DNA of 64,000 nt, from contig DAOPZL010000009.1 of assembly GCA_035353395.1 (NCBI GenBank), positions 5,687 to 69,686 on the forward strand, in the 5' to 3' direction. This DNA is from Holophaga sp. GTDB lineage: Bacteria > Acidobacteriota > Holophagae > Holophagales > Holophagaceae. Position numbers and translations under genes: made by a program. The notes beneath the pieces were generated by a model, which saw only the letters and a program-made list of their open reading frames with translations, was not told the DNA's origin and searched no databases. Below are positions 1 through 64,000 of this stretch, in pieces (the stretch's first letter is position 1; the number at the start of each line of letters is the position of its first letter).

Positions 1-1212
<1,212 letters not shown>

Positions 1213-1387
1213 GGGGTTCCTCGTGTGAACCTTCAGAATAACGAGGTCCCACAAAAGGAAAGAGACTTGATTATCAAAACCAATTCCCCGCCATTCTAAG
1301 CCTCGCTCATTTCCTGGCCTGTGGGCAATGAGCAAACGATCACATTTATTTAAGATCATGCCTGTGAGAGAATAGCCAATTCGCGTC

Positions 1388-2227
1388 GTGAAGACGCCAA
1401 GGAGCGATTCAATGATCCAGACGAAGCGCAGGGGAGAACAACCCGCGGGAAGACCGTCCAGGAATGATCATAAGCCCACGGAGCGGAAACCCGCTCGGTC
1501 CGTTTCGAGAATCGCGTCGGGCGGCGAGCGCCTGCAGAAGATCCTGGCCGCGGCGGGGATCGCGAGCCGCCGGGCCTGCGAGCAGGTCATCCTGGACGGG
1601 CGGGTGCAGGTGAACGGCAGGACCGTGACGGAGCTGGGCACCCGAGCGGATCCAGGCAGGGACGAGATCACCGTGGATCTCGTGCCGATCCGCAGGGAGC
1701 CGCACGTCTACATCCTGATGAACAAGCCCAAGGGCTACGTGACGACGGTCAAGGACGAGGATGGCCGGCCGACGGTCATGGCGCTGCTCCACGGGGTGGA
1801 GGCCAGGGTCTATCCCGTGGGTCGCCTGGACTTCAATTCGGAAGGGCTGCTGCTCATGACCAACGACGGGGACCTGGCCCAGCGCCTCACGGACCCCGAC
1901 AACCACGTCCCCAAGATCTACCTCGTGAAGGTCTACCGGATGCCGAAGCCGGAAACCCTGGACGAGCTGCGGGGCGGGTTCCGCCTGGACGGCCGCCGGC
2001 TGAAGCCCTGCGGCATCGAGGTCTTCGAGAAGGCCGACAATCCGTGGCTGAAGGTCACCCTGACGGAAGGGAAGAACCAGCAGATCCGCCGGATGTTCGG
2101 CGCCGTCGGACACCCCGTCTCCAAGCTGAAGCGCGTCCAGTTCGGTCCCCTCGACGACCCCTCCCTGAAGCCCGGAGCCTGGCGCTTCCTGTCCGCGAAC
2201 GAGCTGGCGCTGCTGAAAAACCTCTGA
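1388..2227 (+). CDS. rluB: RluB/RsuA-family 23S/16S rRNA pseudouridine synthase
   Basis: Track ORF of 279 aa. An S4-like RNA-binding segment (LQKILAAAGIASRRACEQVILDGRVQVNG) is followed by the catalytic motif YPVGRLDFNSEGLLLMTNDG. The N-terminal tail is basic. ATG 1412 is an alternative start. Confidence 0.85.
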   Translation: MKTPRSDSMIQTKRRGEQPAGRPSRNDHKPTERKPARSVSRIASGGERLQKILAAAGIASRRACEQVILDGRVQVNGRTVTELGTRADPGRDEITVDLVPIRREPHVYILMNKPKGYVTTVKDEDGRPTVMALLHGVEARVYPVGRLDFNSEGLLLMTNDGDLAQRLTDPDNHVPKIYLVKVYRMPKPETLDELRGGFRLDGRRLKPCGIEVFEKADNPWLKVTLTEGKNQQIRRMFGAVGHPVSKLKRVQFGPLDDPSLKPGAWRFLSANELALLKNL

Positions 2228-2231
2228 ACCG

Positions 2232-2861
2232 TCAGCGCTGCATGAACATCATCACGCCGTCGGCGACGAACTGGACGGCGATGGCCGCCAGCAGGAGGCC
2301 CATGATGCGCTCGAGCACGGCGAGCCCGGTGGTGCCGAGCAGGCGGGTCAGGCGCGCGGCCGCCCGCAGGAGCAGGTAGGCCACCAGGCAGGTGACGGCG
2401 ATGGAGGCCACCACGGGGATGGCGTAGCTCCAGTGCGGGCCGCGGGCCGCGAGGACCATGGCGGTGGCGATGGAGCCCGGCCCGGCCAGGAGGGGCATGG
2501 CCAGGGGCACCACGGCCACGTCCTCCTTGGCCTCGCTCTCGTGGGTCTCCTCGGGCGAGGAACGCGTGCGCGAGGGCTGGGCGCGCAGCATGTCCGTGGA
2601 GGTCATGAGCAGCAGGATCCCCCCGGCGACCTTCAGGGCGCTCATGGAGATCCCGAAGAGCTTGAAGACGAAGCTGCCGAAGAGCGTGAAGAAGGTCATC
2701 AGGCCGAAGGCGAGGAGGGTGGCGCGCCGCGCCGTGTCCCGGCGCTTCTCGGGCGTGTCGCTGGCCGTGATGGCCATGAAGATCGGAAGCAGCCCCAGGG
2801 GATCCATGATGAAGAACACGGCGGGGAACGTGACCAGGGCGAAACGCAGGTATTCGTTCAC
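2232..2861 (-). CDS. MarC-family (UPF0056) integral membrane protein
   Basis: Track ORF of 209 aa with about 6 hydrophobic helices. The N-terminal FPAVFFIMDPLGLLPIF resembles the MarC-family signature as I recall it. Confidence 0.75.
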   Translation of the reverse strand: MNEYLRFALVTFPAVFFIMDPLGLLPIFMAITASDTPEKRRDTARRATLLAFGLMTFFTLFGSFVFKLFGISMSALKVAGGILLLMTSTDMLRAQPSRTRSSPEETHESEAKEDVAVVPLAMPLLAGPGSIATAMVLAARGPHWSYAIPVVASIAVTCLVAYLLLRAAARLTRLLGTTGLAVLERIMGLLLAAIAVQFVADGVMMFMQR

Positions 2862-2948
2862 GAGGCGGCTCCATCATGTCGGTGCAGATGGAAACGGTAG
2901 CAGAATAGTGGATCCCCCGACCCTGCGGGGAGCGCCCTGGAGACCATC

Positions 2949-3572
2949 ATGCTCAGATTCGAGACCTTCCCGGTGGGGCCGATTTCCGCGAACTGCGTCC
3001 TGGTGTGGGATCCCGAGCTGGGCACCGGGGTGGTGGTCGATCCGGGGGAGGAGGCCGGACGGATCCGGGGGCGCGTGGCGGACCTGGGCTTCAGGGTGAC
3101 CGCCATCCTCCAGACCCATGCCCACTTCGACCACCTGGGGGCCGCGAAGGAACTCCAGGATGCCTGGCGGTGCCCCGTCCTCCTCCACCCCCTGGACACC
3201 TACCTGGTCGAGACCCTGGACATGCAGACCGGACTCTTCGGCATGGCGCCGGTGCCCGCTCCCGTGACGACGGAACTCGGCCCCGGCGAGGTTCACCACG
3301 GCCTGAGGACGCTGCACACGCCGGGACACACGCCGGGGTCCTGCTGTTTCCTGGGGGAGTTCGACCAGGGGCCCGTCCTCATCTCCGGCGACACCCTCTT
3401 CCAGGGAGGGGTCGGCCGCACGGACCTCTGGGGAGGACGCTGGGACCAGCTGGAAGCCAGCATCCGGCGGGAACTCTATACCCTCGAGGACAGGACCCTG
3501 GTCCTGCCCGGACACGGACCCTTCACCACCATCGGGGAAGAGGCGGAGGCGAACCCCTTCGTGACGCGCTGA
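2949..3572 (+). CDS. MBL-fold metallo-hydrolase (glyoxalase-II-like)
   Basis: Track ORF of 207 aa. It has the HxHxDH motif (QTHAHFDHLG) and downstream HTPGHTPGS and SGDTLF motifs. Confidence 0.85.
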   Translation: MLRFETFPVGPISANCVLVWDPELGTGVVVDPGEEAGRIRGRVADLGFRVTAILQTHAHFDHLGAAKELQDAWRCPVLLHPLDTYLVETLDMQTGLFGMAPVPAPVTTELGPGEVHHGLRTLHTPGHTPGSCCFLGEFDQGPVLISGDTLFQGGVGRTDLWGGRWDQLEASIRRELYTLEDRTLVLPGHGPFTTIGEEAEANPFVTR

Positions 3573-3584
3573 TCCGCGGGGCGT

Positions 3585-4319
3585 TCACAGCCATCTCCTC
3601 CCGCCGTCGAGGGTGAGGATCTCGCCGGTGAGGTAGGGGCTCCCGGCGGCGTAGCGGAGGGCCCGGACCAGGTCCCCCGGGCTGCCCAGCCGCTTCAGGA
3701 GGCTGCGCTCCACAAGGAAGGACGGATCGCGCCCCTCCTCGGGGAGCATGGTCCCGATGGCGTGGCCGACCACGCGCACCCTGGGCGCCAGCAGGCCCGC
3801 GAGGGCGGGGACGAGGGAGGCGAGGCCGGCCTTGGCGGCCGAGTAGGGCAGGTGCTTCCTGAAGGGCCGGTGGATGGCCGTGTCCAGGATGAGCTGCAGG
3901 GAACCGCCTTCCGCGATCCGGGGCCCGACGGCCTGGGAGACCAGCAGGGGGAAGCTGAGATTGACGCGCCAAGTGTCGGCCAGGCCGGCGGGATCCCAAG
4001 CCCCGAACGGGCTTTCGGGGAAGGTCCCCGCCACGAGCACTGCCGCGTCCAGGGTTATGCCCATGTCCCCCAAGCATTTCAAATCTGCCATCATCTTTGG
4101 AACAAGCTCGGGATCGTCGGCATTCCATTCGAATGTTCTCACTCGGGTTCGCCTTGATAGTGATTCAAGCCAGTCGGACGCTCCGTCCCAGGGCCTCGAG
4201 CTTGTCAGTATCAGTCGATGGTCCTCTGCGAGGGCTTCGGCGATGGCACGCCCCAGCCGGTTCCGGCCTCCGACCAGGAGCCACCAGGCATTCTGTCTTT
4301 CCACAATCCCTCCACGCAT
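3585..4319 (-). CDS. short-chain dehydrogenase/reductase (SDR) family oxidoreductase
   Basis: Track ORF 3585..4436 trimmed to its 40th codon (ATG at 4319). This places the Rossmann motif WWLLVGGRNRLGRAIAEAL about 10 aa from the N-terminus. The catalytic YxxxK is present (PYSAAKAGL). The start is uncertain. Confidence 0.75.
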   Translation of the reverse strand: MRGGIVERQNAWWLLVGGRNRLGRAIAEALAEDHRLILTSSRPWDGASDWLESLSRRTRVRTFEWNADDPELVPKMMADLKCLGDMGITLDAAVLVAGTFPESPFGAWDPAGLADTWRVNLSFPLLVSQAVGPRIAEGGSLQLILDTAIHRPFRKHLPYSAAKAGLASLVPALAGLLAPRVRVVGHAIGTMLPEEGRDPSFLVERSLLKRLGSPGDLVRALRYAAGSPYLTGEILTLDGGRRWL

Positions 4320-4365
4320 TCTCCAGGCTACCTTGTCTCCTTCCCTCAGACGCATCCGTTGGCGG

Positions 4366-6888
4366 TTGATCTGGTCCAGCATCCTGGCCGTGTCGCTGGC
4401 GCTGGCCTCCTTCGCGATGACCCAGTGGGTGTACACCTACTCGGACGACCAGTGCTTCTGGAAGGCGGAGGGTTCCAGGGTGCGGATCCAGGAGATCCTC
4501 CCCGAGGGCGTCGCCGAGGTCGCGGGCATGCTGGAAGGCGACCAACTGCTGGCCATCCAGGGCCGCCCGGTCACGGTCCGGACCATGGAGGAGGCCCGGC
4601 GGTTCATCAACGACCAGCCCAAGGGGACGGAGGTCCTCTACCTCGTCCGGCGCGACGGCCGGCAGCTCTCGCTGCTGGTGCGGCTGGTGAAGCCGTTCAA
4701 CTACGTGGGGCTGAGCGTGCTCCTCTCGGGGCTGGTCGCCTGGGCCATCGGACTGCTGGTCGTGGTGTCCTCCCCCCAGCGCAAGGTGGCCCGGCACTTC
4801 TTCTACATGGGGGCTGTCTCCCTCCTCCTGCCGATCTACTCCCCCGAGGCTTCCGGGAACATCCCGGTCCAGATCCAGATCCCGGCCCTGGTCTTCTCGG
4901 GCCTGGTGATGAGCCTCGCGGCCCCCTTGTGGTTCCACTTCTTCCTGAGGTTCCCCCATCCCTTCCCCCTCCGGAGGCAGCGGAGGTTCCTGGCCTGGCT
5001 CTACGGGGGGTTCCTGGCGGTCGGCCTCACGAACATCCTGGTGGATGTCGTGCGGACCGCGGCCAGGTCGGGGATCTTCGGCGACCTGTCCTGGATGACC
5101 ACCGGCCTCTTCCCGGTCAGCCTCGCGTTCCGAGGGCTGATGGGGCTGGCGGTGATCGCGGGGGTGTTCGTGTTCTGGCTCGGCGCGCTGAAGCTGCCGC
5201 GCCGCCGGAGGCTGGCGCTCATGCCGGCGCTCTTCTTCACGACCGCGGTCTGCGTGGACCTGGCCGCCTTCTCCTACCTGAGCGCCCTGGCCCAGGGGAA
5301 GAGCATCCTGTTCCAGCGGGAGGCATGGATCTTCTTCGCGCCCCTGCCGCTCCTGCCCCTCTCCTTCGCCTACGCCATCCTGCGGCACGGGTTCTTCGAC
5401 GTCCGCCGGGCCCTCGTGCGGTGGTTGACGTATTTCGCGGTCATCGGCGCCACCCTGACGATCTATTTCATCGCCCTCACCTGGGCCTTCGAGAAGGGCA
5501 TCAACGCCCTGGAGGCGCGATGGGTCGGTGTCCTGGCCGGCCTGTCCGCCTGGCCCATCGGCTGGGCGCTGCGGTGGCTGCTGCTGACGCTCCGGCGGAA
5601 GTTCCGCCGGGACACCAGCACCACGAGGGACCTCATCCTGGGGATCCTCCAGGAATCCAGGCGGCGGCTCTCCGTGGAGGCCCTGCTCTCGGGCTTGTCC
5701 GAGGCCCTGGGCGAAGCCTTCCACCCTCATGTCCTGCTGCTGCTGCCCGTGGCGGACCGGAGCGTGGAACTCCCGGGCCTGGAGTCCCTGGACGGGGACG
5801 ATCTCCGGATCGTCTCCATGGCCAGGCCCCTGCATCTCCGCCTGCCCCTCGCGCTCATCCGGAATGCCCGGGACTACGGGGAACTGGCCGTCGGTCTCGC
5901 CGGGGACGAGGCGGACTGGATCCGCGAGCAGGGCTGGGAGCTGCGGGCGCGGGTGGACGCCATGGAGGCCCAGGTGATGGTGCTGCTCCTGGCCGGGGGC
6001 GAACCCCACACGGTCGTCCTGCTGGGGGGGAAATACGCCGAATTGAACTACGGCCGGGAGGATCGCGAGCTGCTCCGGGAGGTGGCGGTCTCGGCGGGAA
6101 TCCTCCTGGAGACCGCCATGCTGCACCAGAGGCTGCTGGACCAGGGCCGCATCGAGCAGGAGCTCCAGACGGCCCGCCGCATCCAGGAAGGCCTGATCAC
6201 GTCCAGCGCTCCCGTGCTCGATGGGTTCGACCTGGCCCTGCGGCTGGAGCCGGCCCTGGAGACCGGCGGGGATCTCCTCTGGATGAAGAGGCGGCCGAAC
6301 GGCAGGTGGGTCGCGGCGGTGGGGGACGTGAGCGGGAAGGGGCTGGCCGCGGCCCTCTACATGAGCCAGGCCACGGCCCTGCTGGAATTCGCGGCCCGGC
6401 AGGAGGGGATGGACTTCTCGCACCTGCTGCAGGCCCTGGACCAGACCATGCGCAATCTCATGAGGAGCCGTGACTTCCTCACGCTGTGCCTCCTGGAGTG
6501 GGATTCGGCGGGCCGCTACCGGATCGCCAGGGCGGGACACCCCGCGCCCCTGCTGATCTGGGGCTCGGCGCCCGAGGACGCCATCGAGGTCGCCTGCCAG
6601 GGCCGGGGCCTTGGGATGCGGCCGGGGGGCCGGGGAGCCTGGCAGATCCGGGACGGCAAGCTCCGTCCGGGAGACTGGCTGGTGATGTACAGCGACGGAT
6701 TGACCGAGGCCGTCGACCAGGCGGGCGACATGCTCGGGCTGGAGCGGTTCAAGGGGCTGCTCCAGGCGCACTGGTCCGCGGGCTCCGTGCATTCGGCCTG
6801 CGAGGCGGTCTTCCAGGAGGTCGCCGCCTGCGAGGCCCAGGACCGGGACGACCGGACCCTGTTCATCCTGGGGCGGCGGAAGGTATAG
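4366..6888 (+). CDS. membrane-bound PPM/SpoIIE-type (PP2C) serine phosphatase with PDZ domain and polytopic membrane region
   Basis: Track ORF 3874..6888 trimmed, because its 5' part is antisense to the SDR gene. Order of elements: a hydrophobic N-terminal helix (LIWSSILAVSLALASF), a PDZ-like segment (ILPEGVAEVAGMLEGDQLLAIQGRPV), about 8 TM helices, a GAF-like linker, and C-terminal PP2C motifs (GGDLLW..VGDVSGKGLAAALYMS..MYSDGLTEA..DDRTLFIL). The start is uncertain: TTG 4366 is used here, with ATG 4417 and ATG 4243 as alternatives. Confidence 0.8.
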   Translation: MIWSSILAVSLALASFAMTQWVYTYSDDQCFWKAEGSRVRIQEILPEGVAEVAGMLEGDQLLAIQGRPVTVRTMEEARRFINDQPKGTEVLYLVRRDGRQLSLLVRLVKPFNYVGLSVLLSGLVAWAIGLLVVVSSPQRKVARHFFYMGAVSLLLPIYSPEASGNIPVQIQIPALVFSGLVMSLAAPLWFHFFLRFPHPFPLRRQRRFLAWLYGGFLAVGLTNILVDVVRTAARSGIFGDLSWMTTGLFPVSLAFRGLMGLAVIAGVFVFWLGALKLPRRRRLALMPALFFTTAVCVDLAAFSYLSALAQGKSILFQREAWIFFAPLPLLPLSFAYAILRHGFFDVRRALVRWLTYFAVIGATLTIYFIALTWAFEKGINALEARWVGVLAGLSAWPIGWALRWLLLTLRRKFRRDTSTTRDLILGILQESRRRLSVEALLSGLSEALGEAFHPHVLLLLPVADRSVELPGLESLDGDDLRIVSMARPLHLRLPLALIRNARDYGELAVGLAGDEADWIREQGWELRARVDAMEAQVMVLLLAGGEPHTVVLLGGKYAELNYGREDRELLREVAVSAGILLETAMLHQRLLDQGRIEQELQTARRIQEGLITSSAPVLDGFDLALRLEPALETGGDLLWMKRRPNGRWVAAVGDVSGKGLAAALYMSQATALLEFAARQEGMDFSHLLQALDQTMRNLMRSRDFLTLCLLEWDSAGRYRIARAGHPAPLLIWGSAPEDAIEVACQGRGLGMRPGGRGAWQIRDGKLRPGDWLVMYSDGLTEAVDQAGDMLGLERFKGLLQAHWSAGSVHSACEAVFQEVAACEAQDRDDRTLFILGRRKV

Positions 6889-6958
6889 GAATCCCCTTTC
6901 CGGCCCGATCGCGGGACAATGGAAGGACGCACAGGGCACCTGTGCCCCGAGGACCTGC

Positions 6959-7477
6959 ATGACAGACCCCTCCCAGCCTCCCCGCACCCCCTCCTGGGTG
7001 GCCCCCGCGATCGTCGTGATGCTGGGGCTGCAGCTGGTCCTGGCCTGGGTCCAGGGCGGCCTGCTCCAGCGGCAGCACCAGGATCTGCTGGCCCTGAGGG
7101 AAGACGTCCAGATGCTCGCCGACAGCCTGGATCAGGAGGAGCCCCAGGACGACTACGAGGCGGAGGGATGGATCCCCGCCCGCCACGGACGGACCCGGCG
7201 GCCGGGGATCCGGCGCGTGGCCCTGCTCCAGGAGGAGACCCCCGAGGAGGCCCAGGCCAGGAAGGACCTCGACGCCACGAAGGCTTCCGCGAAGAAGGCG
7301 GTCACCGAGGCCCGGGAGGTCCAGTCCAAGCTCTCGATCGAGGAGAACATCCGCAAGGCCGAGGAGAAGGCGCGGGAGAACGAAGCGGAGAGCGCCTGGC
7401 GGAAGTGGCTCTGGGTCGCCCTGGGGGCCGGCCTCGCGGCCGTGGGCGTGCGCGCCTGGCTGCGGCGCCGGGGCTGA
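6959..7477 (+). CDS. hypothetical membrane protein with two terminal TM helices and a charged coiled-coil-like centre
   Basis: Track ORF of 172 aa. It has an N-terminal TM helix (WVAPAIVVMLGLQLVLAWV), a Glu/Lys/Ala-rich centre and a C-terminal TM helix (WLWVALGAGLAAVGV). No family was recognised. The next gene starts after a 1-nt gap. Confidence 0.55.
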   Translation: MTDPSQPPRTPSWVAPAIVVMLGLQLVLAWVQGGLLQRQHQDLLALREDVQMLADSLDQEEPQDDYEAEGWIPARHGRTRRPGIRRVALLQEETPEEAQARKDLDATKASAKKAVTEAREVQSKLSIEENIRKAEEKARENEAESAWRKWLWVALGAGLAAVGVRAWLRRRG

Positions 7478-7478
7478 C

Positions 7479-8276
7479 GTGACGTCCCTCCACGAGTATC
7501 TCCAGTCGGATCCGGAATGCGGGCAGCTGGCCGAGGGAGCCGTCCTGGCCGTCGCGCCGATGCTGGAGGACCCGGATCCGGCCTCTTTCCTGGAGATCCT
7601 GGACCATTGGGCCTTCGAACTGGCCGGCCGCATGCCTCTGCCCTGGAGCATCCACGGCGCCGTCGACACCCTGAACCACTATCTCTTCAACGAAGTCGGG
7701 CTCCGGGGGGATCACTCGGTCTACGAGGACCCCGCGTACGCCGTCCTCCCCGAAGTGGTCGTCCGGAAGAAGGGGCTGCCCATCGCCCTCTCGATCCTGT
7801 GGATCGACGTGGCGAGGAGGCTGGGGTTCGACGCCGTCGGCGTGGCCCTGCCGGGGCGCTTCATGACCGCGCTCCGCCTGGACGTGGGCCTGCTCTACTT
7901 CGATCCCTTCAACCAGGGGCGGGCCCTGGGGGAGGAGGAGGCGGCCCGCATCGTGCGGAAGGCTTCCGGGGGCCGGGTCGCCTTCGATCCCGACATGCTC
8001 GCGCCCGTGTCCCACCGGGCGATCCTGCTGCGGCTGGTGCGCAACCTCCATCTGCGTTTCGTGAAGGCCGAGGCCTGGGACGAGGCCCTCTGGTCGGCCA
8101 CGCACCTGGTCCTCCTCGCGCCCGAGGATTCCGGCTCCTACCGGGACAGGGCCTTCGTTCACCTGAAGCGCGGCGAGATCATGTCCGCGGTGAAGGACCT
8201 CCAGGAAGCCGTCCACCTCGGCCGGGAGGACGATCCTCAGCTCCAGGACTGGATCGAGAAACTGAAGAAAGGGTGA
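7479..8276 (+). CDS. SirB1/YchA-like protein (transglutaminase-like N-domain plus TPR-like C-domain)
   Basis: Track ORF of 265 aa with a GTG start. The pattern GLRGD..YEDP..VVVRKKGLPIALSILWIDVARRLG..DPFNQG and the helical C-terminus resemble E. coli SirB1 as I remember it. Not searched. Confidence 0.7.
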   Translation: MTSLHEYLQSDPECGQLAEGAVLAVAPMLEDPDPASFLEILDHWAFELAGRMPLPWSIHGAVDTLNHYLFNEVGLRGDHSVYEDPAYAVLPEVVVRKKGLPIALSILWIDVARRLGFDAVGVALPGRFMTALRLDVGLLYFDPFNQGRALGEEEAARIVRKASGGRVAFDPDMLAPVSHRAILLRLVRNLHLRFVKAEAWDEALWSATHLVLLAPEDSGSYRDRAFVHLKRGEIMSAVKDLQEAVHLGREDDPQLQDWIEKLKKG

Positions 8277-8279
8277 ACC

Positions 8280-8849
8280 ATGGATCTTCCGCGCTTCCTG
8301 GAACTGGCGAGCACCCACGGTTGGCGAGGCATGGCCCTCTGGGGCGTGCTCCTGGGCCAGGCCCTGCTGTGGATCGGGCTGGTGCGGCTCTACCTGGCGA
8401 TCCGCCGGGAACAGGCCCCCTGGGAGGAGTGCGTGGGCAAGATCCGTTCGGCCCTCCTGCGCAGGGTGAACGGGCCGGAGGAGCTGGAGGAGCTGAAGCT
8501 CCACCGCTACGCGCCGCTCGTGGACGCCCTCATCGCCCTCCACTTCGCGGAGGCGGGGAGCGAGGTCTTCATCCGCTGGATCCTGATGCGCTGGAAGATG
8601 AAGGAGGGCCTGCGCCCCTACTGGGTCCACTGGGGGCACCTGCTCATCGGCTTCGGCGTGGTCGTCTGGTGCCTCCAGGGGCTGCGCCTGGACCTGGGCC
8701 TGGAGCTCCTCATGCGCACCCCGTGCGATCCTCGCCTGCTGTGGGTCTGGTTGGGCTGCGCCATGGCGCTCGCCTGGAGGCTGGAGCAGCTCCGCGGCAA
8801 CCTCGAACGGGTCCAGCGCGCACTCCTGGTCCCTCGGCGGGACGAATAG
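8280..8849 (+). CDS. hypothetical integral membrane protein
   Basis: Track ORF of 189 aa with 3-4 hydrophobic helices and a 3-nt gap to the previous gene. No family was recognised. Confidence 0.5.
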   Translation: MDLPRFLELASTHGWRGMALWGVLLGQALLWIGLVRLYLAIRREQAPWEECVGKIRSALLRRVNGPEELEELKLHRYAPLVDALIALHFAEAGSEVFIRWILMRWKMKEGLRPYWVHWGHLLIGFGVVVWCLQGLRLDLGLELLMRTPCDPRLLWVWLGCAMALAWRLEQLRGNLERVQRALLVPRRDE

Positions 8850-8868
8850 GGGCCGGCCGCGCGATCCG

Positions 8869-9552
8869 CTACAGCGGTTCCTCCTTGAACTCCAGGAGGT
8901 GCCCGGACTTCTTCGCCTTGGTCTTCAGGTAGCGGAGGTTGTAGGCGTTGGCGCCAAGCTGGTGCGATTCGCGCTGCACGTGGATGCCGGCCTCCTCCAG
9001 GGCGGTGATCTTCCGGGGGTTGTTCGTGAGGAGCTTCACCTTGCGGATGCCGAAGAAGCGCAGCATCTCCACCGCGGCCTCGTAGGTGCGCAGGTCGTCC
9101 ACGAACCCGAGGTGGTGGTTGGCTTCCACGGTGTCCAGTCCCTGTTCCTGGAGTGCGTAGGCCTTGAGCTTGTTCAGGAGGCCGATGCCGCGGCCCTCCT
9201 GGCGCAGGTAGAGCACGATGCCGCCATGCTCGCCGATGTAGCGGAGGGCGGCCTCCAGCTGCGCGCGGCAGTCGCACTTGAGGCTGCCCAGGACGTCGCC
9301 CGTCCAGCACTCGCTGTGGATCCTGACGGCGATGCGCTTGCGGGCGTCGATCTCGCCGGAGACGATGGCCAGGTGCTCCTTCCCCGCGAGCTTCTCCAGG
9401 AATCCGTAGACGGTGAACTTGCCGAAGATGGAGGGGACATGCGCTTTCGCGACGAAGGGCACCGCCTCGGTCTCGAATCGCGTGACCAGCTCCAGGGGCG
9501 AATCGGGGCCGAGCTGCAACTCGGGGGCGCTGCTGCTGTCTCGGGGCGACAT
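8869..9552 (-). CDS. ribA: GTP cyclohydrolase II
   Basis: Track ORF 8869..9753 trimmed to ATG 9552 (MSPRDSS...), because the longer form would overlap the upstream gene. Motifs: VRIHSECWTGDVLGSLKCDCRAQL, LYLRQEGRGIGLLNKLKAY, GFVDDLRTY. Confidence 0.9.
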   Translation of the reverse strand: MSPRDSSSAPELQLGPDSPLELVTRFETEAVPFVAKAHVPSIFGKFTVYGFLEKLAGKEHLAIVSGEIDARKRIAVRIHSECWTGDVLGSLKCDCRAQLEAALRYIGEHGGIVLYLRQEGRGIGLLNKLKAYALQEQGLDTVEANHHLGFVDDLRTYEAAVEMLRFFGIRKVKLLTNNPRKITALEEAGIHVQRESHQLGANAYNLRYLKTKAKKSGHLLEFKEEPL

Positions 9553-9622
9553 AGGGGCTTCCGGATGGAGGATGTTGGTTTCCTGGCTTGCAGTGGCTTC
9601 CCGCGACTCGAAGAGGTTGCCG

Positions 9623-10699
9623 TCAATTCTGGGCGGGGAGCTGGGCCAGAACCGCAGCGTCGACTCTAGTCTGAACCTGTTCAAGGGGCCCGTCCAGCTT
9701 CGCGCCGGAGGCGAGGCGGTGGCCGCCTCCGCCGAACTGCCGGCATATCGCATTCACGTCGATTTTTCCCCGGCTGCGCAGGCTCGCCTTGATGCGTCCG
9801 TCGTCCGTCTCGTAGAGGAGGGCGGCGACCTCCACGCCCCGGAGCCGCAGGGGTTCGTTCACCAGCCCGTCCATGTCCTCGTGGACGGCTCCGCAGGCCA
9901 GGAGGTCCTTCCGCCGGAGGCTCAGGCAGCCGTAGCGGCCGTCTCCCAGGATGCGCAGGCTCTCGTAGGCCTTTCCGTAGAGCTTGAGCTTCTCCATGCG
10001 GTCCTGGTGGTAGAGCTGCTGGTAGATCCCGGCCGGATCGGCGCCGTCCTCGATGAGGGCCGCCCCGATCCTGTGCACCCGGGGCGTGGCGTTGGAGAAC
10101 CGGAAATTCCCCGTGTCGTCGACGAGACCCGCATAGAGGGCGGTGACGATGGCCGCCGGCAGGGGCCGGGACATGCGCCCTTCCACGAGGTCGAAGACCA
10201 GTTCGGCGCTTGCGCTGGCGTCGGGATCCGTGAAGTCCATGTCGAAGCTCCGCGAATCTGCCTTGAGGTGGTGGTCCAGGCAGATCTTCACCGCCTTGGA
10301 TGCCGCGAAGGCCTCCCGCATCGCGCCCATGCGGCCGGGTTCAGAGGCGTCCACCAGGACCCAGGCATCGGGCCAGGCGCCCAGCTCCTCGTGATCCTGC
10401 CGCGTCCGGAAGGTCTCCACCCGCCCTTCCGGGTCGAGGAAGCCCAGGAAGGCCGGAAACACCGGCGTCACGACGACCCGGACCTCCTTCCCCAGGCCGC
10501 GCAGGTAGCAGGCCAGGGCCTGCACGGCCCCGATCCCGTCCACGTCGGGATTCTCGTGGGTGGCCAGGAGGATCCGCCGATGGGGACGGAGGCCGGCGCA
10601 GAACCGGGCCAGCATCGCGCGGCGCGCCTCCGTTGGGCGAGTGAACGATCGCGGCTTCCCGCAGGTCCGGAAGGGGGTTCCGATCCGGTGGAACCTCAA
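9623..10699 (-). CDS. nrnA: DHH-family phosphoesterase (NrnA-like oligoribonuclease / pAp phosphatase)
   Basis: Track ORF of 358 aa. DHH motifs (ILLATHENPDVDGIGA; CLDHH) and the DHHA1 motif FGGGGHRLASGA are present. The track start is TTG, forming a TTGA overlap with the add stop. ATG 10615 is an alternative start. Confidence 0.85.
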   Translation of the reverse strand: MRFHRIGTPFRTCGKPRSFTRPTEARRAMLARFCAGLRPHRRILLATHENPDVDGIGAVQALACYLRGLGKEVRVVVTPVFPAFLGFLDPEGRVETFRTRQDHEELGAWPDAWVLVDASEPGRMGAMREAFAASKAVKICLDHHLKADSRSFDMDFTDPDASASAELVFDLVEGRMSRPLPAAIVTALYAGLVDDTGNFRFSNATPRVHRIGAALIEDGADPAGIYQQLYHQDRMEKLKLYGKAYESLRILGDGRYGCLSLRRKDLLACGAVHEDMDGLVNEPLRLRGVEVAALLYETDDGRIKASLRSRGKIDVNAICRQFGGGGHRLASGAKLDGPLEQVQTRVDAAVLAQLPAQN

Positions 10700-11763
10700 G
10701 GAAGCTCCTGGCGGGTCCCGGCGTTCTGGGGGATGAAGGCCTTCAGTTCACGGGCGACGTCCGCCAGCATGGACCGCTTGATGGCATAGGGCAGGAACGC
10801 GCTCTTGAAGCCCATGAGGATGACTTCCTGGAGCTCCGCGAAGTTGAAGTGCAGCTCGTCCTGCAGGATCTTGAGCTCGCGGGAGCAGGTGGTCCCCGTC
10901 ACCAGGCGGTTGTCCGTGTTGACCGTGACCCGGAGTCCGAGGTCGTAGAAGAGCCGGATGGGATGATCGGCCATCTTCTTGACGGCCCGGGTCTGGACGT
11001 TGGAGCTGGGGCACATCTCCAGGGGGATCCGGTGGTCGTTGACGTAGTTGAGCAGGTCCCCGTCCTCGATGAGCCTCACGCCGTGGCCGATGCGGTGGGT
11101 CCCGCACTGGTGGACGGCCTGGTGGATGCTCTCCGGCCCGTCGGCCTCCCCGGCGTGCAGGGTGCAGCTCATGTTGTTCGCGCGGACCCGTTCGAATGCC
11201 TCCTTGTGGTGCCTGGCTGGGAAGTTCGCCTCGGCTCCGGCCAGGTCGTAGCCCACGACGCCCTTGTTCTTGAAGGCCACCGTGAGGTCCGCCAGCTTGA
11301 GGGAGGACTCGGGATCGACATGCCGCATGCCGCACACGAGGACGCCCGTCTGGATGGGATAGCGCCTCCGGGCTTCCTCCAGCCCCTCCAGCACTGCCTG
11401 GACGATGTGGTGCAGCGGAAGCCCCTTCTGCTGGTGGAGGATGGGGCTGTAGCGGACCTCGAGGTAGCGGACGTTCTCCAGGGCGGCGTCCTCGGCCAGT
11501 TCGAAGGCCGTGCGCACGAGGGAGTCGTAGGTCTGCATCACCGACAGGGTGACGTCGAAGGCCTTCAGGTAGTCCACCAGGGACTTGCATTCCTCCCCCG
11601 CCTGGACGAACGGCCGGAGGGTATCCACCGAGTCGCCGGGCAGTTCCACCTTCTGCTGCTCGGCGAGCTCCAGGATCGTGGGGATGCGCAGGCTCCCGTC
11701 CAGGTGGACGTGGAGGTCGGTCTTGGGGAGCCGCTGGAAATCTTCGAAACTCAGGTCGGTCAT
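10696..11763 (-). CDS. add: adenosine deaminase
   Basis: Track ORF of 355 aa. Motifs: LPKTDLHVHLDGSLR, CTLHAGE, VTVNTDN. Confidence 0.9.
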   Translation of the reverse strand: MTDLSFEDFQRLPKTDLHVHLDGSLRIPTILELAEQQKVELPGDSVDTLRPFVQAGEECKSLVDYLKAFDVTLSVMQTYDSLVRTAFELAEDAALENVRYLEVRYSPILHQQKGLPLHHIVQAVLEGLEEARRRYPIQTGVLVCGMRHVDPESSLKLADLTVAFKNKGVVGYDLAGAEANFPARHHKEAFERVRANNMSCTLHAGEADGPESIHQAVHQCGTHRIGHGVRLIEDGDLLNYVNDHRIPLEMCPSSNVQTRAVKKMADHPIRLFYDLGLRVTVNTDNRLVTGTTCSRELKILQDELHFNFAELQEVILMGFKSAFLPYAIKRSMLADVARELKAFIPQNAGTRQELP

Positions 11764-11770
11764 CGGATTC

Positions 11771-12280
11771 TCATGTGTGAAGCTGCGCCACGCGGTTCCG
11801 GATCTGCCCCTCGTCGGCCGTGTCTTTGCAGTTGTTGCAGAGCCCGAAGATCTGGAGGCTGTGGTGCATGGGTTTGAAGGCGTGCTCCCCGCAGATGTTC
11901 TCCTGGAGGGTCTCCAGGTCGGGGCGGAAGAACTCGATCACCTTGCCGCAGTTCAGGCAGATCAAGTGGTCGTGGTGCTCGTTTTCCCGGGCCGCCTCGT
12001 AGTTCGCGTGGCCGGAGCCCAGGCTGTCCTTGCGGACGAGGCCGCACTGGACGAGGAGGTCCAGGGTCCGGTAGACGGTCGCCCGGCTGATGTCCCCCCC
12101 CCTGGCCCGGAGGCCGGCGTGCAGGGTTTCCGCGTCGAAGTGGCTGTCCCGGTTGAAGATGGCATTCAGGATCGCCATGCGCTCGCCAGTCAGTTTCAGT
12201 TTCTTGCCGCGCAGGAATCCCTCGAAGCGCAGCTCTTCCTGCGTAGGGGACTTGCGGGAAGCAGGGCTGTTCGACCCCAT
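11771..12280 (-). CDS. Fur-family metalloregulator (Fur/Zur/PerR type)
   Basis: Track ORF of 169 aa. It has a winged HTH (ISRATVYRTLDLLVQCGLV), HHDHLICLNCGKVIEF and a C-terminal CNNC metal site. Confidence 0.85.
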   Translation of the reverse strand: MGSNSPASRKSPTQEELRFEGFLRGKKLKLTGERMAILNAIFNRDSHFDAETLHAGLRARGGDISRATVYRTLDLLVQCGLVRKDSLGSGHANYEAARENEHHDHLICLNCGKVIEFFRPDLETLQENICGEHAFKPMHHSLQIFGLCNNCKDTADEGQIRNRVAQLHT

Positions 12281-12377
12281 GGAAATCTCCAGGAAAGTTG
12301 TCTGAAGAAGAGATACACTGAATCCTCTTGCTCGATGACTAGCTTAAATTATAGTCGCCGTATTTATGGGAGTCGAA

Positions 12378-12938
12378 ATGCCACTGGTCAAGATTCAGGG
12401 GGTACGGCTATCCGCCGACCTGAAGAAGCGAATCGGTGATCACATCATCGACGCCTTCCATCGTGAAGGCATTCCGGGCAGCTCCGTGATCGTAGTCTAC
12501 TCCCGCGAGGACGTGGACATCCTCCTGGACGGGGGCTACCTGATCGAGTCGACGGTCGACCCGTCGCCCCAGGCCCCGCGCCCGGCCCTGGAGGCGCCGG
12601 CTCAGGCCTCGGCCGAGGTCCTGGACGAGTTCAAGACCCGGTCCCGCAGGACCAAGGCCGAACTGGCGGACCTGAAGGCCCAGCTGGTGAACAGCCTGCA
12701 GAACAACCCCGCGCTTTCGAGCTTCCAGGCCCAGGAAGAGCTGGGCCTCAAGGACTGCGACTGGGCGCCCGCCACGCTGCGCCGCTTCTTCTCGGAGCTG
12801 GAGGAGGAAGGCCTGATCACCAAGCAGGGCCAGAAGCGGGGGACCCGCTACGTCTGGAAGGGCTTCCCCCAGCAGGCCCAGGACCTCGCGCCCAGGCTGG
12901 TGAAGAGGCCGGAAGCGACGGAAGACGCGGAGGCATAG
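12378..12938 (+). CDS. hypothetical protein: 4-oxalocrotonate-tautomerase-like N-domain fused to a winged-helix-like C-domain
   Basis: Track ORF 12366..12938 with ATG 12378, giving the N-terminus MPLVKIQGV (Met-Pro as in tautomerase-superfamily proteins). The first ~60 aa follow the 4-OT beta-alpha-beta pattern. Next comes a Pro/Ala-rich linker. The C-terminus (FFSELEEEGLITKQGQKRGTRYVWK) looks like a wHTH wing. Confidence 0.5.
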   Translation: MPLVKIQGVRLSADLKKRIGDHIIDAFHREGIPGSSVIVVYSREDVDILLDGGYLIESTVDPSPQAPRPALEAPAQASAEVLDEFKTRSRRTKAELADLKAQLVNSLQNNPALSSFQAQEELGLKDCDWAPATLRRFFSELEEEGLITKQGQKRGTRYVWKGFPQQAQDLAPRLVKRPEATEDAEA

Positions 12939-12963
12939 GCCCCCTGTCCCGAGGGCATCCTGC

Positions 12964-14100
12964 ATGCTTTTCGATTCCCCCAGCTCCTTCGGACGCTCCT
13001 TCCGGATCCTGACCTTCGGCGAGAGCCATGGACCGGCGGTGGGCGTCGTCCTGGACGGCGTGAAGCCCGGCCTCCCTTTCGACGCGGCGGCGATCCAGCG
13101 GGAGCTGGACCGCCGCCGTCCCGGCCAGTCGGAGCTGGTCACTCCGCGTTCCGAGGCCGACCGGGTGCAGGTCCTCTCGGGCGTCCACGAAGGCCGGACC
13201 ACGGGGCACCCCATCGCGCTCGTGGTGTTCAACCAGAACCTGCGCAGCGGCGACTATGCCGGCATCCGGGACCTCTTCCGGCCAGGCCACGCCGACCTGA
13301 CCTACGAGCGGAAGTACGGCTTGAGGGATCCCCGGGGAGGGGGACGGTCCAGCGGCCGCGAAACCTTGGCCCGGGTGGCGGCCGGAGCCTGGGCCAAGCA
13401 GCAGCTCGCGCCCCTGGGCGTCCGGATCAGGGGCTTCAACCGGGAGATCGCGGGCCTCGCCGGCGGGAGCCTGGACTGGGATTTCGTCGAGCGGAATCCC
13501 CTGAGGGTGGCGGATCCCGGGACTTTCGAGGCCCAGAAGGCCCTGGTGGAAGCGGCCAGGGCCGACCACGACTCCGTGGGAGGTGTCACGGAGGTCTGGA
13601 TCGAGGGGCTGCCCCTCGGCCTGGGGGATCCCGCTTTCGCCAAGCTGGACGCCTTGCTGGCCTATGCCTGCATGAGCATCGGGGCGGTGAAGGGGGTGGA
13701 GATCGGCGCGGGTTTCGCGGCGGCGCGCATGCGCGGCTCCGGGAACAACGATCCGATCGGGCCGGAGGGTCCGCTCAAGAACGATGCGGGCGGAGTCCTC
13801 GGCGGCATCTCCGACGGTGCTCCGGTGATCCTGCGCCTCGCGGTGAAGCCCACCCCGTCCATCGCCCGGATCCAGCGGACCGTCGACCGGGCGGGGCGGG
13901 AATCCGAGATCACGGTCCAGGGCCGCCACGACCCCTGCATCGCCCCCAGGATCGTGCCCGTGGCGGAGGCCATGTGCGCCCTGGTCGTCTACGACCTGTG
14001 GCTCACCCAGCAGGATCTCGTCGAGGGAGCCCTCCCCGCGGCGGGCGAGTGGGACTGGGCCGCGGTGGACACCCTGCTGGGGCAGGCTCCGGCGCCCTGA
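12964..14100 (+). CDS. aroC: chorismate synthase
   Basis: Track ORF of 378 aa. Motifs: FRILTFGESHGPAVGVVLDG, GGGRSSGRETLARV, GRHDPCI. Confidence 0.95.
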   Translation: MLFDSPSSFGRSFRILTFGESHGPAVGVVLDGVKPGLPFDAAAIQRELDRRRPGQSELVTPRSEADRVQVLSGVHEGRTTGHPIALVVFNQNLRSGDYAGIRDLFRPGHADLTYERKYGLRDPRGGGRSSGRETLARVAAGAWAKQQLAPLGVRIRGFNREIAGLAGGSLDWDFVERNPLRVADPGTFEAQKALVEAARADHDSVGGVTEVWIEGLPLGLGDPAFAKLDALLAYACMSIGAVKGVEIGAGFAAARMRGSGNNDPIGPEGPLKNDAGGVLGGISDGAPVILRLAVKPTPSIARIQRTVDRAGRESEITVQGRHDPCIAPRIVPVAEAMCALVVYDLWLTQQDLVEGALPAAGEWDWAAVDTLLGQAPAP

Positions 14101-14137
14101 AGCTTGACGGGGAGAAAAAAAGGCGAATACTTGCGGT

Positions 14138-15046
14138 ATGTCTTCGTCCTTGTTCCCTTCCGAGACTTCCCCGGTCCTTATCAAGGATCTGAGCGTGGAG
14201 CCGGAGGAGGCCAGGAGCATCCTGCGCCCCCAGCGGGACGACCAGTATGGCTTCGGCTATACCCTCAGCCCATACCGGGGATGCGCCCACGGATGCCGAT
14301 ACTGCTTCCTGAGGGAATACCCGAACGCCGTCCACGGTCCCGGCGAATGGGGCGGCTGGGTGACGCCCAAGCTCAACGCCCCCGGGCTGCTCTGGTCCCA
14401 GCGGCACAGGCTCCACGAGCAATCCGTCTTCCTCTCCACCGCCACGGATCCCTACCAGCCCATCGAGCGCGAATTCCATCTCACGCGCGCGTGCCTGGAG
14501 GTGCTCCTGGACTGCCTCACCACCCAGGTGCTCCTGCATACCCGGTCCCCACTGGTGGTGAAGGACCTCGATCTCCTGAAGAGGTTCGGCGACCGGCTCG
14601 TCGTGGGCTTCTCCATCCCCACGGACGACGACACGGTGAGGCAGGTGGTGGAACCCAAGGCCCCGCCGATCCCCAGCCGGTGGGCCGCCGTGGAGAGGCT
14701 CGCCAGGGCGGGGATCCGGGTGAACCTCGCCGCGACCCCGCTGATGCCCATGACGGATCCGGAAGGATTCGCCCGCCGGGCCCGGGAAAGCGGCGTCTCG
14801 AACCTCTGGGTGGGCTCCCTGAGGCTGCTGAGGAACGACCCCTTCTATGACGTGCTGGTCCGCAACCGCTGGCTGAAGGTGCTCGACCAGGACTATGTCG
14901 AGGAGATCCGCGGGATCCTGACGGAGGCCTTGCCCCAGGCCCGGCACCGCAGACGCCGGGCGCCGAGGCCGTCCCGTGCCCGGCCGGCCGTGCCGAAGCT
15001 GGTCCCGCCCAGGCCTGTGCAGCCCGGGCTGTTCGATCTTCTGTAG
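14138..15046 (+). CDS. radical SAM protein (SplB/DNA-photolyase-like family)
   Basis: Track ORF of 302 aa. A CxxxCxxC cluster motif is present (YRGCAHGCRYCFL). Size and layout are as in the spore-photoproduct-lyase-related radical SAM family. Confidence 0.75.
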   Translation: MSSSLFPSETSPVLIKDLSVEPEEARSILRPQRDDQYGFGYTLSPYRGCAHGCRYCFLREYPNAVHGPGEWGGWVTPKLNAPGLLWSQRHRLHEQSVFLSTATDPYQPIEREFHLTRACLEVLLDCLTTQVLLHTRSPLVVKDLDLLKRFGDRLVVGFSIPTDDDTVRQVVEPKAPPIPSRWAAVERLARAGIRVNLAATPLMPMTDPEGFARRARESGVSNLWVGSLRLLRNDPFYDVLVRNRWLKVLDQDYVEEIRGILTEALPQARHRRRRAPRPSRARPAVPKLVPPRPVQPGLFDLL

Positions 15047-15129
15047 CGGGTTCCTCGGGAGTCTGCCGGGCGCGGTCCCGCGCCGCCGGGGAGCCATTCG
15101 GAGCGCAATCGTGTGACAATGGCCTTTGC

Positions 15130-16758
15130 ATGAACACCCTCGCGCTCAAGTACCGACCCCGCCTGCTCGCGGACCTCGTAGGCCAGGAGGCGAGCGTCCG
15201 GGCCCTCGCCAATGCCTTGAAGCGGGCCCAGGCTTCCGGTTCCATCCATCACCAGGCCTTCCTGTTCGCGGGGGTCCGGGGGACCGGCAAGACGACCTCC
15301 GCCCGGATCCTGGCGCGCTCCCTGAACTGCAAGGAGGGACCGACGCCCACGCCGTGCGGGGTCTGCGACGCCTGCCTGGCCTCGGAGCAGCCGGACAGGA
15401 ACCTGGACGTGATCGAGATCGACGCCGCCAGCCGTGCCTCGGTGGAGGATGCGCGCGCCCTGCGGGAACAGGTGCAGACGCGGCCGGCCTTCTGCCGCTA
15501 CCGCGTCTACATCATCGACGAGGTCCACATGCTGAGCCGCAGCGCCTTCGACGCGCTGCTGAAGATCCTGGAGGAGCCCCCGGCCCACGCGGTCTTCATC
15601 CTGGCGACCACGGAGCTCCAGGACGTGCCGGACACCATCAAGAGCCGGGTCCAGATCTACCCCTTCCGCCTCATGCCCGTGCCCGTCATCGAGGGCCGCC
15701 TGAAGTACATCTGCGAGCAGGAGGGCGTCTCCTTCAGCGAGGGATCCCTGCGGCTGCTGGCCGAAGCCGGGCAGGGGTCCATGCGCGACGCCCTGACGAT
15801 CCTGGACCGCGTCATCGCGGCGGGCGACGGCCGCGTGCTCGAGGACATCGTCCGGGAGCAGCTCGGCATCGTGCCCGCGGTCCGGGTGCAGGCGGTGCTC
15901 TCAGCGCTGCTGGAAGGGGATTCGTCGAGGATCCTGGACGAATGCCAGGCCCTGGCCTCCCTGGGCGCGGACTGGACGAGCTTCTGGCGGGAACTCATGC
16001 TGGCGTTCCGGGACCGGCTCGAGGCCGAGATCCGCCGCGGGGCCTTGCCCCACGAGGTGGTGCGGCTGGCCCGGATGCTCCACCTCCTGCTGCAGCGGGA
16101 GCGGGATCTCCGGGACACCAGCCTGCCGCAGGTGGTCGTGGAACTGGCCCTCCTCACGGCCTCCCAGCTTCCCCACCTCGCGCCGCTGGATGCACTCGTC
16201 CCGTCCGGCCAGGCGACCGGCTCCACGGGGCCCAAGTCCCCGGTCCGGCCCGCTCCCGTGCCTGCCCGCACCGCCCCGGCGGCTGGAGCCAGGCCGGAGG
16301 ATCCCGGGCCGCGCCACGCGGCGCCCAGCCGGGAACAGGCCCCGAAGCCCGCGGCGGTGCCGGCGGTTCCGCCCGAACCCGTGAAGGATCCGGCGGACAT
16401 GGCCCAGTTGAGGAAAGCCTGTTCGGAGGCCTTGCGGGCCGCCCCGGGCGGCCTTCCCAGGACCCTGGCGTCCCTCCCCCACATGGCCACGTCGCTGCGC
16501 GTGGAGAACCGGACACTCCAGTGGGTCTTCCCGGCCAATGTCCGGAACACCGTGCAGGATCTCGAACGGGAGAAGGCCAATCCGCATCTCCTGGAAGCTC
16601 TCCGGAAGGTCCTGCCCGGAATCGCCGGGATCGCCATCGCGTTCGACCAGGATTCCCAGGCCCGTCCGGAGGATGCGCTTCGGGCCGACAGCACCTTCCA
16701 GCGGCTCCTCCAGGAAACAGGGGGGGAGCTTCTAGAAATCCGGCAGACGAATGGATGA
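15130..16758 (+). CDS. dnaX: DNA polymerase III subunit gamma/tau
   Basis: Track ORF of 542 aa. It begins LKYRPRLLADLVGQE and has a Walker A motif (GVRGTGKTTSARILA), a Zn module (CGVCDAC), a box VII region and a Pro/Ala-rich linker. Confidence 0.95.
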   Translation: MNTLALKYRPRLLADLVGQEASVRALANALKRAQASGSIHHQAFLFAGVRGTGKTTSARILARSLNCKEGPTPTPCGVCDACLASEQPDRNLDVIEIDAASRASVEDARALREQVQTRPAFCRYRVYIIDEVHMLSRSAFDALLKILEEPPAHAVFILATTELQDVPDTIKSRVQIYPFRLMPVPVIEGRLKYICEQEGVSFSEGSLRLLAEAGQGSMRDALTILDRVIAAGDGRVLEDIVREQLGIVPAVRVQAVLSALLEGDSSRILDECQALASLGADWTSFWRELMLAFRDRLEAEIRRGALPHEVVRLARMLHLLLQRERDLRDTSLPQVVVELALLTASQLPHLAPLDALVPSGQATGSTGPKSPVRPAPVPARTAPAAGARPEDPGPRHAAPSREQAPKPAAVPAVPPEPVKDPADMAQLRKACSEALRAAPGGLPRTLASLPHMATSLRVENRTLQWVFPANVRNTVQDLEREKANPHLLEALRKVLPGIAGIAIAFDQDSQARPEDALRADSTFQRLLQETGGELLEIRQTNG

Positions 16759-16913
16759 ACATGTTATTTTTATCTTCCGAATTCTGGATAGCATAGCCAT
16801 GTTCCGGTGGATCTGATTTCATGCGCACCCAGGCAGGAGAATGCAAGTCGTCCCCCTTTCCCCATGCAGGAAAGGACAGGAAGCCTGCCGCCGCATACGG
16901 CTATTCCGTCGCC

Positions 16914-19154
16914 ATGCGCGTGGTGTTCCTCCTGGCGATCGTGGCCTCCGGCCTGCTGGTGGGAGGAGCCTGGCTCTCGTACCGCGAGCGGAGCGCCTCC
17001 GAGCGCCAACGCATGCAGGAAAAGCTGGTGGTGGACGCCGACCAGCTGAGCGTGGGCCTCTCGCTGCCTCTCTGGAATTTCGACTACAACCAGGTGGGGA
17101 AGATCCTCGACAGCGAGATGCAGGACCGGAACCTCTACGGCGTGGTCGTCTCGCAAGTCGATTCGGTCAACGCGAACCACGTGATGATCCACGCGCGGAT
17201 CCGGGACGGGCAGTGGCACCCCGTGCCCACCGCGGTCGACGTCTTTCCGAACGGCATGCTGGTCCAGGAGCGCACGATCACCGCCATGGGCGAACCCGTC
17301 GGGCACGTGAAGCTCATCGTCACCCCCCGGTTCATGGAGCAGGAGCTGCGCCAGCGGACGATCCAGACGACCCTGCAGACCGTGCTGTTCGGCCTGCTGC
17401 TGATCATCAGCCTCTACCACGTCCTGTGGTGGGTCGTCCTGAGGCCCCTGCGGCACATCGAGCGCTATGCCACGGCCGTGAGCTCGGGCGGGGCGCCCCC
17501 CGCGGGCGTCCTCGCCGGGAGATTCCACGGGGAGCTGGAGAGCCTGCGCGTGGCGATCGGGGAGATGGTCCATCTGCTCCATGCGCGCCTGAAGGCGCTC
17601 CAGGAAAAGGAGACCACCCTCACCGCCGTCCTCGATTCCGTGCCCCAGAACGTGTACTGGAAGGATGCCGAGGGGCGTTTCGCCGGCTGCAACAAGGTCT
17701 TCGCCCGGACGGTCGGCCTGGAGGAACCCGGAGCCATCATCGGCCGGCGGGTCCAGGAACTCCCCAACCAGGGAGAGGAGATCGTCGCCCACCAGCTGGA
17801 CGATCTCCAGGTCCTCCGGACGGGCGTCTCCAGGGTCCACGCGGTCGAGTCCTGCAGGACGGCCTCGGGGGAAGTCGTCTGGCTCGACGTGACCAAGGTG
17901 CCCATCCTGGACGAGGAAGGGACACCTTTCGCGGTGCTGGGCGTGTCCGAGGACATCACGGGCATGAAGCTGGCCGAAGAGGAGCGGGTCAAGCTCCTCG
18001 AGCAGCTCAACCAGTCCCAGAAGCTGGAGTCCATCGGGCGCCTGGCCGGAGGCGTCGCGCACGACAACAACAACATGTTGACGGCCATCCTGATGCATGC
18101 CGAGCTGCTGCGGGAGATCCTGGGACCGGGGAATCCAGCCCTGCGCCACATCCAGGCGATGGAAGGCGCGGCGGAGCGCTCCACGGGGCTCATCCGCCAG
18201 CTCCTGGCCTTCTCGCGCAAGCAGGTCATCGAGCCGAAGGTCGTCGACCTGAACGAGCTCCTGGGCGGATTCCGCGCCTCCATGTCGCCGCTGGTCGGCG
18301 AGGACATCAACTTCGTCTTCAAGCCGGCCAGGGAGCTCTGGCCCCTCCGGCTGGACCCGACCCAGGTGGACCAGGTCCTCATGAACCTCGTGGTGAACGC
18401 CCGCGATGCCATGCCCACTGGCGGGACGCTGGTCATCGAGACCTCCAACGTCAGGATCGACGACCAGTACTGCCAGGATCATCCCTGGGCCGTGCCCGGC
18501 GATTACGTCCTGCTCACGGTGAGCGACACCGGCGTGGGGATGACGCCGGACCTCCAGGAGAAGATCTTCGACCCCTTCTTCACCACGAAGGAGGTGGGCA
18601 AGGGCACGGGGCTCGGACTGTCCACGGTGTTCGGCATCGTCAAGCAGAACAACGGCTTCATCCAGGTCTACAGCGAGCCGGGGCTCGGCGCGACCTTCAA
18701 GGTCTACCTCCCGAAGTTCCATGGGGACGACGTTCCCGAGACCGAGGAATCCGGGCCGGAAGCCCTCTGCCAGGGGATGGGACAGATCCTCGTGGTGGAG
18801 GATGACGAGAGCCTCCGGGAGGTCATCCCCCACATCCTGGATCGGCTGGGCTTCACCTACATGATGGCCGACACGCCGGAGGAGGCCCTGGAGATCGGGC
18901 GGCGGCCTGGCACCGAGATCGACGTGCTGCTCACGGACGTGGTGATGCCGGGCATGAGCGGAAAGGAGCTCTGGGAGAAGTTCCGCGTCATCCGGCCCGA
19001 TGCCCAGGTCGTCTACATGTCGGGCTACACGGCGGACGTGATCTCGATGCAGGGGGTGCTGGACAGCGGCGTCCACTTCATCCAGAAGCCCTTCTCGACG
19101 GCGGAGCTCGGGAAGAAGCTCCGCAGCGTGATGAGAGGCGTCAGCGTCCCGTGA
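16914..19154 (+). CDS. hybrid sensor histidine kinase / response regulator (TM sensor, PAS, HisKA, HATPase_c, REC)
   Basis: Track ORF 16821..19154 trimmed to ATG 16914 (MRVVFLLAIVASGLLV, a TM helix). It has an H-box (GGVAHDNNNMLTAI), a G2 box (GKGTGLGLS) and a REC acceptor region (DVLLTDVVMPGMSG). Confidence 0.85.
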   Translation: MRVVFLLAIVASGLLVGGAWLSYRERSASERQRMQEKLVVDADQLSVGLSLPLWNFDYNQVGKILDSEMQDRNLYGVVVSQVDSVNANHVMIHARIRDGQWHPVPTAVDVFPNGMLVQERTITAMGEPVGHVKLIVTPRFMEQELRQRTIQTTLQTVLFGLLLIISLYHVLWWVVLRPLRHIERYATAVSSGGAPPAGVLAGRFHGELESLRVAIGEMVHLLHARLKALQEKETTLTAVLDSVPQNVYWKDAEGRFAGCNKVFARTVGLEEPGAIIGRRVQELPNQGEEIVAHQLDDLQVLRTGVSRVHAVESCRTASGEVVWLDVTKVPILDEEGTPFAVLGVSEDITGMKLAEEERVKLLEQLNQSQKLESIGRLAGGVAHDNNNMLTAILMHAELLREILGPGNPALRHIQAMEGAAERSTGLIRQLLAFSRKQVIEPKVVDLNELLGGFRASMSPLVGEDINFVFKPARELWPLRLDPTQVDQVLMNLVVNARDAMPTGGTLVIETSNVRIDDQYCQDHPWAVPGDYVLLTVSDTGVGMTPDLQEKIFDPFFTTKEVGKGTGLGLSTVFGIVKQNNGFIQVYSEPGLGATFKVYLPKFHGDDVPETEESGPEALCQGMGQILVVEDDESLREVIPHILDRLGFTYMMADTPEEALEIGRRPGTEIDVLLTDVVMPGMSGKELWEKFRVIRPDAQVVYMSGYTADVISMQGVLDSGVHFIQKPFSTAELGKKLRSVMRGVSVP

Positions 19155-19166
19155 CGCCCCCGGGGC

Positions 19167-21518
19167 TCAGGGAACCTGCCGGAGGATTTTCCGAAGATCC
19201 TCGATGAGGAAGGGCTTGGGGAGGAATCCCGCGAAGCCCTCCTTCCTGTTCTCCTGGACGGCGTCGTGCTCGCTGTAGCCGCTGCACAGGATCACGGGAA
19301 CGTCGGCCCGGATCCGCTTGAGCTCGCGGAACGTCTCGCGGCCGTCCATCCGGGGCATGGTGAGATCCAGCAGGACCAGGTCGAAGTGTCCGTCCTCCGC
19401 CGCGAAGCGTTCGAGGGCATCCGGCCCGTCCACGGCCGTGGCCACCTGGAGGCCCATGATCTCGAGCATGGCGGCGGTGGCCTTCCGCACCTCGGCCTCG
19501 TCGTCCACCACCAGGATCTTCCTCTTGGGGAGGGGTTCCTCGCTGCCGGGCGCGGCTGGTTCGGGCCCGAGGTCCGCATGGTCGGCCGAGGGGAAGAACA
19601 GCATGAAGGTGGTGCCCTTCCCCGGGGCGCTGTCGATCTGGATCCCGGCCCGGTGTCCCCTGAGGATGCCCTGCATGGCGCAGAGCCCCAGGCCGCGGCC
19701 GCTCTCCTTGGTGCTGAAGAAGGGGTCGAAGATCTTGTCCCGGATCTCGGGAGCGATCCCGCAGCCCGTATCCGAGATCTCGAGGCAGACATGGAGCCCG
19801 GCCTCCAGGTTCTGGCCGGCGAAGGTCGACCGGAGCACGCCCTCGTCCAGGGGGTGGGTCCGCGTCGCGATGTCGATGGTGCCTTCCTGGTCCCCGATGG
19901 CCTCGGAGGCGTTGGTCACCAGGTTCATGACCACCTGCTGGATCTGCGCCGCGTCAGCCTCGACGGGCGGAAGCCCGCCGGCGAGGTCGTAGCGGACCGT
20001 GATCTTCTTCGAGATCGAGACGTTGAGGAGGTGGGTCATCTCCCGGACCACCTGGTTCAAGTCGTGCGGCCTCACGACGAAGCGTCCCCTGCCGGAGTAG
20101 GCCAGCATCTGCTTGGTCAGTTCGGCGGCCCTCAGGATCGTGTGCTCGATGTTGTCCAGGTAGGGCAGCGCCGGGGATTCCTGGGGGCTCGTCAGCTGCG
20201 CGAGGTTGAGGTTGCCCAGCATGGCCGTGAGGAGGTTGTTGAAGTCGTGGGCGATGCCTCCCGCCAGGATGCCGAGGCTCTCCAGCTTCTGGGTCTGGCG
20301 CAGGGCCTCTTCGGCCTGCTTGTTCTGGGTGATGTCCTGGGAGAAGCCCACGATGCGCGTGATCCGGCCCCCGCCGTCCCGGATGGGCACCAGGAGCGTC
20401 TGGAAGGTCCTGCGTCCCAGGGGCAGCTCCACCTCCTCCTCGTAGCGGATGGGGCCGCCGGCCGCCAGGCAGCGCTGGAAGTTCGCCACCACCGGGTCCG
20501 CGAGTTCCCTGGGCAGGAACTGGTGGAAGGACTGCCCGGCCAAGTCGCGGATGTCTCTTCCGAACCGGGCCGCCTCCGCGGGATTGAAGCTCTCGACGGT
20601 GAAGGTGCCGTCGGGGGCCACCAGGATCCAGAAGATGGCGTCGGTGGTGTTGTTGAACAGTTCCAGATAGCGCGCCTGGCTTTCCCGGAGGGCTTCCTCG
20701 GCGAGATGCCGCTCAGTCATGTCCATGAAGAGACCCTCGGCGCCGAGGTAGGTGCCGTCCGCGGCCAGATGGGGCGTGACGCTCTGGAGGATGCGGCGCC
20801 TTCCTCCATCCGGGCGTCGGATCTCGATCTCGTACGTGCCGGACTCGCCCCGCCGGCGCCGTTCCGTCTGCCTCAGGATCTCCTGGTAGGTGTTCTCGTC
20901 CACGAACTCCCGGAAGTGGTGCCCGGCCAGCGGCCCGGGAGCGACCCCGAAGATGCGCGCCGCCGCAGGATTGGCGAAGACCCATCGTTCCTCGGCATCC
21001 ATGATGGCGAAACCTTCCCCGAGCTTGTCCAGCAGGCTGCGCAGGTTGTTCTCGCTCTTCCGGAGCGCTTCCTCGGCCCGCTTCCGGACCGTGATGTCGC
21101 GGGAGATCCCGAAGGTGCCATGGAGGTTCCCTTCAGCATCCCGGAAGGGGGCCTTGGTGGTGGAGATCCAGGTCGCGCTTCCGTCCGGCTGGACCTCCAT
21201 CTCCTCGAGATCGACCTTGGGCAGGCCGGTCCGGAGGATCTCCTGCTCGTCCTCGCGGGTGCGCCGGGCAAGCTCCGGGGGAAGGAAGTCGAAGTCGGAC
21301 TTGCCCAGCACGAGGGACGGATCCTCCAGTCGGAAGGCCTGGGCGACCGCCCGGTTGGCCCAGATGAAACGGCTCTCGAGATCCTTGAAGTAGACCTGGT
21401 ACGGGGCCTGGTCCATCAGGGTGTGGAGCAGCTGCTCGCTGGTGCGCAGGCGCTCGATCTCGCGCTCCAGTGCCTGGATCCTGAGAGAGGTCTCGTCCAT
21501 AACGTTCTTCATCCGCAC
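19167..21518 (-). CDS. hybrid sensor histidine kinase / response regulator with three or more PAS domains
   Basis: Track ORF of 783 aa with no obvious TM segment. It has repeated PAS-like segments, an H-box (GGIAHDFNNLLTAM), GRGLGLCAM and a REC region (DLVLLDLTMPRMDG). Confidence 0.85.
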   Translation of the reverse strand: MRMKNVMDETSLRIQALEREIERLRTSEQLLHTLMDQAPYQVYFKDLESRFIWANRAVAQAFRLEDPSLVLGKSDFDFLPPELARRTREDEQEILRTGLPKVDLEEMEVQPDGSATWISTTKAPFRDAEGNLHGTFGISRDITVRKRAEEALRKSENNLRSLLDKLGEGFAIMDAEERWVFANPAAARIFGVAPGPLAGHHFREFVDENTYQEILRQTERRRRGESGTYEIEIRRPDGGRRRILQSVTPHLAADGTYLGAEGLFMDMTERHLAEEALRESQARYLELFNNTTDAIFWILVAPDGTFTVESFNPAEAARFGRDIRDLAGQSFHQFLPRELADPVVANFQRCLAAGGPIRYEEEVELPLGRRTFQTLLVPIRDGGGRITRIVGFSQDITQNKQAEEALRQTQKLESLGILAGGIAHDFNNLLTAMLGNLNLAQLTSPQESPALPYLDNIEHTILRAAELTKQMLAYSGRGRFVVRPHDLNQVVREMTHLLNVSISKKITVRYDLAGGLPPVEADAAQIQQVVMNLVTNASEAIGDQEGTIDIATRTHPLDEGVLRSTFAGQNLEAGLHVCLEISDTGCGIAPEIRDKIFDPFFSTKESGRGLGLCAMQGILRGHRAGIQIDSAPGKGTTFMLFFPSADHADLGPEPAAPGSEEPLPKRKILVVDDEAEVRKATAAMLEIMGLQVATAVDGPDALERFAAEDGHFDLVLLDLTMPRMDGRETFRELKRIRADVPVILCSGYSEHDAVQENRKEGFAGFLPKPFLIEDLRKILRQVP

Positions 21519-21538
21519 CGGATCAGTCCATGGAGTAT

Positions 21539-22375
21539 CTAGACGGACCAGGTCCGCCAGAGAGGGTGGGTTTCGGACAGCTCCTGCCTTGCCGCGTCCC
21601 GTTCCGCGGGCGAGGGGAACCGGGCCGCCCAGCAGCTTCCGGAGCCGCAGAGCAGGGGCTCTCCCCCCGCGTCCAGGAGCGCACGGCGCACCTCGGCCAG
21701 GGGCGGGCAGACCCAGATGGCCGCGCCGGTGAGGTCGTTGCGCCAGGGGGGGGCCGCCCCTGCAGGCAGGCTGGGACAGGGTTCGGGGAAGGGGTAGCCC
21801 ACGCTCGCGATCGCCCGGTAGACCGAGGGGGTGCCGACGTGGAGTCCTGGATGCACGATCAGGATGGGCTCCAGGGGAATGGGCCGGAGCGGGAAGACCC
21901 GTTCTCCCCGGCCCAGGCCCAGCGTGGTTCCGCCGAGCAGGAAGAGGGGGACGTCGCTGCCCAGGGTCGAGGCCAGGTCCAGCAGCTTTCGGGCGGGCAG
22001 CCCCAGCCCGAAAAGCTCGTTGCCCAGCCCCAGGGCCGCCGCTGCGTCGCTGCTCCCTCCGCCGAGCCCCGCCCCGTGCGGGATACGTTTCTCGAGGTGC
22101 AGGCGGGCCGGAAGAGGGCGGCCCGCCGCCTGCTCCAGCAGCCGCCAGGCCCGCAGGACCAGGTTGCCCTCGTCGACCACGAGGCCCTCGGCGGTGGGGC
22201 CGGAAAGCGCCAGGCTGAGCGCGTCAGCCGGTTCACCTTCCAGGATGTCCGTGAGTCCGGGAACCCCGTCCAGGACGGTGGTCACCAGTTCCAGGTCGTG
22301 GAATCCGTCCGGGCGCCTGCCAAGCACGGAGAGGAAGCGGTTGAACTTGGCGGGGGCGGACCTGATCATGGGCAC
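21539..22375 (-). CDS. ispE: 4-(cytidine 5'-diphospho)-2-C-methyl-D-erythritol kinase
   Basis: Track ORF of 278 aa. The N-terminus is APAKFNRFLSVLGRRPDGFHDLELV and the GHMP kinase motif IPHGAGLGGGSSDAAAAL is present. Confidence 0.9.
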   Translation of the reverse strand: MPMIRSAPAKFNRFLSVLGRRPDGFHDLELVTTVLDGVPGLTDILEGEPADALSLALSGPTAEGLVVDEGNLVLRAWRLLEQAAGRPLPARLHLEKRIPHGAGLGGGSSDAAAALGLGNELFGLGLPARKLLDLASTLGSDVPLFLLGGTTLGLGRGERVFPLRPIPLEPILIVHPGLHVGTPSVYRAIASVGYPFPEPCPSLPAGAAPPWRNDLTGAAIWVCPPLAEVRRALLDAGGEPLLCGSGSCWAARFPSPAERDAARQELSETHPLWRTWSV

Positions 22376-22408
22376 CCAGATTACCCCTTCAAGGGTTCCG
22401 GGCGGAAG

Positions 22409-23197
22409 CTAGAGGCCGTCCTCCAGTTCGAACTCGGGATCGGGGCGGCTCAGGATGTCCGGGCCGTCCTTGGTGATGGCCACGGTGTGTTCGAACTGGG
22501 CGCTCAGCTGGCCGTCGGCGGTGCGCACGGTCCATCCGTCCGGTTCCACCAGGCATTTGTGGGAGCCGATGTTCAGGATGGGCTCGATGGTGATCGTCAT
22601 GCCCACCTCCATGCGGAAGCCCGTGCCGGGGCGCTGGTCCGCGAAGACCACCTGCGGGTCCTCGTGGAGGTCCCGCCCCAGGCCGTGCCCGATGTATTCG
22701 CGGACCACGGAGTAGCCGCGCTCCTCGGAGAATCGCTGGACGGCCGAGGCCATGTCGCCGAGGCGGTAGCCCACCCGGCAGTACTCGATGCCCAGGTACA
22801 TCGCCAGCTGGCAGGTCGTGAGCAGGTCCCTGGCCTGCTCGCTGATCTTCCCGACGCCCACGGTGAGGCAGGTGTCCCCGTGGTAGCCGTCCAGCTTCGC
22901 GCCGCAGTCGATGGCGATGATGTCGCCCTCCCGCAGGGCATAGTGGTTCGGGATGCCGTGCACCACCCGGTCGTTGACGGAGGTGCAGAGGGTGCCCGGG
23001 AAGCCCCGGTAGCCCTTGAAGTTCGGCGTGCCCCCGTTCTTGCGGATGTAGGTCTCGGCCAGCTTGTCAAGCTCCAGGAGGGTGACCCCGGGCCTGGCGG
23101 CCCGGGCGGCGACCCGGAGCGCGTTGGCCGTGAGACGGCCGGCTTCCCGGAGCTTCTCGATCTCCCGGCGGCTCTTGTATCGGATCAGTTCGCGCAT
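22409..23197 (-). CDS. map: type I methionine aminopeptidase
   Basis: Track ORF of 262 aa. Metal-ligand motifs: DIIAIDCGAKLDGYHGD, IGHGLGRDLHE, MTITIEP, FEHTVAI. Confidence 0.95.
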   Translation of the reverse strand: MRELIRYKSRREIEKLREAGRLTANALRVAARAARPGVTLLELDKLAETYIRKNGGTPNFKGYRGFPGTLCTSVNDRVVHGIPNHYALREGDIIAIDCGAKLDGYHGDTCLTVGVGKISEQARDLLTTCQLAMYLGIEYCRVGYRLGDMASAVQRFSEERGYSVVREYIGHGLGRDLHEDPQVVFADQRPGTGFRMEVGMTITIEPILNIGSHKCLVEPDGWTVRTADGQLSAQFEHTVAITKDGPDILSRPDPEFELEDGL

Positions 23198-23229
23198 GGA
23201 ATCCAGTTTACACGCTAGACTCCAGGGTG

Positions 23230-23847
23230 ATGGCGTATGCGCGGGAAGAACTGGACTGGCTCGAGGCCGAGTGGGCCTACCACCTGCACGGCCGGTCCGC
23301 CTTCCTCAGCCGCGAGGACTTCGCGCAGCTCATGGTGTGGAGCGACCGGGGCGTCGCGGCGGACGCCCTCGTGGCCGCCATGGAGGCCTACTTCGAGCGG
23401 CGGGCCAGGCGGCCCAGGCCCCGGAGCTTCGTGGCGCTCTCGCACCTGGCGAAGGATGTGGACAAGATCGTGAAGCTGAGGGAGACGCTGCGCCGGGCGG
23501 AACCGGAAGGACCCCCTCCGGCGCAGGGCTGGGAGTCGGTCGAGGAGCCGCTGCGCTCGGATCCGCGGGCCCGGCGGGCCTTCGAGGCGTGGCGTCGCCT
23601 CCAGGCTGCGGCGCCCCTCCCGGATTCTCCGGGCTTCCTGGAGCACTTCGACGCGGAACGGCAGGCCCTGGGCGAGCTGGTGAAGCGCGCGGAGGAGGTC
23701 CTCGGGCCCGGCTGCGAGGACCTGGCCGGGGAGCTCCGGGGCCGTCTCCTGGAAGCCGGGCTCCAGGAGGGCAGCTTCGTGTGGAAGCGGGCCTGGGAAC
23801 ACCACTGGGGGCTGATGATCCGCGCGTCCTGGCGGATCCCCTGCTGA
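23230..23847 (+). CDS. hypothetical protein
   Basis: Track ORF 23227..23847 (GTG), with ATG one codon later. It is helical and Arg/Glu-rich. No family was recognised. Coding status rests on ORF length and strand fit only. Confidence 0.45.
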   Translation: MAYAREELDWLEAEWAYHLHGRSAFLSREDFAQLMVWSDRGVAADALVAAMEAYFERRARRPRPRSFVALSHLAKDVDKIVKLRETLRRAEPEGPPPAQGWESVEEPLRSDPRARRAFEAWRRLQAAAPLPDSPGFLEHFDAERQALGELVKRAEEVLGPGCEDLAGELRGRLLEAGLQEGSFVWKRAWEHHWGLMIRASWRIPC

Positions 23848-23896
23848 AGGGGCCAGGTATCATCCCTGCAGGGGGAACCCCCCGCGGAGGCCTCCC

Positions 23897-24505
23897 ATGC
23901 CCGTCTCGATCCTCGTCGCCAACCCGAAGCCCGGGAGCTTCTGCCACGCCATCGCCGCCGCCGCGGCCGGCGCCTGCCGGGGCCTGGGCCACGAGGTCCG
24001 CTTCCACGATCTCTACCTGGAGGCCTTCGAGCCGGTGCTGGACGAGCAGGAACTGCGGGAACGGCGCTCCGGCAGCGCGCTGGTGGAGGACCACTGCCGG
24101 GAAGCCTCGGACGCCGATGCCTTCGTCATCGTGCACCCCAACTGGTGGGGCCAGCCTCCCGCGATCCTGAAGGGCTGGGTGGACCGGGTCCTGCGGGCGG
24201 GGGTGGCCTACCGGTTCAGCGAGGGCGATGCGGGCACCGGGGTCCCGAGGGGGCTGCTCAAGGCGCGCACGGCCATCGTCCTGAATACCGCGGATACCCC
24301 CGCGGAGCGGGAGCTGGCGATCTTCGGAGATCCCCTGGACACCCTCTGGGGCAAGTGCATCTTCGGCTACTGCGGAGTGCCCGGTTTCGTACACCACACC
24401 TACAGCGTGGTCGCGAACAGCAGTGCGGCGGAGCGGCAGGCCTGGCTCGAGCACGCGAGGACCCTGGTCCGCGGGGCCCTGGGGCCGAGACCCGCCCTAC
24501 ACTGA
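23897..24505 (+). CDS. flavodoxin-like-fold NAD(P)H dehydrogenase (quinone) family protein
   Basis: Track ORF of 202 aa. Motifs ILVANPKPGSFCHAI... and FVIVHPNWWGQPPAILKGWVDRV are typical of the Flavodoxin_2/NQO-type family. Confidence 0.8.
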   Translation: MPVSILVANPKPGSFCHAIAAAAAGACRGLGHEVRFHDLYLEAFEPVLDEQELRERRSGSALVEDHCREASDADAFVIVHPNWWGQPPAILKGWVDRVLRAGVAYRFSEGDAGTGVPRGLLKARTAIVLNTADTPAERELAIFGDPLDTLWGKCIFGYCGVPGFVHHTYSVVANSSAAERQAWLEHARTLVRGALGPRPALH

Positions 24506-24529
24506 ACGAAGTCCGCGAAAGGAGCCGGC

Positions 24530-26191
24530 GTGACGAACACGTACAACGACTTCAGGGTCACCATGAGCGCCGCCGGGCCCGGGCAGGTTTCCTTGGCGGA
24601 GGGCAGGGGGGCCGTCGCCACCGCGGCCCGCCAGGCCTCGGAACTGGCCGTCCAGGTGCTCCAGGACGGCGGCAACGCCTTCGACGCCGCCTTCGCGACG
24701 GCGTTCTCCCTGTGCATCTACCACCCCCAGGCGGGAAACCTGGGCGGAGGGGGCTACCTGCTCTTCCAGGAGAAGGGAGGCAGGCCCCAGGCGTTCAACT
24801 ACCGGGAGCAGGCGCCCATGGGCGCCCGCCGGGAGGCCTTCCTGCTTCCGGACGGCAACCCGGACCCGGACAAGACGGCATTCGGTCCCTGCTCGGTGTG
24901 CGTGCCGGGCACGGTCAAGGCCTTCTTCGAACTGCACGCCCGCCACGGGAAGCTGAAGGCCGCGGACCTCCTGCTGGAGGTCGCCCGGCGGGCCGAGGAG
25001 GGCGCGGTCGTCACCCAGTACGAGGCGGACTGCCTCAACCGGCTCGCCCCCCGGCTGGCGGTATCGCCCGAGGCCCGGCGGATCTACGTGCGGGACACGC
25101 CCTACCAGGCCGGGGACGTACTGCCCAATCCCGCCCTCGCGGGCACCCTGAGGCTGCTGGCCCGGGAAGGGGAGCGGGCCTTCTACCGGGGCCGCATCGC
25201 CGAGCAGATCGCCGCCGACCTGGGGGCCCACGGCGGGTTCCTGTCCGAACGGGACCTGGCGGACTATGCCATCCGGGAGGTGGAGCCCCTTTCCGCCGAG
25301 ATCGCGGGAAGGCAGGTCTGGACCGTTCCCCCCGAGGGCGGCGGCGCCATGCTCCTGGAGATCCTGGAGATCCTCGACCGGGAGGCGTTCCGGCGACTGG
25401 AGTACGGCAGCCCGGAGTACTACCACTACCTGGCCCAGGCCTCCAAGCGGGCCTTCGTCGACCGCATGGACTACCTGGGGGATGTCCCCCTGGGGGAGAC
25501 TTGGCGGCGCCTGCTCGCCCGGGAGAACGCCGACCGCCTGTTCGCCCTCATCGATCCGGCGAGGGACACGCCCACGGACGCCCTGGCGGGAGGGCCGAGA
25601 ACCTCCGGGAAGGACACCACCCACTTCGCAATCATCGACGCGGAGGGCAACGCCGTCTCCAATTCCTACACCATGAACCTGCGCTACGGCTCGAAGTGGG
25701 CCGTGGCGGGCGCCGGCTTCCTGCTCAACGGCAGCCTCGACTCCTTCTCCTTCGTCGAAGGCAAGGAGAACTACTTCGGCGTCATCGGGAGCGCGCCCAA
25801 CCTCTTCGCGCCGGGGAAGCGGCCCGCCAGCAACATGGCCCCCGTCCTGGTGACCTCGGGCGCGGAGGTGGAGATGGTGCTGGGGACGCCCGGAGGCCCC
25901 ACGATCCCGACGACCCTGGCCAACATCCTCGTGGCCCTCCTGCTGCACGGAGTGGACCCGGAGGCGCTGGTCCGGGCCAGCCGCCTCCATCACCAGGGCT
26001 GGCCCGACGTCCTGGCCCACGAGCCCGGCTTCGACCGTCCCGGGCTGCTCGAGGCCCTGGCGGGGATGGGCTACCCCCTCAAGGACAAGCACGAGTTGAT
26101 CGCCGACGTGCACGGGGTTTTCCGGAAGGGGGGGCGCTGCCTCGCCGTCAGCGACTACCGCCGGGAAGGGAAGGCCCTGGCCCTGCCGTAG
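24530..26191 (+). CDS. ggt: gamma-glutamyltransferase family protein
   Basis: Track ORF of 553 aa with a GTG start. It has GNLGGGGYLLF and the autoprocessing/catalytic Thr region GKDTTHFAIIDAEGNAVS. No N-terminal hydrophobic signal peptide is visible. Confidence 0.9.
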   Translation: MTNTYNDFRVTMSAAGPGQVSLAEGRGAVATAARQASELAVQVLQDGGNAFDAAFATAFSLCIYHPQAGNLGGGGYLLFQEKGGRPQAFNYREQAPMGARREAFLLPDGNPDPDKTAFGPCSVCVPGTVKAFFELHARHGKLKAADLLLEVARRAEEGAVVTQYEADCLNRLAPRLAVSPEARRIYVRDTPYQAGDVLPNPALAGTLRLLAREGERAFYRGRIAEQIAADLGAHGGFLSERDLADYAIREVEPLSAEIAGRQVWTVPPEGGGAMLLEILEILDREAFRRLEYGSPEYYHYLAQASKRAFVDRMDYLGDVPLGETWRRLLARENADRLFALIDPARDTPTDALAGGPRTSGKDTTHFAIIDAEGNAVSNSYTMNLRYGSKWAVAGAGFLLNGSLDSFSFVEGKENYFGVIGSAPNLFAPGKRPASNMAPVLVTSGAEVEMVLGTPGGPTIPTTLANILVALLLHGVDPEALVRASRLHHQGWPDVLAHEPGFDRPGLLEALAGMGYPLKDKHELIADVHGVFRKGGRCLAVSDYRREGKALALP

Positions 26192-26193
26192 CG

Positions 26194-27246
26194 CTACAGG
26201 ATGGCCGCCAGGGCCTCGTGGCTTCCCCGCAGGAGGCGCTCCGTGGTCTCCCAGGAGATGCAGGCGTCCGTGACGGAGACCCCGTAGCGCAGTTCGGAGA
26301 GATCGCCGGGGATGGGCTGGCTGCCCTCCTCCAGGTAGCTTTCGAGCATGACGCCGACCAGGGAGCGGGTGCCGCCGATCCGCTGCTCGAGGATGCTGCG
26401 CAGGACGTCCTCCTGGCGGGCGGGCAGCTTGCCCGAGTTGGCGTGGCTGCAGTCGACCATGATCGCGGGCGGGAGCTTCGCCTGTCTGAGCTTGGCCTCG
26501 GCGGCGCGGATGCTCCCGGCGTCGAAGTTGGTCCGGGTCCTGCCTCCCCGCAGGACGACGTGCCCGTCGGGGTTCCCGGTGGTGCGCACGATGCTCGTGA
26601 AGCCGTCCTGGTCGATGCCCAGGAAGGTGTGCGGCGCCCGCGCCGACTGCATGGCGTCCAGCGCCACCTGCAGGGAGCCGTCCGTGGAGTTCTTGTAGCC
26701 CACGGGCATGGAGAGGCCGCTGGCCAGTTCCCGGTGGGTCTGGGATTCCGTGGTCCGGGCGCCGATGGCCGCCCAGGTCACCAGGTCGTCGATGTACTGG
26801 GGCACGATGGGATCCAGGAACTCCGTGGCGGCCGGCAGGCCCATGTCCGTGACCGCCAGCAGCAGGCGCCGCGCCAGGGCCAGCCCCTTCCCGATGTCGT
26901 GGGTGTGGTCCAGGTTGGGGTCGTTGATGAGGCCCTTCCAGCCCAGGGTCGTGCGCGGCTTCTCGAAGTAGACGCGCATCACGATCTCCATCCGGTCCGC
27001 GAGGGCGCGCCGCAGGCGGGCGAGCCTCCCGGCGTAGTCCAGGGCCCCCTCGAGGTCGTGGATGGAGCAGGGGCCCACCACGACGAGCAGGCGCGGGTCC
27101 TCCCCCCGGAGGATCCGGATGACGGCCTCGCGGTTCCGGGCCACCTGTTCGCGGGCGGTCCGGGGAATGGGGAGTTCCCGCTTCAGCACCCTCGGCGCCG
27201 GCAGGCGGGTGAAGCCGATGACGTGGAGGTCCTGGATCTTGATCAT
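26194..27246 (-). CDS. aroG: class I 3-deoxy-7-phosphoheptulonate (DAHP) synthase
   Basis: Track ORF 26194..27525 trimmed to ATG 27246. [18 protein letters not shown] aligns with the E. coli AroG N-terminus. Motifs: [35 protein letters not shown]. Isozyme specificity is unknown. Confidence 0.9.
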
Positions 27247-27370
27247 GGGACCGCATTCTATCTGCCCGGGAGCCGCCGAGGCCGCGGGAATGACCGGATA
27301 AGAATTTTTCATCGCGAGGACGCCTGACCCTGGCCGCATTCCTCGTACATTAGGAGCCGAGGGTAGGTCC

Positions 27371-27850
27371 ATGGCCGGCACGAAGCTCGATCCCATCAAT
27401 CTGAGGATTCTCGAGGCGCTGCAGTGCCATGGACGGATCACCAACCAGGAGCTGGCGGAGCAGGTGGCCTTGTCCCCCAGCGCGTGCCTGGCCCGGGTCC
27501 GGAAGCTCGAGGCCGACGGGATCATTCCCCGCTACCTGGCCGACCTGGCCCTGGACAAGATCGGCCACATCCTGGAGGCCTTCATCGAGGTGACCCTCGA
27601 GAACCACAGCAGTCCCGAGGTGGCGCGGTTCCTGAAGCTCGTGGAGGAGCACCCGCACATGGTCTCCTGCCACCGCGTGAGCGGGCACTACGACTATCTG
27701 CTCTACGTCGTCGCCCAGGACATGCCCCAGCTCCGGCAGGTCGCCGATGCCCTCCTGGAGGACGGCCTGGGGGTGGCCAAGATCGCCACCATCCCGATCC
27801 TGGACCGGATCAAGGCGTTCCCCGGCTATCCGCTGCGGAGGCTGTTCTGA
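27371..27850 (+). CDS. lrp: Lrp/AsnC-family transcriptional regulator
   Basis: Track ORF of 159 aa. It has an HTH_AsnC segment ([42 protein letters not shown]) plus a RAM/ligand domain. It is divergent from the DAHP synthase gene. Confidence 0.9.
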
Positions 27851-27979
27851 CCGGATCCGCAGGTCCTGCGGTTTGCCCTGGACATCCACGCCGATTCTGC
27901 CCATGCTCCCCTGGGCTTCCCCAGCATTTGCCGGGCCCCTTCCCCCAGACTGTCCGTGCGTCCTGAACGGGAGACACCC

Positions 27980-29212
27980 ATGAACTGCGCACCCTATCCC
28001 ATCGATCTGGTCCGCCAGATGTTCCCTGCCCTCCGGAGGACCTACCAAGGCAAGCCCGTGGCCTATTTCGACGGTCCCGGCGGCTCCCAGGTGGTGGGCA
28101 CCTGCATCCAGGCCATGGCGGACTACATGCGGAGGGGCGGCGCGAACGTCCACGGCGTCTTCGCGTCGAGCGTCGAGACCGACGCGTACATCCACGAAGC
28201 CAGGTGCGCCATGGCGGACCTGCTCCACGCGGAGCCGGGCGAGATCGCCTTCGGCGCCAACGCCACCACCCTCCTCTTCCACGCGGCCCGGGCCCTGGGC
28301 CGGGACTGGAAGGCCGGCGACGAGATCGTCGTGACGGAGCTGGACCATCGTGGGAACGTGGACCCCTGGGTCACCCTCGCCGCGGACAAGGGCGTGACCG
28401 TCCGCTGGATCAAGGTGGACCGGGAGACCCTCACCCTGGATCTCTCCGGACTGGACGGCCTCATCGGCGCGAAGACCCGCCTGGTGGCGGTGGGGCTGGC
28501 CTCCAACGCCGTGGGCACCATCAACGATGTGGCGCGGATCGTCGCGAAGGCGAAGCAGGTCGGGGCCCTGGTGGCCGTGGACGCCGTCCAGGCGGTGCCG
28601 CACATCTCCGTGGACTTCAAGGCCCTCGGCGCGGACATCCTGTCCTGCTCGGCCTACAAGTTCTTCGGACCGCACCTCGGCGTCCTGGCCATCCGGTCGG
28701 AGCTGTTCGAGAAACTCCCGGTCTACAAGCTGGTCCCCGCGCCCGAGGAAGCGCCGGAAAGGCTCGAGACGGGCACCCTGAACCACGAGGGCCTGGCGGG
28801 CATCCAGCCCGCCGTGGAGTTCATCGCGAGCCTGGGCGGGGGGAGCACGCGCCGGGAACGGATCGTGTCCGGCTACGCGCGCATGGAGGCCCACGAGAAC
28901 CGCCTGGCCGAGAAGATCCGTGCGGCCCTGTCGGGCCTGCCCAGGGTCCGGCTCTTCCAGGCTCCCCCCTCCGTGCGCAAGACGCCCACCGTGGCCTTGA
29001 CCGTCGCGGGCCTGGCGCCCGTGGACGTCTGTCGACAGGTCATCGAGGAATCGTCCGTGTTCGTCGCGGACGGGGACTTCTACGCCTGGACCCTGGCGGA
29101 GGTCCTGGGCCTCCATCCGACGGGCGGATGGGTGCGCGCCGGCCTTTCCCCTTACAACAGCGAGGAGGAAGTGGACCGCTTCATCGAGGCCATGCGGCGC
29201 GTGGCGGGATGA
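27980..29212 (+). CDS. class V aminotransferase / cysteine-desulfurase-like PLP enzyme
   Basis: Track ORF 27956..29212 with ATG 27980 (MNCAPYPIDLVRQMFPAL). The PLP-Lys region is SCSAYKFFGPH. The layout is as in the cysteine desulfurase-related family. Confidence 0.85.
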   Translation: MNCAPYPIDLVRQMFPALRRTYQGKPVAYFDGPGGSQVVGTCIQAMADYMRRGGANVHGVFASSVETDAYIHEARCAMADLLHAEPGEIAFGANATTLLFHAARALGRDWKAGDEIVVTELDHRGNVDPWVTLAADKGVTVRWIKVDRETLTLDLSGLDGLIGAKTRLVAVGLASNAVGTINDVARIVAKAKQVGALVAVDAVQAVPHISVDFKALGADILSCSAYKFFGPHLGVLAIRSELFEKLPVYKLVPAPEEAPERLETGTLNHEGLAGIQPAVEFIASLGGGSTRRERIVSGYARMEAHENRLAEKIRAALSGLPRVRLFQAPPSVRKTPTVALTVAGLAPVDVCRQVIEESSVFVADGDFYAWTLAEVLGLHPTGGWVRAGLSPYNSEEEVDRFIEAMRRVAG

Positions 29213-29770
29213 TCAGAGCAGCTCGGCGCCCTTGACGACCTTCGCGTAGGAGCCCGACAGGGCCGCCAGGAAGGACGCCTGGACGAGGTCCGGGGGGACG
29301 CGGGTCCCCTCGAAGTCCTGCGCGGGCGCCGCGCAGGCGTCGGACGCCACCGTGCACTCGAAGCCCAGGTCGAAGGCGGCCCGGGCCGTGGCGTCGACGC
29401 ACATGTGGGTCATCATGCCCGCCAGCACGAGCCGCTTCGCACCGAGCCCCTGCAGGATCCCGAGGAGGCCGGTCTCCCGGAACGAGTTCGGGAAGTGCTT
29501 GACCACGACGGCCTCACCCTCGGCCGGGCGGACGAGGGCATGGATCTCCGCCCCGGGCGTGTCCGGCAGGAAGAAGGTGGATCCGGGCCGCGTGGCGAGG
29601 TGCTGGACGTGCACGACGGGCTGTTTCCGGCGGCGGAAGGCCTTGAGCAGCCGGGCGGCGGTCTGCGCCGCCGGCGTGCTTCCGGGGACTTCGTAGCGGC
29701 CGCCCGGGAAGTAGTCGTTCTGGATATCGATGAGGACCAGGGCCTCGCGGTTGGCGTCCTGTTCAGGCAT
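29213..29770 (-). CDS. isochorismatase-family cysteine hydrolase (PncA-like)
   Basis: Track ORF 29213..29884 trimmed to ATG 29770 (MPEQDANREALVLIDIQNDYF). The catalytic Cys region is MMTHMCVDATARAA. Confidence 0.85.
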   Translation of the reverse strand: MPEQDANREALVLIDIQNDYFPGGRYEVPGSTPAAQTAARLLKAFRRRKQPVVHVQHLATRPGSTFFLPDTPGAEIHALVRPAEGEAVVVKHFPNSFRETGLLGILQGLGAKRLVLAGMMTHMCVDATARAAFDLGFECTVASDACAAPAQDFEGTRVPPDLVQASFLAALSGSYAKVVKGAELL

Positions 29771-29870
29771 GGGATCTCCTCGGCACCGACCCAGCTTACT
29801 CCGGCCCCGGCCGTCCAGGACTGCATCCGGGACCCTCGCTTCCCTCTTCCCTTCGAGGGCGGAATCTCCT

Positions 29871-29965
29871 AGAATATGATTCAATAATTCAAACCGAATG
29901 ATTTTATCAATCGTTGTTTATATAAATATTTATATAATAAATGTTAAAAAATATACACTAATTAC
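29871..29965 (+). promoter_or_regulatory. extremely AT-rich leader / probable promoter region upstream of vgrG
   Basis: Line 29881-29940 contains only 10 G+C in 60 nt by hand count, against about 40/60 in surrounding coding DNA. It contains many TATAAT-like hexamers. No specific -35/-10 pair can be assigned. Confidence 0.4.
29918..29937. repeat. perfect 20-bp palindrome TTATATAAATATTTATATAA
   Basis: Read directly; the reverse complement equals the forward sequence. It lies about 50 nt upstream of the vgrG start. Confidence 0.9.
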
Positions 29966-29986
29966 TTGATCATGAGGAATCTTGCC

Positions 29987-32671
29987 ATGCCCATCCTGGA
30001 ACCTGCTGCATGGGGCCGCGGTCTGGAGGAACGGTTCCGGTCCTTCCTCACCCAGGACACGCGGCTGGTGGAGCTGCACCCCTCCCTCGATGCCGGGTTC
30101 CCGGACGGCATGCTCCTGGCGCGCCGGGTCACGGGCTGGGAGGCCGTGAACGAGGGCTTCCGCTACGAAGTCGAGGTCCTGTCCCCGGACGCCTTCCTGG
30201 AGCTGAAGGCCCTCGAGGGCATGCCCGTCCAGGTCGCCCTCCTCACCGCCGGCGGCACCCGGCGGGAGATCAACGGCGTGGTCATGGAAGTCCGCAGCGA
30301 GGGTTCGGACGGCGCCCTCGCCGCCTACCGCCTGGTCGTCGAGCCCGTCACCGCCGCTCTGAAGCATGGCCGCACGTCGAGGGTCTACCTGGGACGGACC
30401 GATCTGGAGGTCGCGCGCCAGCTCCTGGACGAGGCCCTCCGGGACAATCCCGTCTTCGCCGCCTGCTTCGGCATCGACAACCGCTGCCGGGGCCGCTTCC
30501 CGGTCCGGGAGTTCATCTTCCAGTGCGGGGAGACCCCCTGGGACTTCATCCGCCGTCGTCTCGCCGGGATCGGCGTCTCCTTCGTCTTCGCCCCCGCGAA
30601 GGATGGTTCACCCGACTTCCCCCAGCACACCCTGGTCCTCTTCGACGACCCCCGGGACCTGGACGGGAACGAGGCGGGGACCGTGCGCTTCCACCGGGCC
30701 GACGGCACGGAGCGGGCCGATTCGATCACGCGGTGGCATGCCCGGCGGACGCTCCAGTGCAGCCGGGTGACGCGCCGGGCCTGGAACCACGCCCAGGGTT
30801 CCTGCAGCACGGCCGCGGAAGAGGTGGGGGCCGACCAAGGGCCGTTCGGGAATGCCCTGGCCAGCACGCTCGAGGACTACCGGCACGAGCCGCCCCTGGA
30901 GCAGGAGGGCCTGGAGGTCCCCGAGGCCCGCGCGGCTGCCGCTTCCCGGGGGAGGAGCCAGCGCACCAAGGCCTTCGAGGGGGAGGGCAGCGTGCGGGAG
31001 TTCCGGGCCGGGACCTGCTTCACCCTGAGTCAGCACCCCGTCCACGACCAGGATCCGCCGGAGAACCGGGAGTTCGTGCTCACGCGGGTGGAACTGGAGG
31101 CCGTGAACAACCTGCCGGAGGGACTGGCGCAGGCCCTCGGCCGCCGGGGGGAGGCGGGAGGCCAAGTCTACCGCAACCGCTTCGAGGGCCTCCGCCGGGG
31201 GATCCCCCTCCTCCCCGAGGAACTCCCCGCGCCCGTTCCGGGCCTCCAGACGGCGACGGTGGTGGGGCCCGGGCAGGAAGCCGTGCACACGGATGCCTGG
31301 GGCCGGATCAAGGTCCGGCTCCACTGCGCCCGTCCCGAGGACCACCCGGAGGCCGGAGCCACCGGCACGGACCGGGACAGCTTCTGGATCCGGGCCGTGC
31401 AGCCCTGGTCGAGCCAGGGCATGGGGGGCACCTTCCTTCCCCGGACGGGGGACGAAGTCCTGCTGGACTTCCTCGGGAACGATCCGGACAGGCCTGTGGT
31501 GGTGGGGGTCCTGCCGGGCGGCACGCGCCCGCCGGGGCGCTTCAGCGACGCGACCTGCCTGCCGGGAGACCGGGCGGTCTCGGGCCTGCGCTCCAGGGTG
31601 CACGGCGGCCTCGCCGGGAGCGAACTGCTGTTCGACGACACCCCAGGGGAGGTCCGGACTCGGCTGGCCAGCGACCATGCCCGCACGGAGCTGAACCTGG
31701 GCTTCAACGTCCATCCCCGGCGGAACGGGGTGGCCGAGCCGCGGGGGGAGGGCGCGGAGCTGAGGACCGACGCCGCCGTGGCCCTTCGGGGCGGACAAGG
31801 GGTGCTGATCAGCGCCGACGCCCGTCCGGGCGCGGGCGGCTCGCAACTCTCGCGCGAGGAGGCCCTGGGGCACCTGGAGGCGGGTCTGGAGCTGGCGAGG
31901 ACTGCCGGGGAACTGGGCGGCCGGCACGGCCTGGAGGGTCTGGAGGACAGCTCCCGGGCGGATCTCCTGGAGTGCGTCCGGGCCTGGGAGCAGGCTCCCG
32001 GATACCCGGGCGGCCGGAGCTCCATCCTGCTCGCCAGCGCCCCCGCCGGGATGGCGCTCGCCTCGGGGGACGGCGCAACGGTGCAGGCCGCGAGCAACCT
32101 GGACCTGGGGGCCATGCGGAACCTCCAGGCGAGTGCGGGCCGGCGGATGCTCTTCCACGCCCTGGAATCCATCGGGCTCTTCGCGCACCGCATGGGCATG
32201 AAGCTCGTCGCCGCCTCCGGCGACATCTCCATCCAGGCCCAGGACGGGAACGCGGAGGTGGTTGCCGCCAAGGCGCTGCGCCTGCTGTCCGTGGGGGGTC
32301 CCCTCGAACTGGACGCCGCGAAGGGAATCGTCCTGCGTTCCGGCGGCGCCTTCCTGGAAATCAAGGACGGAGGTATCCGGGCCGGGGGCACCGCCGGCTG
32401 GTTGGGCCAGTTCGCGAACGTCGCCTGGGCCGGCCCCGCCAACCGGGAAGCGAGGACGCGCTCGTTCACGAAGAGCACCGCGAGGATGGACGAGGCGTTC
32501 GTGCTCATCGATCCCCTGGGTGAGCCCGCCGGGAAGATGCGCTACCGGATCACCCGGGAGGACGGGAGCACGGTGGAGGGTGTGAGCGACGACCAGGGGC
32601 GGACGGAACTCTGCACGGGCGAACTCGCAGGCGCTCTGGAAATCCAGGTGTTCGGACCCGAGGAGGCATGA
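29987..32671 (+). CDS. vgrG: type VI secretion system spike protein VgrG with DUF2345-like region and TTR-like C-terminal tail
   Basis: Track ORF 29966..32671. ATG 29987 is preceded by AGGA at 8 nt; TTG 29966 and ATG 29972 are alternatives. It has a gp27-like N-domain and a gp5 OB-fold signature (AWGRIKVRLHCARPED..FWIRAVQPWSSQGMGGTFLPRTGDEVLLDFLGNDPDRPVVVGVL). Beta-helix repeats, a DUF2345-like segment (LFAHRMGMKLVAASGDISIQAQDGNAEVVAAK) and a 61-aa tail follow. Confidence 0.9.
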   Translation: MPILEPAAWGRGLEERFRSFLTQDTRLVELHPSLDAGFPDGMLLARRVTGWEAVNEGFRYEVEVLSPDAFLELKALEGMPVQVALLTAGGTRREINGVVMEVRSEGSDGALAAYRLVVEPVTAALKHGRTSRVYLGRTDLEVARQLLDEALRDNPVFAACFGIDNRCRGRFPVREFIFQCGETPWDFIRRRLAGIGVSFVFAPAKDGSPDFPQHTLVLFDDPRDLDGNEAGTVRFHRADGTERADSITRWHARRTLQCSRVTRRAWNHAQGSCSTAAEEVGADQGPFGNALASTLEDYRHEPPLEQEGLEVPEARAAAASRGRSQRTKAFEGEGSVREFRAGTCFTLSQHPVHDQDPPENREFVLTRVELEAVNNLPEGLAQALGRRGEAGGQVYRNRFEGLRRGIPLLPEELPAPVPGLQTATVVGPGQEAVHTDAWGRIKVRLHCARPEDHPEAGATGTDRDSFWIRAVQPWSSQGMGGTFLPRTGDEVLLDFLGNDPDRPVVVGVLPGGTRPPGRFSDATCLPGDRAVSGLRSRVHGGLAGSELLFDDTPGEVRTRLASDHARTELNLGFNVHPRRNGVAEPRGEGAELRTDAAVALRGGQGVLISADARPGAGGSQLSREEALGHLEAGLELARTAGELGGRHGLEGLEDSSRADLLECVRAWEQAPGYPGGRSSILLASAPAGMALASGDGATVQAASNLDLGAMRNLQASAGRRMLFHALESIGLFAHRMGMKLVAASGDISIQAQDGNAEVVAAKALRLLSVGGPLELDAAKGIVLRSGGAFLEIKDGGIRAGGTAGWLGQFANVAWAGPANREARTRSFTKSTARMDEAFVLIDPLGEPAGKMRYRITREDGSTVEGVSDDQGRTELCTGELAGALEIQVFGPEEA

Positions 32672-34530
32672 TGACCGTGGATCCGCTGCGTCCGGTGGAC
32701 CGCGAAGTGCAGAAGGACGGCACAGTGAAGGCCAGGTCCGCCCTGAGCCCCGAGTCCTTCAAGACGCGGGCGGAGGTCCTGGTGCCGTCGCGCAAGGTCA
32801 TCCCCGTCATCTTCGTGCCCGGGGTCATGGGATCGAACCTCAAGGTGAAGTCCGGGCGGGAAATCCCCGTGGGAACGGCCTACCGGAAGGCGGGCCAGGA
32901 CTACACCGCCAAGACCTGGACGCCGAACGAGGGCTTGTCCATGCTCACGCGGATGAGTTGCTACCCCCCCGCCCTTCGCCAGGTGATTCTCAACAAGGAC
33001 AATGTCGAGGTGGACGGCGAGGGGATGGTGGACGTGACCGGTCTCCCGCTGTCCGCCCAGGAAGCCAGGGCCAGGGGCTGGGGCGAGGTCATGTGGGAGG
33101 GCGCCTACGGGCAGCTCCTCCGGAGCCTGGAGTGTGATCTGTCGCGCTTCATGTATCCCCCCGGTCCTGGGGCGACCCAGCCGAAACTCAGCAGTTGGTG
33201 GAACGAGATGCATCATGCAGGCCAAGTGATCCCGGGAGATCCCTACGGGAATCGGACTCCCGTCAAGTCACGGATTCCAGCCAGTTTCCGGTTGACCCTG
33301 GAGGACATCAAGAAGGCGGGTGCCTTCCGTTTCCCGGTGCATGCCTGCGGCTACAACTGGCTGCAGTCCAACGCGGACTCGGCCAAGCGGCTCAAGGGGA
33401 AGATCGAGGCTGTCATCAGGAAGTACGCGGAAGCGAAGGGACCGGACGGCAAGCCCGCCTTCGAGTGCCGCCACGTCATCCTCGTGACCCACTCCATGGG
33501 GGGCTTCGTGGCCCGGATGGCCTCGAAGCTCCTGAAGAACGAGGGACATGAGGACAAGATCCTGGGCATCGTGCATGGGGAGATGCCCGCCCTGGGCGCG
33601 CCGGTCATGTACCGCCGCATGGCGTGCGGGTTCGAGTCCGACGGGAGCATCGGAGGTTTGGGTTTTGCCTGCATCGCGGGCTCGACCACTTCCAAAGCCA
33701 ATCCAGTCCTGGCCTTCAGCCCCGCCGCCCTTGAACTGGCCCCGACGCCGGACTACCCCGGCCCGTGGCTGCTTGCGGAGATTGCGGAAAATCAAACCAG
33801 CAGGCATGTGTTAGGACTACCTGCACATGGCGATCCCTATGGAGAGATTTTTTTGGCAAAGGGGAAATGGTATTGCCCAGTGGTTGAATGGATGTTAGAT
33901 CCAGCAAAATTGCACGTTAATAAATTTGGGAAGAATAGTTCTTGGGAAGATTACGTAAAAATCGTAACAGAAGCACAACTGTTTCATTGTGGTGCGAAAG
34001 CAGATTTTAAAAAACAAGATGAAAAGGAACGATTTCTTGGTAATTATTATCATCCCAAAACGTATATACATTATGGAGAAAATGAAAAAATTGATACATT
34101 AAATCATGTTCATTGGAGAGCGGAATTGCTTTATGAAAAACCATTCAATAATGGTGGAGCGAGTCGATTCTACCAATCTGCAAATCTAAAAAATACTAAC
34201 GGAAAAAATATTCGTGGAGTTGAACTGGATGTACTGGAAAGCTGGAGCCTCGGTCAGATAGAAGCGGAAAGGAAGGTGGCAAAAACAAATGGCCACCCTC
34301 TCGTCATCCCGAAAATTGTGCAGGAATTTCGATGTCACCACAAGAATCGCAAGGGGATCAGCAACAGGGGCGACGGAACGGTTCCAGATGTCAGTGGTGC
34401 ATTTCCCAGTCGACACGGAGTAAAGCAGATATACATACTTAGCGGCTTCGATCACCAGGGCGCCTATGAAAACGCAGTGGTCCGCGGGGCCACCTTCTTC
34501 GCCATCGTGGACATGGTGAAGCGGCTGTGA
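32668..34530 (+). CDS. putative T6SS lipase/phospholipase effector (alpha/beta hydrolase, Tle-like)
   Basis: Track ORF of 620 aa. Its start overlaps the vgrG stop (ATGA at 32668-32671). Oxyanion-type start of the fold: VIPVIFVPGVMGSNL. Nucleophile elbow: THSMGG (Ser codon 33493-33495). Candidate Asp in GDGTVPD (34372-34374) and candidate His in GFDHQG (34453-34455). The T6SS role is inferred from context. Confidence 0.65.
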   Translation: MMTVDPLRPVDREVQKDGTVKARSALSPESFKTRAEVLVPSRKVIPVIFVPGVMGSNLKVKSGREIPVGTAYRKAGQDYTAKTWTPNEGLSMLTRMSCYPPALRQVILNKDNVEVDGEGMVDVTGLPLSAQEARARGWGEVMWEGAYGQLLRSLECDLSRFMYPPGPGATQPKLSSWWNEMHHAGQVIPGDPYGNRTPVKSRIPASFRLTLEDIKKAGAFRFPVHACGYNWLQSNADSAKRLKGKIEAVIRKYAEAKGPDGKPAFECRHVILVTHSMGGFVARMASKLLKNEGHEDKILGIVHGEMPALGAPVMYRRMACGFESDGSIGGLGFACIAGSTTSKANPVLAFSPAALELAPTPDYPGPWLLAEIAENQTSRHVLGLPAHGDPYGEIFLAKGKWYCPVVEWMLDPAKLHVNKFGKNSSWEDYVKIVTEAQLFHCGAKADFKKQDEKERFLGNYYHPKTYIHYGENEKIDTLNHVHWRAELLYEKPFNNGGASRFYQSANLKNTNGKNIRGVELDVLESWSLGQIEAERKVAKTNGHPLVIPKIVQEFRCHHKNRKGISNRGDGTVPDVSGAFPSRHGVKQIYILSGFDHQGAYENAVVRGATFFAIVDMVKRL

Positions 34531-34540
34531 GGAGGACCTG

Positions 34541-35974
34541 ATGCGGACGCGGCCCCAGATCGCGAAAATCGTTGCCGTGACCCTGGCCTGCCTGATGGCC
34601 TTCGGCGCGTGGCGGCACCACGAGAGAAACCGGAAACGGGAGTTGCACATGCCCATGAAGACCTACGCCGCAGGGCGTTTCCAGTTGGATATCCCCGAAC
34701 CCTCCACCCTCGCGGGGTGGGGGCGCCAGGACATTCCTATCGGGTCGATAACTGTATTTCCTGAGATCTCCAAGCGAAAATTCCAGAAAATGATTGTTGA
34801 TGATCGCGTCGCCAGCCTGAAGAACGTCACGAGAAAATTCGGGAAACTTCTCAGTGAAACATCAACCGATATGGTCGATGTGGGTGAGGGAACCCTTCTG
34901 GAGAAGTACGTTCATGACCAGGTGCCAAATTCATCACATGTGTTGTTCTGGGGAGAGGATGGATTCAAAGGAGAAGGATGCAAACGTGAAACCTATTACT
35001 GGATTGAGACTCCAGGCAACTTCTCTCAAGAAGGTGTGGGTTATCGTTTCGAGGGTGGCATCTGGGTGGATGCAGGGAAACAACAAACCGCACTGAGAGA
35101 AATATCCGATTATCTCTCTCGCATTCGTCCAAGAAGGGATGACGAGGTTCCCCAGGAGCCTGGGTATTGTTTTCAACACGCATTCCTCGCGGGGGATGTA
35201 CCCTCCCCGTCAGACGAATGTTTCGAAGCCATCGCTGCCGAATGGCGCTTGGCGCATCACCCGGACGTGGTGATCAGCCTCTACACCCAGGGGGCGCCGA
35301 CCGTGAAGCCGGAAGGCCTCATCGCCCGGCACCGGGGGGCCATGCCGGAGGTCCTCGCCCGGTTCATCCGCGGAGTCCGGAGCCGGAAACGCACCCTCGG
35401 CGAATATGCCGGGGAGGAGATCGTCGTCAGGACCAAGGAAAAGAACGGCACATCCGGCTGCAACGCCATGTGGGAATTCGAAGGGGGCGACGAGAGGGAC
35501 CTGACTCGGCCCTACATCATGGTGCAGATGTTCTCCGGCAGCGGGGACAAGGAGCCCGTGGAGAGCAGTCTCTCGGAGGCGGAATTCCTGGCCATGTGGG
35601 ACGCGGTCCTGGAATCCTTCCGCTGGCGGGGCCCGAAGCCGGGGACGGGCTCTCCGGTTTCCGAGATGCCCCCGGCAGCAGCTCCCAGGCCCCGATCCGC
35701 CCTGGGAACCCGCATCCGTTCAGGCGAGCGATGTCCGGAGGCGGGCACCTGGACCTGTGCCCACGGGGAGAATCTCGGGGGCGCGAAACGCGTGTTCCGG
35801 GAAGGGGAGGAACTGCCCGCGGCGGTCCTGGATGTCCGGCGCGGCTGGTTCGGCACGCTGATGGGACGCCCCGCGGAAACCGTGGTGGACACCGTCTGGA
35901 CCCTCGCGGGCTATCCGGAAGGCACCCCGCTCTGCGATCAGAGCGCTATGGGGTCCCCAGCAGCCCCTTCGTGA
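34541..35974 (+). CDS. putative cognate immunity protein (Tli4-like), signal-anchored or secreted
   Basis: Track ORF of 477 aa starting 10 nt after the effector stop. It has an N-terminal hydrophobic segment (IAKIVAVTLACLMAFGAW). Motifs I associate with the Tli4 family: GRFQLDIP near the N-terminus, PGYCF in the middle, and LAMWDAVLESFRWR near the end of the core. An extra ~100-aa Cys-containing tail follows. Confidence 0.6.
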   Translation: MRTRPQIAKIVAVTLACLMAFGAWRHHERNRKRELHMPMKTYAAGRFQLDIPEPSTLAGWGRQDIPIGSITVFPEISKRKFQKMIVDDRVASLKNVTRKFGKLLSETSTDMVDVGEGTLLEKYVHDQVPNSSHVLFWGEDGFKGEGCKRETYYWIETPGNFSQEGVGYRFEGGIWVDAGKQQTALREISDYLSRIRPRRDDEVPQEPGYCFQHAFLAGDVPSPSDECFEAIAAEWRLAHHPDVVISLYTQGAPTVKPEGLIARHRGAMPEVLARFIRGVRSRKRTLGEYAGEEIVVRTKEKNGTSGCNAMWEFEGGDERDLTRPYIMVQMFSGSGDKEPVESSLSEAEFLAMWDAVLESFRWRGPKPGTGSPVSEMPPAAAPRPRSALGTRIRSGERCPEAGTWTCAHGENLGGAKRVFREGEELPAAVLDVRRGWFGTLMGRPAETVVDTVWTLAGYPEGTPLCDQSAMGSPAAPS

Positions 35975-37079
35975 GGTGGGAGATGGCTCTCTGGGCCACC
36001 TCGGAATAGCGGCTCTCGCCTGAGAGGAGGCGCGCCATGTGCTGGACCGCGCCGGGACGCTGGACGCCCAGGCGGTAGGCCGCCGCGGGCACGCGGAAGA
36101 AGATCCGGGCCAGGCGACGGGCCCAGATCATTTCCGTTCCCAGGCGTTCGTGGATCCGCCGGGTGTAGTCCTCGAGGGAAGGATCCTTCCGGGAGAGCGC
36201 GGCATGCACGCTCTCGGCGGCGATCCGCCCCGAGAGCACCGAGGGGCGGATGCCTTCGGCCGTGAAAGGGTCCACCAGGCAGGCGGTCTCGCCCGCCAGG
36301 AGCGCCTGCTGGGTATGGAGCGTCTGGTCTCCGTCCCAGAGCTTGATGGGGTGGCCTGCCGGACGCATGTGGTCGGGATCGAGCTGCAAGCCCCGGCAGT
36401 AGGCCCCGAAGGATGCCCGGAGGTTTCCACCCCCCTTCCCGCGGAAGACGCCGCAGCCCACGGACCAGCCGTCGGCCTTGGGGAAGGCCCACTGGTAGCC
36501 GTTCGGGACGGAACCGAAATCCACGTGCGCCGTGCGGACATCGGTCATCGGGCAGAGGGCCTCGCCCTCCAGGGCGACCGCCAGGGTATGTTTCAGCCGG
36601 GAGAACCCGAGGGCCTTCGCGGTCCTCCCGAGGGCCCCGTCCGCGCCGATGAGGAAGCGGCCCGCCGCGGGGCCCGAGGGCGTATCCACGGTCCAGTGGC
36701 CGGACTCCCAGCGGCAGGCCGTCGCTTCCGTGGCATCGCGCAGCTCGGCGCCCTGGGACACCGCCTGGTCCACGAGCAGCTGGTCGAACACCTCCCGGCG
36801 GACCATCCAGAGGGTCGTCGTGGGTCCGAGGTCCGCCTCGACGGGGGTTGCCATCTCCCAGGTGAGGCGGAGGCGTGAAATCGAGGTGGAGACGGCGGGC
36901 GCGAGATCGAAGGGGAGCCACCGCGCGACCTCGGGCGAGACGCCGCCTCCGCAGGGTTTCATGCGGGGGAGCTTGGCCTTCTCCAGCAGCAGGACCTTCC
37001 TTCCCATGTGGGCCAGGTGGTAGGCGGCGGTGGCGCCTGCAGGGCCCGCGCCGATCACGATGCTGTCGTAGCTGTCCAT
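35946..37079 (-). CDS. geranylgeranyl-reductase-family FAD-dependent oxidoreductase
   Basis: Track ORF of 377 aa. Dinucleotide-binding N-terminus: YDSIVIGAGPAGATAAYHLAHMGRKVLLLEK, then KPCGGGVS. Confidence 0.85.
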   Translation of the reverse strand: MDSYDSIVIGAGPAGATAAYHLAHMGRKVLLLEKAKLPRMKPCGGGVSPEVARWLPFDLAPAVSTSISRLRLTWEMATPVEADLGPTTTLWMVRREVFDQLLVDQAVSQGAELRDATEATACRWESGHWTVDTPSGPAAGRFLIGADGALGRTAKALGFSRLKHTLAVALEGEALCPMTDVRTAHVDFGSVPNGYQWAFPKADGWSVGCGVFRGKGGGNLRASFGAYCRGLQLDPDHMRPAGHPIKLWDGDQTLHTQQALLAGETACLVDPFTAEGIRPSVLSGRIAAESVHAALSRKDPSLEDYTRRIHERLGTEMIWARRLARIFFRVPAAAYRLGVQRPGAVQHMARLLSGESRYSEVAQRAISHLTKGLLGTP

Positions 37080-37083
37080 CGCT

Positions 37084-37539
37084 TCAGCCCCGCCGCCGGT
37101 CGACGACCGAGGAAAGGACGAAGGCCGTGTTCGTGTCCGCCACGCCGGGCAGGTCCGCCAGGTGCGCCCAGATGGCGTTCACTCGCTCCTGGCTCTCCGC
37201 CTCGATGTGGACGATCAGGTCGGAATCGCCGCTCACGACGTAGCAGCATGTGACTTCGGGGATTCTCGCGATGGCGTCCGTGACCTCCGTGCCGCGCATC
37301 CGGTCCTTCCGGTAGACCCGGATGATGGCTCGTGCCGAGGCCCTTCCGCTGGGCACTTCGCCCACCCGGATGGTGTAGCCCCCGATCACCTTCCGGGCCT
37401 CGAGCCGGTCAATGCGGTGGCGCACGGCGTGCCGGGAGAGGTGCACGCGCTGGGCCAGCGTCGCGACGGGGATGCGCGCGTCCGCGAGGAGTTCCTCGAG
37501 GATCTTCCGGTCGATGGCATCGAGTTCTGCGGCGTTCAT
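37084..37539 (-). CDS. Lrp/AsnC-family transcriptional regulator
   Basis: This is the last 151 codons of track ORF 37084..39282, starting at ATG 37539 (MNAAELDAIDRKILEELLADARIPVATLAQRVHLSRHAVRHRIDRLE), plus a RAM domain. The upstream part of that ORF is antisense to thrC. The gene is divergent from thrC. Confidence 0.9.
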   Translation of the reverse strand: MNAAELDAIDRKILEELLADARIPVATLAQRVHLSRHAVRHRIDRLEARKVIGGYTIRVGEVPSGRASARAIIRVYRKDRMRGTEVTDAIARIPEVTCCYVVSGDSDLIVHIEAESQERVNAIWAHLADLPGVADTNTAFVLSSVVDRRRG

Positions 37540-37683
37540 GGGAGGGATCGCGGAAGGGTGCCACTTCGGCAGGCCCACCTTCCATAGTGACCAGGATCCG
37601 GCCCAAGTTCGAGCCTTCTGGCAGGCCATTCCGCCCGCCCGGATCGCTAAACTGGGGCAGCGAATCCGGAAGGGGTGACCGCC

Positions 37684-39090
37684 ATGCAGAACATCAGCAC
37701 GCGAGGGGGATGCGCCCCGGTGCCTTTCTCCAGGACCCTGCTGGGCGGGCTCGCGCCGGACGGCGGCCTCTTCCTGCCGGAGGCCTATCCCCGGGTCACG
37801 GACGAGGACCTGGCCCGCTGGCGGTCCCTGGACTATCCGGGGCTGGCCTTCGAGATCGTCCGCCGGTTCGCCACGGACATTCCCGAGGAGGACCTCCGGG
37901 CCCTGGTGTCCAGGACCTATACGGCCGGGACCTTCGGCAGTCCGGACATCGTGCCCCTGAGGACCCTGGAGCCCGGACTGCACATCCTGGGCCTGTCCAA
38001 CGGCCCCACCCTGGCGTTCAAGGACATCGCCCTGCAGCTGCTCGGGAACCTCTTCGAGTACGCCCTGGCCAGATCTGGCGAGGAGCTGAACATCCTTGGC
38101 GCGACCTCCGGGGACACGGGCTCCTCGGCGGAGTACGCCATGCGGGGCAAGAAGGGCATCCGGGTGTTCATGCTCTCGCCCCACGGCCGGATGAGCGCCT
38201 TCCAGCGGGCCCAGATGTACAGCCTGGCCGACCCGAACATCTTCAACCTGGCCATCGAGAGCATGTTCGACGACTGCCAGAACATCGTGAAGGCCGTCTC
38301 CAACGACCGCGCCTTCAAGGAGAAGTACCGGATCGGGACGGTGAACTCCATCAACTGGTCCCGCCTCATGGCCCAGGTGGTCTACTACTTCAAGGGCTAC
38401 TTCGCCGCGACCCGGTCCAACGACGAGCAGGTGTCCTTCGCGGTGCCCTCGGGGAACTTCGGGAACATCTGCGCCGGGCACGTGGCCCGGTGCATGGGGC
38501 TGCCCATCAGGCGCCTCGTCCTCGCCACCAACGAGAACGACGTCCTGGACGAGTTCTTCCGCACGGGGGTCTACAAACCCCGCTCCGCGGGCGATACCTT
38601 CGCCACCTCGAGCCCTTCCATGGACATCTCGAAGGCCTCGAACTTCGAGCGCTTCGTGTTCGACCTGGTGGGCCGCGACGCGGCCCTGGTCAAGGCCCTC
38701 TGGGCGGAGGTGGACGCGGGCAGGCCCTTCGATCTCTCCGGAACCCCGCATTTCGCGCGGATCGCCGACTTCGGCTTCGTGTCCGGGAAGAGCACCCATG
38801 CGGACCGGCTGGAGACCATCCGGCGGATCTGGGGGCGCCACGGGGTGGAGATCGACACCCACACGGCGGACGGGATCAAGGTGGGCCTCCAGCACCGGGA
38901 GGCCGGCGTGCCCCTGGTCTGCCTGGAAACGGCCCTCCCCGTCAAGTTCGAGGACACCATCCTGGAAGCCCTGGGGCGCAAGCCGGCCTGTCCCGCCCGG
39001 TTCCAGGATCTCGAACGGCGACCCCAGCACTTCACCGTTCTGCCCCCCGCGGTGGACCGCGTGAAGGCCTTCATCGAGGCCCATGCCTGA
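37684..39090 (+). CDS. thrC: threonine synthase
   Basis: Track ORF 37675..39090 (GTG), with ATG 37684 giving MQNISTRGG. LLGGLAPDGGLFLPE is present and the PLP-Lys region is GPTLAFKDIALQLLG. About 468 aa. Confidence 0.9.
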   Translation: MQNISTRGGCAPVPFSRTLLGGLAPDGGLFLPEAYPRVTDEDLARWRSLDYPGLAFEIVRRFATDIPEEDLRALVSRTYTAGTFGSPDIVPLRTLEPGLHILGLSNGPTLAFKDIALQLLGNLFEYALARSGEELNILGATSGDTGSSAEYAMRGKKGIRVFMLSPHGRMSAFQRAQMYSLADPNIFNLAIESMFDDCQNIVKAVSNDRAFKEKYRIGTVNSINWSRLMAQVVYYFKGYFAATRSNDEQVSFAVPSGNFGNICAGHVARCMGLPIRRLVLATNENDVLDEFFRTGVYKPRSAGDTFATSSPSMDISKASNFERFVFDLVGRDAALVKALWAEVDAGRPFDLSGTPHFARIADFGFVSGKSTHADRLETIRRIWGRHGVEIDTHTADGIKVGLQHREAGVPLVCLETALPVKFEDTILEALGRKPACPARFQDLERRPQHFTVLPPAVDRVKAFIEAHA

Positions 39091-40282
39091 CATGAAATAC
39101 GTGATCATCCTTCCCGACGGAGCCTCCGACGAGCCGCTGCCCGAGCTCGGAGGGCGGACGCCCCTGGAGGCCGCCCGCATTCCCCACATGGACGCCATCT
39201 CCCGCGCCGGCCGCCTGGGCCGCATCGTGACGATCCCCGAGGGCTTCCCCGCCGGGACGGACGCCGGAACCCTCACGCTCATGGGCTACGATCCGCGCAA
39301 GTACCACACTGGCCGCGCCCCCATGGAGGCCCTGGCCCAGCGGGTGAGCGCCTCCCCGGACCAGCTCATCTTCCGCTGCAACTTCGTGAACATCGCCGAC
39401 GGCCGGATGAAGGACTTCACCGCCGGGCACATCTCCCAGTCCGACGCCGCGGCCCTGATCGCCTCCCTCAACGAGGCCGTCTTCCCCGGCGAGACCTGCG
39501 CCTTCCACACCGGGGTCTCCTACCGCAACCTGCTGCTGCTCTCCGGCGCCGCGGACATGACGGTGGAATGCCAGCCTCCCCACGACATCACCGGCGAGCG
39601 CGTGGATGCCTACTGGCCCAAGGGGGAGGGAGGGGACCGCGTGGCCGGGATCATGCGGCGCGCGGCGGAGGTGCTGGCCGACCACCCCGTCAACCAGCGC
39701 CGCCGGGCGAGGGGCGAGGCGTGGGCCACGAACATCTGGCTCTGGGGGCAGGGCACGCCGATGAAGCTGGAGACCCTGCAGGCCCGGTTCGGGCTCAGGG
39801 GCGCGGCGATCACCGCCGTGGACATCATCCGGGGCATCGCCCTGGGCATGGGCATGGACCTCGTCGAGGTGCCCGGCGCCACGGGCTACATCGACACGGA
39901 CTACGACGGCAAGGGCCGCGCGGCCCTCGAGGCCCTGGACCGCTACGACGTGGTGGTCGTGCACGTGGAGGCGCCGGACGAGGCCGCCCACCAGGGGATG
40001 GCGGAAGAGAAGGCGAGATCCCTGGCGCGCATCGACGAGGCCATCGTGGGGCCGCTCCTGGCCAAGCTCCGGACGATGGGGGACTACCGCATCCTCATCG
40101 CCCCCGACCATGCCACCCTGGTGCGGACCAAGGGCCACCATCCGGAGCCGCCGCCTTTCTGCTATGCGGGAACAGGGGTCGGGCCCGGGTCCGGCAGGGC
40201 TTTCACTGAGCGCGAGGCCGCGGCCTGCGGCCTGATGCTGGATCCTGGCCACACGCTCCTGGAGCGGTTCCTGCGTCCGTAG
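39083..40282 (+). CDS. cofactor-independent phosphoglycerate-mutase-like metalloenzyme (ApgM family; 'proposed homoserine kinase' subgroup)
   Basis: Track ORF of 399 aa overlapping the thrC end by 8 nt. MKYVIILPDGASDEP..GRTPLE is present, and the alkaline-phosphatase-superfamily metal motif is VVVHVEAPDEAAHQG. Confidence 0.85.
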   Translation: MPDMKYVIILPDGASDEPLPELGGRTPLEAARIPHMDAISRAGRLGRIVTIPEGFPAGTDAGTLTLMGYDPRKYHTGRAPMEALAQRVSASPDQLIFRCNFVNIADGRMKDFTAGHISQSDAAALIASLNEAVFPGETCAFHTGVSYRNLLLLSGAADMTVECQPPHDITGERVDAYWPKGEGGDRVAGIMRRAAEVLADHPVNQRRRARGEAWATNIWLWGQGTPMKLETLQARFGLRGAAITAVDIIRGIALGMGMDLVEVPGATGYIDTDYDGKGRAALEALDRYDVVVVHVEAPDEAAHQGMAEEKARSLARIDEAIVGPLLAKLRTMGDYRILIAPDHATLVRTKGHHPEPPPFCYAGTGVGPGSGRAFTEREAAACGLMLDPGHTLLERFLRP

Positions 40283-40285
40283 GGA

Positions 40286-41053
40286 TCAGCCCAGGAAGTA
40301 GGCGAGGATCGCCGCCGTGAAGACGCCGGGCAGCATGTTGCCCACCGGAAGGCGCCGGATGCCCATGAGGTCGATGCCGATCGCGGCGATGAGCAGGCCG
40401 CCCGTGGCGGTGAGCGTGGCGAGGACGGGGAGGGTGAGGTAGGGGGCGACGCCCTGGGCCGCCAGGGTGATCCCGCCCTGGTAGAGGACAAGGGGGATGG
40501 CGGAGAGCGCGACACCGAGGCCGAGGGTGCTGGCGAGCACGACGGAGCCGATGCCGTCCAGCATCGCCTTGACGTAGAGGACGTGGGGCTGTCCGGCGGC
40601 GTCCTGGATCGGGCCGATCACGGCCATGGCGCCGATGCAGTAGACGAGCGAGGCGGTCACGAAGCCCTCGATGAGATTGTGGCTTCCCGTGTCCGGAGTC
40701 CCCCCCTTCGCCGGCGAGGCCTGGAACTTGGCGGTGATCCGGTGCAGATACTGTCCGAAGGACTCAAGACGCCGCTCGATGTGGAGCAGCTCTCCGAGGA
40801 TGCTCCCGCTGACCATGCCCCCGATCACGATCAGCAGGTTGGGCCGGTAGGGCATCGGCCCCGCATAGGGGATCTGAGTCTGCTCGATGTGGGGATCCAG
40901 GGCCATCTGCATGCCCATGCAGAAGACCGTCAGGCCGATGGCGTACATCGTGGTCGTGCGGATGCGTTCCGGAATGAACCGGCCGAAGAAGAGGCCGAAG
41001 GACGCGCCGAACAGGATCGCCGCGGCATTGACGAGGGTTCCGATACCTGGCAT
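40286..41053 (-). CDS. DUF554-family integral membrane protein
   Basis: Track ORF 40286..41128 trimmed to ATG 41053 (MPGIGTLVNAAAILFGASFG). It is polytopic, with the YdfK/YqgA-like pattern. Confidence 0.75.
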   Translation of the reverse strand: MPGIGTLVNAAAILFGASFGLFFGRFIPERIRTTTMYAIGLTVFCMGMQMALDPHIEQTQIPYAGPMPYRPNLLIVIGGMVSGSILGELLHIERRLESFGQYLHRITAKFQASPAKGGTPDTGSHNLIEGFVTASLVYCIGAMAVIGPIQDAAGQPHVLYVKAMLDGIGSVVLASTLGLGVALSAIPLVLYQGGITLAAQGVAPYLTLPVLATLTATGGLLIAAIGIDLMGIRRLPVGNMLPGVFTAAILAYFLG

Positions 41054-41166
41054 TCGTGGCTCCCTGGAGGCGGTCGCCGCTCGCAGGACACCCTGATCGG
41101 CCCGCCGTCCAGGACACAAGTGTACCAAGGCTGACGGAAGCTATAGCGCCATCACGATTTCTGATG

Positions 41167-41643
41167 CTAGGCCGTCTCGCTGAGGTTCACGACCCGCCCG
41201 CCCGTGATCCGGGCAAGCTGGTCGAGGGTGGTCGGCACGCCCGTCGCGTCCGTCCCGGCGGCAGGATAGACGGTCCCCAGGTCACCCAGGGCCTCGTCGA
41301 GCAGGATCTCCACCCCCTCCAGGCCGAAGGGGCACACCCCGCCGGGCCGGAAGCCCGTGACGTGCTCGGTCTCGTCGGCGGTGGTCATGGAAACCTTCGC
41401 GCCGATGACCCGCTTGAGGACGCCGGAGGAGAGGCGCTTGTCGCCCGGGCACACCACCATGTGGTAGGTTCCGCCCTTGCTCTTGAAGAGCAGGGACTTG
41501 GCGATCCGGGCGTTCTCCACGCCCAGGCGCCGGGCCGCCATCTCGACGGTCGGCGTGCTGCCGGGTTCGAACTCGAGGGCGCTGAGGCCGTGGGCCTGGA
41601 GGATCTGCAGGACTTTTTCGGGAATCATGAGGTTTCCAGCCAT
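41167..41643 (-). CDS. YbaK/ProX-type aminoacyl-tRNA deacylase domain protein
   Basis: Track ORF of 158 aa. Motifs: IAKSLLFKSKGG..HMVVCPGDKRL..TGFRPGGVCPFG. Confidence 0.85.
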   Translation of the reverse strand: MAGNLMIPEKVLQILQAHGLSALEFEPGSTPTVEMAARRLGVENARIAKSLLFKSKGGTYHMVVCPGDKRLSSGVLKRVIGAKVSMTTADETEHVTGFRPGGVCPFGLEGVEILLDEALGDLGTVYPAAGTDATGVPTTLDQLARITGGRVVNLSETA

Positions 41644-41644
41644 T

Positions 41645-41670
41645 AAAAAACAGCCCCGCGGACGGGGCTG
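41645..41670 (-). terminator. rho-independent terminator after the kor-GNAT operon
   Basis: Read on the minus strand: CAGCCCCG-TCCG-CGGGGCTG followed by TTTTTT. That is an 8-bp GC stem (41651-58 with 41663-70), a 4-nt loop and a U-tract at 41645-50. It lies 19 nt downstream of the GNAT stop and ends 2 nt before the annotated ybaK-like ATG. Confidence 0.7.
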
Positions 41671-41688
41671 TTGGGGTGCGGAGACGGA

Positions 41689-42285
41689 CTAGTCTCTATG
41701 GGGTTGGTAGTCCTGCACCATGGTCTCCATGGCCGCCCAGATCTGGGAGACATCGTTGGCCATGATGATCAGGTCGCGCTTGGTCCCGCTGATGTCCTTG
41801 ACGTGGCGCGGAAGGACGGCCTCCTTCTGGAAACCGAGCTTCTCGAAGGTCCGGCGGGAGCCGAGCTGGTTCTCGACCATGTTCACGAGGAGCTTCTCGA
41901 TGCCGATGTCCGTGGCGATCTTCACCAGGGTTCCGGCCATGGCCAGCCCCAGTCCCTGCCTGCGGTGGGAGCGGGCGATGGTGAGGCGGATCTCGCCCAC
42001 GTGCTTCGTCCAGCCATGGAGGGTCCGGTAGAGGGAGGCCTCTCCCACCACCTTGTCCCCGTCCTTCGCCACGAGGCAGACGATTTCCTTGGTGGCCACC
42101 TTGCGCAGGAAGCGATCCGCCCATTCCTTGGTGGTCACGTCGTCCTTCAGGACCTCGCGGTCCTGCTCGGGCAGCGTTCGGTAGAACTCGACCAGGCCGA
42201 GGCAGTCGGAGACTTCCAGCATCAGAAGCTCGATGGTCCTGCCGTCCTGGAGCGTGACGGTCCTGGGGAGAGTGCTGGCGGCCAT
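41689..42285 (-). CDS. GNAT-family N-acetyltransferase
   Basis: This is the last 198 codons of track ORF 41689..42777, starting at ATG 42285. The acetyl-CoA binding motif is RSHRRQGLGLAMAG, followed by FEKLGF. Confidence 0.8.
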   Translation of the reverse strand: MAASTLPRTVTLQDGRTIELLMLEVSDCLGLVEFYRTLPEQDREVLKDDVTTKEWADRFLRKVATKEIVCLVAKDGDKVVGEASLYRTLHGWTKHVGEIRLTIARSHRRQGLGLAMAGTLVKIATDIGIEKLLVNMVENQLGSRRTFEKLGFQKEAVLPRHVKDISGTKRDLIIMANDVSQIWAAMETMVQDYQPHRD

Positions 42286-42293
42286 GGGGACTC

Positions 42294-42863
42294 CTATTTC
42301 AGTTGAGTCGAGTGCTCTCTTCCGTAATCGTAACCTTTCTTGAGGGCCTTGAGATTCAGCTCCTCGGTTCCCTTGGGCACGGAGGACTTGACGGCCTGCT
42401 CGATGGCTTCCCAGGAGACCAGGCCGGTGGCGCCGGCGAAGAATCCGACCATGACGATGTTCAGCACCAGGCGCCGGCCCAGTTCCTCGGCGAAGCGGGT
42501 CGCGGGAATGCCCACGGCCTTGGCGCCCTTGGGCAGCTTGCCGTCCAGCGCCACGAGTTCCTCCTCGTAGAGGACGAGGCCTTCGGGTTTCAACTGGGGG
42601 ATGAACTGGTTGTAGGCGTCCTGGGACATGAGGACCAGGATGTCCGGGGTCTTCACGTAGGGGTAGCCGATCGCCTCGTCGGAGAGGATCACCTGCGCGC
42701 TGCAGGCGCTGCCCCGGGCCTCGGGGCCGAAGGCCTGGATCAGGGTGGCCTGCTTGCCGCCGAAGATGCTGGCGCACTTTCCGATAATCGACGCGCAGAG
42801 GATGACGCCCTGCCCGCCCAGGCCGCCTAAGCGGATTTCAGTCTTGGCCATCGGTGACTCCAT
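42294..42863 (-). CDS. korC: 2-oxoacid:ferredoxin oxidoreductase, gamma subunit
   Basis: Track ORF of 189 aa. It reads IRLGGLGGQGVILCASIIG. ATG 42851 is an alternative start. Substrate (pyruvate or 2-oxoglutarate) cannot be determined. Confidence 0.85.
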   Translation of the reverse strand: MESPMAKTEIRLGGLGGQGVILCASIIGKCASIFGGKQATLIQAFGPEARGSACSAQVILSDEAIGYPYVKTPDILVLMSQDAYNQFIPQLKPEGLVLYEEELVALDGKLPKGAKAVGIPATRFAEELGRRLVLNIVMVGFFAGATGLVSWEAIEQAVKSSVPKGTEELNLKALKKGYDYGREHSTQLK

Positions 42864-43746
42864 AGGGCGTGAACTTGTCGCCCAGAACTTTGGTGTAGTG
42901 TTCGTTCATGGAATCCATCCATGTGGAACGCTCGCGGTCCACGAACTTGCCCACGACGATGTCGCCCTGGTAGGTCAGGCCCACATCCTTCGTATCGGCG
43001 CCGTTCTTCACGATGCTGCGCTCCTTGTAGTACTTCACCTGGTCCACGCCGTCGCCCAGGCGGTTGCGCCGGGAGTAGAGGGTGGGGCAGGGGGACATGG
43101 CCTCGATGAAGACGAAGCCTTTCTTCTGGAGGCCTTCCTTCATGGCCTTGGCCAGCTGCCGGACGTGGTAGATCGTCCAGCGGGCCACGTAGACCGCGCC
43201 GCAGGCGTTGGCCAGGGCGGGAAGGTTGAAGGAACTCTCGAAGTTGCCGTAGGGCATCGTGGTCTGGGTCGGGCCGGTGGGCGTCGTGGGCGCCACCTGG
43301 CCTCCGGTCATGCCGTAGGTGAAGTTGTTCACGCAGACCACCATGAGGTCCATGTTGCGCCGGGCGGCGTGCAGGAAATGGTTGCCGCCGATGGCGGAGA
43401 GGTCGCCGTCGCCCGAGTAGACGACCACCTTCAGCCTGGGATTCGCCAGCTTCAGGCCCGTCGCGAAGGGGATCGCGCGGCCGTGGGTCGTGTGGAAGCT
43501 GTCCAGGTTCAGGTAGCCGGCCGTGCGGCCCGTGCAGCCGATGCCCGAGACGATGGCGATGTCGTCCATGTCCAGGCCGGAGTCCTGCAGGGCCCGCGTG
43601 AAGCAGTTCATGGTGGTTCCGATGCCGCAGCCGGGGCACCAGATGTGGGGCAGGCGGTCCTGCCTCAGATAGGGGAGCACCTGGTTCCCGAGGCCGAGTT
43701 CGCGTTCGAGGTCCTGCTCCAGTTCCTTGCCCATTCCTTCGCTCAT
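42838..43746 (-). CDS. korB: 2-oxoacid:ferredoxin oxidoreductase, beta (TPP-binding) subunit
   Basis: Track ORF of 302 aa. It has WCPGCGIG and the TPP motif VVYSGDGDLSAIGGNHFLHAARRN. Confidence 0.9.
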   Translation of the reverse strand: MSEGMGKELEQDLERELGLGNQVLPYLRQDRLPHIWCPGCGIGTTMNCFTRALQDSGLDMDDIAIVSGIGCTGRTAGYLNLDSFHTTHGRAIPFATGLKLANPRLKVVVYSGDGDLSAIGGNHFLHAARRNMDLMVVCVNNFTYGMTGGQVAPTTPTGPTQTTMPYGNFESSFNLPALANACGAVYVARWTIYHVRQLAKAMKEGLQKKGFVFIEAMSPCPTLYSRRNRLGDGVDQVKYYKERSIVKNGADTKDVGLTYQGDIVVGKFVDRERSTWMDSMNEHYTKVLGDKFTPYGVTDGQD

Positions 43747-44903
43747 CGCGCCGCCTCCATGATCTTTTCCAGAATCACACCAGGTTCATGGACAGTGCCG
43801 CCGGCGTGGGTGACCGGGACGACCTTGGCGGATCCCGCGACCGCCCTCTCCACTTCGAGTACCATCTGGCCGAGGTTGATCTCGGGCACCACGAAGGCCT
43901 TCGCCTTCTTCGCGATCTCCTTGATCCGCTTGGCCGGGAAGGGCCAGCAGATGACCATGCGCAGGTGGCCCACCTTCAGCCCCTTGGCCCGGGCCTGGGC
44001 CACGGCCGCCATCGCCACGCGGGAGGTGATGCCGTAGGAGACTACGACCACGTCGGCGCCTTCCACGCCGTCCTCGCGGACGTCCACGAGCTGGTCGGCA
44101 TTGTCGCGGATCTTGTTGTTCAGGCGCTTGACGAGCTTCTCCTGGGTCGCCACGGTCATGTTCGGGTAGCCGCGCTCGTCGTGGGTGAGGCCGGTGACGT
44201 GGATGCGGTGGCCGTCGCCCGCCTTGGTCATGTACGGGACCGGGTCCTCGGCGGTGGTCTCGTAGGGCTTGTACTCGCCGGGCTCCTTCGTCGTCCACTT
44301 GCGTTCGACGATCTCGATCTTGTCGGCCGAGGGGATCTCGACGCGCTCGGTCATGTGGCCCACGACCTCGTCCATCATGAAGAACACCGGGACGCGCCAG
44401 GTCTCGGTCAGGTTGAAGGCCTTGATCATCAGGTCGAAGCATTCCTGGGGGGAATTGGGGGACAGGGCGATCACCTCGAAGTCGCCGTGGGAGCCCCACT
44501 TGGCCTGCATCATGTCGGCCTGGGCGGGCGCCGTGGGGAGCCCGGTGGAGGGGCCGCCGCGCTGCACGTTCACCCAGACGCTGGGCGTCTCGGTCATGAA
44601 GGCGTAGCCCAGGTGCTCCATCATGAGGGAGATGCCGGGGCCGCTGGACACCGACATGACCTTCTTCCCGCCCCAGACCGCCCCCTGGATGGTGATGGAC
44701 GCCGCGAGCTCGTCCTCCATCTGGATGAACAGGCCGCCCACGGTGGGGATGCGGGATGCGAAACGCTCCACGATCTCCGTCGAAGGGGTGATGGGATAGC
44801 CGGCCACGAAGCGGCAGCCAGCCGCCAGGGCCCCTTCACAGGCGGCGTGATCGCCGTCGATGAAGTGGATGCCCGTGAGAACTCCTTTAGGATCCGCTTG
44901 CAA
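43743..44903 (-). CDS. korA: 2-oxoacid:ferredoxin oxidoreductase, alpha subunit
   Basis: Track ORF 43743..45302 trimmed to TTG 44903, which is preceded by GGAGG at 5 nt. The product begins MQADPKGVLTGIHFIDGDHAACEGALAAGCRFVAGYPITPSTEI. The longer form would run through the ferredoxin-subunit gene. Confidence 0.9.
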   Translation of the reverse strand: MQADPKGVLTGIHFIDGDHAACEGALAAGCRFVAGYPITPSTEIVERFASRIPTVGGLFIQMEDELAASITIQGAVWGGKKVMSVSSGPGISLMMEHLGYAFMTETPSVWVNVQRGGPSTGLPTAPAQADMMQAKWGSHGDFEVIALSPNSPQECFDLMIKAFNLTETWRVPVFFMMDEVVGHMTERVEIPSADKIEIVERKWTTKEPGEYKPYETTAEDPVPYMTKAGDGHRIHVTGLTHDERGYPNMTVATQEKLVKRLNNKIRDNADQLVDVREDGVEGADVVVVSYGITSRVAMAAVAQARAKGLKVGHLRMVICWPFPAKRIKEIAKKAKAFVVPEINLGQMVLEVERAVAGSAKVVPVTHAGGTVHEPGVILEKIMEAAR

Positions 44904-44953
44904 GGTTACCTCCGTCGTTCCATGTACACACCGTTCCCATGTCAGAGCCGCGA

Positions 44954-45244
44954 CTACTTCGCGGAAGCTTCCGCGGCCGCCGCCGCCTTCTGGCGCTTCT
45001 CTTCGATGTCCTTCCAGCGCACGCCGTAGATCGCGAAGTCGGGGCAGTAGAGTCCGCAGAGATCGCATCCCGTGCAGTCCTCGGGACGGGCGAGCGTCGG
45101 GTAGTGGTAGCCCTTCGCGTTGAAATCCCTGGAGAAATCCAGGGAGTGTGTCGGGCAGAAGGTGATGCAGTAGGAACATCCCTTGCACACCTCGGCCCTT
45201 ACGAAGACAGTGCCCTTGCCTTTCTTTGGTTCGTTGCCGGTCAT
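44954..45244 (-). CDS. korD: 4Fe-4S dicluster ferredoxin-type delta subunit of the oxidoreductase
   Basis: Track ORF of 96 aa with two cluster motifs, CKGCSYCITFCP and CTGCDLCGLYCP. Confidence 0.85.
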   Translation of the reverse strand: MTGNEPKKGKGTVFVRAEVCKGCSYCITFCPTHSLDFSRDFNAKGYHYPTLARPEDCTGCDLCGLYCPDFAIYGVRWKDIEEKRQKAAAAAEASAK

Positions 45245-45334
45245 ATAGTTTGGCCCCCTCGCCGATGCGGAAAATCCTACACCCGACCTGAAAGGTCAAC
45301 AAGCTCGAAAAGGGAAAAAGTTTTTCGAAATATC

Positions 45335-45348
45335 GATGTAATTACATC
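45335..45348. promoter_or_regulatory. perfect 14-bp palindrome GATGTAATTACATC upstream of the kor operon (candidate operator)
   Basis: Read directly. It sits in the AT-richer 156-nt spacer between the sdaAA stop (45401) and the korD start (45244), about 90 nt upstream of korD. The regulatory role is inferred only. Confidence 0.35.
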
Positions 45349-45400
45349 ATTTAATTGAGTTACACGACAGAATCGATAAGAAGAAATTTGTTCACGAAAC

Positions 45401-46330
45401 TTACGCATGCTTGTTTTGTTGACAATATGCAAAAGATATTCCCGGTTCCGTTTCCGCCTCGAGGCCCGGACTTGCAGCTTTCACGGGCAGGAGAGCCAAG
45501 CCCCCGCGGGCCGTTTCGCGAAACTCTTCCGGTAACCGCCTCCCCACCTTTCCCATGGTCTCGATGACTTCGTCCGCAGAAAAAAGGCTTTCACAGCCGG
45601 CGAGGGCCATTTCCGCTGACAGGACCGCATTGCTCGCGCCCAGCGCGTTGCGCTTCACGCAGGGGACCTCCACGAGGCCCCGCACCGGATCGCAGATCAG
45701 GCCCAGGATGTTGCCGAGGGCGAAGGCCACGGCGCTTCCGGCCTGGGCCGGCGATCCTCCCATCATCTCGACCAGCGCGCCGGCGGCCATGGCCGAGGCC
45801 GAGCCGACCTCCGCCTGGCAGCCGCCTTCCGCCCCGCTGAGCGACGCGGAACGCTCGATGACGAGGCCGATGCCTCCGGCGGTGAAGAAGGCCTCCACGA
45901 GCCGCTCTTCCGCGATCCCGCGCGCCTCGGCCACCGTGAAGAGGGCGGCCGGAAGGACGCCGCAGGAGCCGGCCGTGGGGGCCGCGACGATCCGGCCCAT
46001 GCATGCGTTGACCTCCGCGACGGCCATGGCCGCAGCCACCAGGCGCGAGAAGTCCGCCCCGAGCAGGGAGCCGCCCCCCGCGGCCCAGTCCGTGATCCGG
46101 TGGGCCTCGCCGGAGATCAGCCCGCTGCGGGAACGCTGGGGGGATTCGAGTCCCCGGGCGAGGGCCTGGCGCATGACCCCGATGCGCGCGCGCATGAGGT
46201 CCCGAAGCTCCGTCTCCGGCTTCCCGGACTCGCGCGCCTCGTCCCGCAGGAAGACGCCGGAGAGCGGTCCTCCCGCCTCCTCGGCCACGGCGATGGTGCG
46301 CCCCAGGGAGCCTTCCTTCCCCTTCTGCAT
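45401..46330 (-). CDS. sdaAA: L-serine ammonia-lyase (Fe-S dependent), alpha subunit
   Basis: Track ORF of 309 aa. The SDH_alpha pattern is present: VAEVNACMGRIVAAPTAGSCGVLPAAL..GGCQAEVGSASAMAA. Confidence 0.9.
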   Translation of the reverse strand: MQKGKEGSLGRTIAVAEEAGGPLSGVFLRDEARESGKPETELRDLMRARIGVMRQALARGLESPQRSRSGLISGEAHRITDWAAGGGSLLGADFSRLVAAAMAVAEVNACMGRIVAAPTAGSCGVLPAALFTVAEARGIAEERLVEAFFTAGGIGLVIERSASLSGAEGGCQAEVGSASAMAAGALVEMMGGSPAQAGSAVAFALGNILGLICDPVRGLVEVPCVKRNALGASNAVLSAEMALAGCESLFSADEVIETMGKVGRRLPEEFRETARGGLALLPVKAASPGLEAETEPGISFAYCQQNKHA

Positions 46331-46333
46331 GAT

Positions 46334-47002
46334 TCAGCCTCCGAAGCCCAGGGCAGGGATGAAACGTATCTGTTGGAAATTCGGAAGATGGCGCAAGGAG
46401 TCGAGGACGCCGTCCGGCGGGAGTTCATCGAGCTGCACGGACATGAGCGCCTGGCCGCCGCGGGACGTTCGGTGCACCTTCATCGACGCGATGTTGAGGC
46501 CCGCCCTCGCCAGGATGGCGGACACCACGGCCACGCTCCCGGCCCGGTCGGGGTAGGCCAGCAGCAGGGTCGGGAATTCGCCGTCGAGGTTCGTCTTGAA
46601 TCCGTCGATGTCCCAGATCTTGATGCGGGCCCCGCCGATGGAGCTTCCGCAGACATCCACTTCGTGGTCCGGGGTGGCCAGGTGGATGCGCACCGAGTTG
46701 GGATGCACGTCGCCCAGGTCCTCTTCCTCGAAGCGGTACTCGAGACCCTCCTCCAGCGCCCACCGGTCCGCCACGGGGATCCGCTCGTCGTCGGGCCCGA
46801 ACCCCAGGATGCCCGCCAGCAGCGCCAGGGGCGTTCCGTGTCCGCGGCCCGTCGCCGCCATGGATCCGTGCAGGGCGATCCGGGCCTTCGCCGGGACGCT
46901 TCCCAGCAGGCGCCGCGCCATGAGCCCGATGCGCACCGCGCCCGCGGTATGCGAACTGGAGGGCCCGACCATGACGGGACCGATGATGTCGAATATTCCC
47001 AT
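46334..47002 (-). CDS. sdaAB: L-serine ammonia-lyase (Fe-S dependent), beta subunit
   Basis: Track ORF 46334..47059 trimmed to ATG 47002 (MGIFDIIGPVMVGPSSSHTAGAVRIG). It has a C-terminal ACT-like domain. Confidence 0.9.
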   Translation of the reverse strand: MGIFDIIGPVMVGPSSSHTAGAVRIGLMARRLLGSVPAKARIALHGSMAATGRGHGTPLALLAGILGFGPDDERIPVADRWALEEGLEYRFEEEDLGDVHPNSVRIHLATPDHEVDVCGSSIGGARIKIWDIDGFKTNLDGEFPTLLLAYPDRAGSVAVVSAILARAGLNIASMKVHRTSRGGQALMSVQLDELPPDGVLDSLRHLPNFQQIRFIPALGFGG

Positions 47003-47083
47003 CGAACCTCCAGGAAGCGAGGGAGGCTCCATCATAGTCGCGGGGAGGCAGGCCGTCACGCACGCCCCGGCGGGGCGCTCCGG

Positions 47084-47911
47084 TCAACTGACCGGGACCA
47101 GGGCTTTCGGGGGCGGGAGCTCCGGATCCCCCGGATAGCGAACCCGTTCGAGGAACAGGCCCGAGGCGGGAGCCGCATTCTCGGCCCAGTGGAGCGTGGC
47201 CCTGGGATCGGGCCTGGCCAGGTGCCTCGCCACCTCCTCCGGATCCTCCCGCCCCAGGGCGCAACGCACGGAGGCCCCCACCATGCGCCGAACCTGGCGC
47301 CTCAGGAAGTGCCTGGCCGTGACCCGCAGCAGGATCAGGGATCCCTCGCGCAGGAACTCGCAGGCTCGGATCCGGCACCTGGAATCCTCGCCGGGCTCCA
47401 GGTCGGCGAAGGAGGCCAGGTCGTGGGGTCCTTCGAAGAGCCGCCAGCAAGCCTCCAGTGTCTCGAGGTCCAGGCGCCCCTTCGTCCACCAGACGTAGGG
47501 TTTCGCGAAGGCGCTCCGGCGCAGGCTGACCTGGTAGAGGTAGCTGCGCTCGAGGGCGTCGTGGCGCGCGTGGAAGGCGGGGCTGCACGCGGCGAGGGCC
47601 CGCACGGCGATGTCGGAGGGAAGGTGCTCGTCCAGCAGGCGCCTCAGCTCCGCCGGGGGGGGAGCCGCGGCGCCGTCCAGGTGGAGATGCGCCACCTGGC
47701 CCGCGGCATGGACGCCGATGTCCGTGCGGCCGGAACCCGCGAGGGCGAGGACCCGCAGCCCTCCCTCGTGGAGGAGGCGCTCGAGGGTGCCGGCCACGGT
47801 CCGGATCCCCTGGGCGCTCTGCCGCTCGCCCTGCTTCTGCCAGCCGTGGTAGCGGCTCCCGTCGTATTCCAGGAGCAGCCGGTAGGCTTTCCTGGCCTCG
47901 GCGGGCTTCAT
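47084..47911 (-). CDS. truA: tRNA pseudouridine(38-40) synthase
   Basis: Track ORF 47084..47932. ATG 47911 forms an ATGA overlap with the stop of the upstream response-regulator gene. Motifs: YRLLLEYDGSRYHGWQKQ and GSGRTDIGVHAAGQVAH (catalytic Asp). Confidence 0.9.
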   Translation of the reverse strand: MKPAEARKAYRLLLEYDGSRYHGWQKQGERQSAQGIRTVAGTLERLLHEGGLRVLALAGSGRTDIGVHAAGQVAHLHLDGAAAPPPAELRRLLDEHLPSDIAVRALAACSPAFHARHDALERSYLYQVSLRRSAFAKPYVWWTKGRLDLETLEACWRLFEGPHDLASFADLEPGEDSRCRIRACEFLREGSLILLRVTARHFLRRQVRRMVGASVRCALGREDPEEVARHLARPDPRATLHWAENAAPASGLFLERVRYPGDPELPPPKALVPVS

Positions 47912-48312
47912 TCGGGCAGGGGCAGGACGCACCGGATCTCACCCAGGAAGGCGTCGGGATCGTGGATGGGCTTCGAGATGTAGTGCTCGGCCCCGGTCTC
48001 GGACAGGAAGCGCTCCCGGTCCCCGAACATGGCGTGGGCGGTGGCGAGCATGACGGGGACCTTGGCCGTCTCCGGCCTGGACTTGAGGAGCCGCGTGATG
48101 AAGATGCCGTCCACCTTCCGGCCCTCATAGGAGGAGCGCGAGAGGCTGATGTCCATGATGATCGCGTGGACGGTCCCGCTGGCGGCGAGCTGGAGGATCT
48201 CGTCGACGTCCTCCGAGACGCAGACTTCGTAGCCGCCCTTGCGGGTGAGCACCACCTTCATGAACTTCACGTTGATAGCGTCGTCCTCGACGATGAGGAT
48301 CTTCTGTGGCAT
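47908..48312 (-). CDS. single-domain response regulator (CheY-like receiver)
   Basis: Track ORF of 134 aa. It begins KILIVEDDAINVKFM, has the acceptor Asp in AIIMDISL and a conserved Lys region (YISKP). Confidence 0.9.
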   Translation of the reverse strand: MPQKILIVEDDAINVKFMKVVLTRKGGYEVCVSEDVDEILQLAASGTVHAIIMDISLSRSSYEGRKVDGIFITRLLKSRPETAKVPVMLATAHAMFGDRERFLSETGAEHYISKPIHDPDAFLGEIRCVLPLPE

Positions 48313-48328
48313 CCGGGACCTCTGCGGG

Positions 48329-49213
48329 CTAAGGATACTCCGTTTGGCCGGACCCGGCCGCGGGATCCGGACCCCTTCGAGGCCTCCTGGCCTCCAGAGC
48401 CCCCAGGATCTCGTCCGGGACGTTCAGGTTCCCCCTCCCGGTGCCCAGGGAGAGCCCCGGTTTGGAACTGCCGTGGTAATCGCTGCCTCCGCAGGCCACC
48501 ATGTCCAGGTCGCGGGCCAGCCTGCAGAAATACTGCTGCTCGGCGGGGCTGTATTCACCGTAGTAGGCCTCGAATCCCACGATGCCCAGGTCCTTCAGGT
48601 CCCGCATGGCTTCCTCCCAGCGGAAGCCGCGCTGGGAGCACCGGCCCGGGTGGGCCACGACGCAGACCCCTCCGGCTTCGGAGATCCACCGGACGGCCTC
48701 GGCGGGCGTGATCACCCGGAAGGGGACGTGGCCCGGGCAGCCGTCGCCGATGAGGCGCGCGAAGACGTCCTGGCGGCTGCTGGCCGCGCCTCGCTTGATG
48801 AGGGCCTTGGCGAAATGGGACCTGGAGAGGAGACGGGTCGGCGCCACCGCGGCCACCTCCTCGAGGGTGATCGGGATGTTCAGGGCGTGGAGGCGCTCGA
48901 CCATCCGGAAGTTCCGCTCCTCCCGCCTCTGGCGCATGTCGCTGATGCGCTCCAGGAGCGTGGGGTGGAGCGGGTCGATGAAGAGCCCCAGGAGGTGGAC
49001 CTCCATGTTCATGAACCGGCAGCTCAGCTCCAGGCCCGGGACAAGCCGGGCCCTGGCTGCGGCCTGGGCCTCGAGGAAGCGCGGCAGTCCCGCCACGGTG
49101 TCGTGGTCGGTCAGGGCGACGGCCGAGAGGCCGCACCCGTCCGCCAGCTCCGCCAGAGCCTCGGGCGTGTCAGTGCCATCGGAGAAGATGGAATGGCAGT
49201 GGAGGTCGATCAA
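48329..49213 (-). CDS. PHP-domain metal-dependent phosphoesterase (TrpH/YciV-like)
   Basis: Track ORF of 294 aa. Motifs: MIDLHCHSIFSDG, ALTDHDT, GGSDYHG. Confidence 0.85.
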   Translation of the reverse strand: MIDLHCHSIFSDGTDTPEALAELADGCGLSAVALTDHDTVAGLPRFLEAQAAARARLVPGLELSCRFMNMEVHLLGLFIDPLHPTLLERISDMRQRREERNFRMVERLHALNIPITLEEVAAVAPTRLLSRSHFAKALIKRGAASSRQDVFARLIGDGCPGHVPFRVITPAEAVRWISEAGGVCVVAHPGRCSQRGFRWEEAMRDLKDLGIVGFEAYYGEYSPAEQQYFCRLARDLDMVACGGSDYHGSSKPGLSLGTGRGNLNVPDEILGALEARRPRRGPDPAAGSGQTEYP

Positions 49214-49262
49214 GGTCGGACCCGGGAGGAAGGGTGGGACAGAACGGAATCGATGGAAAGGA

Positions 49263-49541
49263 TCAGGTCGCGAGCAGCCGGCGATTCGCGCGGTAGAGGG
49301 CCGCGAGCATCACCGCGACCGCCTGGAACAGTTCCGGGGGGATCATCATGTCGACATCGAGGGGCTCCAGGGCCTCGAGGAGATCGGGATCCCGCTCCAC
49401 GGGAACGTCGTGTTCCCGGGCGAGATCCAGGATCCGGTCCGCCAGGAGCCCTCGTCCCTTCGCCACGAGCCTGGGCGCCGCGTCCAGGAAGGGCGCCTCG
49501 GGGTGGTAGCGAAGGGCTACGGCTCTGGGTCTCTTGGTCAT
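49263..49541 (-). CDS. stand-alone FlhB/EscU C-terminal-domain-like protein (YlqH-like)
   Basis: Track ORF of 92 aa. AVALRY..APRLVAKGRGLLADRILDLAREHDVPVERDPDLLEAL matches the cytoplasmic FlhB-C/Bac_export_2 tail pattern. Confidence 0.75.
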   Translation of the reverse strand: MTKRPRAVALRYHPEAPFLDAAPRLVAKGRGLLADRILDLAREHDVPVERDPDLLEALEPLDVDMMIPPELFQAVAVMLAALYRANRRLLAT

Positions 49542-49551
49542 TCCATGGAGA

Positions 49552-51072
49552 CTACTGGATCAGCTGGGTGGCCTTCTCGTCGTCCTCGAGTTCGTCCATC
49601 GCCAGCCGCCGGAAGATGGCCATGTCGGCCAGGGACATGAAGCTGATGTAGGCGAAGCCGCTGAAGAAGAGCCAGAGGAAGGGGACGGAGGCCCACTTCC
49701 GGAGGTAGACGGCGATCCCCATGGCCACGAGATAGTAGACGGCGAAGGCCAGGTCCAGGAAGGTGATGAGGCTCTTGGGCACCTTGTAGGCCCGCTTGCT
49801 GATGGCCTTGCCGTTCTCGTCCACGCCCAGCTTGGGCGTGCGCTTGAACTCGATGTCGTTGGTGAAGAAGCCTTCCAGCACGGCCTTGGCCTGGTTCAGG
49901 CCGAGCCCGATGCCGAGGCTCATCAGGCAGGGAATGTACTTGATCCGCTTGGTCCAGCCCTTGTTGTTCTTCACCTCGCGCTGGGACAGGCCGAAGTAGA
50001 GGCCCACGCTCACGGCGTTCAGCACGAAGAACGGGCCGTCGGTGAGCAGCAGGATCTTCGCGGGGGTTCCGGTGCGGAAGACCATGCAGGGAACCATGAT
50101 GATGGCCAGGATGACCATCAGGATGTAGTTGCAGTTGGCGGTCAGGTGGAACCAGCACTCGGCCTTGGTGTGCAGGCTCTCCTTGCTGGTGAGGAGGGTC
50201 TTCATGAGCTTGCGGATGACCTGGGCGTTGCCCTTGGCCCAGCGGTGCTGCTGGCTCTTGAAGGCGTTCACCTCCACGGGCAGCTCGGCGGGGACCACGA
50301 GGTCCTTGAGGTAGACGCCCCGCCAGCCCTTCAGCTGGGCGCGGTAGCTCAGGTCGGCGTCCTCGGTGATGGTGTCGTGCTGCCACCCGCCCGCGTCGGC
50401 GATGGCCGAGACGCGCCACATGCCCGCGGTGCCGGAGAAGTTGAAGAAGGCATTGGACCGGTGGCGGGCGGTGTGCTCGTAGATGAAGTGGCCGTCGAGC
50501 AGGATGGCCTGGACCTGGGTCAGGAGGGAGAAGTCCCGGTTGAGGTGGTCCCAGCAGCCCTGGATGAAGGCGATCTTGTCGTCGGCGAAGTGGGGGACGG
50601 CCTTCCGGAGGAAGTCCGGGGTGGGGAGGAAGTCGGCGTCGAACATGGCCACGAACTCGCCCTTGGCGGCCTTGAGGCCGTTGTCCAGGGCGCCGGCCTT
50701 GAAGCCGGTGCGGTCCGTGCGGTGGATGTAGCTGATGTCGTAACCCAGGAGGCGGTACCGCTCGCAGATGTTCTGGGCCACCTTGACGGTGTCGTCCGTG
50801 GAGTCGTCCAGCACCTGGATCTCGAGCTTCTCCTTGGGCCAGTCCATGCGGACGACGTAGTCCATGAGGCGCTCCACGACGTTCATCTCGTTGAAGATCG
50901 CGAGCTGCACGGTGACCATCGGGAGGAAGTCCGGTCCGCCCTTGGGCTGGGGCACGTCCTTCTTGTGCCGGTAGTAAAGGATGAGCATCCAGAGCCGATG
51001 GGCCCCATAGATGCTGAGAATGGACAAGATCGTGAAGTAGGTCGCGAGCACGATCGTGCGGACGAGTTCCAT
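49552..51072 (-). CDS. family-2 glycosyltransferase, processive cellulose-synthase-like type
   Basis: Track ORF 49552..51150 trimmed to ATG 51072, which is preceded by GAGGAGG at ~10 nt. It has an N-terminal TM helix, DDS and DAD motifs (QVLDDSTDDT; AMFDADF), TED (TITEDADLS), QxxRW (QQHRWAKG) and C-terminal TM helices. Confidence 0.85.
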   Translation of the reverse strand: MELVRTIVLATYFTILSILSIYGAHRLWMLILYYRHKKDVPQPKGGPDFLPMVTVQLAIFNEMNVVERLMDYVVRMDWPKEKLEIQVLDDSTDDTVKVAQNICERYRLLGYDISYIHRTDRTGFKAGALDNGLKAAKGEFVAMFDADFLPTPDFLRKAVPHFADDKIAFIQGCWDHLNRDFSLLTQVQAILLDGHFIYEHTARHRSNAFFNFSGTAGMWRVSAIADAGGWQHDTITEDADLSYRAQLKGWRGVYLKDLVVPAELPVEVNAFKSQQHRWAKGNAQVIRKLMKTLLTSKESLHTKAECWFHLTANCNYILMVILAIIMVPCMVFRTGTPAKILLLTDGPFFVLNAVSVGLYFGLSQREVKNNKGWTKRIKYIPCLMSLGIGLGLNQAKAVLEGFFTNDIEFKRTPKLGVDENGKAISKRAYKVPKSLITFLDLAFAVYYLVAMGIAVYLRKWASVPFLWLFFSGFAYISFMSLADMAIFRRLAMDELEDDEKATQLIQ

Positions 51073-51240
51073 CGCTATCAAACCTCCTCGCCCACCAGCA
51101 TGAGCGAACCTCAATTCTGCCATCTTTTCGTCGAAAAGTCCTTTCATCATTAGGGAAAAACATTGGGAAAACTCGTGCCAATTTCAGCTAAAATGCTAAA
51201 AGTCCTTGATTCCTGATCGGTTGCCCCAGAGCGAACACGA

Positions 51241-53154
51241 ATGCCAGATACCGAGAACATCCCCAGGACCATCGGCCGCTACGAGGTCAGGCGTCAGCTC
51301 GGAGCGGGCGCCATGGGTTGCGTCTACCTCGCGGAGGACCCTCGGATCAAGCGCAAGCTGGCCATCAAGGTCGTGAAGCTGGACGCCATGCGCAGCGAGG
51401 AGGACCGCCGGGAGTACCTGGCGCGCTTCCAGCGGGAAGCGGAGGTGTCGGGAGTCCTCAACGATCCGGGCATCGTCACCATCTATGATGTGGGCGACAG
51501 CGACATGGGGCCCTTCCTGGCCATGGAATACGTCCAGGGGCAGCCCCTGGACGGCCTCATCAAGTCCGGGCGGCTGCCGGCCATGCCGCTCCGGGCCAAG
51601 CTGAGGATCGCCTGCGGGGTGGCCGCGGCCCTGGATCACGCCCACGCCCACAACATCGTCCACCGGGACGTGAAGCCGGGCAACGTCATCCTCACGGAGG
51701 ACGGGCGGCCCAAGCTCATGGACTTCGGCATCGCCAAGCGCGAGGACGCCTCCCTGACGCAGACGGGCACCTTCCTGGGGACCCCCAGCTATGCGAGCCC
51801 CGAGCAGATCAAGGAGGGCCACGCGACCCTCCTCTCGGACGTGTTCAGCTTCGGCGTGATGATCTTCGAGCTCCTGTCCGGGACCTTGCCGTTCCCCGGG
51901 ACCTCGATCAACACGATCCTCTACCGGATCGTCAACGAGCAGCCGGTGGAGGTGAATCCCCCGGTCGCCGGCCTGCTTCCCGACGCCTGGCAGCGGATCT
52001 TCCTGAGGGTCCTCTCCAAGAACCCGGGGGAGCGCCATCCCTCCTGCTCGGCCTTCGTCCGGGAACTGATCGAAGCGGCGACGGAACTGGATCCGTCCGT
52101 CCGGACGGAACTCCTGGGCCTGCTCCGGCAGGGGGCCGTGCCCCTGGTGATGCCGCCGACCCCCATCACCCGGACCCTGGACGACACCCAGGCCACGAGC
52201 CGGCGCAGGATCCGTCCGGGCTCGAGGGGGGTGCTCTACGGCGGGATCCTGGCGGGGCTCGTGGTCCTGGGACTGGGCTTCTTCCTGTTCTCGGGCAAGG
52301 CCGGAGAGGAAGTCCGCCTCACGACCGATCCCCCCCAGGCGACCCTGGCCATGAACGGGCAGGTCCTGGACGCGAACAAGCCGCTGATCATGAAGGAGGG
52401 GGACCGGCTCGAGATCCGGAAGCCGGGCTTCGTGACGGCGCAGTACGTGCACGGGAGGGGCGACAAGGCCCCCCGGATCGTCCTGCAGCCGGTCCTGAGC
52501 GAGGTGAGGCTGCGCACGGATCCGCCCGGCGCCGAGGTCGTCCTGGATTCCCGCAAGCTGCAGGGCGCCACCCCCTTGGTGATCAAGGACTGGAACCAGG
52601 GCCAGCTCCACGACTTGACCTTCACGCATCCCCAGTCCGGCGTCGGGCTCTCCACCCGCTTCGACGTGGGGGAGGTTCCCGGGGACAAGGTCTTCAAGCT
52701 CCTGCCCCTGGACGAGCTGCGCACGACGGGCGAGACGGGCAACGTGGTCTCCTCCTCGACGGGGGTCCTCAAGCTGGCGGGCGGCTTCACGGCCCGGGTC
52801 AAGGTGGACGGAAAGGACGTGGGGGGAGGCGCCAGGCTTTCGCTCGCCCCCGGCAGCCACAGGATCGACCTCGCCAACCCGAAGGTCTTCTACCAGGAGA
52901 CCCGGACGGTGCAGATCACCGCCGGCCAGACGGTGACGGTCGCCCTGCCGGACCTGGCCAGGCTGACCGTCTCCACCTTCCCGTCCTCGGGGACCATCGT
53001 GATCGACGGGGTGCCCACGGAGGTGGAAAGCGACGGCAGCACCGCCATTCCGGTGGTCAAGGGCAGGCACACCATCAGCATCCAGGGAAGGGAGGGCAGC
53101 TCCCGCACCATCGAGGTGGACAAGGAAACCCTGGAGCTGAATTTCAAGATCTAG
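51241..53154 (+). CDS. Ser/Thr protein kinase with TM segment and C-terminal PEGA-like domains
   Basis: Track ORF of 637 aa. Kinase motifs: GAGAMGCVY, AIKVV, HRDVKPGNVIL, DFGIAK, GTPSYASPEQ. It has a TM helix (GGILAGLVVLGLGFFLF) and at least 3 PEGA-like repeats (LTTDPPQATLAMNGQ; LRTDPPGAEVVLDSR; LTVSTFPSSGTIVIDG). Confidence 0.9.
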   Translation: MPDTENIPRTIGRYEVRRQLGAGAMGCVYLAEDPRIKRKLAIKVVKLDAMRSEEDRREYLARFQREAEVSGVLNDPGIVTIYDVGDSDMGPFLAMEYVQGQPLDGLIKSGRLPAMPLRAKLRIACGVAAALDHAHAHNIVHRDVKPGNVILTEDGRPKLMDFGIAKREDASLTQTGTFLGTPSYASPEQIKEGHATLLSDVFSFGVMIFELLSGTLPFPGTSINTILYRIVNEQPVEVNPPVAGLLPDAWQRIFLRVLSKNPGERHPSCSAFVRELIEAATELDPSVRTELLGLLRQGAVPLVMPPTPITRTLDDTQATSRRRIRPGSRGVLYGGILAGLVVLGLGFFLFSGKAGEEVRLTTDPPQATLAMNGQVLDANKPLIMKEGDRLEIRKPGFVTAQYVHGRGDKAPRIVLQPVLSEVRLRTDPPGAEVVLDSRKLQGATPLVIKDWNQGQLHDLTFTHPQSGVGLSTRFDVGEVPGDKVFKLLPLDELRTTGETGNVVSSSTGVLKLAGGFTARVKVDGKDVGGGARLSLAPGSHRIDLANPKVFYQETRTVQITAGQTVTVALPDLARLTVSTFPSSGTIVIDGVPTEVESDGSTAIPVVKGRHTISIQGREGSSRTIEVDKETLELNFKI

Positions 53155-53224
53155 GATTCGTTCATCGGATTTCGCGGGAACGGCCCATTGGACTATCGTG
53201 ATTCCGGGAAGGGAGGTCAGAGAG

Positions 53225-54187
53225 ATGGACACGGCACCGGCGCCTCCCGAAATGGAATTCCCGGGATCCCCGGGACCTTGGCGGTCCTGGAGGGAGGCCG
53301 TCTCGGGCGGATTCTCCGGCCGCGGGCTGCAGCTCATCCTGGCCTGGATCGTCTTCGATGCGCTCTCCGGGACGGCCTGGGCCCTGCACCTCGAGGGACT
53401 GGCCCGGTGGAGCGCGCTGCCCAGCTACTGGGGCGAACTGCTCACCGCCAGGGACGTGTGGGAGCTCCTGGAGAACGGCGGCCTCCGGCAGGACCCGCTG
53501 GGAACCTGGGCTCCGCTGATCGGCTCCCTGGCCCTGCTCTGGGTTTTCTGGGCCGGCTGGCGGGTCCAGACGGGGGCGGTGGGCCTGGCCGCCCGGCTGG
53601 GTCCATGGCTTTGCGGCTTCCTGGAGACCCTGATCATCGGGATCCCCATCGTCATTCTCGGCTACGGGGTGTCCTGGGTGCTGGAGGGCCTCGCCGGGAC
53701 GGGCATCCACGGACTCGGCTGGCTGAACCTGGTGGGGGGCACCCTGTTCCGCATGTTCTGCGTCTCCACCGCCATGGTCCAGTGGTGGCTATGCCGGATC
53801 GACCGGGCCGGGCTGCACCAGCCGAACTGGTACCTGGGCAGCCCCGAGCGGCTCCTGACGCACATGGCGCAGAGCTTCCAGCGGCTCTGGACCCACCCCC
53901 TGCAGTGGGGAGCCTTCATCCTGGGCGGGGTGCTCGTCAGGGTGGGGCTGCACTTCCTGGTGTTCCTCTTCGCCTGGAGGGCGGGCGGGGGCAGCAGCGC
54001 CCGCGTGTGGATCTTCCTCCTCCTGCAGATCGGGGCCGCCGGCGTGAACGCCTGGCTCCTGGGCTGGTTCCTGAGGCTCACCGCGCTCTTCTGGCGCGAG
54101 GATGCCCGCCAGCGCCGCGAGACCCGGGGCCTCGAACGGGGTTACGAGGGGCGGAACGAGGAAGAACGGCAGCATGGGATGGCTTGA
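53225..54187 (+). CDS. hypothetical polytopic membrane protein
   Basis: Track ORF 53198..54187, with the first ATG at 53225. It has about 7 hydrophobic, Trp-rich helices. No family was recognised. Confidence 0.5.
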   Translation: MDTAPAPPEMEFPGSPGPWRSWREAVSGGFSGRGLQLILAWIVFDALSGTAWALHLEGLARWSALPSYWGELLTARDVWELLENGGLRQDPLGTWAPLIGSLALLWVFWAGWRVQTGAVGLAARLGPWLCGFLETLIIGIPIVILGYGVSWVLEGLAGTGIHGLGWLNLVGGTLFRMFCVSTAMVQWWLCRIDRAGLHQPNWYLGSPERLLTHMAQSFQRLWTHPLQWGAFILGGVLVRVGLHFLVFLFAWRAGGGSSARVWIFLLLQIGAAGVNAWLLGWFLRLTALFWREDARQRRETRGLERGYEGRNEEERQHGMA

Positions 54188-54359
54188 TCGCTGAGGACCT
54201 TGACCCCAGGGTTGGAGGGGGGCCTGGGCGGAAAGTGCCTATGTCGAAATGGAGCATGCGAGCCTTCCCTTGACGGGGAGTACCCCGGGAGTACCCTTTG
54301 GGTCGGGCAAGGCGATTGAGAAATTGCTTCCCTGCCAAGGGACCCATTCCGGAGGATGC

Positions 54360-54593
54360 ATGGATTTTCTTAAGCCTGAGGTCCAGGACCGCCTGATGAA
54401 GGAACACTTCGAGTTCCGCAAGCTGATGGAAGAGCACAAGGCTGCGGACGAGCGGTTGCACTATCTCCAGAACAAGATCCGTCTCACTGCGAAGGAGTCG
54501 ATCGAAGAGGTCGAACTCAAGAAGGCCAAGCTTCGCGCCAAGGAGCGGATCTACCGCATCGTCGAAGAGCACTCGAAGGGGCGCAGCCAGTAG
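54360..54593 (+). CDS. DUF465 (YdcH-like) small coiled-coil protein
   Basis: Track ORF 54249..54593 trimmed to ATG 54360 (MDFLKPEVQDRLMKEHFEFRKLMEEHKAADERL). This is the typical DUF465 pattern, and the product is 77 aa. Confidence 0.75.
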   Translation: MDFLKPEVQDRLMKEHFEFRKLMEEHKAADERLHYLQNKIRLTAKESIEEVELKKAKLRAKERIYRIVEEHSKGRSQ

Positions 54594-54618
54594 GATCAGC
54601 AACGGATCCTGGACAGGA

Positions 54619-54649
54619 CCTGCCCCGGCTTCACCGGGGCAGGTTTTTT
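54619..54649 (+). terminator. rho-independent terminator
   Basis: CCTGCCCCGG (54619-28), loop CTTCA, CCGGGGCAGG (54634-43), then TTTTTT (54644-49). This is a 10-bp perfect stem lying 26 nt after the DUF465 stop. Confidence 0.8.
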
Positions 54650-54673
54650 AGTTCCGGGCCTCGGGATCGGGCC

Positions 54674-55879
54674 TCAGCCGACGACCTCCGGCACGAAGGC
54701 CTCGCCCATCCAGTAGACCAGCTCCAGGGGGTGCTTCACGTCCCAGAGCAGCACCTTGCCGAGGGCTCCGGGGTGCAGGTGGCCGAGGTCCGGCCGCTTC
54801 AGGCTCCGGGCAGGGTGCAGGGTCACGGCCGTGTAGGCCTCCTCGAAGGTCATCCGCAGTTGCAGGCATCCCAGGCGCAGGACCAGGAGGGGATCGAGGC
54901 AGGCGCAGGAGCCCGGGTTGAAGTCCGAGGCCAGGGCCACCCGGCAGCCGGCCTCGATCATCCTGCGGGCCGGAGCCCAGTCCCGCATGCCCAGGAACAG
55001 GGTCGTGCAGGGCAGGAGGGTGGGCGTCACCCCGGCCGCGGCCATGGCCTTGATGCCCTCGTCGGAGGCGAACATCAGGTGGTCGGCGCTGGCGGCGCCC
55101 AGCTCGGCCGCCAGTTCGGCGCCGCCCGTGTGGCCGAACTCGTCGGCGTGGATCCTGGGGACCAGGCCCAGGGCTTTGCCGGACTCCAGGACCGCGCGGC
55201 CGTCCGCCGGGGAGAACACGCCCTTCTCCACGAACACGTCGCAGAATCTGGCGATCCCCGGGTGGCGCCGGACCAGTTCCGGCTGCCAGGTCTCCGCCAC
55301 GACCTTGGCGTAGCCCGCGGGGTCCCCCTGGAACTCGGGAGGGATGTCGTGGGCGGGCATGAGCGTGACGTCGAGGCTCCAGCCCCGGCCCTTCAGGACA
55401 CCGTAGGCCTCCAGCAGCCGCGATTCCGAGTCCAGGGACAGGCCGTAGCCCGTCTTGGCCTCCAGGTGCACGACGCCCTTCCCCTTCAGCTTCCGGAGGC
55501 GGTCCTCGCCCAGCGAGACCAGCTCGTCCAGGCCGGCCGCCCGGGTGGCGCGCACCGTCTCCCGGATGCCGCCTCCTTCCTCCGCGATCTGGGCGTAGCT
55601 CACGCCGTGGAGCCTGCGGTTGAACTCCTGGCTGCGGTCGCCGCCGAAGATCAGGTGGGTGTGGGGGTCCACGAAGCCGGGGGAGGCCCACCGCCCCTTC
55701 CCGTCCACGATTTCCGCGCTCCGCCACTCCGGGGGCAGCGCCGCCTCGGGTCCCAGCCAGGCGACCCGCCCTCCCTCCAGGGCCACGGCTGCCTTCTCGA
55801 CGTAGTCCACGGCCCAGGGGCGGGCAGGATCCGGAGTGACGACTCCACGGAGGTTGGTGAGGAGGGTTCGCGTTTCCAT
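54674..55879 (-). CDS. hutI: imidazolonepropionase
   Basis: Track ORF of 401 aa. Motifs: [35 protein letters not shown]. Confidence 0.95.
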
Positions 55880-55987
55880 GGCTAGATTGTGCCACCTTTG
55901 GCCGGGCCCGCTTTCGGATCGGCGGGAGGCGGCTGGGCCGCTCTGTTAACATCCAGCAACCCGGAGGTTCCAGTGCGGCAGGGATCG

Positions 55988-58168
55988 ATGTGGAAGGGGC
56001 TCGCATGGATGCTGTGCGTCCTGGCCGGGCAGGGCCTCCTCGCCCAGGGTGCCCTGGGATCCCAGGCGGCCCGGCGCTGGGCCTGGGACCAGGCGAAGAC
56101 CTGGCGCTGCTCGAAACGGGATGCCCAGGGGAAGCTGCTGTGGGAAGACAAGCCCCTGCTGTCGCTGCCCTACGGGGAGCAGAACGAGCAGCTCCTCGGC
56201 CGGCTGAAGGGAGAGGCCAGGGAACGGCGGGCGGCCCTGGTCGTGCTCGGGGACCGACCCCTGGACCACTGGGCCAGGGCCGCGCTCCTGGCGTCCGGGA
56301 ATCGCGACGAGGTCGCCCACTTCCTCCATTTCAAGGGCTACCGGCTGCCGGGCAAGGACCCCTTCGCCTACCTGGAGCCTTCCTCCCTCGTGGCCAGGCC
56401 CTGGACCCAGGGCCTGGGGCTCCATCTCGAGGGACCCGGCGCCTGGCGCTTCCAGTGGATCCCAGAGCCCGTCCTGCTGCCCAGCACGGACGCGGCCGGG
56501 GTGCTGCCCCGGGCCCTGGAGCAGGCGGCACAGCCCAGCGCCATCCTGCACCTGCGCCAGTTCCGGGGCGGGCTGGCCCGGCTCCGGGCCCTGGCGGGCG
56601 GCCCCGGCGGCATGGTCCAGGCCCTGGCCCGCGGGAGCCGGGCGGGATTCTTCGCGAGCCACCTGGAGCCCTGGCTGGAGCGTTCCTCGGTGGCCCTCGC
56701 GCCCCTCGCGGACCGCGAAGTCTGGGTGCTCCACTACGGCCTCGAGCGCGGCGGCCCGGGGCCCTCGGGAGGCACCCTGGTCTTCCTCCCGGGGACCCTG
56801 CCGGCGAGCACCCGGATGTTCCTCGAACTGCTGAGGCTGAATCCGACTTCGAGGGGGGCCCGCGCCAGGGTCGTCACCTGGACGGGAGCCTATGGGGGCC
56901 AGGCCAGGGTGATCCAGGTCCGGGGGGCCGGGGGAGTCCTGAACGTCTGCGCGACGAAAGACGGGACCTGGATCTGCGACCGCGAGGCGCCCCTGCGGTC
57001 GGCCCTCTTCCCGGCGGCGGACGTGACCCTCGGCGAGCGACTGGAGTGGTGCAAGGTGGCGCTGGCGGGGATGCGGCCGCGGACGGAAATCTCCCTCTGG
57101 CTGCTGCCGCGCCTGGGCGCGGGCGCGGCCTTCGAACGCACCGCCCTCCGGCGGAGGCTGCTGGGCGGCCGCCAGAAGACCTGGAACAACCCCTGCATCG
57201 CCAAGGCGGCGCCCCGGAGCGGGACGCTGTCCGTGGCCCTGGGAGCGGGCCCCACGGAACCGCTCGTCGCGTCCCTGCTCCGGAAGGACCAGGAGGCTCC
57301 CATCGAGGACCCGGAACTGCCGAAGATCGCGGACGGCGGCGGCAACCTGACGCCCGAGCAGCAGGAAGCCTACCTGTCGGAACTGCAGGCCGCGAGATCG
57401 CGCCGGGAGGCCCGCAAGGTCCTGCGGCAGGAGGCGGACGCCCTGCTCGCGACCCTCGATCTCCGGGGCGCGGCCTTCTACTGGAAGGGCTGGGTGGCCG
57501 CGCCGCCGCTCTCGATCCAGGAACAGGCGGCCCAGGCGGAGTTCAGGAAACTGCAGACGGAGAGCCGCTACCAGGCCCGTCGAAGGCAGCGCGAAGGGAA
57601 GGCCGGCTTCTACGGCGGATTCGGCGAACCGGGGATGACGCCCAGCGTGGCCCTGGCCCTGCCCGTGCGTCCGGAGGGACGCGGCGCCCTGGAGGCGGCC
57701 CTCCGGCGGCTCTGGTCCCATCTCTTCAAGGGACGGCTCGAGAGCCGCGAGTACGCCAAGGGGGTCCAGCTCCACCGGATCCGTACCGCCCAGGCCTTCA
57801 CGCCCTGCTACGCCCTGGTGGGCGACACGCTGGTGGCCGGCAGCGACGACGCGGCCGTCCAGTCCATCGCGGGAGGACTCCTGGGCCAGGCCCCCACGAT
57901 CGCGGACCTCCAGGGAAGGTCCTTCGGGACGGCCCATCTCGATGGGGTCTCCGCGGCCGGGGATCTCGAGACCCTTCTCCTCGCCTACCTGAGGACCACC
58001 CAAGGGGGCGGCGCCTGGTGGTTCGGGGAGCCCTCGCCCTCGGACGACGATGCCTCGGCGGAAGTGGCCTCCACCTTCGGGCCCTTCCTCGGAGCCATGA
58101 AGGCCCTGGGCACCAGGACGCTCCAGGTGGAATGGACCCCCGCCGGCCTGGAGGCCTGGCCGCGATGA
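55988..58168 (+). CDS. hypothetical secreted protein, first gene of the alpha-2-macroglobulin operon (possibly YfaA/DUF2138-like)
   Basis: Track ORF 55889..58168 trimmed to ATG 55988 ([21 protein letters not shown], a signal peptide). The family guess rests on operon position relative to the DUF1175 and A2M genes, not on motifs. Confidence 0.6.
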
Positions 58169-59136
58169 GACGCGCGGCGCTCTGGCCGGGAGGAGGCGCC
58201 CTCCTCCTCGCGGGGGCGGCGGCCCTCGTGCCCGTGCGCCACCGGGGCCGGATCGAGTGTTCGGAAGGGAACCCCGTCCAGCGGATCGTGCTGGAGAGCC
58301 GGAGCCTGCTGGGCCTGCGGCGGACCGCCTGGCGGGCCCGGGTGGAGGGAGCGGAGGCCTGGGGAGACGCGGGGACGGGCTTCTACCTGTCTCCGGAGCG
58401 GCCGACGGCGGTCGTCCTGGCTGCCTGGCCGGGCTTCCGCGAGAGATTCCTGCTCTCGCCCGTCGAGACGGATCCTTCCGGCGACCTGCTCGGCCAGGGG
58501 GACCAGGACGCCTTCCGGACCTGGTTCGTGGCCCTGCTGGAGCAGCAGCTCGAGGGAGCGAGCCCCGCCTGGGAACCCGCCCAGCGGGACTGCGCCGGAC
58601 TCCTGCGCTTCGCCTTCCGGGAGGCCTGGGGTCCCCATACGGAGGCCTGGCGGGCGAGGACGGGGTTCCCGCCCTCGCCTGTGGCGGGGGATCCCAGCCC
58701 CGCCATGGGAGGCCCCTGGCGCGCCGCCTTCCCCACCCCCGCCGGCTGGCAGCCCTTCGCCAAGGGCGCGTTCCTGCGCGGCCACGCCTGCGTGCCCCTG
58801 GGACGGGACCTGGCCGAGGCCGAGCCCGGGGACCTGCTCTTCTTCGCCAGGGGTGGGGCCCATCCCGAGCCCGACCACGCCATGGCCTTCGTGCGGCCGG
58901 ACGTCGACGGACAGCCGATGCTGGTCTACCACACGGGGCCCGAGGGATCCGGGCGGACCCGGAAGGATGGGGAAGTCCGACGCGTGCGCCTGGACGACCT
59001 CCTCCACCATCCGTCCCCGGACTTCAGGCCCCTGCCGGAGAATCCCGCCTTCCTCGGGCTCTACCGATGGAAAGTCCTCTGCAGCGGACTCGAACGCGCA
59101 GCCCTTCCCGACCCTTCCGCCCCGAGTCGACCATGA
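58165..59136 (+). CDS. DUF1175 (YfaT/MagB-like) protein
   Basis: This is the C-terminal part of track ORF 55990..59136. ATG 58165 overlaps the preceding stop (ATGA). It has an N-terminal hydrophobic segment ([17 protein letters not shown]). The motif [16 protein letters not shown] and the later GDLLFF..HAMAF fit my recollection of DUF1175. Confidence 0.7.
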
Positions 59137-62100
59137 ACCGGTTCCGTTTCCTCCTCTCCCTGCTGATCCCGGCGCTCCTGCTGCTGCCCAGCGCCGGCTC
59201 CTCGGCGCCGAAGGCCGCCGAAGCGGCCTGGCGCGAAGGGGGCTGGGTGGGCGCCTTCGCGATGCCGCGCCCCACGCTGCCCGGGCGGACCGCCTGGCTC
59301 GAGGCCGCAGGCCCCGTCCCGAGCCAGGTGCGGGTGCGCCTCTACCGCGTCGAGGACGCCGAAGGCCTCCTGAAGCAGCTCCTGGCCGCGAAGGAGGGCG
59401 AGGCCTTCCTGGCAGGCGGCCGGGGAGGGCGGGACCCCCTCGACACGCTGAGGGAGGCCTTCCTGTGGGGCGGCCGGCGGGCCTTCGTGACCGTCCACCG
59501 CACCGCCACCCAGGCGCTGCGCGACCTCGCCCGGCAGACCGAGCGCCTGGGGCCGCCCAGGCTCGGGTCGACGCCTCCCCGCGACGGGGATGCCCTCGTC
59601 CTGGAGGGCCAGCCCGGCCTCGCCTTCATGACCGAGCTGGTGCCGAAGGTGACGGAGGAGATCACGGCGGCGAAGGAAGGGGAGGGAGACGAACCGGGCC
59701 ACCTCAGCCGCGTGGAGCTTCCCGCCCAGCGCGCCGGGATCTACCTGCTGGAGATCCTGAAGGGGAGCGAAGCGGCCTACGTCCCCTGGCTCGTGACGGA
59801 CCTGGCCCTGCTGGCCGAGCAGGACGGCACGCGGCTGAGGGTCCAGGCTCTCAACGCCCTGGACGGTTCCCTCCGGCCGGGCGTCACCGGCCGCATCGTC
59901 GAAGGGGGCGCGGCCCGGCCCCTGGCCTTCGGCTCGGACGGCCGGGCGGAGATCCAGGCCGGTCCCGGGGTCCGCCGCGTGGTCGTGGCCCGGTCCGGGG
60001 ACAACTGCGCGCTGCTGGCCATCGAAGGGCAGGGGACCGCCGCGGTGAAGCAGCGCCTCTACGCCTTCACGGAACGCCCCCTCTACCGCCCTGGGCAGGA
60101 GGTGCACCTCAAGGCCATCCTCCGCACCGTCGAGAACGGCGAAAACCGTGTGCCGAACGGCATCGCCGAGCTCCCCTACACGGTCCTGGACCCCGAGGAC
60201 ACCCGCGTGGCCGAAGGCCGGGCGAAGCTCCTCGACGCGGCCACCGGCACCTTCGGGGCCGCGGTCCGGCTGCCCGGCGCCGGGAGGCTGGGCCTTTTCC
60301 GGGTGGTCTTCCAGGGGCCCCAGGGGCCGGGACAGGCCGAATTCAAGGTGGAGCACTTCGTGAAGCCGAGCTTCTCCGTCGCCGTGGCCGCGGGGAAAAC
60401 CAAGGCCGGGCTCGGGGACGGCGTGTCCTTCTCGATCAAGGCCGACTATTTCTACGGCGCGGCGGTGCGCGGCGCCAGGGCCGACTGGTTCCTCTACAAG
60501 GTGGCCAGGAGCGGCTACGGCTGGTACTGGGGCGGCGGGGAGGAGGAACCCGCGCCGGAACTCATGGAGAGCGGCCAGCTCGAGCTGGACGAGGACGGCG
60601 CGGCCAGGACCGGCGAGTTCAAGATGACGGAGGAAGGCCTCTGGCGGCTGGTGGTGAAGGTCGCCGACGGCAGCGGCCAGCGGAACTCGGGCGCCGCGCA
60701 GGTGAGGGTCGCCCGGGGCGACCGGGTGGTCCTGGTCGATGCCGACCGCAGCGTCGCCGCCCCCGGGAAGCCGTTCGCGGTGGTGGCCAGGGTCCAGGAT
60801 CTGGACGGGAACGAGGTGAAGGGCGTGCCCATCGTGCTGAAGGCGACCCGCATCCTCGCCGAAAAGAAGGACGGCGCCTGGTGGACGAGGCCCACGGCCC
60901 TCAAGCCCGGCGAAGTGCTCGCGAGCGCGCCCGGGCCCAGGGCCCAGCTCGCGATCCCGGAAGGCGGGCTGTTCCTCGTCCTGGCCGAAGCCAAGGATGG
61001 CCAGGGACGCCCGATCTCCGCCCAGCGCCTCGTCACCGTGGCGGCCGAGGGCACCCCGCTGCCTGCCGTGCGGGACCTCCGCGCCGGGGCCGACAAGCGG
61101 GAATACAGGCCCGGCGAGACCGCCCGGATCCTGGTGCGGCTCCCGCGGCCCCGGCTGACCCTCCACTGGTCGCTGGAGCACGAGACCCTGGGGACCCGGC
61201 AGGCGCGGGTCGTCCAGGGGACGACCACCGTGGTGGAGATTCCCGTCACGGAGGACATGCGCCCCAATGCCTGGGCCGTCTTCGAGATCGTGGCGGAAGG
61301 CCGGCGCCAGCTCGCCGAAGTGCCCATCCGGGTGCCTCGCATCGACCGCCGCCTCCAGGTGGACGTGGCCATGGACCAGGCCCACTACCAGCCGGGCCAG
61401 ACCATGAAGCTGGCCGTGGGCGTGAAGGACGCCGACGGTCGGCCCGTGGCCGCCGATCTCAGCGTGGGCGTGGTGGACGAAGCCATCTACGCGCTCTCCG
61501 GGGAACTCCATCCCGATCCCGTCCGCTTCTTCCATCCGTCCCGCCGCCACGGCGTCCTCCGCAGCGGCAGCACGGAATGGAGCTTCTGCGACCTGCTGCG
61601 CCGGCAGCGGCCGGTCTGGAGCCTGAAACGGACCCGGCGGGGCGAGTTCAAGAGCGAGGACCACGACAAGGTCCGCGACAACTTCAAGGACACGGCCCTG
61701 TGGGTGCCGTTCCTGGCCACCGGCAGGGACGGGAAGGCCTCCGCCGAGGTCGTGCTGCCGGACAACCTCACCGCCTGGAGGGCCACCGCCACCGCGGTCA
61801 CGGGCGACACGAGGCTGGGGGTCGGCCGGGCTTCGGGGCCCGTCTCCAAGCCCCTGCAGGTGAGCCTCACCCTTCCGCGGACGCTGTCCCTGGGCGAGGA
61901 GGCGCGGGTCATCGCCCAGGTGCGGAACCTTTCCGGAACGCTCATCCCGGGCAAGGTCCGCCTCGAGGTGGCCAACGGGAGCCTGGCCGGGGACGCGGAG
62001 GGCGCCTTCTCCCTGGCGGACAAGGGCGAGTTCAGGTTCGCCGTGCCGCTGCTTCCCTCCGGGACGGGACAGCTCACGGTGACGGCCCGCGCGGAGGGAG

Positions 62101-63887
62101 GCGGCCTGAAGGATGCGGAACGGCGCAGCGTCACGGTGCTGGACCAGATGGTCCCCGCCTCCGTGAGCGGCCATCTCCTCCTCCAGGGCGGCTCCCGGAT
62201 CCAGGAGATCCCCGTGCCGCCCCACGCGGCGGGAGAGGCCTCCCTCGTGCTGACGCCCGTGGGCACCCTGGAGCACCTGGTCGCCCCATCCCTGCCCTAC
62301 CTGGTCTCCTATCCCTACGGATGCGTCGAGCAGACCCTCTCCAGCTTCGTCCCCAACATCCTCCTGGCGGATCTCGTGAAGCAGGGGCTGATGCCGCCGA
62401 TCGACTGGAAGCAGCTGGTCGACCTGGACCGCAACATCCGCGACGGGGTCTTCCGGGTCTACGGCTACCAGCAGGGCGACGGGGGCTGGGGCTGGTATGC
62501 GCCCCACGACTTCGGCCAGGCGGCCAACCCGCACACGACCGGCTACGCCATCCAGAGCCTCGCCCTGATGAAGCGCCTGGGCTACGAGGTGGACGAAGGC
62601 GTCTACCGGCGCGGACGCCAGGCCGCCATCGCCCTCTTCCAGGAAACCGCCCGCCAGGCCGACGCGCGAACCCCCGGAACCGCTCCCGGGAAGGGGGAGG
62701 CGCCCGATCCGTGCGCGGACGCGGCCTTCCTGCTGCAGGCCCTCGCCCAGACGGGCGAACCCCTCGCGGGCGTGCTGGACAGCACCGCGGACAAGGTCCT
62801 CCAGGGCAAGTGGCCCGGGGCCCACGTCCTGGCCATGACCGCCTTCGCGGCGGCCTGGACCCGGCACCCGAAGGCCCAGGCCCTGGCCGCCGGGCTGGAG
62901 CGGGCGGCGGTGGTGAAGGGCGGGCTCGCCCGCTGGGAAGGGAACCGGGACGACTGGTTCGGCTACAGCTCCGGGGACGTGGTGCCGACCGCCATGGCCC
63001 TGAAGGCCCTGGCCCTGGCCAGCCCCCGGTCCCCGCTGATCCCCCAGGCCGAGGCCTTCCTCGCCTCGGAGTTCCAGGGCTGCGGCTGGTATTCGACCTG
63101 GTCCACGGCCCAGGTGGTGGAGGTCCTGCCCTGCCTGGCAAAGGTCCGGAAGCTGGAGTGGGATGCGCCCGCGCTCAAGGTCTCCATCGCGGGAGGTCCT
63201 TCCTGGGACTTCTCCCGGCAGGGGGACCGGGCCCTCCACCGCTGGGGGAGTCGAGACCCCCGCCCCGGCTTCTTCCCCATGGACGCGCCGAAGCCGCTGA
63301 AGCTCACGGCGTCGGGCCGGGGCGTGCTGGTCTGGACCTATGCCTACCAGGTGCCGGGCAGCGCGGCGGGGGCCGTGAAGGCGGAGAGTTCCTCCGCCAT
63401 GCGGATGGAGGTGGTCCGTTCCCTGTGGAAGCTGCGGACGCCCCGGCAGACCGGAGAGCCCAGGAAAGGCTGGATCCGCGAAAAGTGGACCGGCGGGCTC
63501 CAGGTGGGCGACGAAGCCTGGATGGAACTGCGGGCGAAGGTCGACCGCCCCGCGGACTACGCGATCCTCGAAGTGCCCCTCCCGGCGGGACTCAGTCCCA
63601 CGGTGGCCCTGGAGGGATTCGTGCTGGAGGGCCAGCCCCTCGCGGAGGGGAGCGATCCGGACGAGTGGAGCCGGCAACCGCGCATCGAGGTCCATCCCGA
63701 CAAGGTGGTCTGCTTCTTCCGGCGGCTCGAGCCCTGGGACGCGCCCCGGGTCCGGATCCTCCTGAGGGCGGGCCTGGCGGGCCGCTACCGGCTCCGCCCC
63801 GCCAGGCTGAGCCTCATGTCCAACGAGAGCCAGTGGACCACCTGCGATGGCCTGGACCTGCGCGTGACGGAAGGAGGCCGGCCATGA
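59133..63887 (+). CDS. bacterial alpha-2-macroglobulin family protein (1584 aa) with CVEQ thioester motif
   Basis: In the frame of track ORF 58257..63887. ATG 59133 overlaps the preceding stop (ATGA). The signal peptide is [23 protein letters not shown], with no lipobox Cys. It has repeated macroglobulin-type beta-sandwich segments. Thioester-domain motifs: [13 protein letters not shown] (Cys-Val-Glu-Gln at 62322-62333) and GDGGWGWY. Confidence 0.9.
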
Positions 63888-64000
63888 GACGCCTGCTGCT
63901 GCCGATGCTGCTCTGTGCGGGCCTGGGGGGCCGAGCCCAGGCCGGGCCGCCTCCCCGGGCGCTCCCGCCGGTCTATGCCCCGGATCCCTCCAAGTGGCGC
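63884..64000 (+). CDS. secreted protein, 5' fragment (next gene of the A2M operon; possibly YfaQ/DUF2300-like)
   Basis: ATG 63884 overlaps the A2M stop (ATGA). My own translation is [38 protein letters not shown], which is signal-peptide-like. It is truncated by the window end, and the family is guessed only from operon order. Confidence 0.5.
   Translation, partial: MRRLLLPMLLCAGLGGRAQAGPPPRALPPVYAPDPSKWR

Follow-up and report, generated by a model that had tools for sequence, protein, structure and literature searches.

A probable auxiliary type VI secretion cargo cassette in Holophaga sp.: vgrG with Tle4-family phospholipase and Tli4-family immunity genes of apparently mosaic origin

The stretch of DNA analysed here (hereafter the window) comprises 64 kb from Holophaga sp., a member of the Acidobacteriota known from metagenome-assembled genomes (MAGs). 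Three tightly coupled open reading frames (ORFs) of the same direction lie in it between housekeeping genes of the opposite strand. The first, vgrG (29987-32671, plus strand), starts with ATG at 29987 and has an alternative TTG start at 29966; the second, here called tle (32668-34530, plus strand), begins in an ATGA start/stop overlap with vgrG at 32668-32671; the third, tli (34541-35974, plus strand), starts 10 nt past the tle stop. GAGGAGG Shine-Dalgarno-like motifs stand upstream of both the tle and the tli start, and a GAGGA ribosome-binding motif is located 8 nt ahead of the vgrG ATG. Outside the cassette, the left border is formed by a gene for an isochorismatase-family hydrolase (29213-29770, minus strand; PF00857, E 1e-41) and the right border by a gene for a geranylgeranyl-reductase-family flavoprotein (35946-37079, minus strand; TIGR02032, 223 bits), which is convergent with tli and overlaps its 3' end by 29 nt. 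A first-pass annotation had described a spike, cargo effector and immunity layout flanked by opposite-strand housekeeping genes, and the ORFs, the ATGA overlap, the 10-nt gap and the nature of the flanks were found as it had claimed.

The intergenic tract upstream of vgrG (29875-29986, plus strand), read directly from the sequence, is AT-rich and presumably represents a promoter or regulatory region. In intervals of 40 nt its G+C content is at most 20% across 29891-29976, a value reached at only two other places in the 64 kb, against a window average of 68% G+C; the AT-rich left edge noted in the first reading is thus real. Comparable tracts lie upstream of all nine Holophaga-lineage vgrG genes examined. 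A scan for sigma-70 consensus sequences and terminators gave no signal above shuffled expectation and none within the tract, and because of this missing sigma-70 match the function of the tract is one that we infer. A sigma-54 promoter upstream of vgrG was considered and set aside for its poor pattern match. The motif AAATATT is enriched upstream of vgrG (8 of 9 occurrences, 236 kb) and was not retained either, as it may merely mirror the AT-richness.

At the cassette borders, Pfam annotation of the window genes revealed no integrase or transposase, and a search for att-like flanking direct repeats returned none that was convincing, in agreement with the earlier statement that no integrase or insertion sequence marks the borders. 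The synteny comparison suggested at the time could be carried out on 17 contigs carrying the exact isochorismatase-family neighbour; an island-free site with the two neighbours adjoining was found in none of them, and all either have vgrG next to that neighbour or break off inside the island. Deviant composition is limited to the upstream tract and to two patches inside tle and tli. The vgrG gene itself is host-like, with a GC3 of ~0.9 along its whole length.

The vgrG product (894 aa) is identified as a TssI spike by Pfam and TIGRFAM profiles, as had been proposed. It contains, all on the plus strand, a gp27-like domain (Phage_GPD, PF05954; aa 52-375, 30140-31111; E 4e-61), a gp5 OB fold (Phage_base_V, PF04717; aa 459-509, 31361-31513; E 2.5e-10), a T6SS_Vgr domain (PF13296; aa 541-640, 31607-31906; E 4e-29) and DUF2345 (PF10106; aa 675-818, 32009-32440; E 6e-35), and it scores 254 bits against TIGR03361 (cut-off 186) and 221 bits against TIGR01646 (cut-off 122). 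T6SS_Vgr and DUF2345 provide the C-terminal beta-helix region typical of T6SS-i VgrGs. The best match in a genome collection lacking this species is a 57% segment in a Holophagaceae MAG. Past DUF2345 follows a C-terminal tail (aa 819-894, 32441-32668, plus strand), which is a candidate cargo-binding element. It is conserved at 41-51% identity in three VgrGs known to precede Tle4-type cargo, and is absent or matches only partially, at 39% or less, in four VgrGs with known other cargo; identities of 42-53% also occur in a few VgrGs with unknown cargo. For the DUF2345 region the corresponding figures are 61-68% in VgrGs with Tle4 cargo and 26-29% in those with other known cargo. The C-terminal third of VgrG co-varies with cargo type; the N-terminal core does not. 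Pfam hints of a beta-sandwich in the tail are all sub-threshold and its AF2 model is all-beta at low confidence (pLDDT 61), and an assignment of the tail as a transthyretin-like domain was not adopted on these grounds.

The tle product (620 aa) belongs to the Tle4/TplE phospholipase family, which sharpens the earlier reading as an alpha/beta-hydrolase effector. Comparison with PDB entry 4R1D chain A (Tle4/TplE) by phmmer yields E 1.3e-43, aligning residues 34-485 of the query with 38-447 of the chain. [quoted passage not shown] The next matches are LPLA2/LCAT phospholipases (4X90, 5TXF and others; E 1e-7 to 1e-5), which differ in being eukaryotic lipid-metabolism enzymes with 11-13% identity to Tle and no T6SS context; weak Pfam matches to LCAT and PGAP1 are likewise located around the nucleophile elbow. 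Motif alignment places the putative nucleophile at Ser276 (THSMGG, 33493-33495) and the remaining putative triad members at Asp569 (GDGTVP, 34372-34374) and His596 (FDHQ, 34453-34455), all on the plus strand, Asp and His being assigned by motif rather than from structure coordinates. The three residues are invariant across an alignment of 37 Tle sequences. Thr occupies the first position of the GxSxG motif (THSMG), and the solved Tle4 sequence aligned from 4R1D carries the identical variant. Phospholipase activity of Tle is a prediction from homology and model. Its N-terminus is disordered and non-hydrophobic, and no export signal of its own is detectable in the model.

The third gene encodes a Tli4-family immunity protein (477 aa), so that this part of the first-pass annotation also holds. 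Tli4_C (PF18426) is found in domain II (aa 202-363, 35144-35629, plus strand) with E 1.5e-30 and 107 bits against a cut-off of 25, and the protein matches PDB 4R1D_B and 5H7Y (5H7Y_A) at E 8e-18. Domain I (aa ~40-200, 34658-35140, plus strand) is recognised only below threshold, Tli4_N (PF18443) giving 18.9 bits on aa 40-127 (cut-off 26.5, E 0.0018), and this sub-threshold region is the low-G+C, hypervariable part of Tli. A C-terminal extension (aa ~370-465, 35648-35935, plus strand) has homologues at 46 of 80 Tle4 loci; relatives in Pfam or PDB were not found. The N-terminus carries a hydrophobic segment (aa 7-24, 34559-34612, plus strand; hydropathy maximum 2.1 at aa 7-23), followed by an atypical, strongly basic stretch (RHHERNRKRE), and no obvious lipobox or cleavage site. 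Because of these features, a periplasmic orientation of Tli is putative. Neutralisation of Tle by Tli is suggested by sequence homology.

In Pseudomonas aeruginosa, Tle4/TplE and Tli4/TplEi (which we take to be PA1510 and PA1509, with an adjacent vgrG) form the reference pair. Tle4/TplE is delivered by the H2-T6SS. It acts as a phospholipase on the bacterial envelope, and the immunity protein grips its cap domain (PMC5611513, PMC6099711). The Holophaga pair shares with the P. aeruginosa complex (4R1D, 5H7Y) the THSMGG nucleophile motif, the Asp and His motifs, a homologous Tli4_C domain II and an immunity gene directly after the effector gene. It differs in that identity is only ~25-30%, in that Tle exceeds its P. 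aeruginosa counterpart by ~50 residues and has additional sequence between nucleophile and Asp, and in that domain I of Tli is barely recognisable. Moreover, Tli has an extra C-terminal module of ~95 aa and a hydrophobic anchor that looks uncleaved, the host is an anaerobic acidobacterium, and the two genes are mosaic in composition. The view that the pair is effectively uncharacterised has to be qualified at the level of the family: Tle4/Tli4 has been studied in structure and function, and the spike and immunity genes of the window carry names at NCBI.

The cassette is recovered repeatedly from source samples that we take to be anaerobic-digester metagenomes. Six contigs from five samples carry it intact at 99.8% identity or more over the full aligned length. 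Five of them are at least 99.9% identical and include both patches (JGI 3300010352 and 3300009694, ENA ERZ27257423 and ERZ27257449, NCBI GCA_035403565.1), and the sixth (JGI 3300009692, L028), 99.8% identical, ends inside tle before the patches; the locus was also recovered from further samples. The order vgrG-tle4-tli4 is found in two other Holophaga-lineage contigs (L010, L018), and a third (L017) ends just past tle. Adjacent VgrG and Tle4 matches are present in Burkholderia and Ralstonia replicons. A Ralstonia plasmid region proved to be another orphan vgrG island. Of 80 metagenomic Tle4 loci, most show this order: 62 have a homologue of the VgrG C-terminus and 65 a Tli domain II.

No Pfam family of T6SS core components, Hcp, PAAR or adaptors was detected in the 64-kb window, as judged from the called genes at ~6.8-63 kb together with scans of the left end and of unannotated ORFs, which upholds the description of the cassette as an orphan. 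About 30 kb of housekeeping genes lie on each side. Eight further vgrG loci of the Holophaga lineage were examined. Seven are orphan cassettes of a similar kind; at the eighth, in H. foetida, TssJ and TssK adjoin a locus of vgrG, PLD effector, PAAR and Tla3, and the genus therefore has T6SS machinery. The core cluster that the first-pass annotation had made a condition of its reading is thereby supported at genus level. Holophaga genomes contain several vgrG paralogues each. Besides the UBA6911 family that was its subject, a paper with an AnnoTree search reported 14 genomes of Acidobacteria with T6SS genes, every one of them from Holophagae. In the Holophaga lineage, orphan vgrG-effector-immunity cassettes are the usual arrangement, and they are well known elsewhere. 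The suspicion that T6SS cargo is barely studied in this lineage appears justified, as there was no study of such cargo among those of the searched papers that name Holophaga together with type VI secretion.

Based on this dataset, we consider it probable (roughly 85%) that the locus is an auxiliary or "orphan" T6SS cargo cassette comprising vgrG, a Tle4-family phospholipase gene and a Tli4-family immunity gene, with a mosaic allele. The three genes would be transcribed as one translationally coupled operon, and a VgrG trimer would cap the Hcp tube of a T6SS whose genes lie at another site of the genome. The lipase may ride on the C-terminal third of VgrG, its cargo-specific part made up of DUF2345 and the 76-aa tail, with no separate adaptor. 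Loading via the VgrG C-terminus has a precedent in Tle1 of enteroaggregative E. coli (EAEC; summarised in PMC6099711). The EAEC VgrG1-Tle1-Tli1 set resembles the present one in consisting of vgrG, lipase effector and immunity gene without a separate adaptor gene, and in a VgrG C-terminal extension implicated in cargo choice, for which the basis in Holophaga is the co-variation of DUF2345 and tail. It differs in that its effector is of the Tle1 and not the Tle4 family and its genes lie inside a core cluster, and in that the fold of the Holophaga tail is only a low-confidence one. Once delivered to the periplasm of Gram-negative neighbours, the lipase would hydrolyse membrane phospholipids there by means of its putative Ser276-Asp569-His596 triad. 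The envelope-anchored Tli4 homologue would protect the producer and its kin, possibly by clamping the cap domain that overlies the active site, in analogy to Tle4-Tli4 of P. aeruginosa.

The cassette might instead be a relic, inherited or transferred, in a genome that has lost or never possessed a working T6SS, the lipase then being undelivered or otherwise used. Such a state would fit the lack of core, Hcp or PAAR genes within 64 kb, the distance from core genes at seven of the eight further vgrG loci of the lineage, and the fact that the evidence for a T6SS core is at genus level, the genome collection scanned having contained no member of this species. On the other hand, the three ORFs are intact and translationally coupled with conserved catalytic residues, the locus is conserved at 99.8% or more across contigs from several samples, and vgrG has host codon usage. 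Furthermore, TssJ and TssK stand beside another vgrG cassette in a congeneric species, and multiple cassettes per genome are typical of active T6SS users. A relic hence appears improbable. We regard it as even less credible that tle encodes a lipase or esterase of the common exported kind, with a chaperone or foldase gene downstream and an incidental vgrG neighbour. NCBI labels Tle as "hypothetical" and many homologues are automatically named "esterase/lipase" or "pimeloyl-ACP methyl ester carboxylesterase", and a preprint reports that Tli can be needed for Tle activation (10.1101/2023.03.28.534661). Against this stand the lack of a detectable export signal in the Tle model, the overlap of the tle start with the vgrG stop, the recurrence of the vgrG-tle4-tli4 order at most of 80 independent loci, and the closest solved structure, which is a T6SS effector-immunity complex.

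Two low-G+C patches lie within the cargo genes of the proposed cassette; they do not figure among the observations of the first-pass annotation. Patch 1, delimited by its GC3 profile, covers aa ~370-595 of tle (33780-34450, plus strand), is deepest at 33950-34210 (GC3 0-0.2) and spans most of the region from the nucleophile Ser to the catalytic His, that is, the cap insertions and two core strands. It is the sole part of the window with less than 40% G+C in 300-nt intervals (minimum 0.31, z ~-8.3 versus the rest). Its amino-acid composition is also shifted, with FYMINK 0.34 and GARP 0.19 compared with 0.19-0.26 and 0.27-0.32 in relatives. One relative (P0003) is 92% identical to Tle at aa ~90-380, 44% at aa 395-560 and 73% over the final 60 aa; two others (L010, L017) have uniformly high GC3. 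Patch 2 covers aa ~61-230 of tli, essentially domain I (34720-35230, plus strand), with GC3 0.3-0.6 between flanks of 0.8-1.0 (z ~-5.2); its amino-acid shift is weak, and codon composition is the sole evidence for it. Both patches coincide with the regions most variable family-wide. Domain I of Tli is detectable at 3 of the 80 family loci (domain II at 65), and has 28 matches at E<=1e-3 among 1.84 billion representative proteins, the best at 61% identity.

The most likely explanation is that segments of tle and tli were replaced, apparently recently, by homologous recombination with one or more divergent alleles from a donor of much lower G+C, conserved motifs serving as crossover points. The allele would then be a recombinant mosaic; the foreign codon usage of both patches and the foreign amino-acid composition of the one in tle are observed. 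A metagenome scan with Tle aa 301-620 confirmed no donor allele, and a scan with the clade alignment retrieved distant family members alone (30-40% identity, 51-69% G+C) and none that was donor-like. In Vibrio cholerae, low-G+C and highly diverse effector-immunity modules are exchanged by recombination (PMC3988814, PMC5361080). The auxiliary clusters of that species are likewise spike, effector and immunity sets away from the main cluster, with an effector-immunity part more diverse and lower in G+C than the conserved flanks. V. cholerae swaps whole effector-immunity pairs or C-terminal domains with a drop of ~9 points in G+C, whereas the drop in Holophaga reaches ~35 points and is sub-genic: the first 60% of Tle, the tle-tli junction and domain II of Tli have stayed host-like; the Holophaga cassette also differs in having no hcp or adaptor gene alongside.

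Within the recombination scenario, the patches may be real tracts that have nothing to do with each other, two or more independent events having struck where the two genes are under the weakest constraint, without any joint shift in toxin-antidote specificity. This appears plausible, though short of probable. The depths differ (GC3 ~0.15 in patch 1, ~0.45 in patch 2), ~270 nt of host-like sequence lie between them, the amino-acid shift is strong in the first and weak in the second, and the regions concerned are simply the most variable ones family-wide. However, the published structure description places the large cap subdomain of Tle4 in contact with domain I of Tli4 (PMC5611513; cap and domain boundaries are taken second-hand from this source and a 2023 preprint). 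Because of this contact, altering either partner would put the other under selection to follow, and an effector with a replaced immunity-contacting surface but no matching immunity would be self-toxic. We thus tentatively raise the possibility, itself rather doubtful, that the patches are two faces of one interface, the large cap subdomain and Tli domain I, both imported from a distant low-G+C lineage into two genes that are otherwise adapted to the host. That the patches are an assembly artefact of a chimeric contig is hardly credible: the sequence comes from a metagenome, and vgrG or tle is interrupted by the contig end in several assemblies, but both patches recur at 99.9% identity or more in five contigs from four samples, the reading frames are open throughout, and homology of the encoded segments to the family extends along their full length.

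Taken as a cargo cassette, the locus is chiefly one more example, which extends Tle4/Tli4-type T6SS cargo into anaerobic Acidobacteriota, in a lineage in which most vgrG genes belong to small cargo cassettes dispersed among housekeeping genes. The mosaic is the more useful lead, given its very sharp sub-genic break, with GC3 going from 0.9 to ~0.1 and back. If the patches form one interface, effector-immunity specificity would have been rewired by recombination inside genes, and alleles of the P0003 type and of the type found in the window would be natural chimeras for mapping the segments that determine specificity. Such a sub-genic, cross-lineage "interface swap" would re-key toxin-antidote specificity and leave the catalytic core, the VgrG-docking part and the interface of small cap subdomain and domain II unchanged. 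Tle4/Tli4 pairs would then diversify via matched specificity cassettes and not via whole genes, and the scattered cassettes of Holophaga would be a natural system for studying the matched exchange of specificity.

The three open reading frames of the cassette are co-directional on the plus strand and together span 29987–35974. The spike gene vgrG (29987–32671, 894 aa) starts at ATG 29987, 8 nt downstream of a GAGGA motif, with TTG 29966 as a possible alternative start upstream. The effector gene tle (32668–34530, 620 aa) overlaps the vgrG stop in an ATGA, and the immunity gene tli (34541–35974, 477 aa) begins 10 nt past the tle stop; both starts have a GAGGAGG motif ahead. As judged from the sequence, overlap, gap and motifs are the signature of a translationally coupled operon. 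Both flanking genes lie on the minus strand, an isochorismatase-family hydrolase gene (29213–29770) on the left and a geranylgeranyl-reductase-family flavoprotein gene (35946–37079) on the right, the 3′ end of the latter overlapping tli by 29 nt. Layout, overlap, gap and opposite-strand neighbors agree, on re-reading of the coordinates, with the first-pass annotation, and so does the AT-rich left edge discussed below.

That annotation had proposed the order spike, lipase effector, immunity protein, and had suggested profile searches; profile, sequence and fold comparisons give VgrG, Tle4 and Tli4. VgrG displays Phage_GPD, Phage_base_V, T6SS_Vgr and DUF2345 domains, scores 254 bits against TIGR03361 (cut-off 186), and is a T6SS spike of full length. 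Tle has one sequence match among solved structures, chain A of 4R1D (E 1.3e-43), the Tle4–Tli4 complex. Its AlphaFold model, computed from 37 homologues, is confident (pLDDT 87.9, pTM 0.89) and again matches 4R1D_A best (E 4e-32, TM 0.74 on target), with LPLA2/LCAT phospholipases next in rank. Tle has the nucleophile motif THS276MGG, a variant shared with Tle4, and Ser276, Asp569 (GDGTVP) and His596 (FDHQ) are invariant across the 37-sequence alignment; sequence and model thus identify a predicted Tle4-family effector. Tli is assigned to the Tli4 immunity family by its Tli4_C domain (aa 202–363, 107 bits versus a cut-off of 25) and by similarity to 4R1D_B and 5H7Y (E 8e-18); its N-terminal domain matches Tli4_N below threshold, and a hydrophobic segment is found at aa 7–24. 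The pair had been called effectively uncharacterised on condition that T6SS cargo is barely studied in its lineage, which does not hold for a named and structurally characterised family. Exact copies of the window proteins in NCBI ‘Holophaga sp.’ MAGs are named ‘type VI secretion system Vgr family protein’ (spike) and ‘T6SS immunity protein Tli4 family protein’ (immunity), while the effector is labelled ‘hypothetical’.

Tli contains an extra Cys-containing C-terminal module of about 95 aa (aa ~370–465, 35648–35935; CPEAGTWTC...WTLAGY), for which no relative was found in Pfam or PDB. Homologues of this module occur downstream of Tle4 at 46 of 80 metagenomic Tle4 loci. In locus L018, another cassette of the lineage, the Tli is 68% identical to the window protein in this module and only ~30% in domains I and II, and hence the module seems to shuffle as a separate unit.

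In a window averaging 68% G+C, vgrG follows host codon usage throughout (GC3, the G+C content of third codon positions, ~0.9). GC3 is likewise host-like in the first ~365 and last ~25 codons of tle, and in tli over the first ~60 codons and from codon ~231 onward. Between these parts lie two low-G+C patches on the plus strand. Patch 1 (~33780–34450, Tle aa ~370–595) is unique in the window in dropping below 40% G+C in 300-nt windows (z about −8.3); GC3 falls to 0.0–0.2 in its core (33950–34210), and a short G+C-rich spike covers the conserved GDGTVP motif. Patch 2 (~34720–35230, Tli aa ~61–230) has a GC3 of 0.3–0.6 (z about −5.2). The amino acid composition of patch 1 is shifted as well (FYMINK 0.34 and GARP 0.19, versus 0.19–0.26 and 0.27–0.32 in the homologous segment of relatives), which argues for a long stay in a low-G+C genome and against local drift. 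Identity to P0003, the closest relative with sequence on either side of patch 1, is 92% at Tle aa ~90–380, 44% at aa 395–560 and 73% in the last 60 residues. In relatives on other high-G+C contigs, GC3 is uniformly high across tle and tli, with a small dip at the patch 1 position in L018. The patch edges coincide with motifs conserved across the clade, as would be expected for homologous recombination. The search for a donor of the patches was negative; outside matches to patch 1 reach ~45% at best, and all 80 metagenomic family loci have 51–69% G+C.

According to PMC5611513, which cites Lu et al. 2014, the small cap subdomain of Tle4 (including residues 82–108) binds Tli4 domain II, and the large cap subdomain binds domain I; the cap is described in 10.1101/2023.03.28.534661 as made up of three insertions in the hydrolase core. 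In essence, patch 2 corresponds to Tli domain I. Patch 1 is located between nucleophile and catalytic His; in the model it comprises two core strands as well as helices and hairpins that do not belong to the canonical strand order. By this position and content it is a plausible candidate for the large cap subdomain. Across the 80 Tle4 loci, Tli domain I is detectable in 3 versus 65 for domain II, and the Tle patch in 41 (at ≤35% identity) versus 80 for the N-terminal part; both regions are the most variable family-wide. A search of 1.84 billion representative proteins with the domain I patch gave only 28 matches. These coincidences make it attractive to regard the patches as a swap between lineages in which the two faces of a single effector–immunity interface were exchanged as a matched set, a tentative reading to which we assign a probability of roughly 0.3. 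However, caution is warranted, as the two patches may not be linked: they differ in depth, and the sequence separating them is host-like. A chimeric assembly is excluded, because the six contigs that could be aligned, from five samples, show 99.8–99.98% identity along the aligned length.

P0001, a strain variant of Tle at 98% identity, differs at 11 positions, 10 of them in aa 49–98 (32812–32961), a segment which aligns with the ‘L peptide’ of TplE, the binder of Tli4 domain II. Its presumed cognate Tli (P0137), on a contig of equal length, differs at 5 sites in aa 266–381.

Over its N-terminal 560 residues, the VgrG of the cassette is 51–78% identical to every Holophaga-lineage VgrG, whatever the cargo. 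The DUF2345 region, in contrast, is 61–68% identical only where a Tle4-type lipase follows and 26–29% with other cargo, and the 76-aa tail shows the same trend. A homologue of the VgrG C-terminus is present at 62 of the 80 metagenomic Tle4 loci, and adjacent VgrG and Tle4 matches are also found in Burkholderia and Ralstonia replicons. Co-variation and adjacency support the view that Tle4 is probably loaded directly, without adaptor, on the C-terminal third of VgrG. This would resemble the direct loading of Tle1 on the C-terminus of EAEC VgrG1, as described in PMC6099711.

The surroundings were assessed from Pfam matches precomputed for the called genes of identical metagenome contigs (window ~6.8–63 kb), and remaining and unannotated ORFs were scanned directly. 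As first noted, none of the Tss core, Hcp, PAAR and adaptor families occurs in the window by these searches, and the cassette borders show no integrase or IS element and no convincing flanking repeats. The other genes are housekeeping, regulatory and envelope genes only, including PPDK, DnaX, chorismate synthase, histidine kinases, threonine synthase, 2-oxoacid:ferredoxin oxidoreductase, a Ser/Thr kinase and a MagC/alpha-2-macroglobulin operon. This operon (~55889–63887) encodes a 731–759-aa protein without Pfam match, a MagC-family protein and a large bacterial alpha-2-macroglobulin (MG2, A2M, bMG10), and is a system of the envelope-defence type with no relation to the cassette. The locus is present on contigs from at least 8 samples. 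No empty-site variant was found among 17 contigs with the exact left-hand neighbor, several assemblies breaking inside vgrG or tle. Such breaks recur in many independent metagenome assemblies (L028–L032; GCA_964427065.1 contigs L003 and L031), one MAG having the locus split over separate contigs, and fit repeated vgrG paralogues or strain heterogeneity.

The tract upstream of vgrG (29891–29976, ≤20% G+C in 40-nt windows) is one of three such spots in the window, and an AT-rich tract directly precedes all nine Holophaga-lineage vgrG genes. Of the 9 copies of AAATATT in 236 kb, 8 lie within 200 nt upstream of vgrG, at five of nine loci (window, L010, L021, L022, L033); this could be a shared regulatory element or mere AT-richness. 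Besides the cassette, the sole stretch of the window below 45% G+C in 300-nt windows (45133–45464) bridges the gap between an oxidoreductase/ferredoxin gene (end 45302), part of which it covers, and a serine dehydratase alpha gene (start 45401), and is presumably a promoter region.

Holophaga foetida and an uncultured 3.67-Mb Holophaga genome each possess several vgrG paralogues. Seven of the 8 further lineage loci inspected (L010, L017, L018, L020, L021, L022, L033) are small cargo cassettes amid unrelated housekeeping genes, and scattered orphan cassettes therefore look like the normal organisation in this lineage. The eighth, H. foetida L115 (KI912268.1, 2470990–2493965), has the order vgrG, 1058-aa PLD-type effector, 436-aa Tli4_C protein, PAAR, Tla3, TssJ (T6SS-SciN), TssK (T6SS_VasE), the last two at the edge of the stretch examined, and is by its predicted genes the edge of a T6SS core cluster. 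Indirect evidence for a T6SS that the window cassette could use, drawn from other Holophaga genomes, is thus positive. At L115 the Tli4_C fold is apparently used beside another lipase class. In L018 (10001–12668) the VgrG closest to that of the window (77% in the core) is in two pieces, a 685-aa ORF and a 192-aa DUF2345 ORF, which may reflect either pseudogene status or a frameshift error of long-read sequencing. The cargo lipase of this locus shares only 33% identity with Tle, so that spike core and cargo are uncoupled. Two tandem Tli4-family genes (458 and 457 aa) follow the Tle4 gene of a related orphan cassette on a 540-kb contig (L010, 11884–14790), which suggests that immunity genes have been duplicated or have accumulated. 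Sigma-54 enhancer-binding activator genes (PAS, Sigma54_activat, HTH_8) lie directly upstream of two different orphan vgrG cassettes of the uncultured 3.67-Mb Holophaga sp. contig (L022 7881–9821, L033 7907–9895), reminiscent of VasH-type control of auxiliary clusters in Vibrio; none adjoins the window cassette.

Auxiliary vgrG–effector–immunity cassettes, Tle4/Tli4 pairs and low-G+C recombining effector modules are already established. The effector modules of V. cholerae, for example, have a G+C content ~9% below their conserved flanks (PMC3988814) and are displaced sequentially through homologous recombination (PMC5361080). The window locus is a fresh example of this established kind of cassette in an understudied phylum, distinguished by the extreme sub-genic compositional break, the extra conserved C-terminal module of Tli, and the lineage-wide scattering of cassettes.

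Follow-up and report, generated by a model that had tools for sequence, protein, structure and literature searches.

We found that the gene for a predicted Tle4-type T6SS phospholipase in a Holophaga MAG is a recombinant mosaic with defined breakpoints, and that its marked fall in GC content is not an effect of regional composition. The immunity gene directly downstream bears a mosaic patch of its own, which is coupled to the AT-rich block of the effector. We think it fairly probable that an effector-immunity specificity cassette was exchanged, of which the block makes up one half, and that it came from an unsampled AT-rich allele pool.

The 64,000-nt stretch of DNA analysed (the window) carries an island with the order vgrG-tle4-tli4, all on the forward strand. 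The vgrG gene, encoding the T6SS spike (29966..32671; Pfam Phage_GPD, 3.9e-61, T6SS_Vgr and DUF2345; TIGR03361), overlaps with its stop the start of the effector gene (32668..34530), an arrangement also seen in the loci L001, L170 and L171. The effector ORF is a single intact frame encoding 620 aa, as the original prediction held. After a spacer of 10 nt follows the immunity gene (34541..35974, 477 aa), the product of which falls in the Tli4 family (Pfam Tli4_C, 1.5e-30; PDB 4r1d_B, 8.3e-18); the next gene 3′ of it, on the opposite strand, encodes a FAD-dependent reductase. No orphan toxin-tip/immunity cassette and no orphan immunity gene was seen downstream of tli4 in the window. L001, a relative of 69.5% GC with 56% identity, shares the vgrG-tle4-tli4 context and has a second tli4 copy, without an orphan block.

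By homology and modelled fold, the effector is predicted to be a Tle4-type T6SS phospholipase. A phmmer search aligned residues 34-485, including the THSMGG nucleophile motif, to 4r1d_A (E 1.3e-43). The AF2 model (pLDDT 91.6) shows an alpha/beta-hydrolase fold into which cap segments are inserted, as in 4R1D, and its best Foldseek match was again 4r1d_A (E 1.9e-32, TM 0.62/0.73), followed by LPLA2 and LCAT. The nucleophile Ser276 lies at 33493..33495 and the catalytic His596 at 34453..34455, the latter in native high-GC sequence; the catalytic Asp569 (34372-34374) lies in the motif GDGTVP (34369..34386). Ser276 was invariant among the 119 aligned sequences, and Asp569 and His596 were each conserved in at least 90% of them. 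The three residues occupy the coordinates first proposed for them, with the block between Ser and His, and the original reading of the gene as a T6SS effector with a triad flanking the block is upheld.

The block itself comprises codons 372-591 (33781..34440), as delimited by GC3, by a break in identity and by a breakpoint test. GC in 120-nt windows fell from 0.63-0.68 to 0.28-0.38 across 33840-34200, and the lowest 300-nt window (GC 0.323, at 33901) lay at z = -7.8 relative to the remainder of the 64-kb window, in which no value fell below 0.447. The five G+C counts first made by hand (25/60, 20/60, 21/60, 40/60 and 41/60) were all exact. GC3 in 30-codon windows dropped from about 0.90 to 0.10-0.23 at codons 430-500 and was 0.83 in the last window, from codon 591; before, in and after the block it was 0.86, 0.25 and 0.63, respectively, with the maximum-likelihood change-point at codon 372 (nt 33781). 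Two-fold codons flipped from G/C-ending to A/T-ending forms (Lys AAA:AAG from 2:21 to 14:7; Asn AAT:AAC from 3:7 to 13:2), and sliding-window GC, GC3 and codon counts together confirmed the switch to A/T-ending codons that had been claimed. The FYMINK fraction of the block was 0.37, against 0.21-0.29 at the same positions of homologues. Two observations had been named beforehand as speaking against the claim, an equal dip in high-GC relatives and an undepressed GC3; for the extreme dip neither was made, since GC3 is strongly depressed and L001, of high GC and in the same context, has no appreciable dip (GC3 0.73-1.0 throughout the gene).

The 5′ junction coincides with the motif TPDYPGPWLLAE (YPGPWL; 33745..33780), directly after which GC3 collapses. 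Similarity to the 92% identical L006 stops at 33794; that to the related locus L005 is first broken at 33780 and resumes at GDGTVP. Nucleotide differences from L005 amounted to 6.8% upstream of the block, rose to 55% in 33891-34365 and returned to low values at about 34414; in successive segments along effector and immunity genes they ran 6.8%, 54.7%, 17.9%, 42.5% and 8.3%. The highly divergent core of the block is 33891-34365 (aa ~409-566), with a hypervariable centre at aa 471-565. A two-breakpoint maximum chi-squared test of the window against L005 gave 377, compared with a permutation maximum of 26. At the protein level, identity to P0003 was 92%, 46% and 90% for residues 1-374, 375-590 and 591-620, respectively. 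The N part was closest to P0003 and P0004 (91-92%), whereas the block was equidistant (41-48%) from all homologues, and the block of P0003 grouped with P0002 and P0005. The maximum chi-squared value, the L005 and L006 breaks and this contrast in identity bear out a mosaic made by recombination, with breakpoints about where they had been placed. No flanking direct or inverted repeats, the signature of site-specific recombination, were detected beyond short chance-level matches. Ongoing local hypermutation was ruled out, because only 1 of 648 nt of the block differs between the window and L002 while differences cluster elsewhere.

The event had also been called recent. The unameliorated state of the block agrees with this, but an AT-rich 5′ edge (33822-33890) is common to the window and L005, and because of this sharing there is a hint that AT-rich sequence at the block site predates their split.

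In the immunity gene, the patch covers aa 76-165 of the N-terminal lobe (34766..35035); identity to L005 is 51% there, compared with 94-95% in the segment that follows. The patch precedes, on the N-terminal side, the stretch alignable to the solved C-terminal lobe (4r1d_B). GC3 of the immunity gene falls to 0.37-0.57 over codons ~55-220, a feature absent from the original prediction. All four assemblies with the block (4/4) also carry the same immunity patch, and the depths of the effector and immunity dips were correlated across 139 loci (Spearman 0.35, p = 3e-5). Block and patch are separated by a native 'bridge' (34414..34773), made up of the effector C-terminus, the 10-nt spacer and immunity aa 1-77, which has a GC of 0.62-0.67 and 78-92% nucleotide identity to L005. 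Since this bridge divides the two AT-rich lobes, a single contiguous import would need a second event. Within the patch, the window and L005 alleles were equally AT-enriched (polarity 43:41). The effectors paired with the closest patch alleles and with L173 (L172, L173) had blocks no closer to that of the window, with 29% and 12% identity over residues 471-565.

Block and patch were placed on the two proteins by homology, with the contacts in the 4R1D complex taken from the summary given in a single paper (PMC5611513). As described there and in a preprint (bioRxiv 10.1101/2023.03.28.534661), the Tle4 cap is built of inserted segments, of which the large subdomain contacts domain I of TplEi and the small one domain II. 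In the confident model of the window effector, the block sits between beta6 and the Asp loop. By this analogy the block would be most of the large cap insertion, the region gripped by the Tli4 N-terminal lobe, and block and immunity patch may together form the effector-immunity interface. What bears on a colicin-like co-diversification of the interface is the two coupled mosaic patches, their assignment to the large cap subdomain and domain I following from homology and the literature.

The pattern recurs. In a second Holophagaceae tle4 lineage, L144 and L045 are 93-98% identical in the flanks and have no nucleotide similarity in the AT-rich tract; protein identity is 82%, 43% and 61% along the gene, and divergence begins after the equivalent YPPGWL motif. 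Both alleles are AT-rich and mutually divergent, and the tract extends without a break from the 3′ part of the effector gene into the immunity gene. A mild GC3 dip at the block-equivalent position was present in 147 of 167 family loci (median 0.083), and the drop in the window, 0.58, exceeds the 99th percentile of the family (0.45). The single isolated event originally envisaged does not fit with the coupled immunity patch, the AT-rich tract in other high-GC loci and the family-wide mild dip. Recurrence in two Holophagaceae lineages, in Zoogloea and in others suggests a general feature of the family rather than a one-off, and the correlated GC3 dips in both genes at about 140 loci point the same way. 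The AT-rich alleles of L144 and L045, the patch polarity of 43:41 and the mild dips in 147/167 loci are as compatible with a standing property of a hypervariable region as with repeated import.

The mechanism we propose is as follows. The predicted phospholipase would be delivered by VgrG and neutralised in kin cells by the periplasmic Tli4 encoded downstream. Crossovers by homologous recombination would be anchored at two conserved stretches, YPGPWL 5′ of the swapped segment and GDGTVP, the loop of the catalytic Asp, 3′ of it. The segment, which separates the nucleophile half of the hydrolase from its Asp/His half, would give way to an AT-rich and deeply divergent allele from within the subfamily. 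The replaced region would be the equivalent of the large cap subdomain of Tle4, and the matching patch of the immunity lobe (aa 76-165) would likewise be replaced. Native sequence would remain in the catalytic frame, in the parts that load onto VgrG and in the C-terminal lobe of Tli4. Exchange of block and patch would change specificity, giving an otherwise unaltered weapon a new lock-and-key type, or compatibility group. Such extreme AT-richness would then be that of DNA not yet equilibrated to its host, and we infer an origin of the block in an unsampled AT-rich allele pool, either a low-GC organism or a horizontally circulating pool of cassettes.

We searched for such a donor. HMMER against 1.84 billion protein representatives (about 15 billion proteins, clustered at 50% identity, so that a donor in the same cluster would be hidden) returned 10 matches, of which the best, P0005 (50%) and P0009 (46%), belong to the same subfamily. 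The 90%-cluster list held nine close relatives only, all of which were examined. Block peptides had no match in metagenome contigs, and tblastn with the block gave one 27% match to a Cupriavidus chromid among plasmids and none among phages. Scans of genomes and metagenomes with the family alignment yielded only relatives of at most 40% identity, which served as the null distribution for the GC3 dip. The sampled family hosts are all of mid to high GC (locus GC 0.49-0.70). The low-GC donor assumed in the original prediction was thus found in none of the protein, plasmid and phage searches. A word-index protein search with the block also returned nothing, missing even the 98% identical P0001, and is a failure of sensitivity rather than evidence. 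That no donor or closer allele was found, with 50% as the best identity, counts against exchange.

Among the alternatives, origin in situ survives best, although we consider it unlikely. Here block and patch would be ancient balanced specificity alleles, held by frequency-dependent selection with no foreign donor; alleles too divergent to recombine would escape a recombination-linked force such as GC-biased gene conversion and drift to the AT-rich mutational equilibrium, while their flanks are homogenised. Such an origin agrees with the absence of a donor in the ~15 billion proteins as represented and with the mid to high GC of family hosts, with the AT-richness of both alleles in L144/L045 and in the immunity patch, and with a GC3 depression that is graded, family-wide and co-localised with the variable regions of both genes. 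It agrees, too, with the gradual fall of GC3 at the block edges and the AT-rich 5′ edge shared with L005. However, GC3 of 0.10-0.20 is far below what weakly constrained DNA of the window attains; because its intergenic DNA averages a GC of 0.64, neutral decay in situ is not evident. Likewise, the pseudogene-like effector remnant P0009 retains a GC3 of ~0.7. The block of L001 is as divergent as the others and yet has a GC3 of 0.86-0.89, so divergence alone does not yield AT-richness, the magnitude of which varies widely among alleles of similar age. The accompanying proposal, that the AT-richness is not foreign at all and that the family-wide graded dip (147/167) reads out allele age as non-recombining balanced alleles decay to AT equilibrium, seems to us distinctly doubtful.

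The reading closest to the original prediction, in which a resident effector of high GC received, in one recent insertion, an additional discrete domain from a low-GC organism, we regard as improbable. The GC3 collapse, the A/T-ending codons, the AT-type shift in amino acids and the phylogenetic incongruence of N part and block are all in its favour. However, there is no gain in length: homologues are of the same length and align throughout, the indel state of the block is shared with close homologues, and the block, which is homologous to the segment it replaces, keeps the family-invariant Y391, P412, H440 and W483. Nor is the domain of a foreign kind. Its nearest relatives (43-50% identity) belong to the same close mid/high-GC subfamily, against 20-26% for distant Tle4 genes. 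The lack of a low-GC donor, the coupled second patch in the immunity gene and the recurrence at other loci also argue against insertion.

We find it very unlikely that the AT-rich tract persists because it serves a separate role, as an internal promoter for the immunity gene, a silencing target or a translational pause made by rare codons. AT-rich DNA does lie upstream of the immunity gene, with one promoter-like match at 34410-34439, and A/T-ending codons are rare in this genome. Yet the promoter-like count is at shuffle expectation (1 against 0.7), and neither promoters nor terminators were enriched in the tract beyond it. Nor would a regulatory element be expected to map, as the tract does, to a hypervariable part of the protein and to recombination breakpoints, and the high-GC relative L001 manages without such a tract. 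A conserved amino-acid-composition or codon effect of the region, acting without recombination, is more improbable still: the slightly lower GC3 in most family loci is in keeping with it, but as the cause of the extreme dip it is refuted by L001, by the flip in synonymous codon choice and by the sharp breakpoints against L005 and L006, and the window drop lies beyond the 99th percentile. Finally, a metagenome assembly chimera, in which reads of two organisms were joined at conserved motifs, is barely credible despite the MAG-type assembly, the junctions at conserved motifs and the L006 contig that ends at the junction, because the same junctions and block occur in independent samples and assemblers on contigs of up to 119 kb (the block is byte-identical in two JGI samples and differs by one base in an ENA contig, and the same protein cluster is found in NCBI TPA MAGs and Logan contigs), with reading frame and catalytic residues intact.

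The window pair resembles Tle4/TplE (PA1510)-Tli4/TplEi (PA1509) of the Pseudomonas aeruginosa H2-T6SS (4R1D, 5H7Y) in its alpha/beta-hydrolase with a THSMGG elbow, Asp in GD(G/E)TVP, His in HQ and cap insertions, and in having, directly downstream, a gene for the cognate periplasmic immunity protein, which carries a Tli4_C domain, as well as linkage to vgrG. It differs in that the effector is only 26% identical, the host belongs to Acidobacteriota (Holophaga) and not Pseudomonadota, and the immunity protein is longer by a C-terminal extension of ~90 aa; published work on PA1510/PA1509 covers one allele pair, without allelic cassette exchange of the cap. In Vibrio cholerae, T6SS effector-immunity modules are replaced via homologous recombination, and, as here, the effector-immunity type differs among closely related strains (Kirchberger et al. 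2017, PMC5361080). Vibrio, however, swaps whole effector genes or domains with immunity genes, often leaving orphan immunity genes (PMC5361080), whereas the exchange in the window would involve a sub-domain between catalytic residues and one immunity lobe, with no orphan immunity gene.

Shuffling of a polymorphic toxin, as first proposed, holds in part. In Rhs and CdiA-CT toxins the C-terminal part is displaced together with its immunity gene (Jackson et al. 2009, PMC2935791; Zhang et al. 2012, PMC3482391), and the window shares with them a conserved motif, TPDYPGPWLLAE, that opens a hypervariable 3′ part, with the immunity gene 10 nt downstream. What is missing is the exchange of unrelated toxin folds on a delivery scaffold and the standalone orphan cassettes downstream: the alleles carry homologous blocks, set within a single hydrolase fold; fold, triad and C-terminal helix are kept and only the part predicted to be recognised by the immunity protein changes. 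In E. coli rhs elements the variable tips are classically AT-richer than the GC-rich core, and L144/L045 show a comparable contiguous tract from effector into immunity gene. For nuclease colicins and pyocins, work by Riley in the 1990s reportedly found divergence concentrated in the immunity-binding part of the toxin and in the immunity gene, giving rise to new specificities. The window is alike in that divergence falls on the putatively immunity-bound part and the immunity gene with catalytic function conserved; colicins, however, are plasmid-borne bacteriocins with clusters of point substitutions, whereas the window has large, compositionally foreign recombination tracts on a chromosome.

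Exchange of specificity modules is well known from Rhs, CDI, colicins and whole T6SS effector-immunity pairs. In the present case the exchanged unit appears to be a sub-domain, a lipase cap gripped by the immunity protein and excised at conserved motifs from the stretch that separates the catalytic Ser and Asp; of the immunity protein, only the corresponding lobe would move with it. If confirmed, a single-fold enzyme toxin could gain new compatibility types without altering catalysis or delivery, and the boundaries would be precise enough for engineering or predicting Tle4/Tli4 specificity. The extreme AT-richness without a donor is a useful case in the debate over AT-rich newly acquired or fast-turnover bacterial DNA. 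Should the origin in situ prove true, the Tle4-Tli4 loci of high-GC bacteria would offer a natural experiment in which GC-biased gene conversion and selection could be told apart as causes of high GC content in bacteria.

Three further features of the island were noted. An extremely AT-rich intergenic stretch 5′ of vgrG (29866..29965; GC 0.16 over 29885-29965) is probably a promoter region or an island boundary. The C-terminal extension of the immunity gene (35684..35919) has 85% nucleotide identity to L173, a Tli4 that is otherwise only 26-40% identical, and because of this disparity the extension is a separately exchanged or homogenised module. In addition, the effector has a micro-mosaic patch at aa 47-99 (32805..32964), which holds 19 of the 32 differences from the 99.2% identical L002 and which, according to the 4r1d_A alignment and the summary in PMC5611513, overlaps the equivalent of the small cap subdomain ('L peptide') of Tle4.

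Its sequence, its fold, the immunity partner and the link to vgrG identify the locus as a Tle4-Tli4 pair of predicted activity. The effector, a T6SS lipase encoded by a 620-aa ORF on the + strand (tle4, 32668..34530), matches the solved P. aeruginosa Tle4 (4r1d_A, E 1.3e-43). Its AlphaFold model, built with 119 homologues as input, is confident (pLDDT 91.6, pTM 0.92), and the closest structure to the model is again 4r1d_A (E 1.9e-32, TM 0.62/0.73), followed by LPLA2 and LCAT. Together with the upstream vgrG (29966..32671; Phage_GPD, T6SS_Vgr and DUF2345; TIGR03361) and the immunity gene next after it (tli4, 34541..35974; Tli4_C 1.5e-30, match to 4r1d_B), tle4 forms a trio flanked by housekeeping genes. 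Ser276 is invariant among the 119 homologues, of which 90% or more retain Asp569 and His596; the original prediction had placed all three correctly, in a frame that is unbroken as claimed. The intergenic stretch 5′ of vgrG (29866-29965) is very AT-rich, with GC 0.16 over 29885-29965 (the genome's intergenic mean is 0.64), and could be a promoter/regulatory region or an island boundary.

In a window of 68% GC overall, the GC content of the effector gene, measured in 120-nt windows, falls from 0.63-0.68 to 0.28-0.38 across 33840-34200. The lowest 300-nt window (GC 0.323 at 33901) is 7.8 SD under the rest of the window, where the minimum is 0.447. Synonymous sites account for most of the fall: GC3 is ~0.90 over codons 1-350, 0.10-0.23 over codons 430-500 and 0.83 in the final 30-codon window, from codon 591, with a maximum-likelihood change-point at codon 372 (nt 33781). 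Within this block (33781..34440, residues 372-591), two-fold codons switch to A/T endings, and the encoded protein is richer in FYMINK than homologues are over the same stretch. The sharp low-GC block that had been predicted, with five line counts of G+C that were all exact, is therefore also a block of strongly depressed GC3. Further GC minima in the window (45303-46099, 1051-1550, 12151-12550, 50901-51350 and 16759-16820) come nowhere near its depth; their 300-nt windows go down to 0.45-0.52, and one 60-nt window inside 45303-46099 to 0.28.

An assembly artefact was rejected, since two independent JGI samples contain the 648-nt block without a single difference and an ENA contig departs from it at one base. 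Exact look-up assigned the proteins to Holophaga sp. MAGs and found copies of them in assemblies from JGI, ENA, NCBI and Logan, the longest contig reaching 119 kb. Local hypermutation was rejected because only one of the 32 differences that separate the window from L002, a relative with 99.2% nt identity and the same dip, falls inside the block; none falls in the immunity-gene segment 34766..35035 (residues 76-165, the immunity patch). Clusters at 32805-32964 and 35629-35681 hold 19 and nine of the differences, respectively. The former, with ten substitutions at effector aa 47-99, partly covers the counterpart of the Tle4 small cap subdomain ('L peptide'). As the L002 version matches that of another relative, L005, and nearly that of a third, L006, the window holds a separate, GC-richer micro-conversion tract.

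A family property as the cause of the collapse was also ruled out. Block-equivalent GC3 is slightly below that of the N part (residues 1-374) in 147 of 167 non-redundant family loci (median 0.083, Wilcoxon p = 3e-24), and the window's drop of 0.58 lies beyond the 99th percentile (0.45). A mild depression is thus common to the family, but the collapse is confined to certain lineages. Moreover, effector GC3 is 0.73-1.0 over the whole gene in L001, which has the same vgrG-tle4-tli4 context on a 540-kb contig of 69.5% GC (56% identity); in L003 and L004 the dip is mild or absent. L001 carries two tandem, near-identical Tli4 genes 3′ of Tle4 (11884-13260 and 13417-14790), differing mostly in their N-terminal region, a duplication absent from the window.

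We compared the effector with P0003, its homologue in L005 and closest N-part relative. Amino acid identity is 92% over residues 1-374, 46% over 375-590 and 90% over 591-620. Nucleotide differences from L005 amount to 6.8% in 32854-33779, 54.7% in 33891-34365, 17.9% in 34366-34773, 42.5% in 34774-35035 and 8.3% in 35036-35459. A two-breakpoint max-chi2 test against L005 placed breaks at 33910 and 34414 (chi2 = 377; permutation maximum 26). The 5′ junction comes right after the conserved motif TPDYPGPWLLAE, similarity to L006 (92% nt identity) ends at 33794, and similarity to L005 returns at GDGTVP, the catalytic-Asp motif. At 1403-1430 (window 33795 onward) L006 leaves the window sequence exactly where the AT-rich block starts. 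The AT-rich sequence it enters is a different one, with an in-frame stop that gives a product of 381 aa, and the contig ends 28 nt later; L006 may be truncated or carry a third allele, or its assembly may have broken at a junction that varies between strains.

The original prediction read the block as a domain inserted by recent recombination. The max-chi2 result upholds a recombinant mosaic, but the event was a homologous replacement rather than an insertion: the effector is about as long as its homologues and aligns with them across the block, which retains the family-invariant Y391, P412, H440 and W483. The P0003 block groups with those of P0002 and P0005 (58-59%), and the window block is 41-48% identical to all of these. 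It has an 8-residue indel state common to P0002, P0005, P0006 and P0009, yet not to P0003. Identity to close homologues is 58-62% over residues 372-470 and just 23-29% over 471-565. Distant Tle4 genes reach 20-26% in the block; the higher identity to close homologues indicates that the incoming allele came from the same close subfamily. P0009 (L007 10001-11290; also L008 and L009) is a 5′-truncated Tle4 remnant; past the block its C-terminus no longer follows the family, suggesting a frameshift. Its locus lacks vgrG and an immunity gene, lies next to a DDE transposase, shares the window's isochorismatase neighbour and looks like a decayed copy of the window's island in a related genome.

The immunity gene has a dip of its own, with GC3 of 0.37-0.57 over codons ~55-220 vs 0.83-0.97 elsewhere. 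Identity of its product to that of L005 is 83% over residues 41-75, ~50% over the patch and 94-95% over 166-260; the closest match to the patch, P0138 (65%), falls to 55% in 166-260. Block and patch co-occur in all four assemblies carrying the block, L005 differs in both, and effector and immunity dips correlate across 139 loci (Spearman 0.35, p = 3e-5). In the AlphaFold model of the effector, beta6 (298-304) and a helical stretch precede the block, which stops just short of the Asp loop. In the immunity protein, the patch sits N-terminal of residues 167-389, the portion aligning to the solved C-terminal lobe. According to a summary of the 4R1D complex (PMC5611513), TplEi domain I is the partner of the large cap subdomain, the small cap subdomain (TplE 82-108), the Tle4 'L peptide', binds Tli4 domain II, and the listed domain II contact residues (209-274) lie within the C-terminal lobe. 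By analogy with these contacts, the block plausibly lies opposite the patch. The immunity protein also has a C-terminal extension (35684-35919), a Cys-containing module of ~90 aa after a Pro-rich linker, absent from solved Tli4. Identity to the extension of P0143 (L173 3133-3368) reaches 85% in nucleotides and 79% in amino acids, against only 26-40% in the rest of P0143, as would be expected of a module that is exchanged or homogenised on its own.

The pattern recurs in a different Tle4 subfamily, represented by L144 and L045 (the latter an uncultured Holophagaceae MAG), both with ~40% identity to the window in the N part. The two loci match at 93-98% in their flanks, and nucleotide similarity between them is lost across a contiguous 1.2-kb tract of GC 0.17-0.39 that takes in the 3′ part of the effector gene and the 5′ part of the immunity gene; their effectors share 82% of residues over the N part, 43% over the block and 61% at the C-terminal end. 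Weaker versions occur in L116, L035 (Zoogloea) and L173. GC3 change-points of the window, L005, L116 and L035 all lie at most about 15 residues past the YP..WL motif. As the recurrent blocks are unrelated to the window's, no single cassette is moving around.

An exhaustive HMMER search with the block returned no relative above 50% identity, searches of metagenomes, plasmids and phages found nothing useful, and every sampled family host locus has a GC of 0.49-0.70; the predicted low-GC donor is thus unproven. A word-index homology search with the 216-aa block gave no match although the same database has P0001 (215/216 identical), and such negatives with short, compositionally odd queries are untrustworthy. 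We favour turnover of cassettes from an AT-rich, unsampled pool. The main rival, in-situ decay or a standing AT-rich property of the region with no import, fits the AT-richness of both the L144 and L045 alleles, the equal AT-enrichment of the immunity patch in the window and L005, and the mild dip throughout the family. However, intergenic DNA of the window has a mean GC of 0.64, the L001 block is as divergent but GC-rich, and the magnitude of the dip varies widely among alleles.

The effector is not a polymorphic toxin in the sense of a common scaffold that carries toxins of differing fold. Colicin immunity-region diversification is one known case of similar evolutionary behaviour. The others are effector-immunity module replacement in V. 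cholerae (PMC5361080) and Rhs/CDI C-terminal displacement (PMC2935791, PMC3482391). Unlike these three cases, the window is without orphan cassettes, and the exchange concerns a segment within a single catalytic fold together with just one lobe of the immunity protein.
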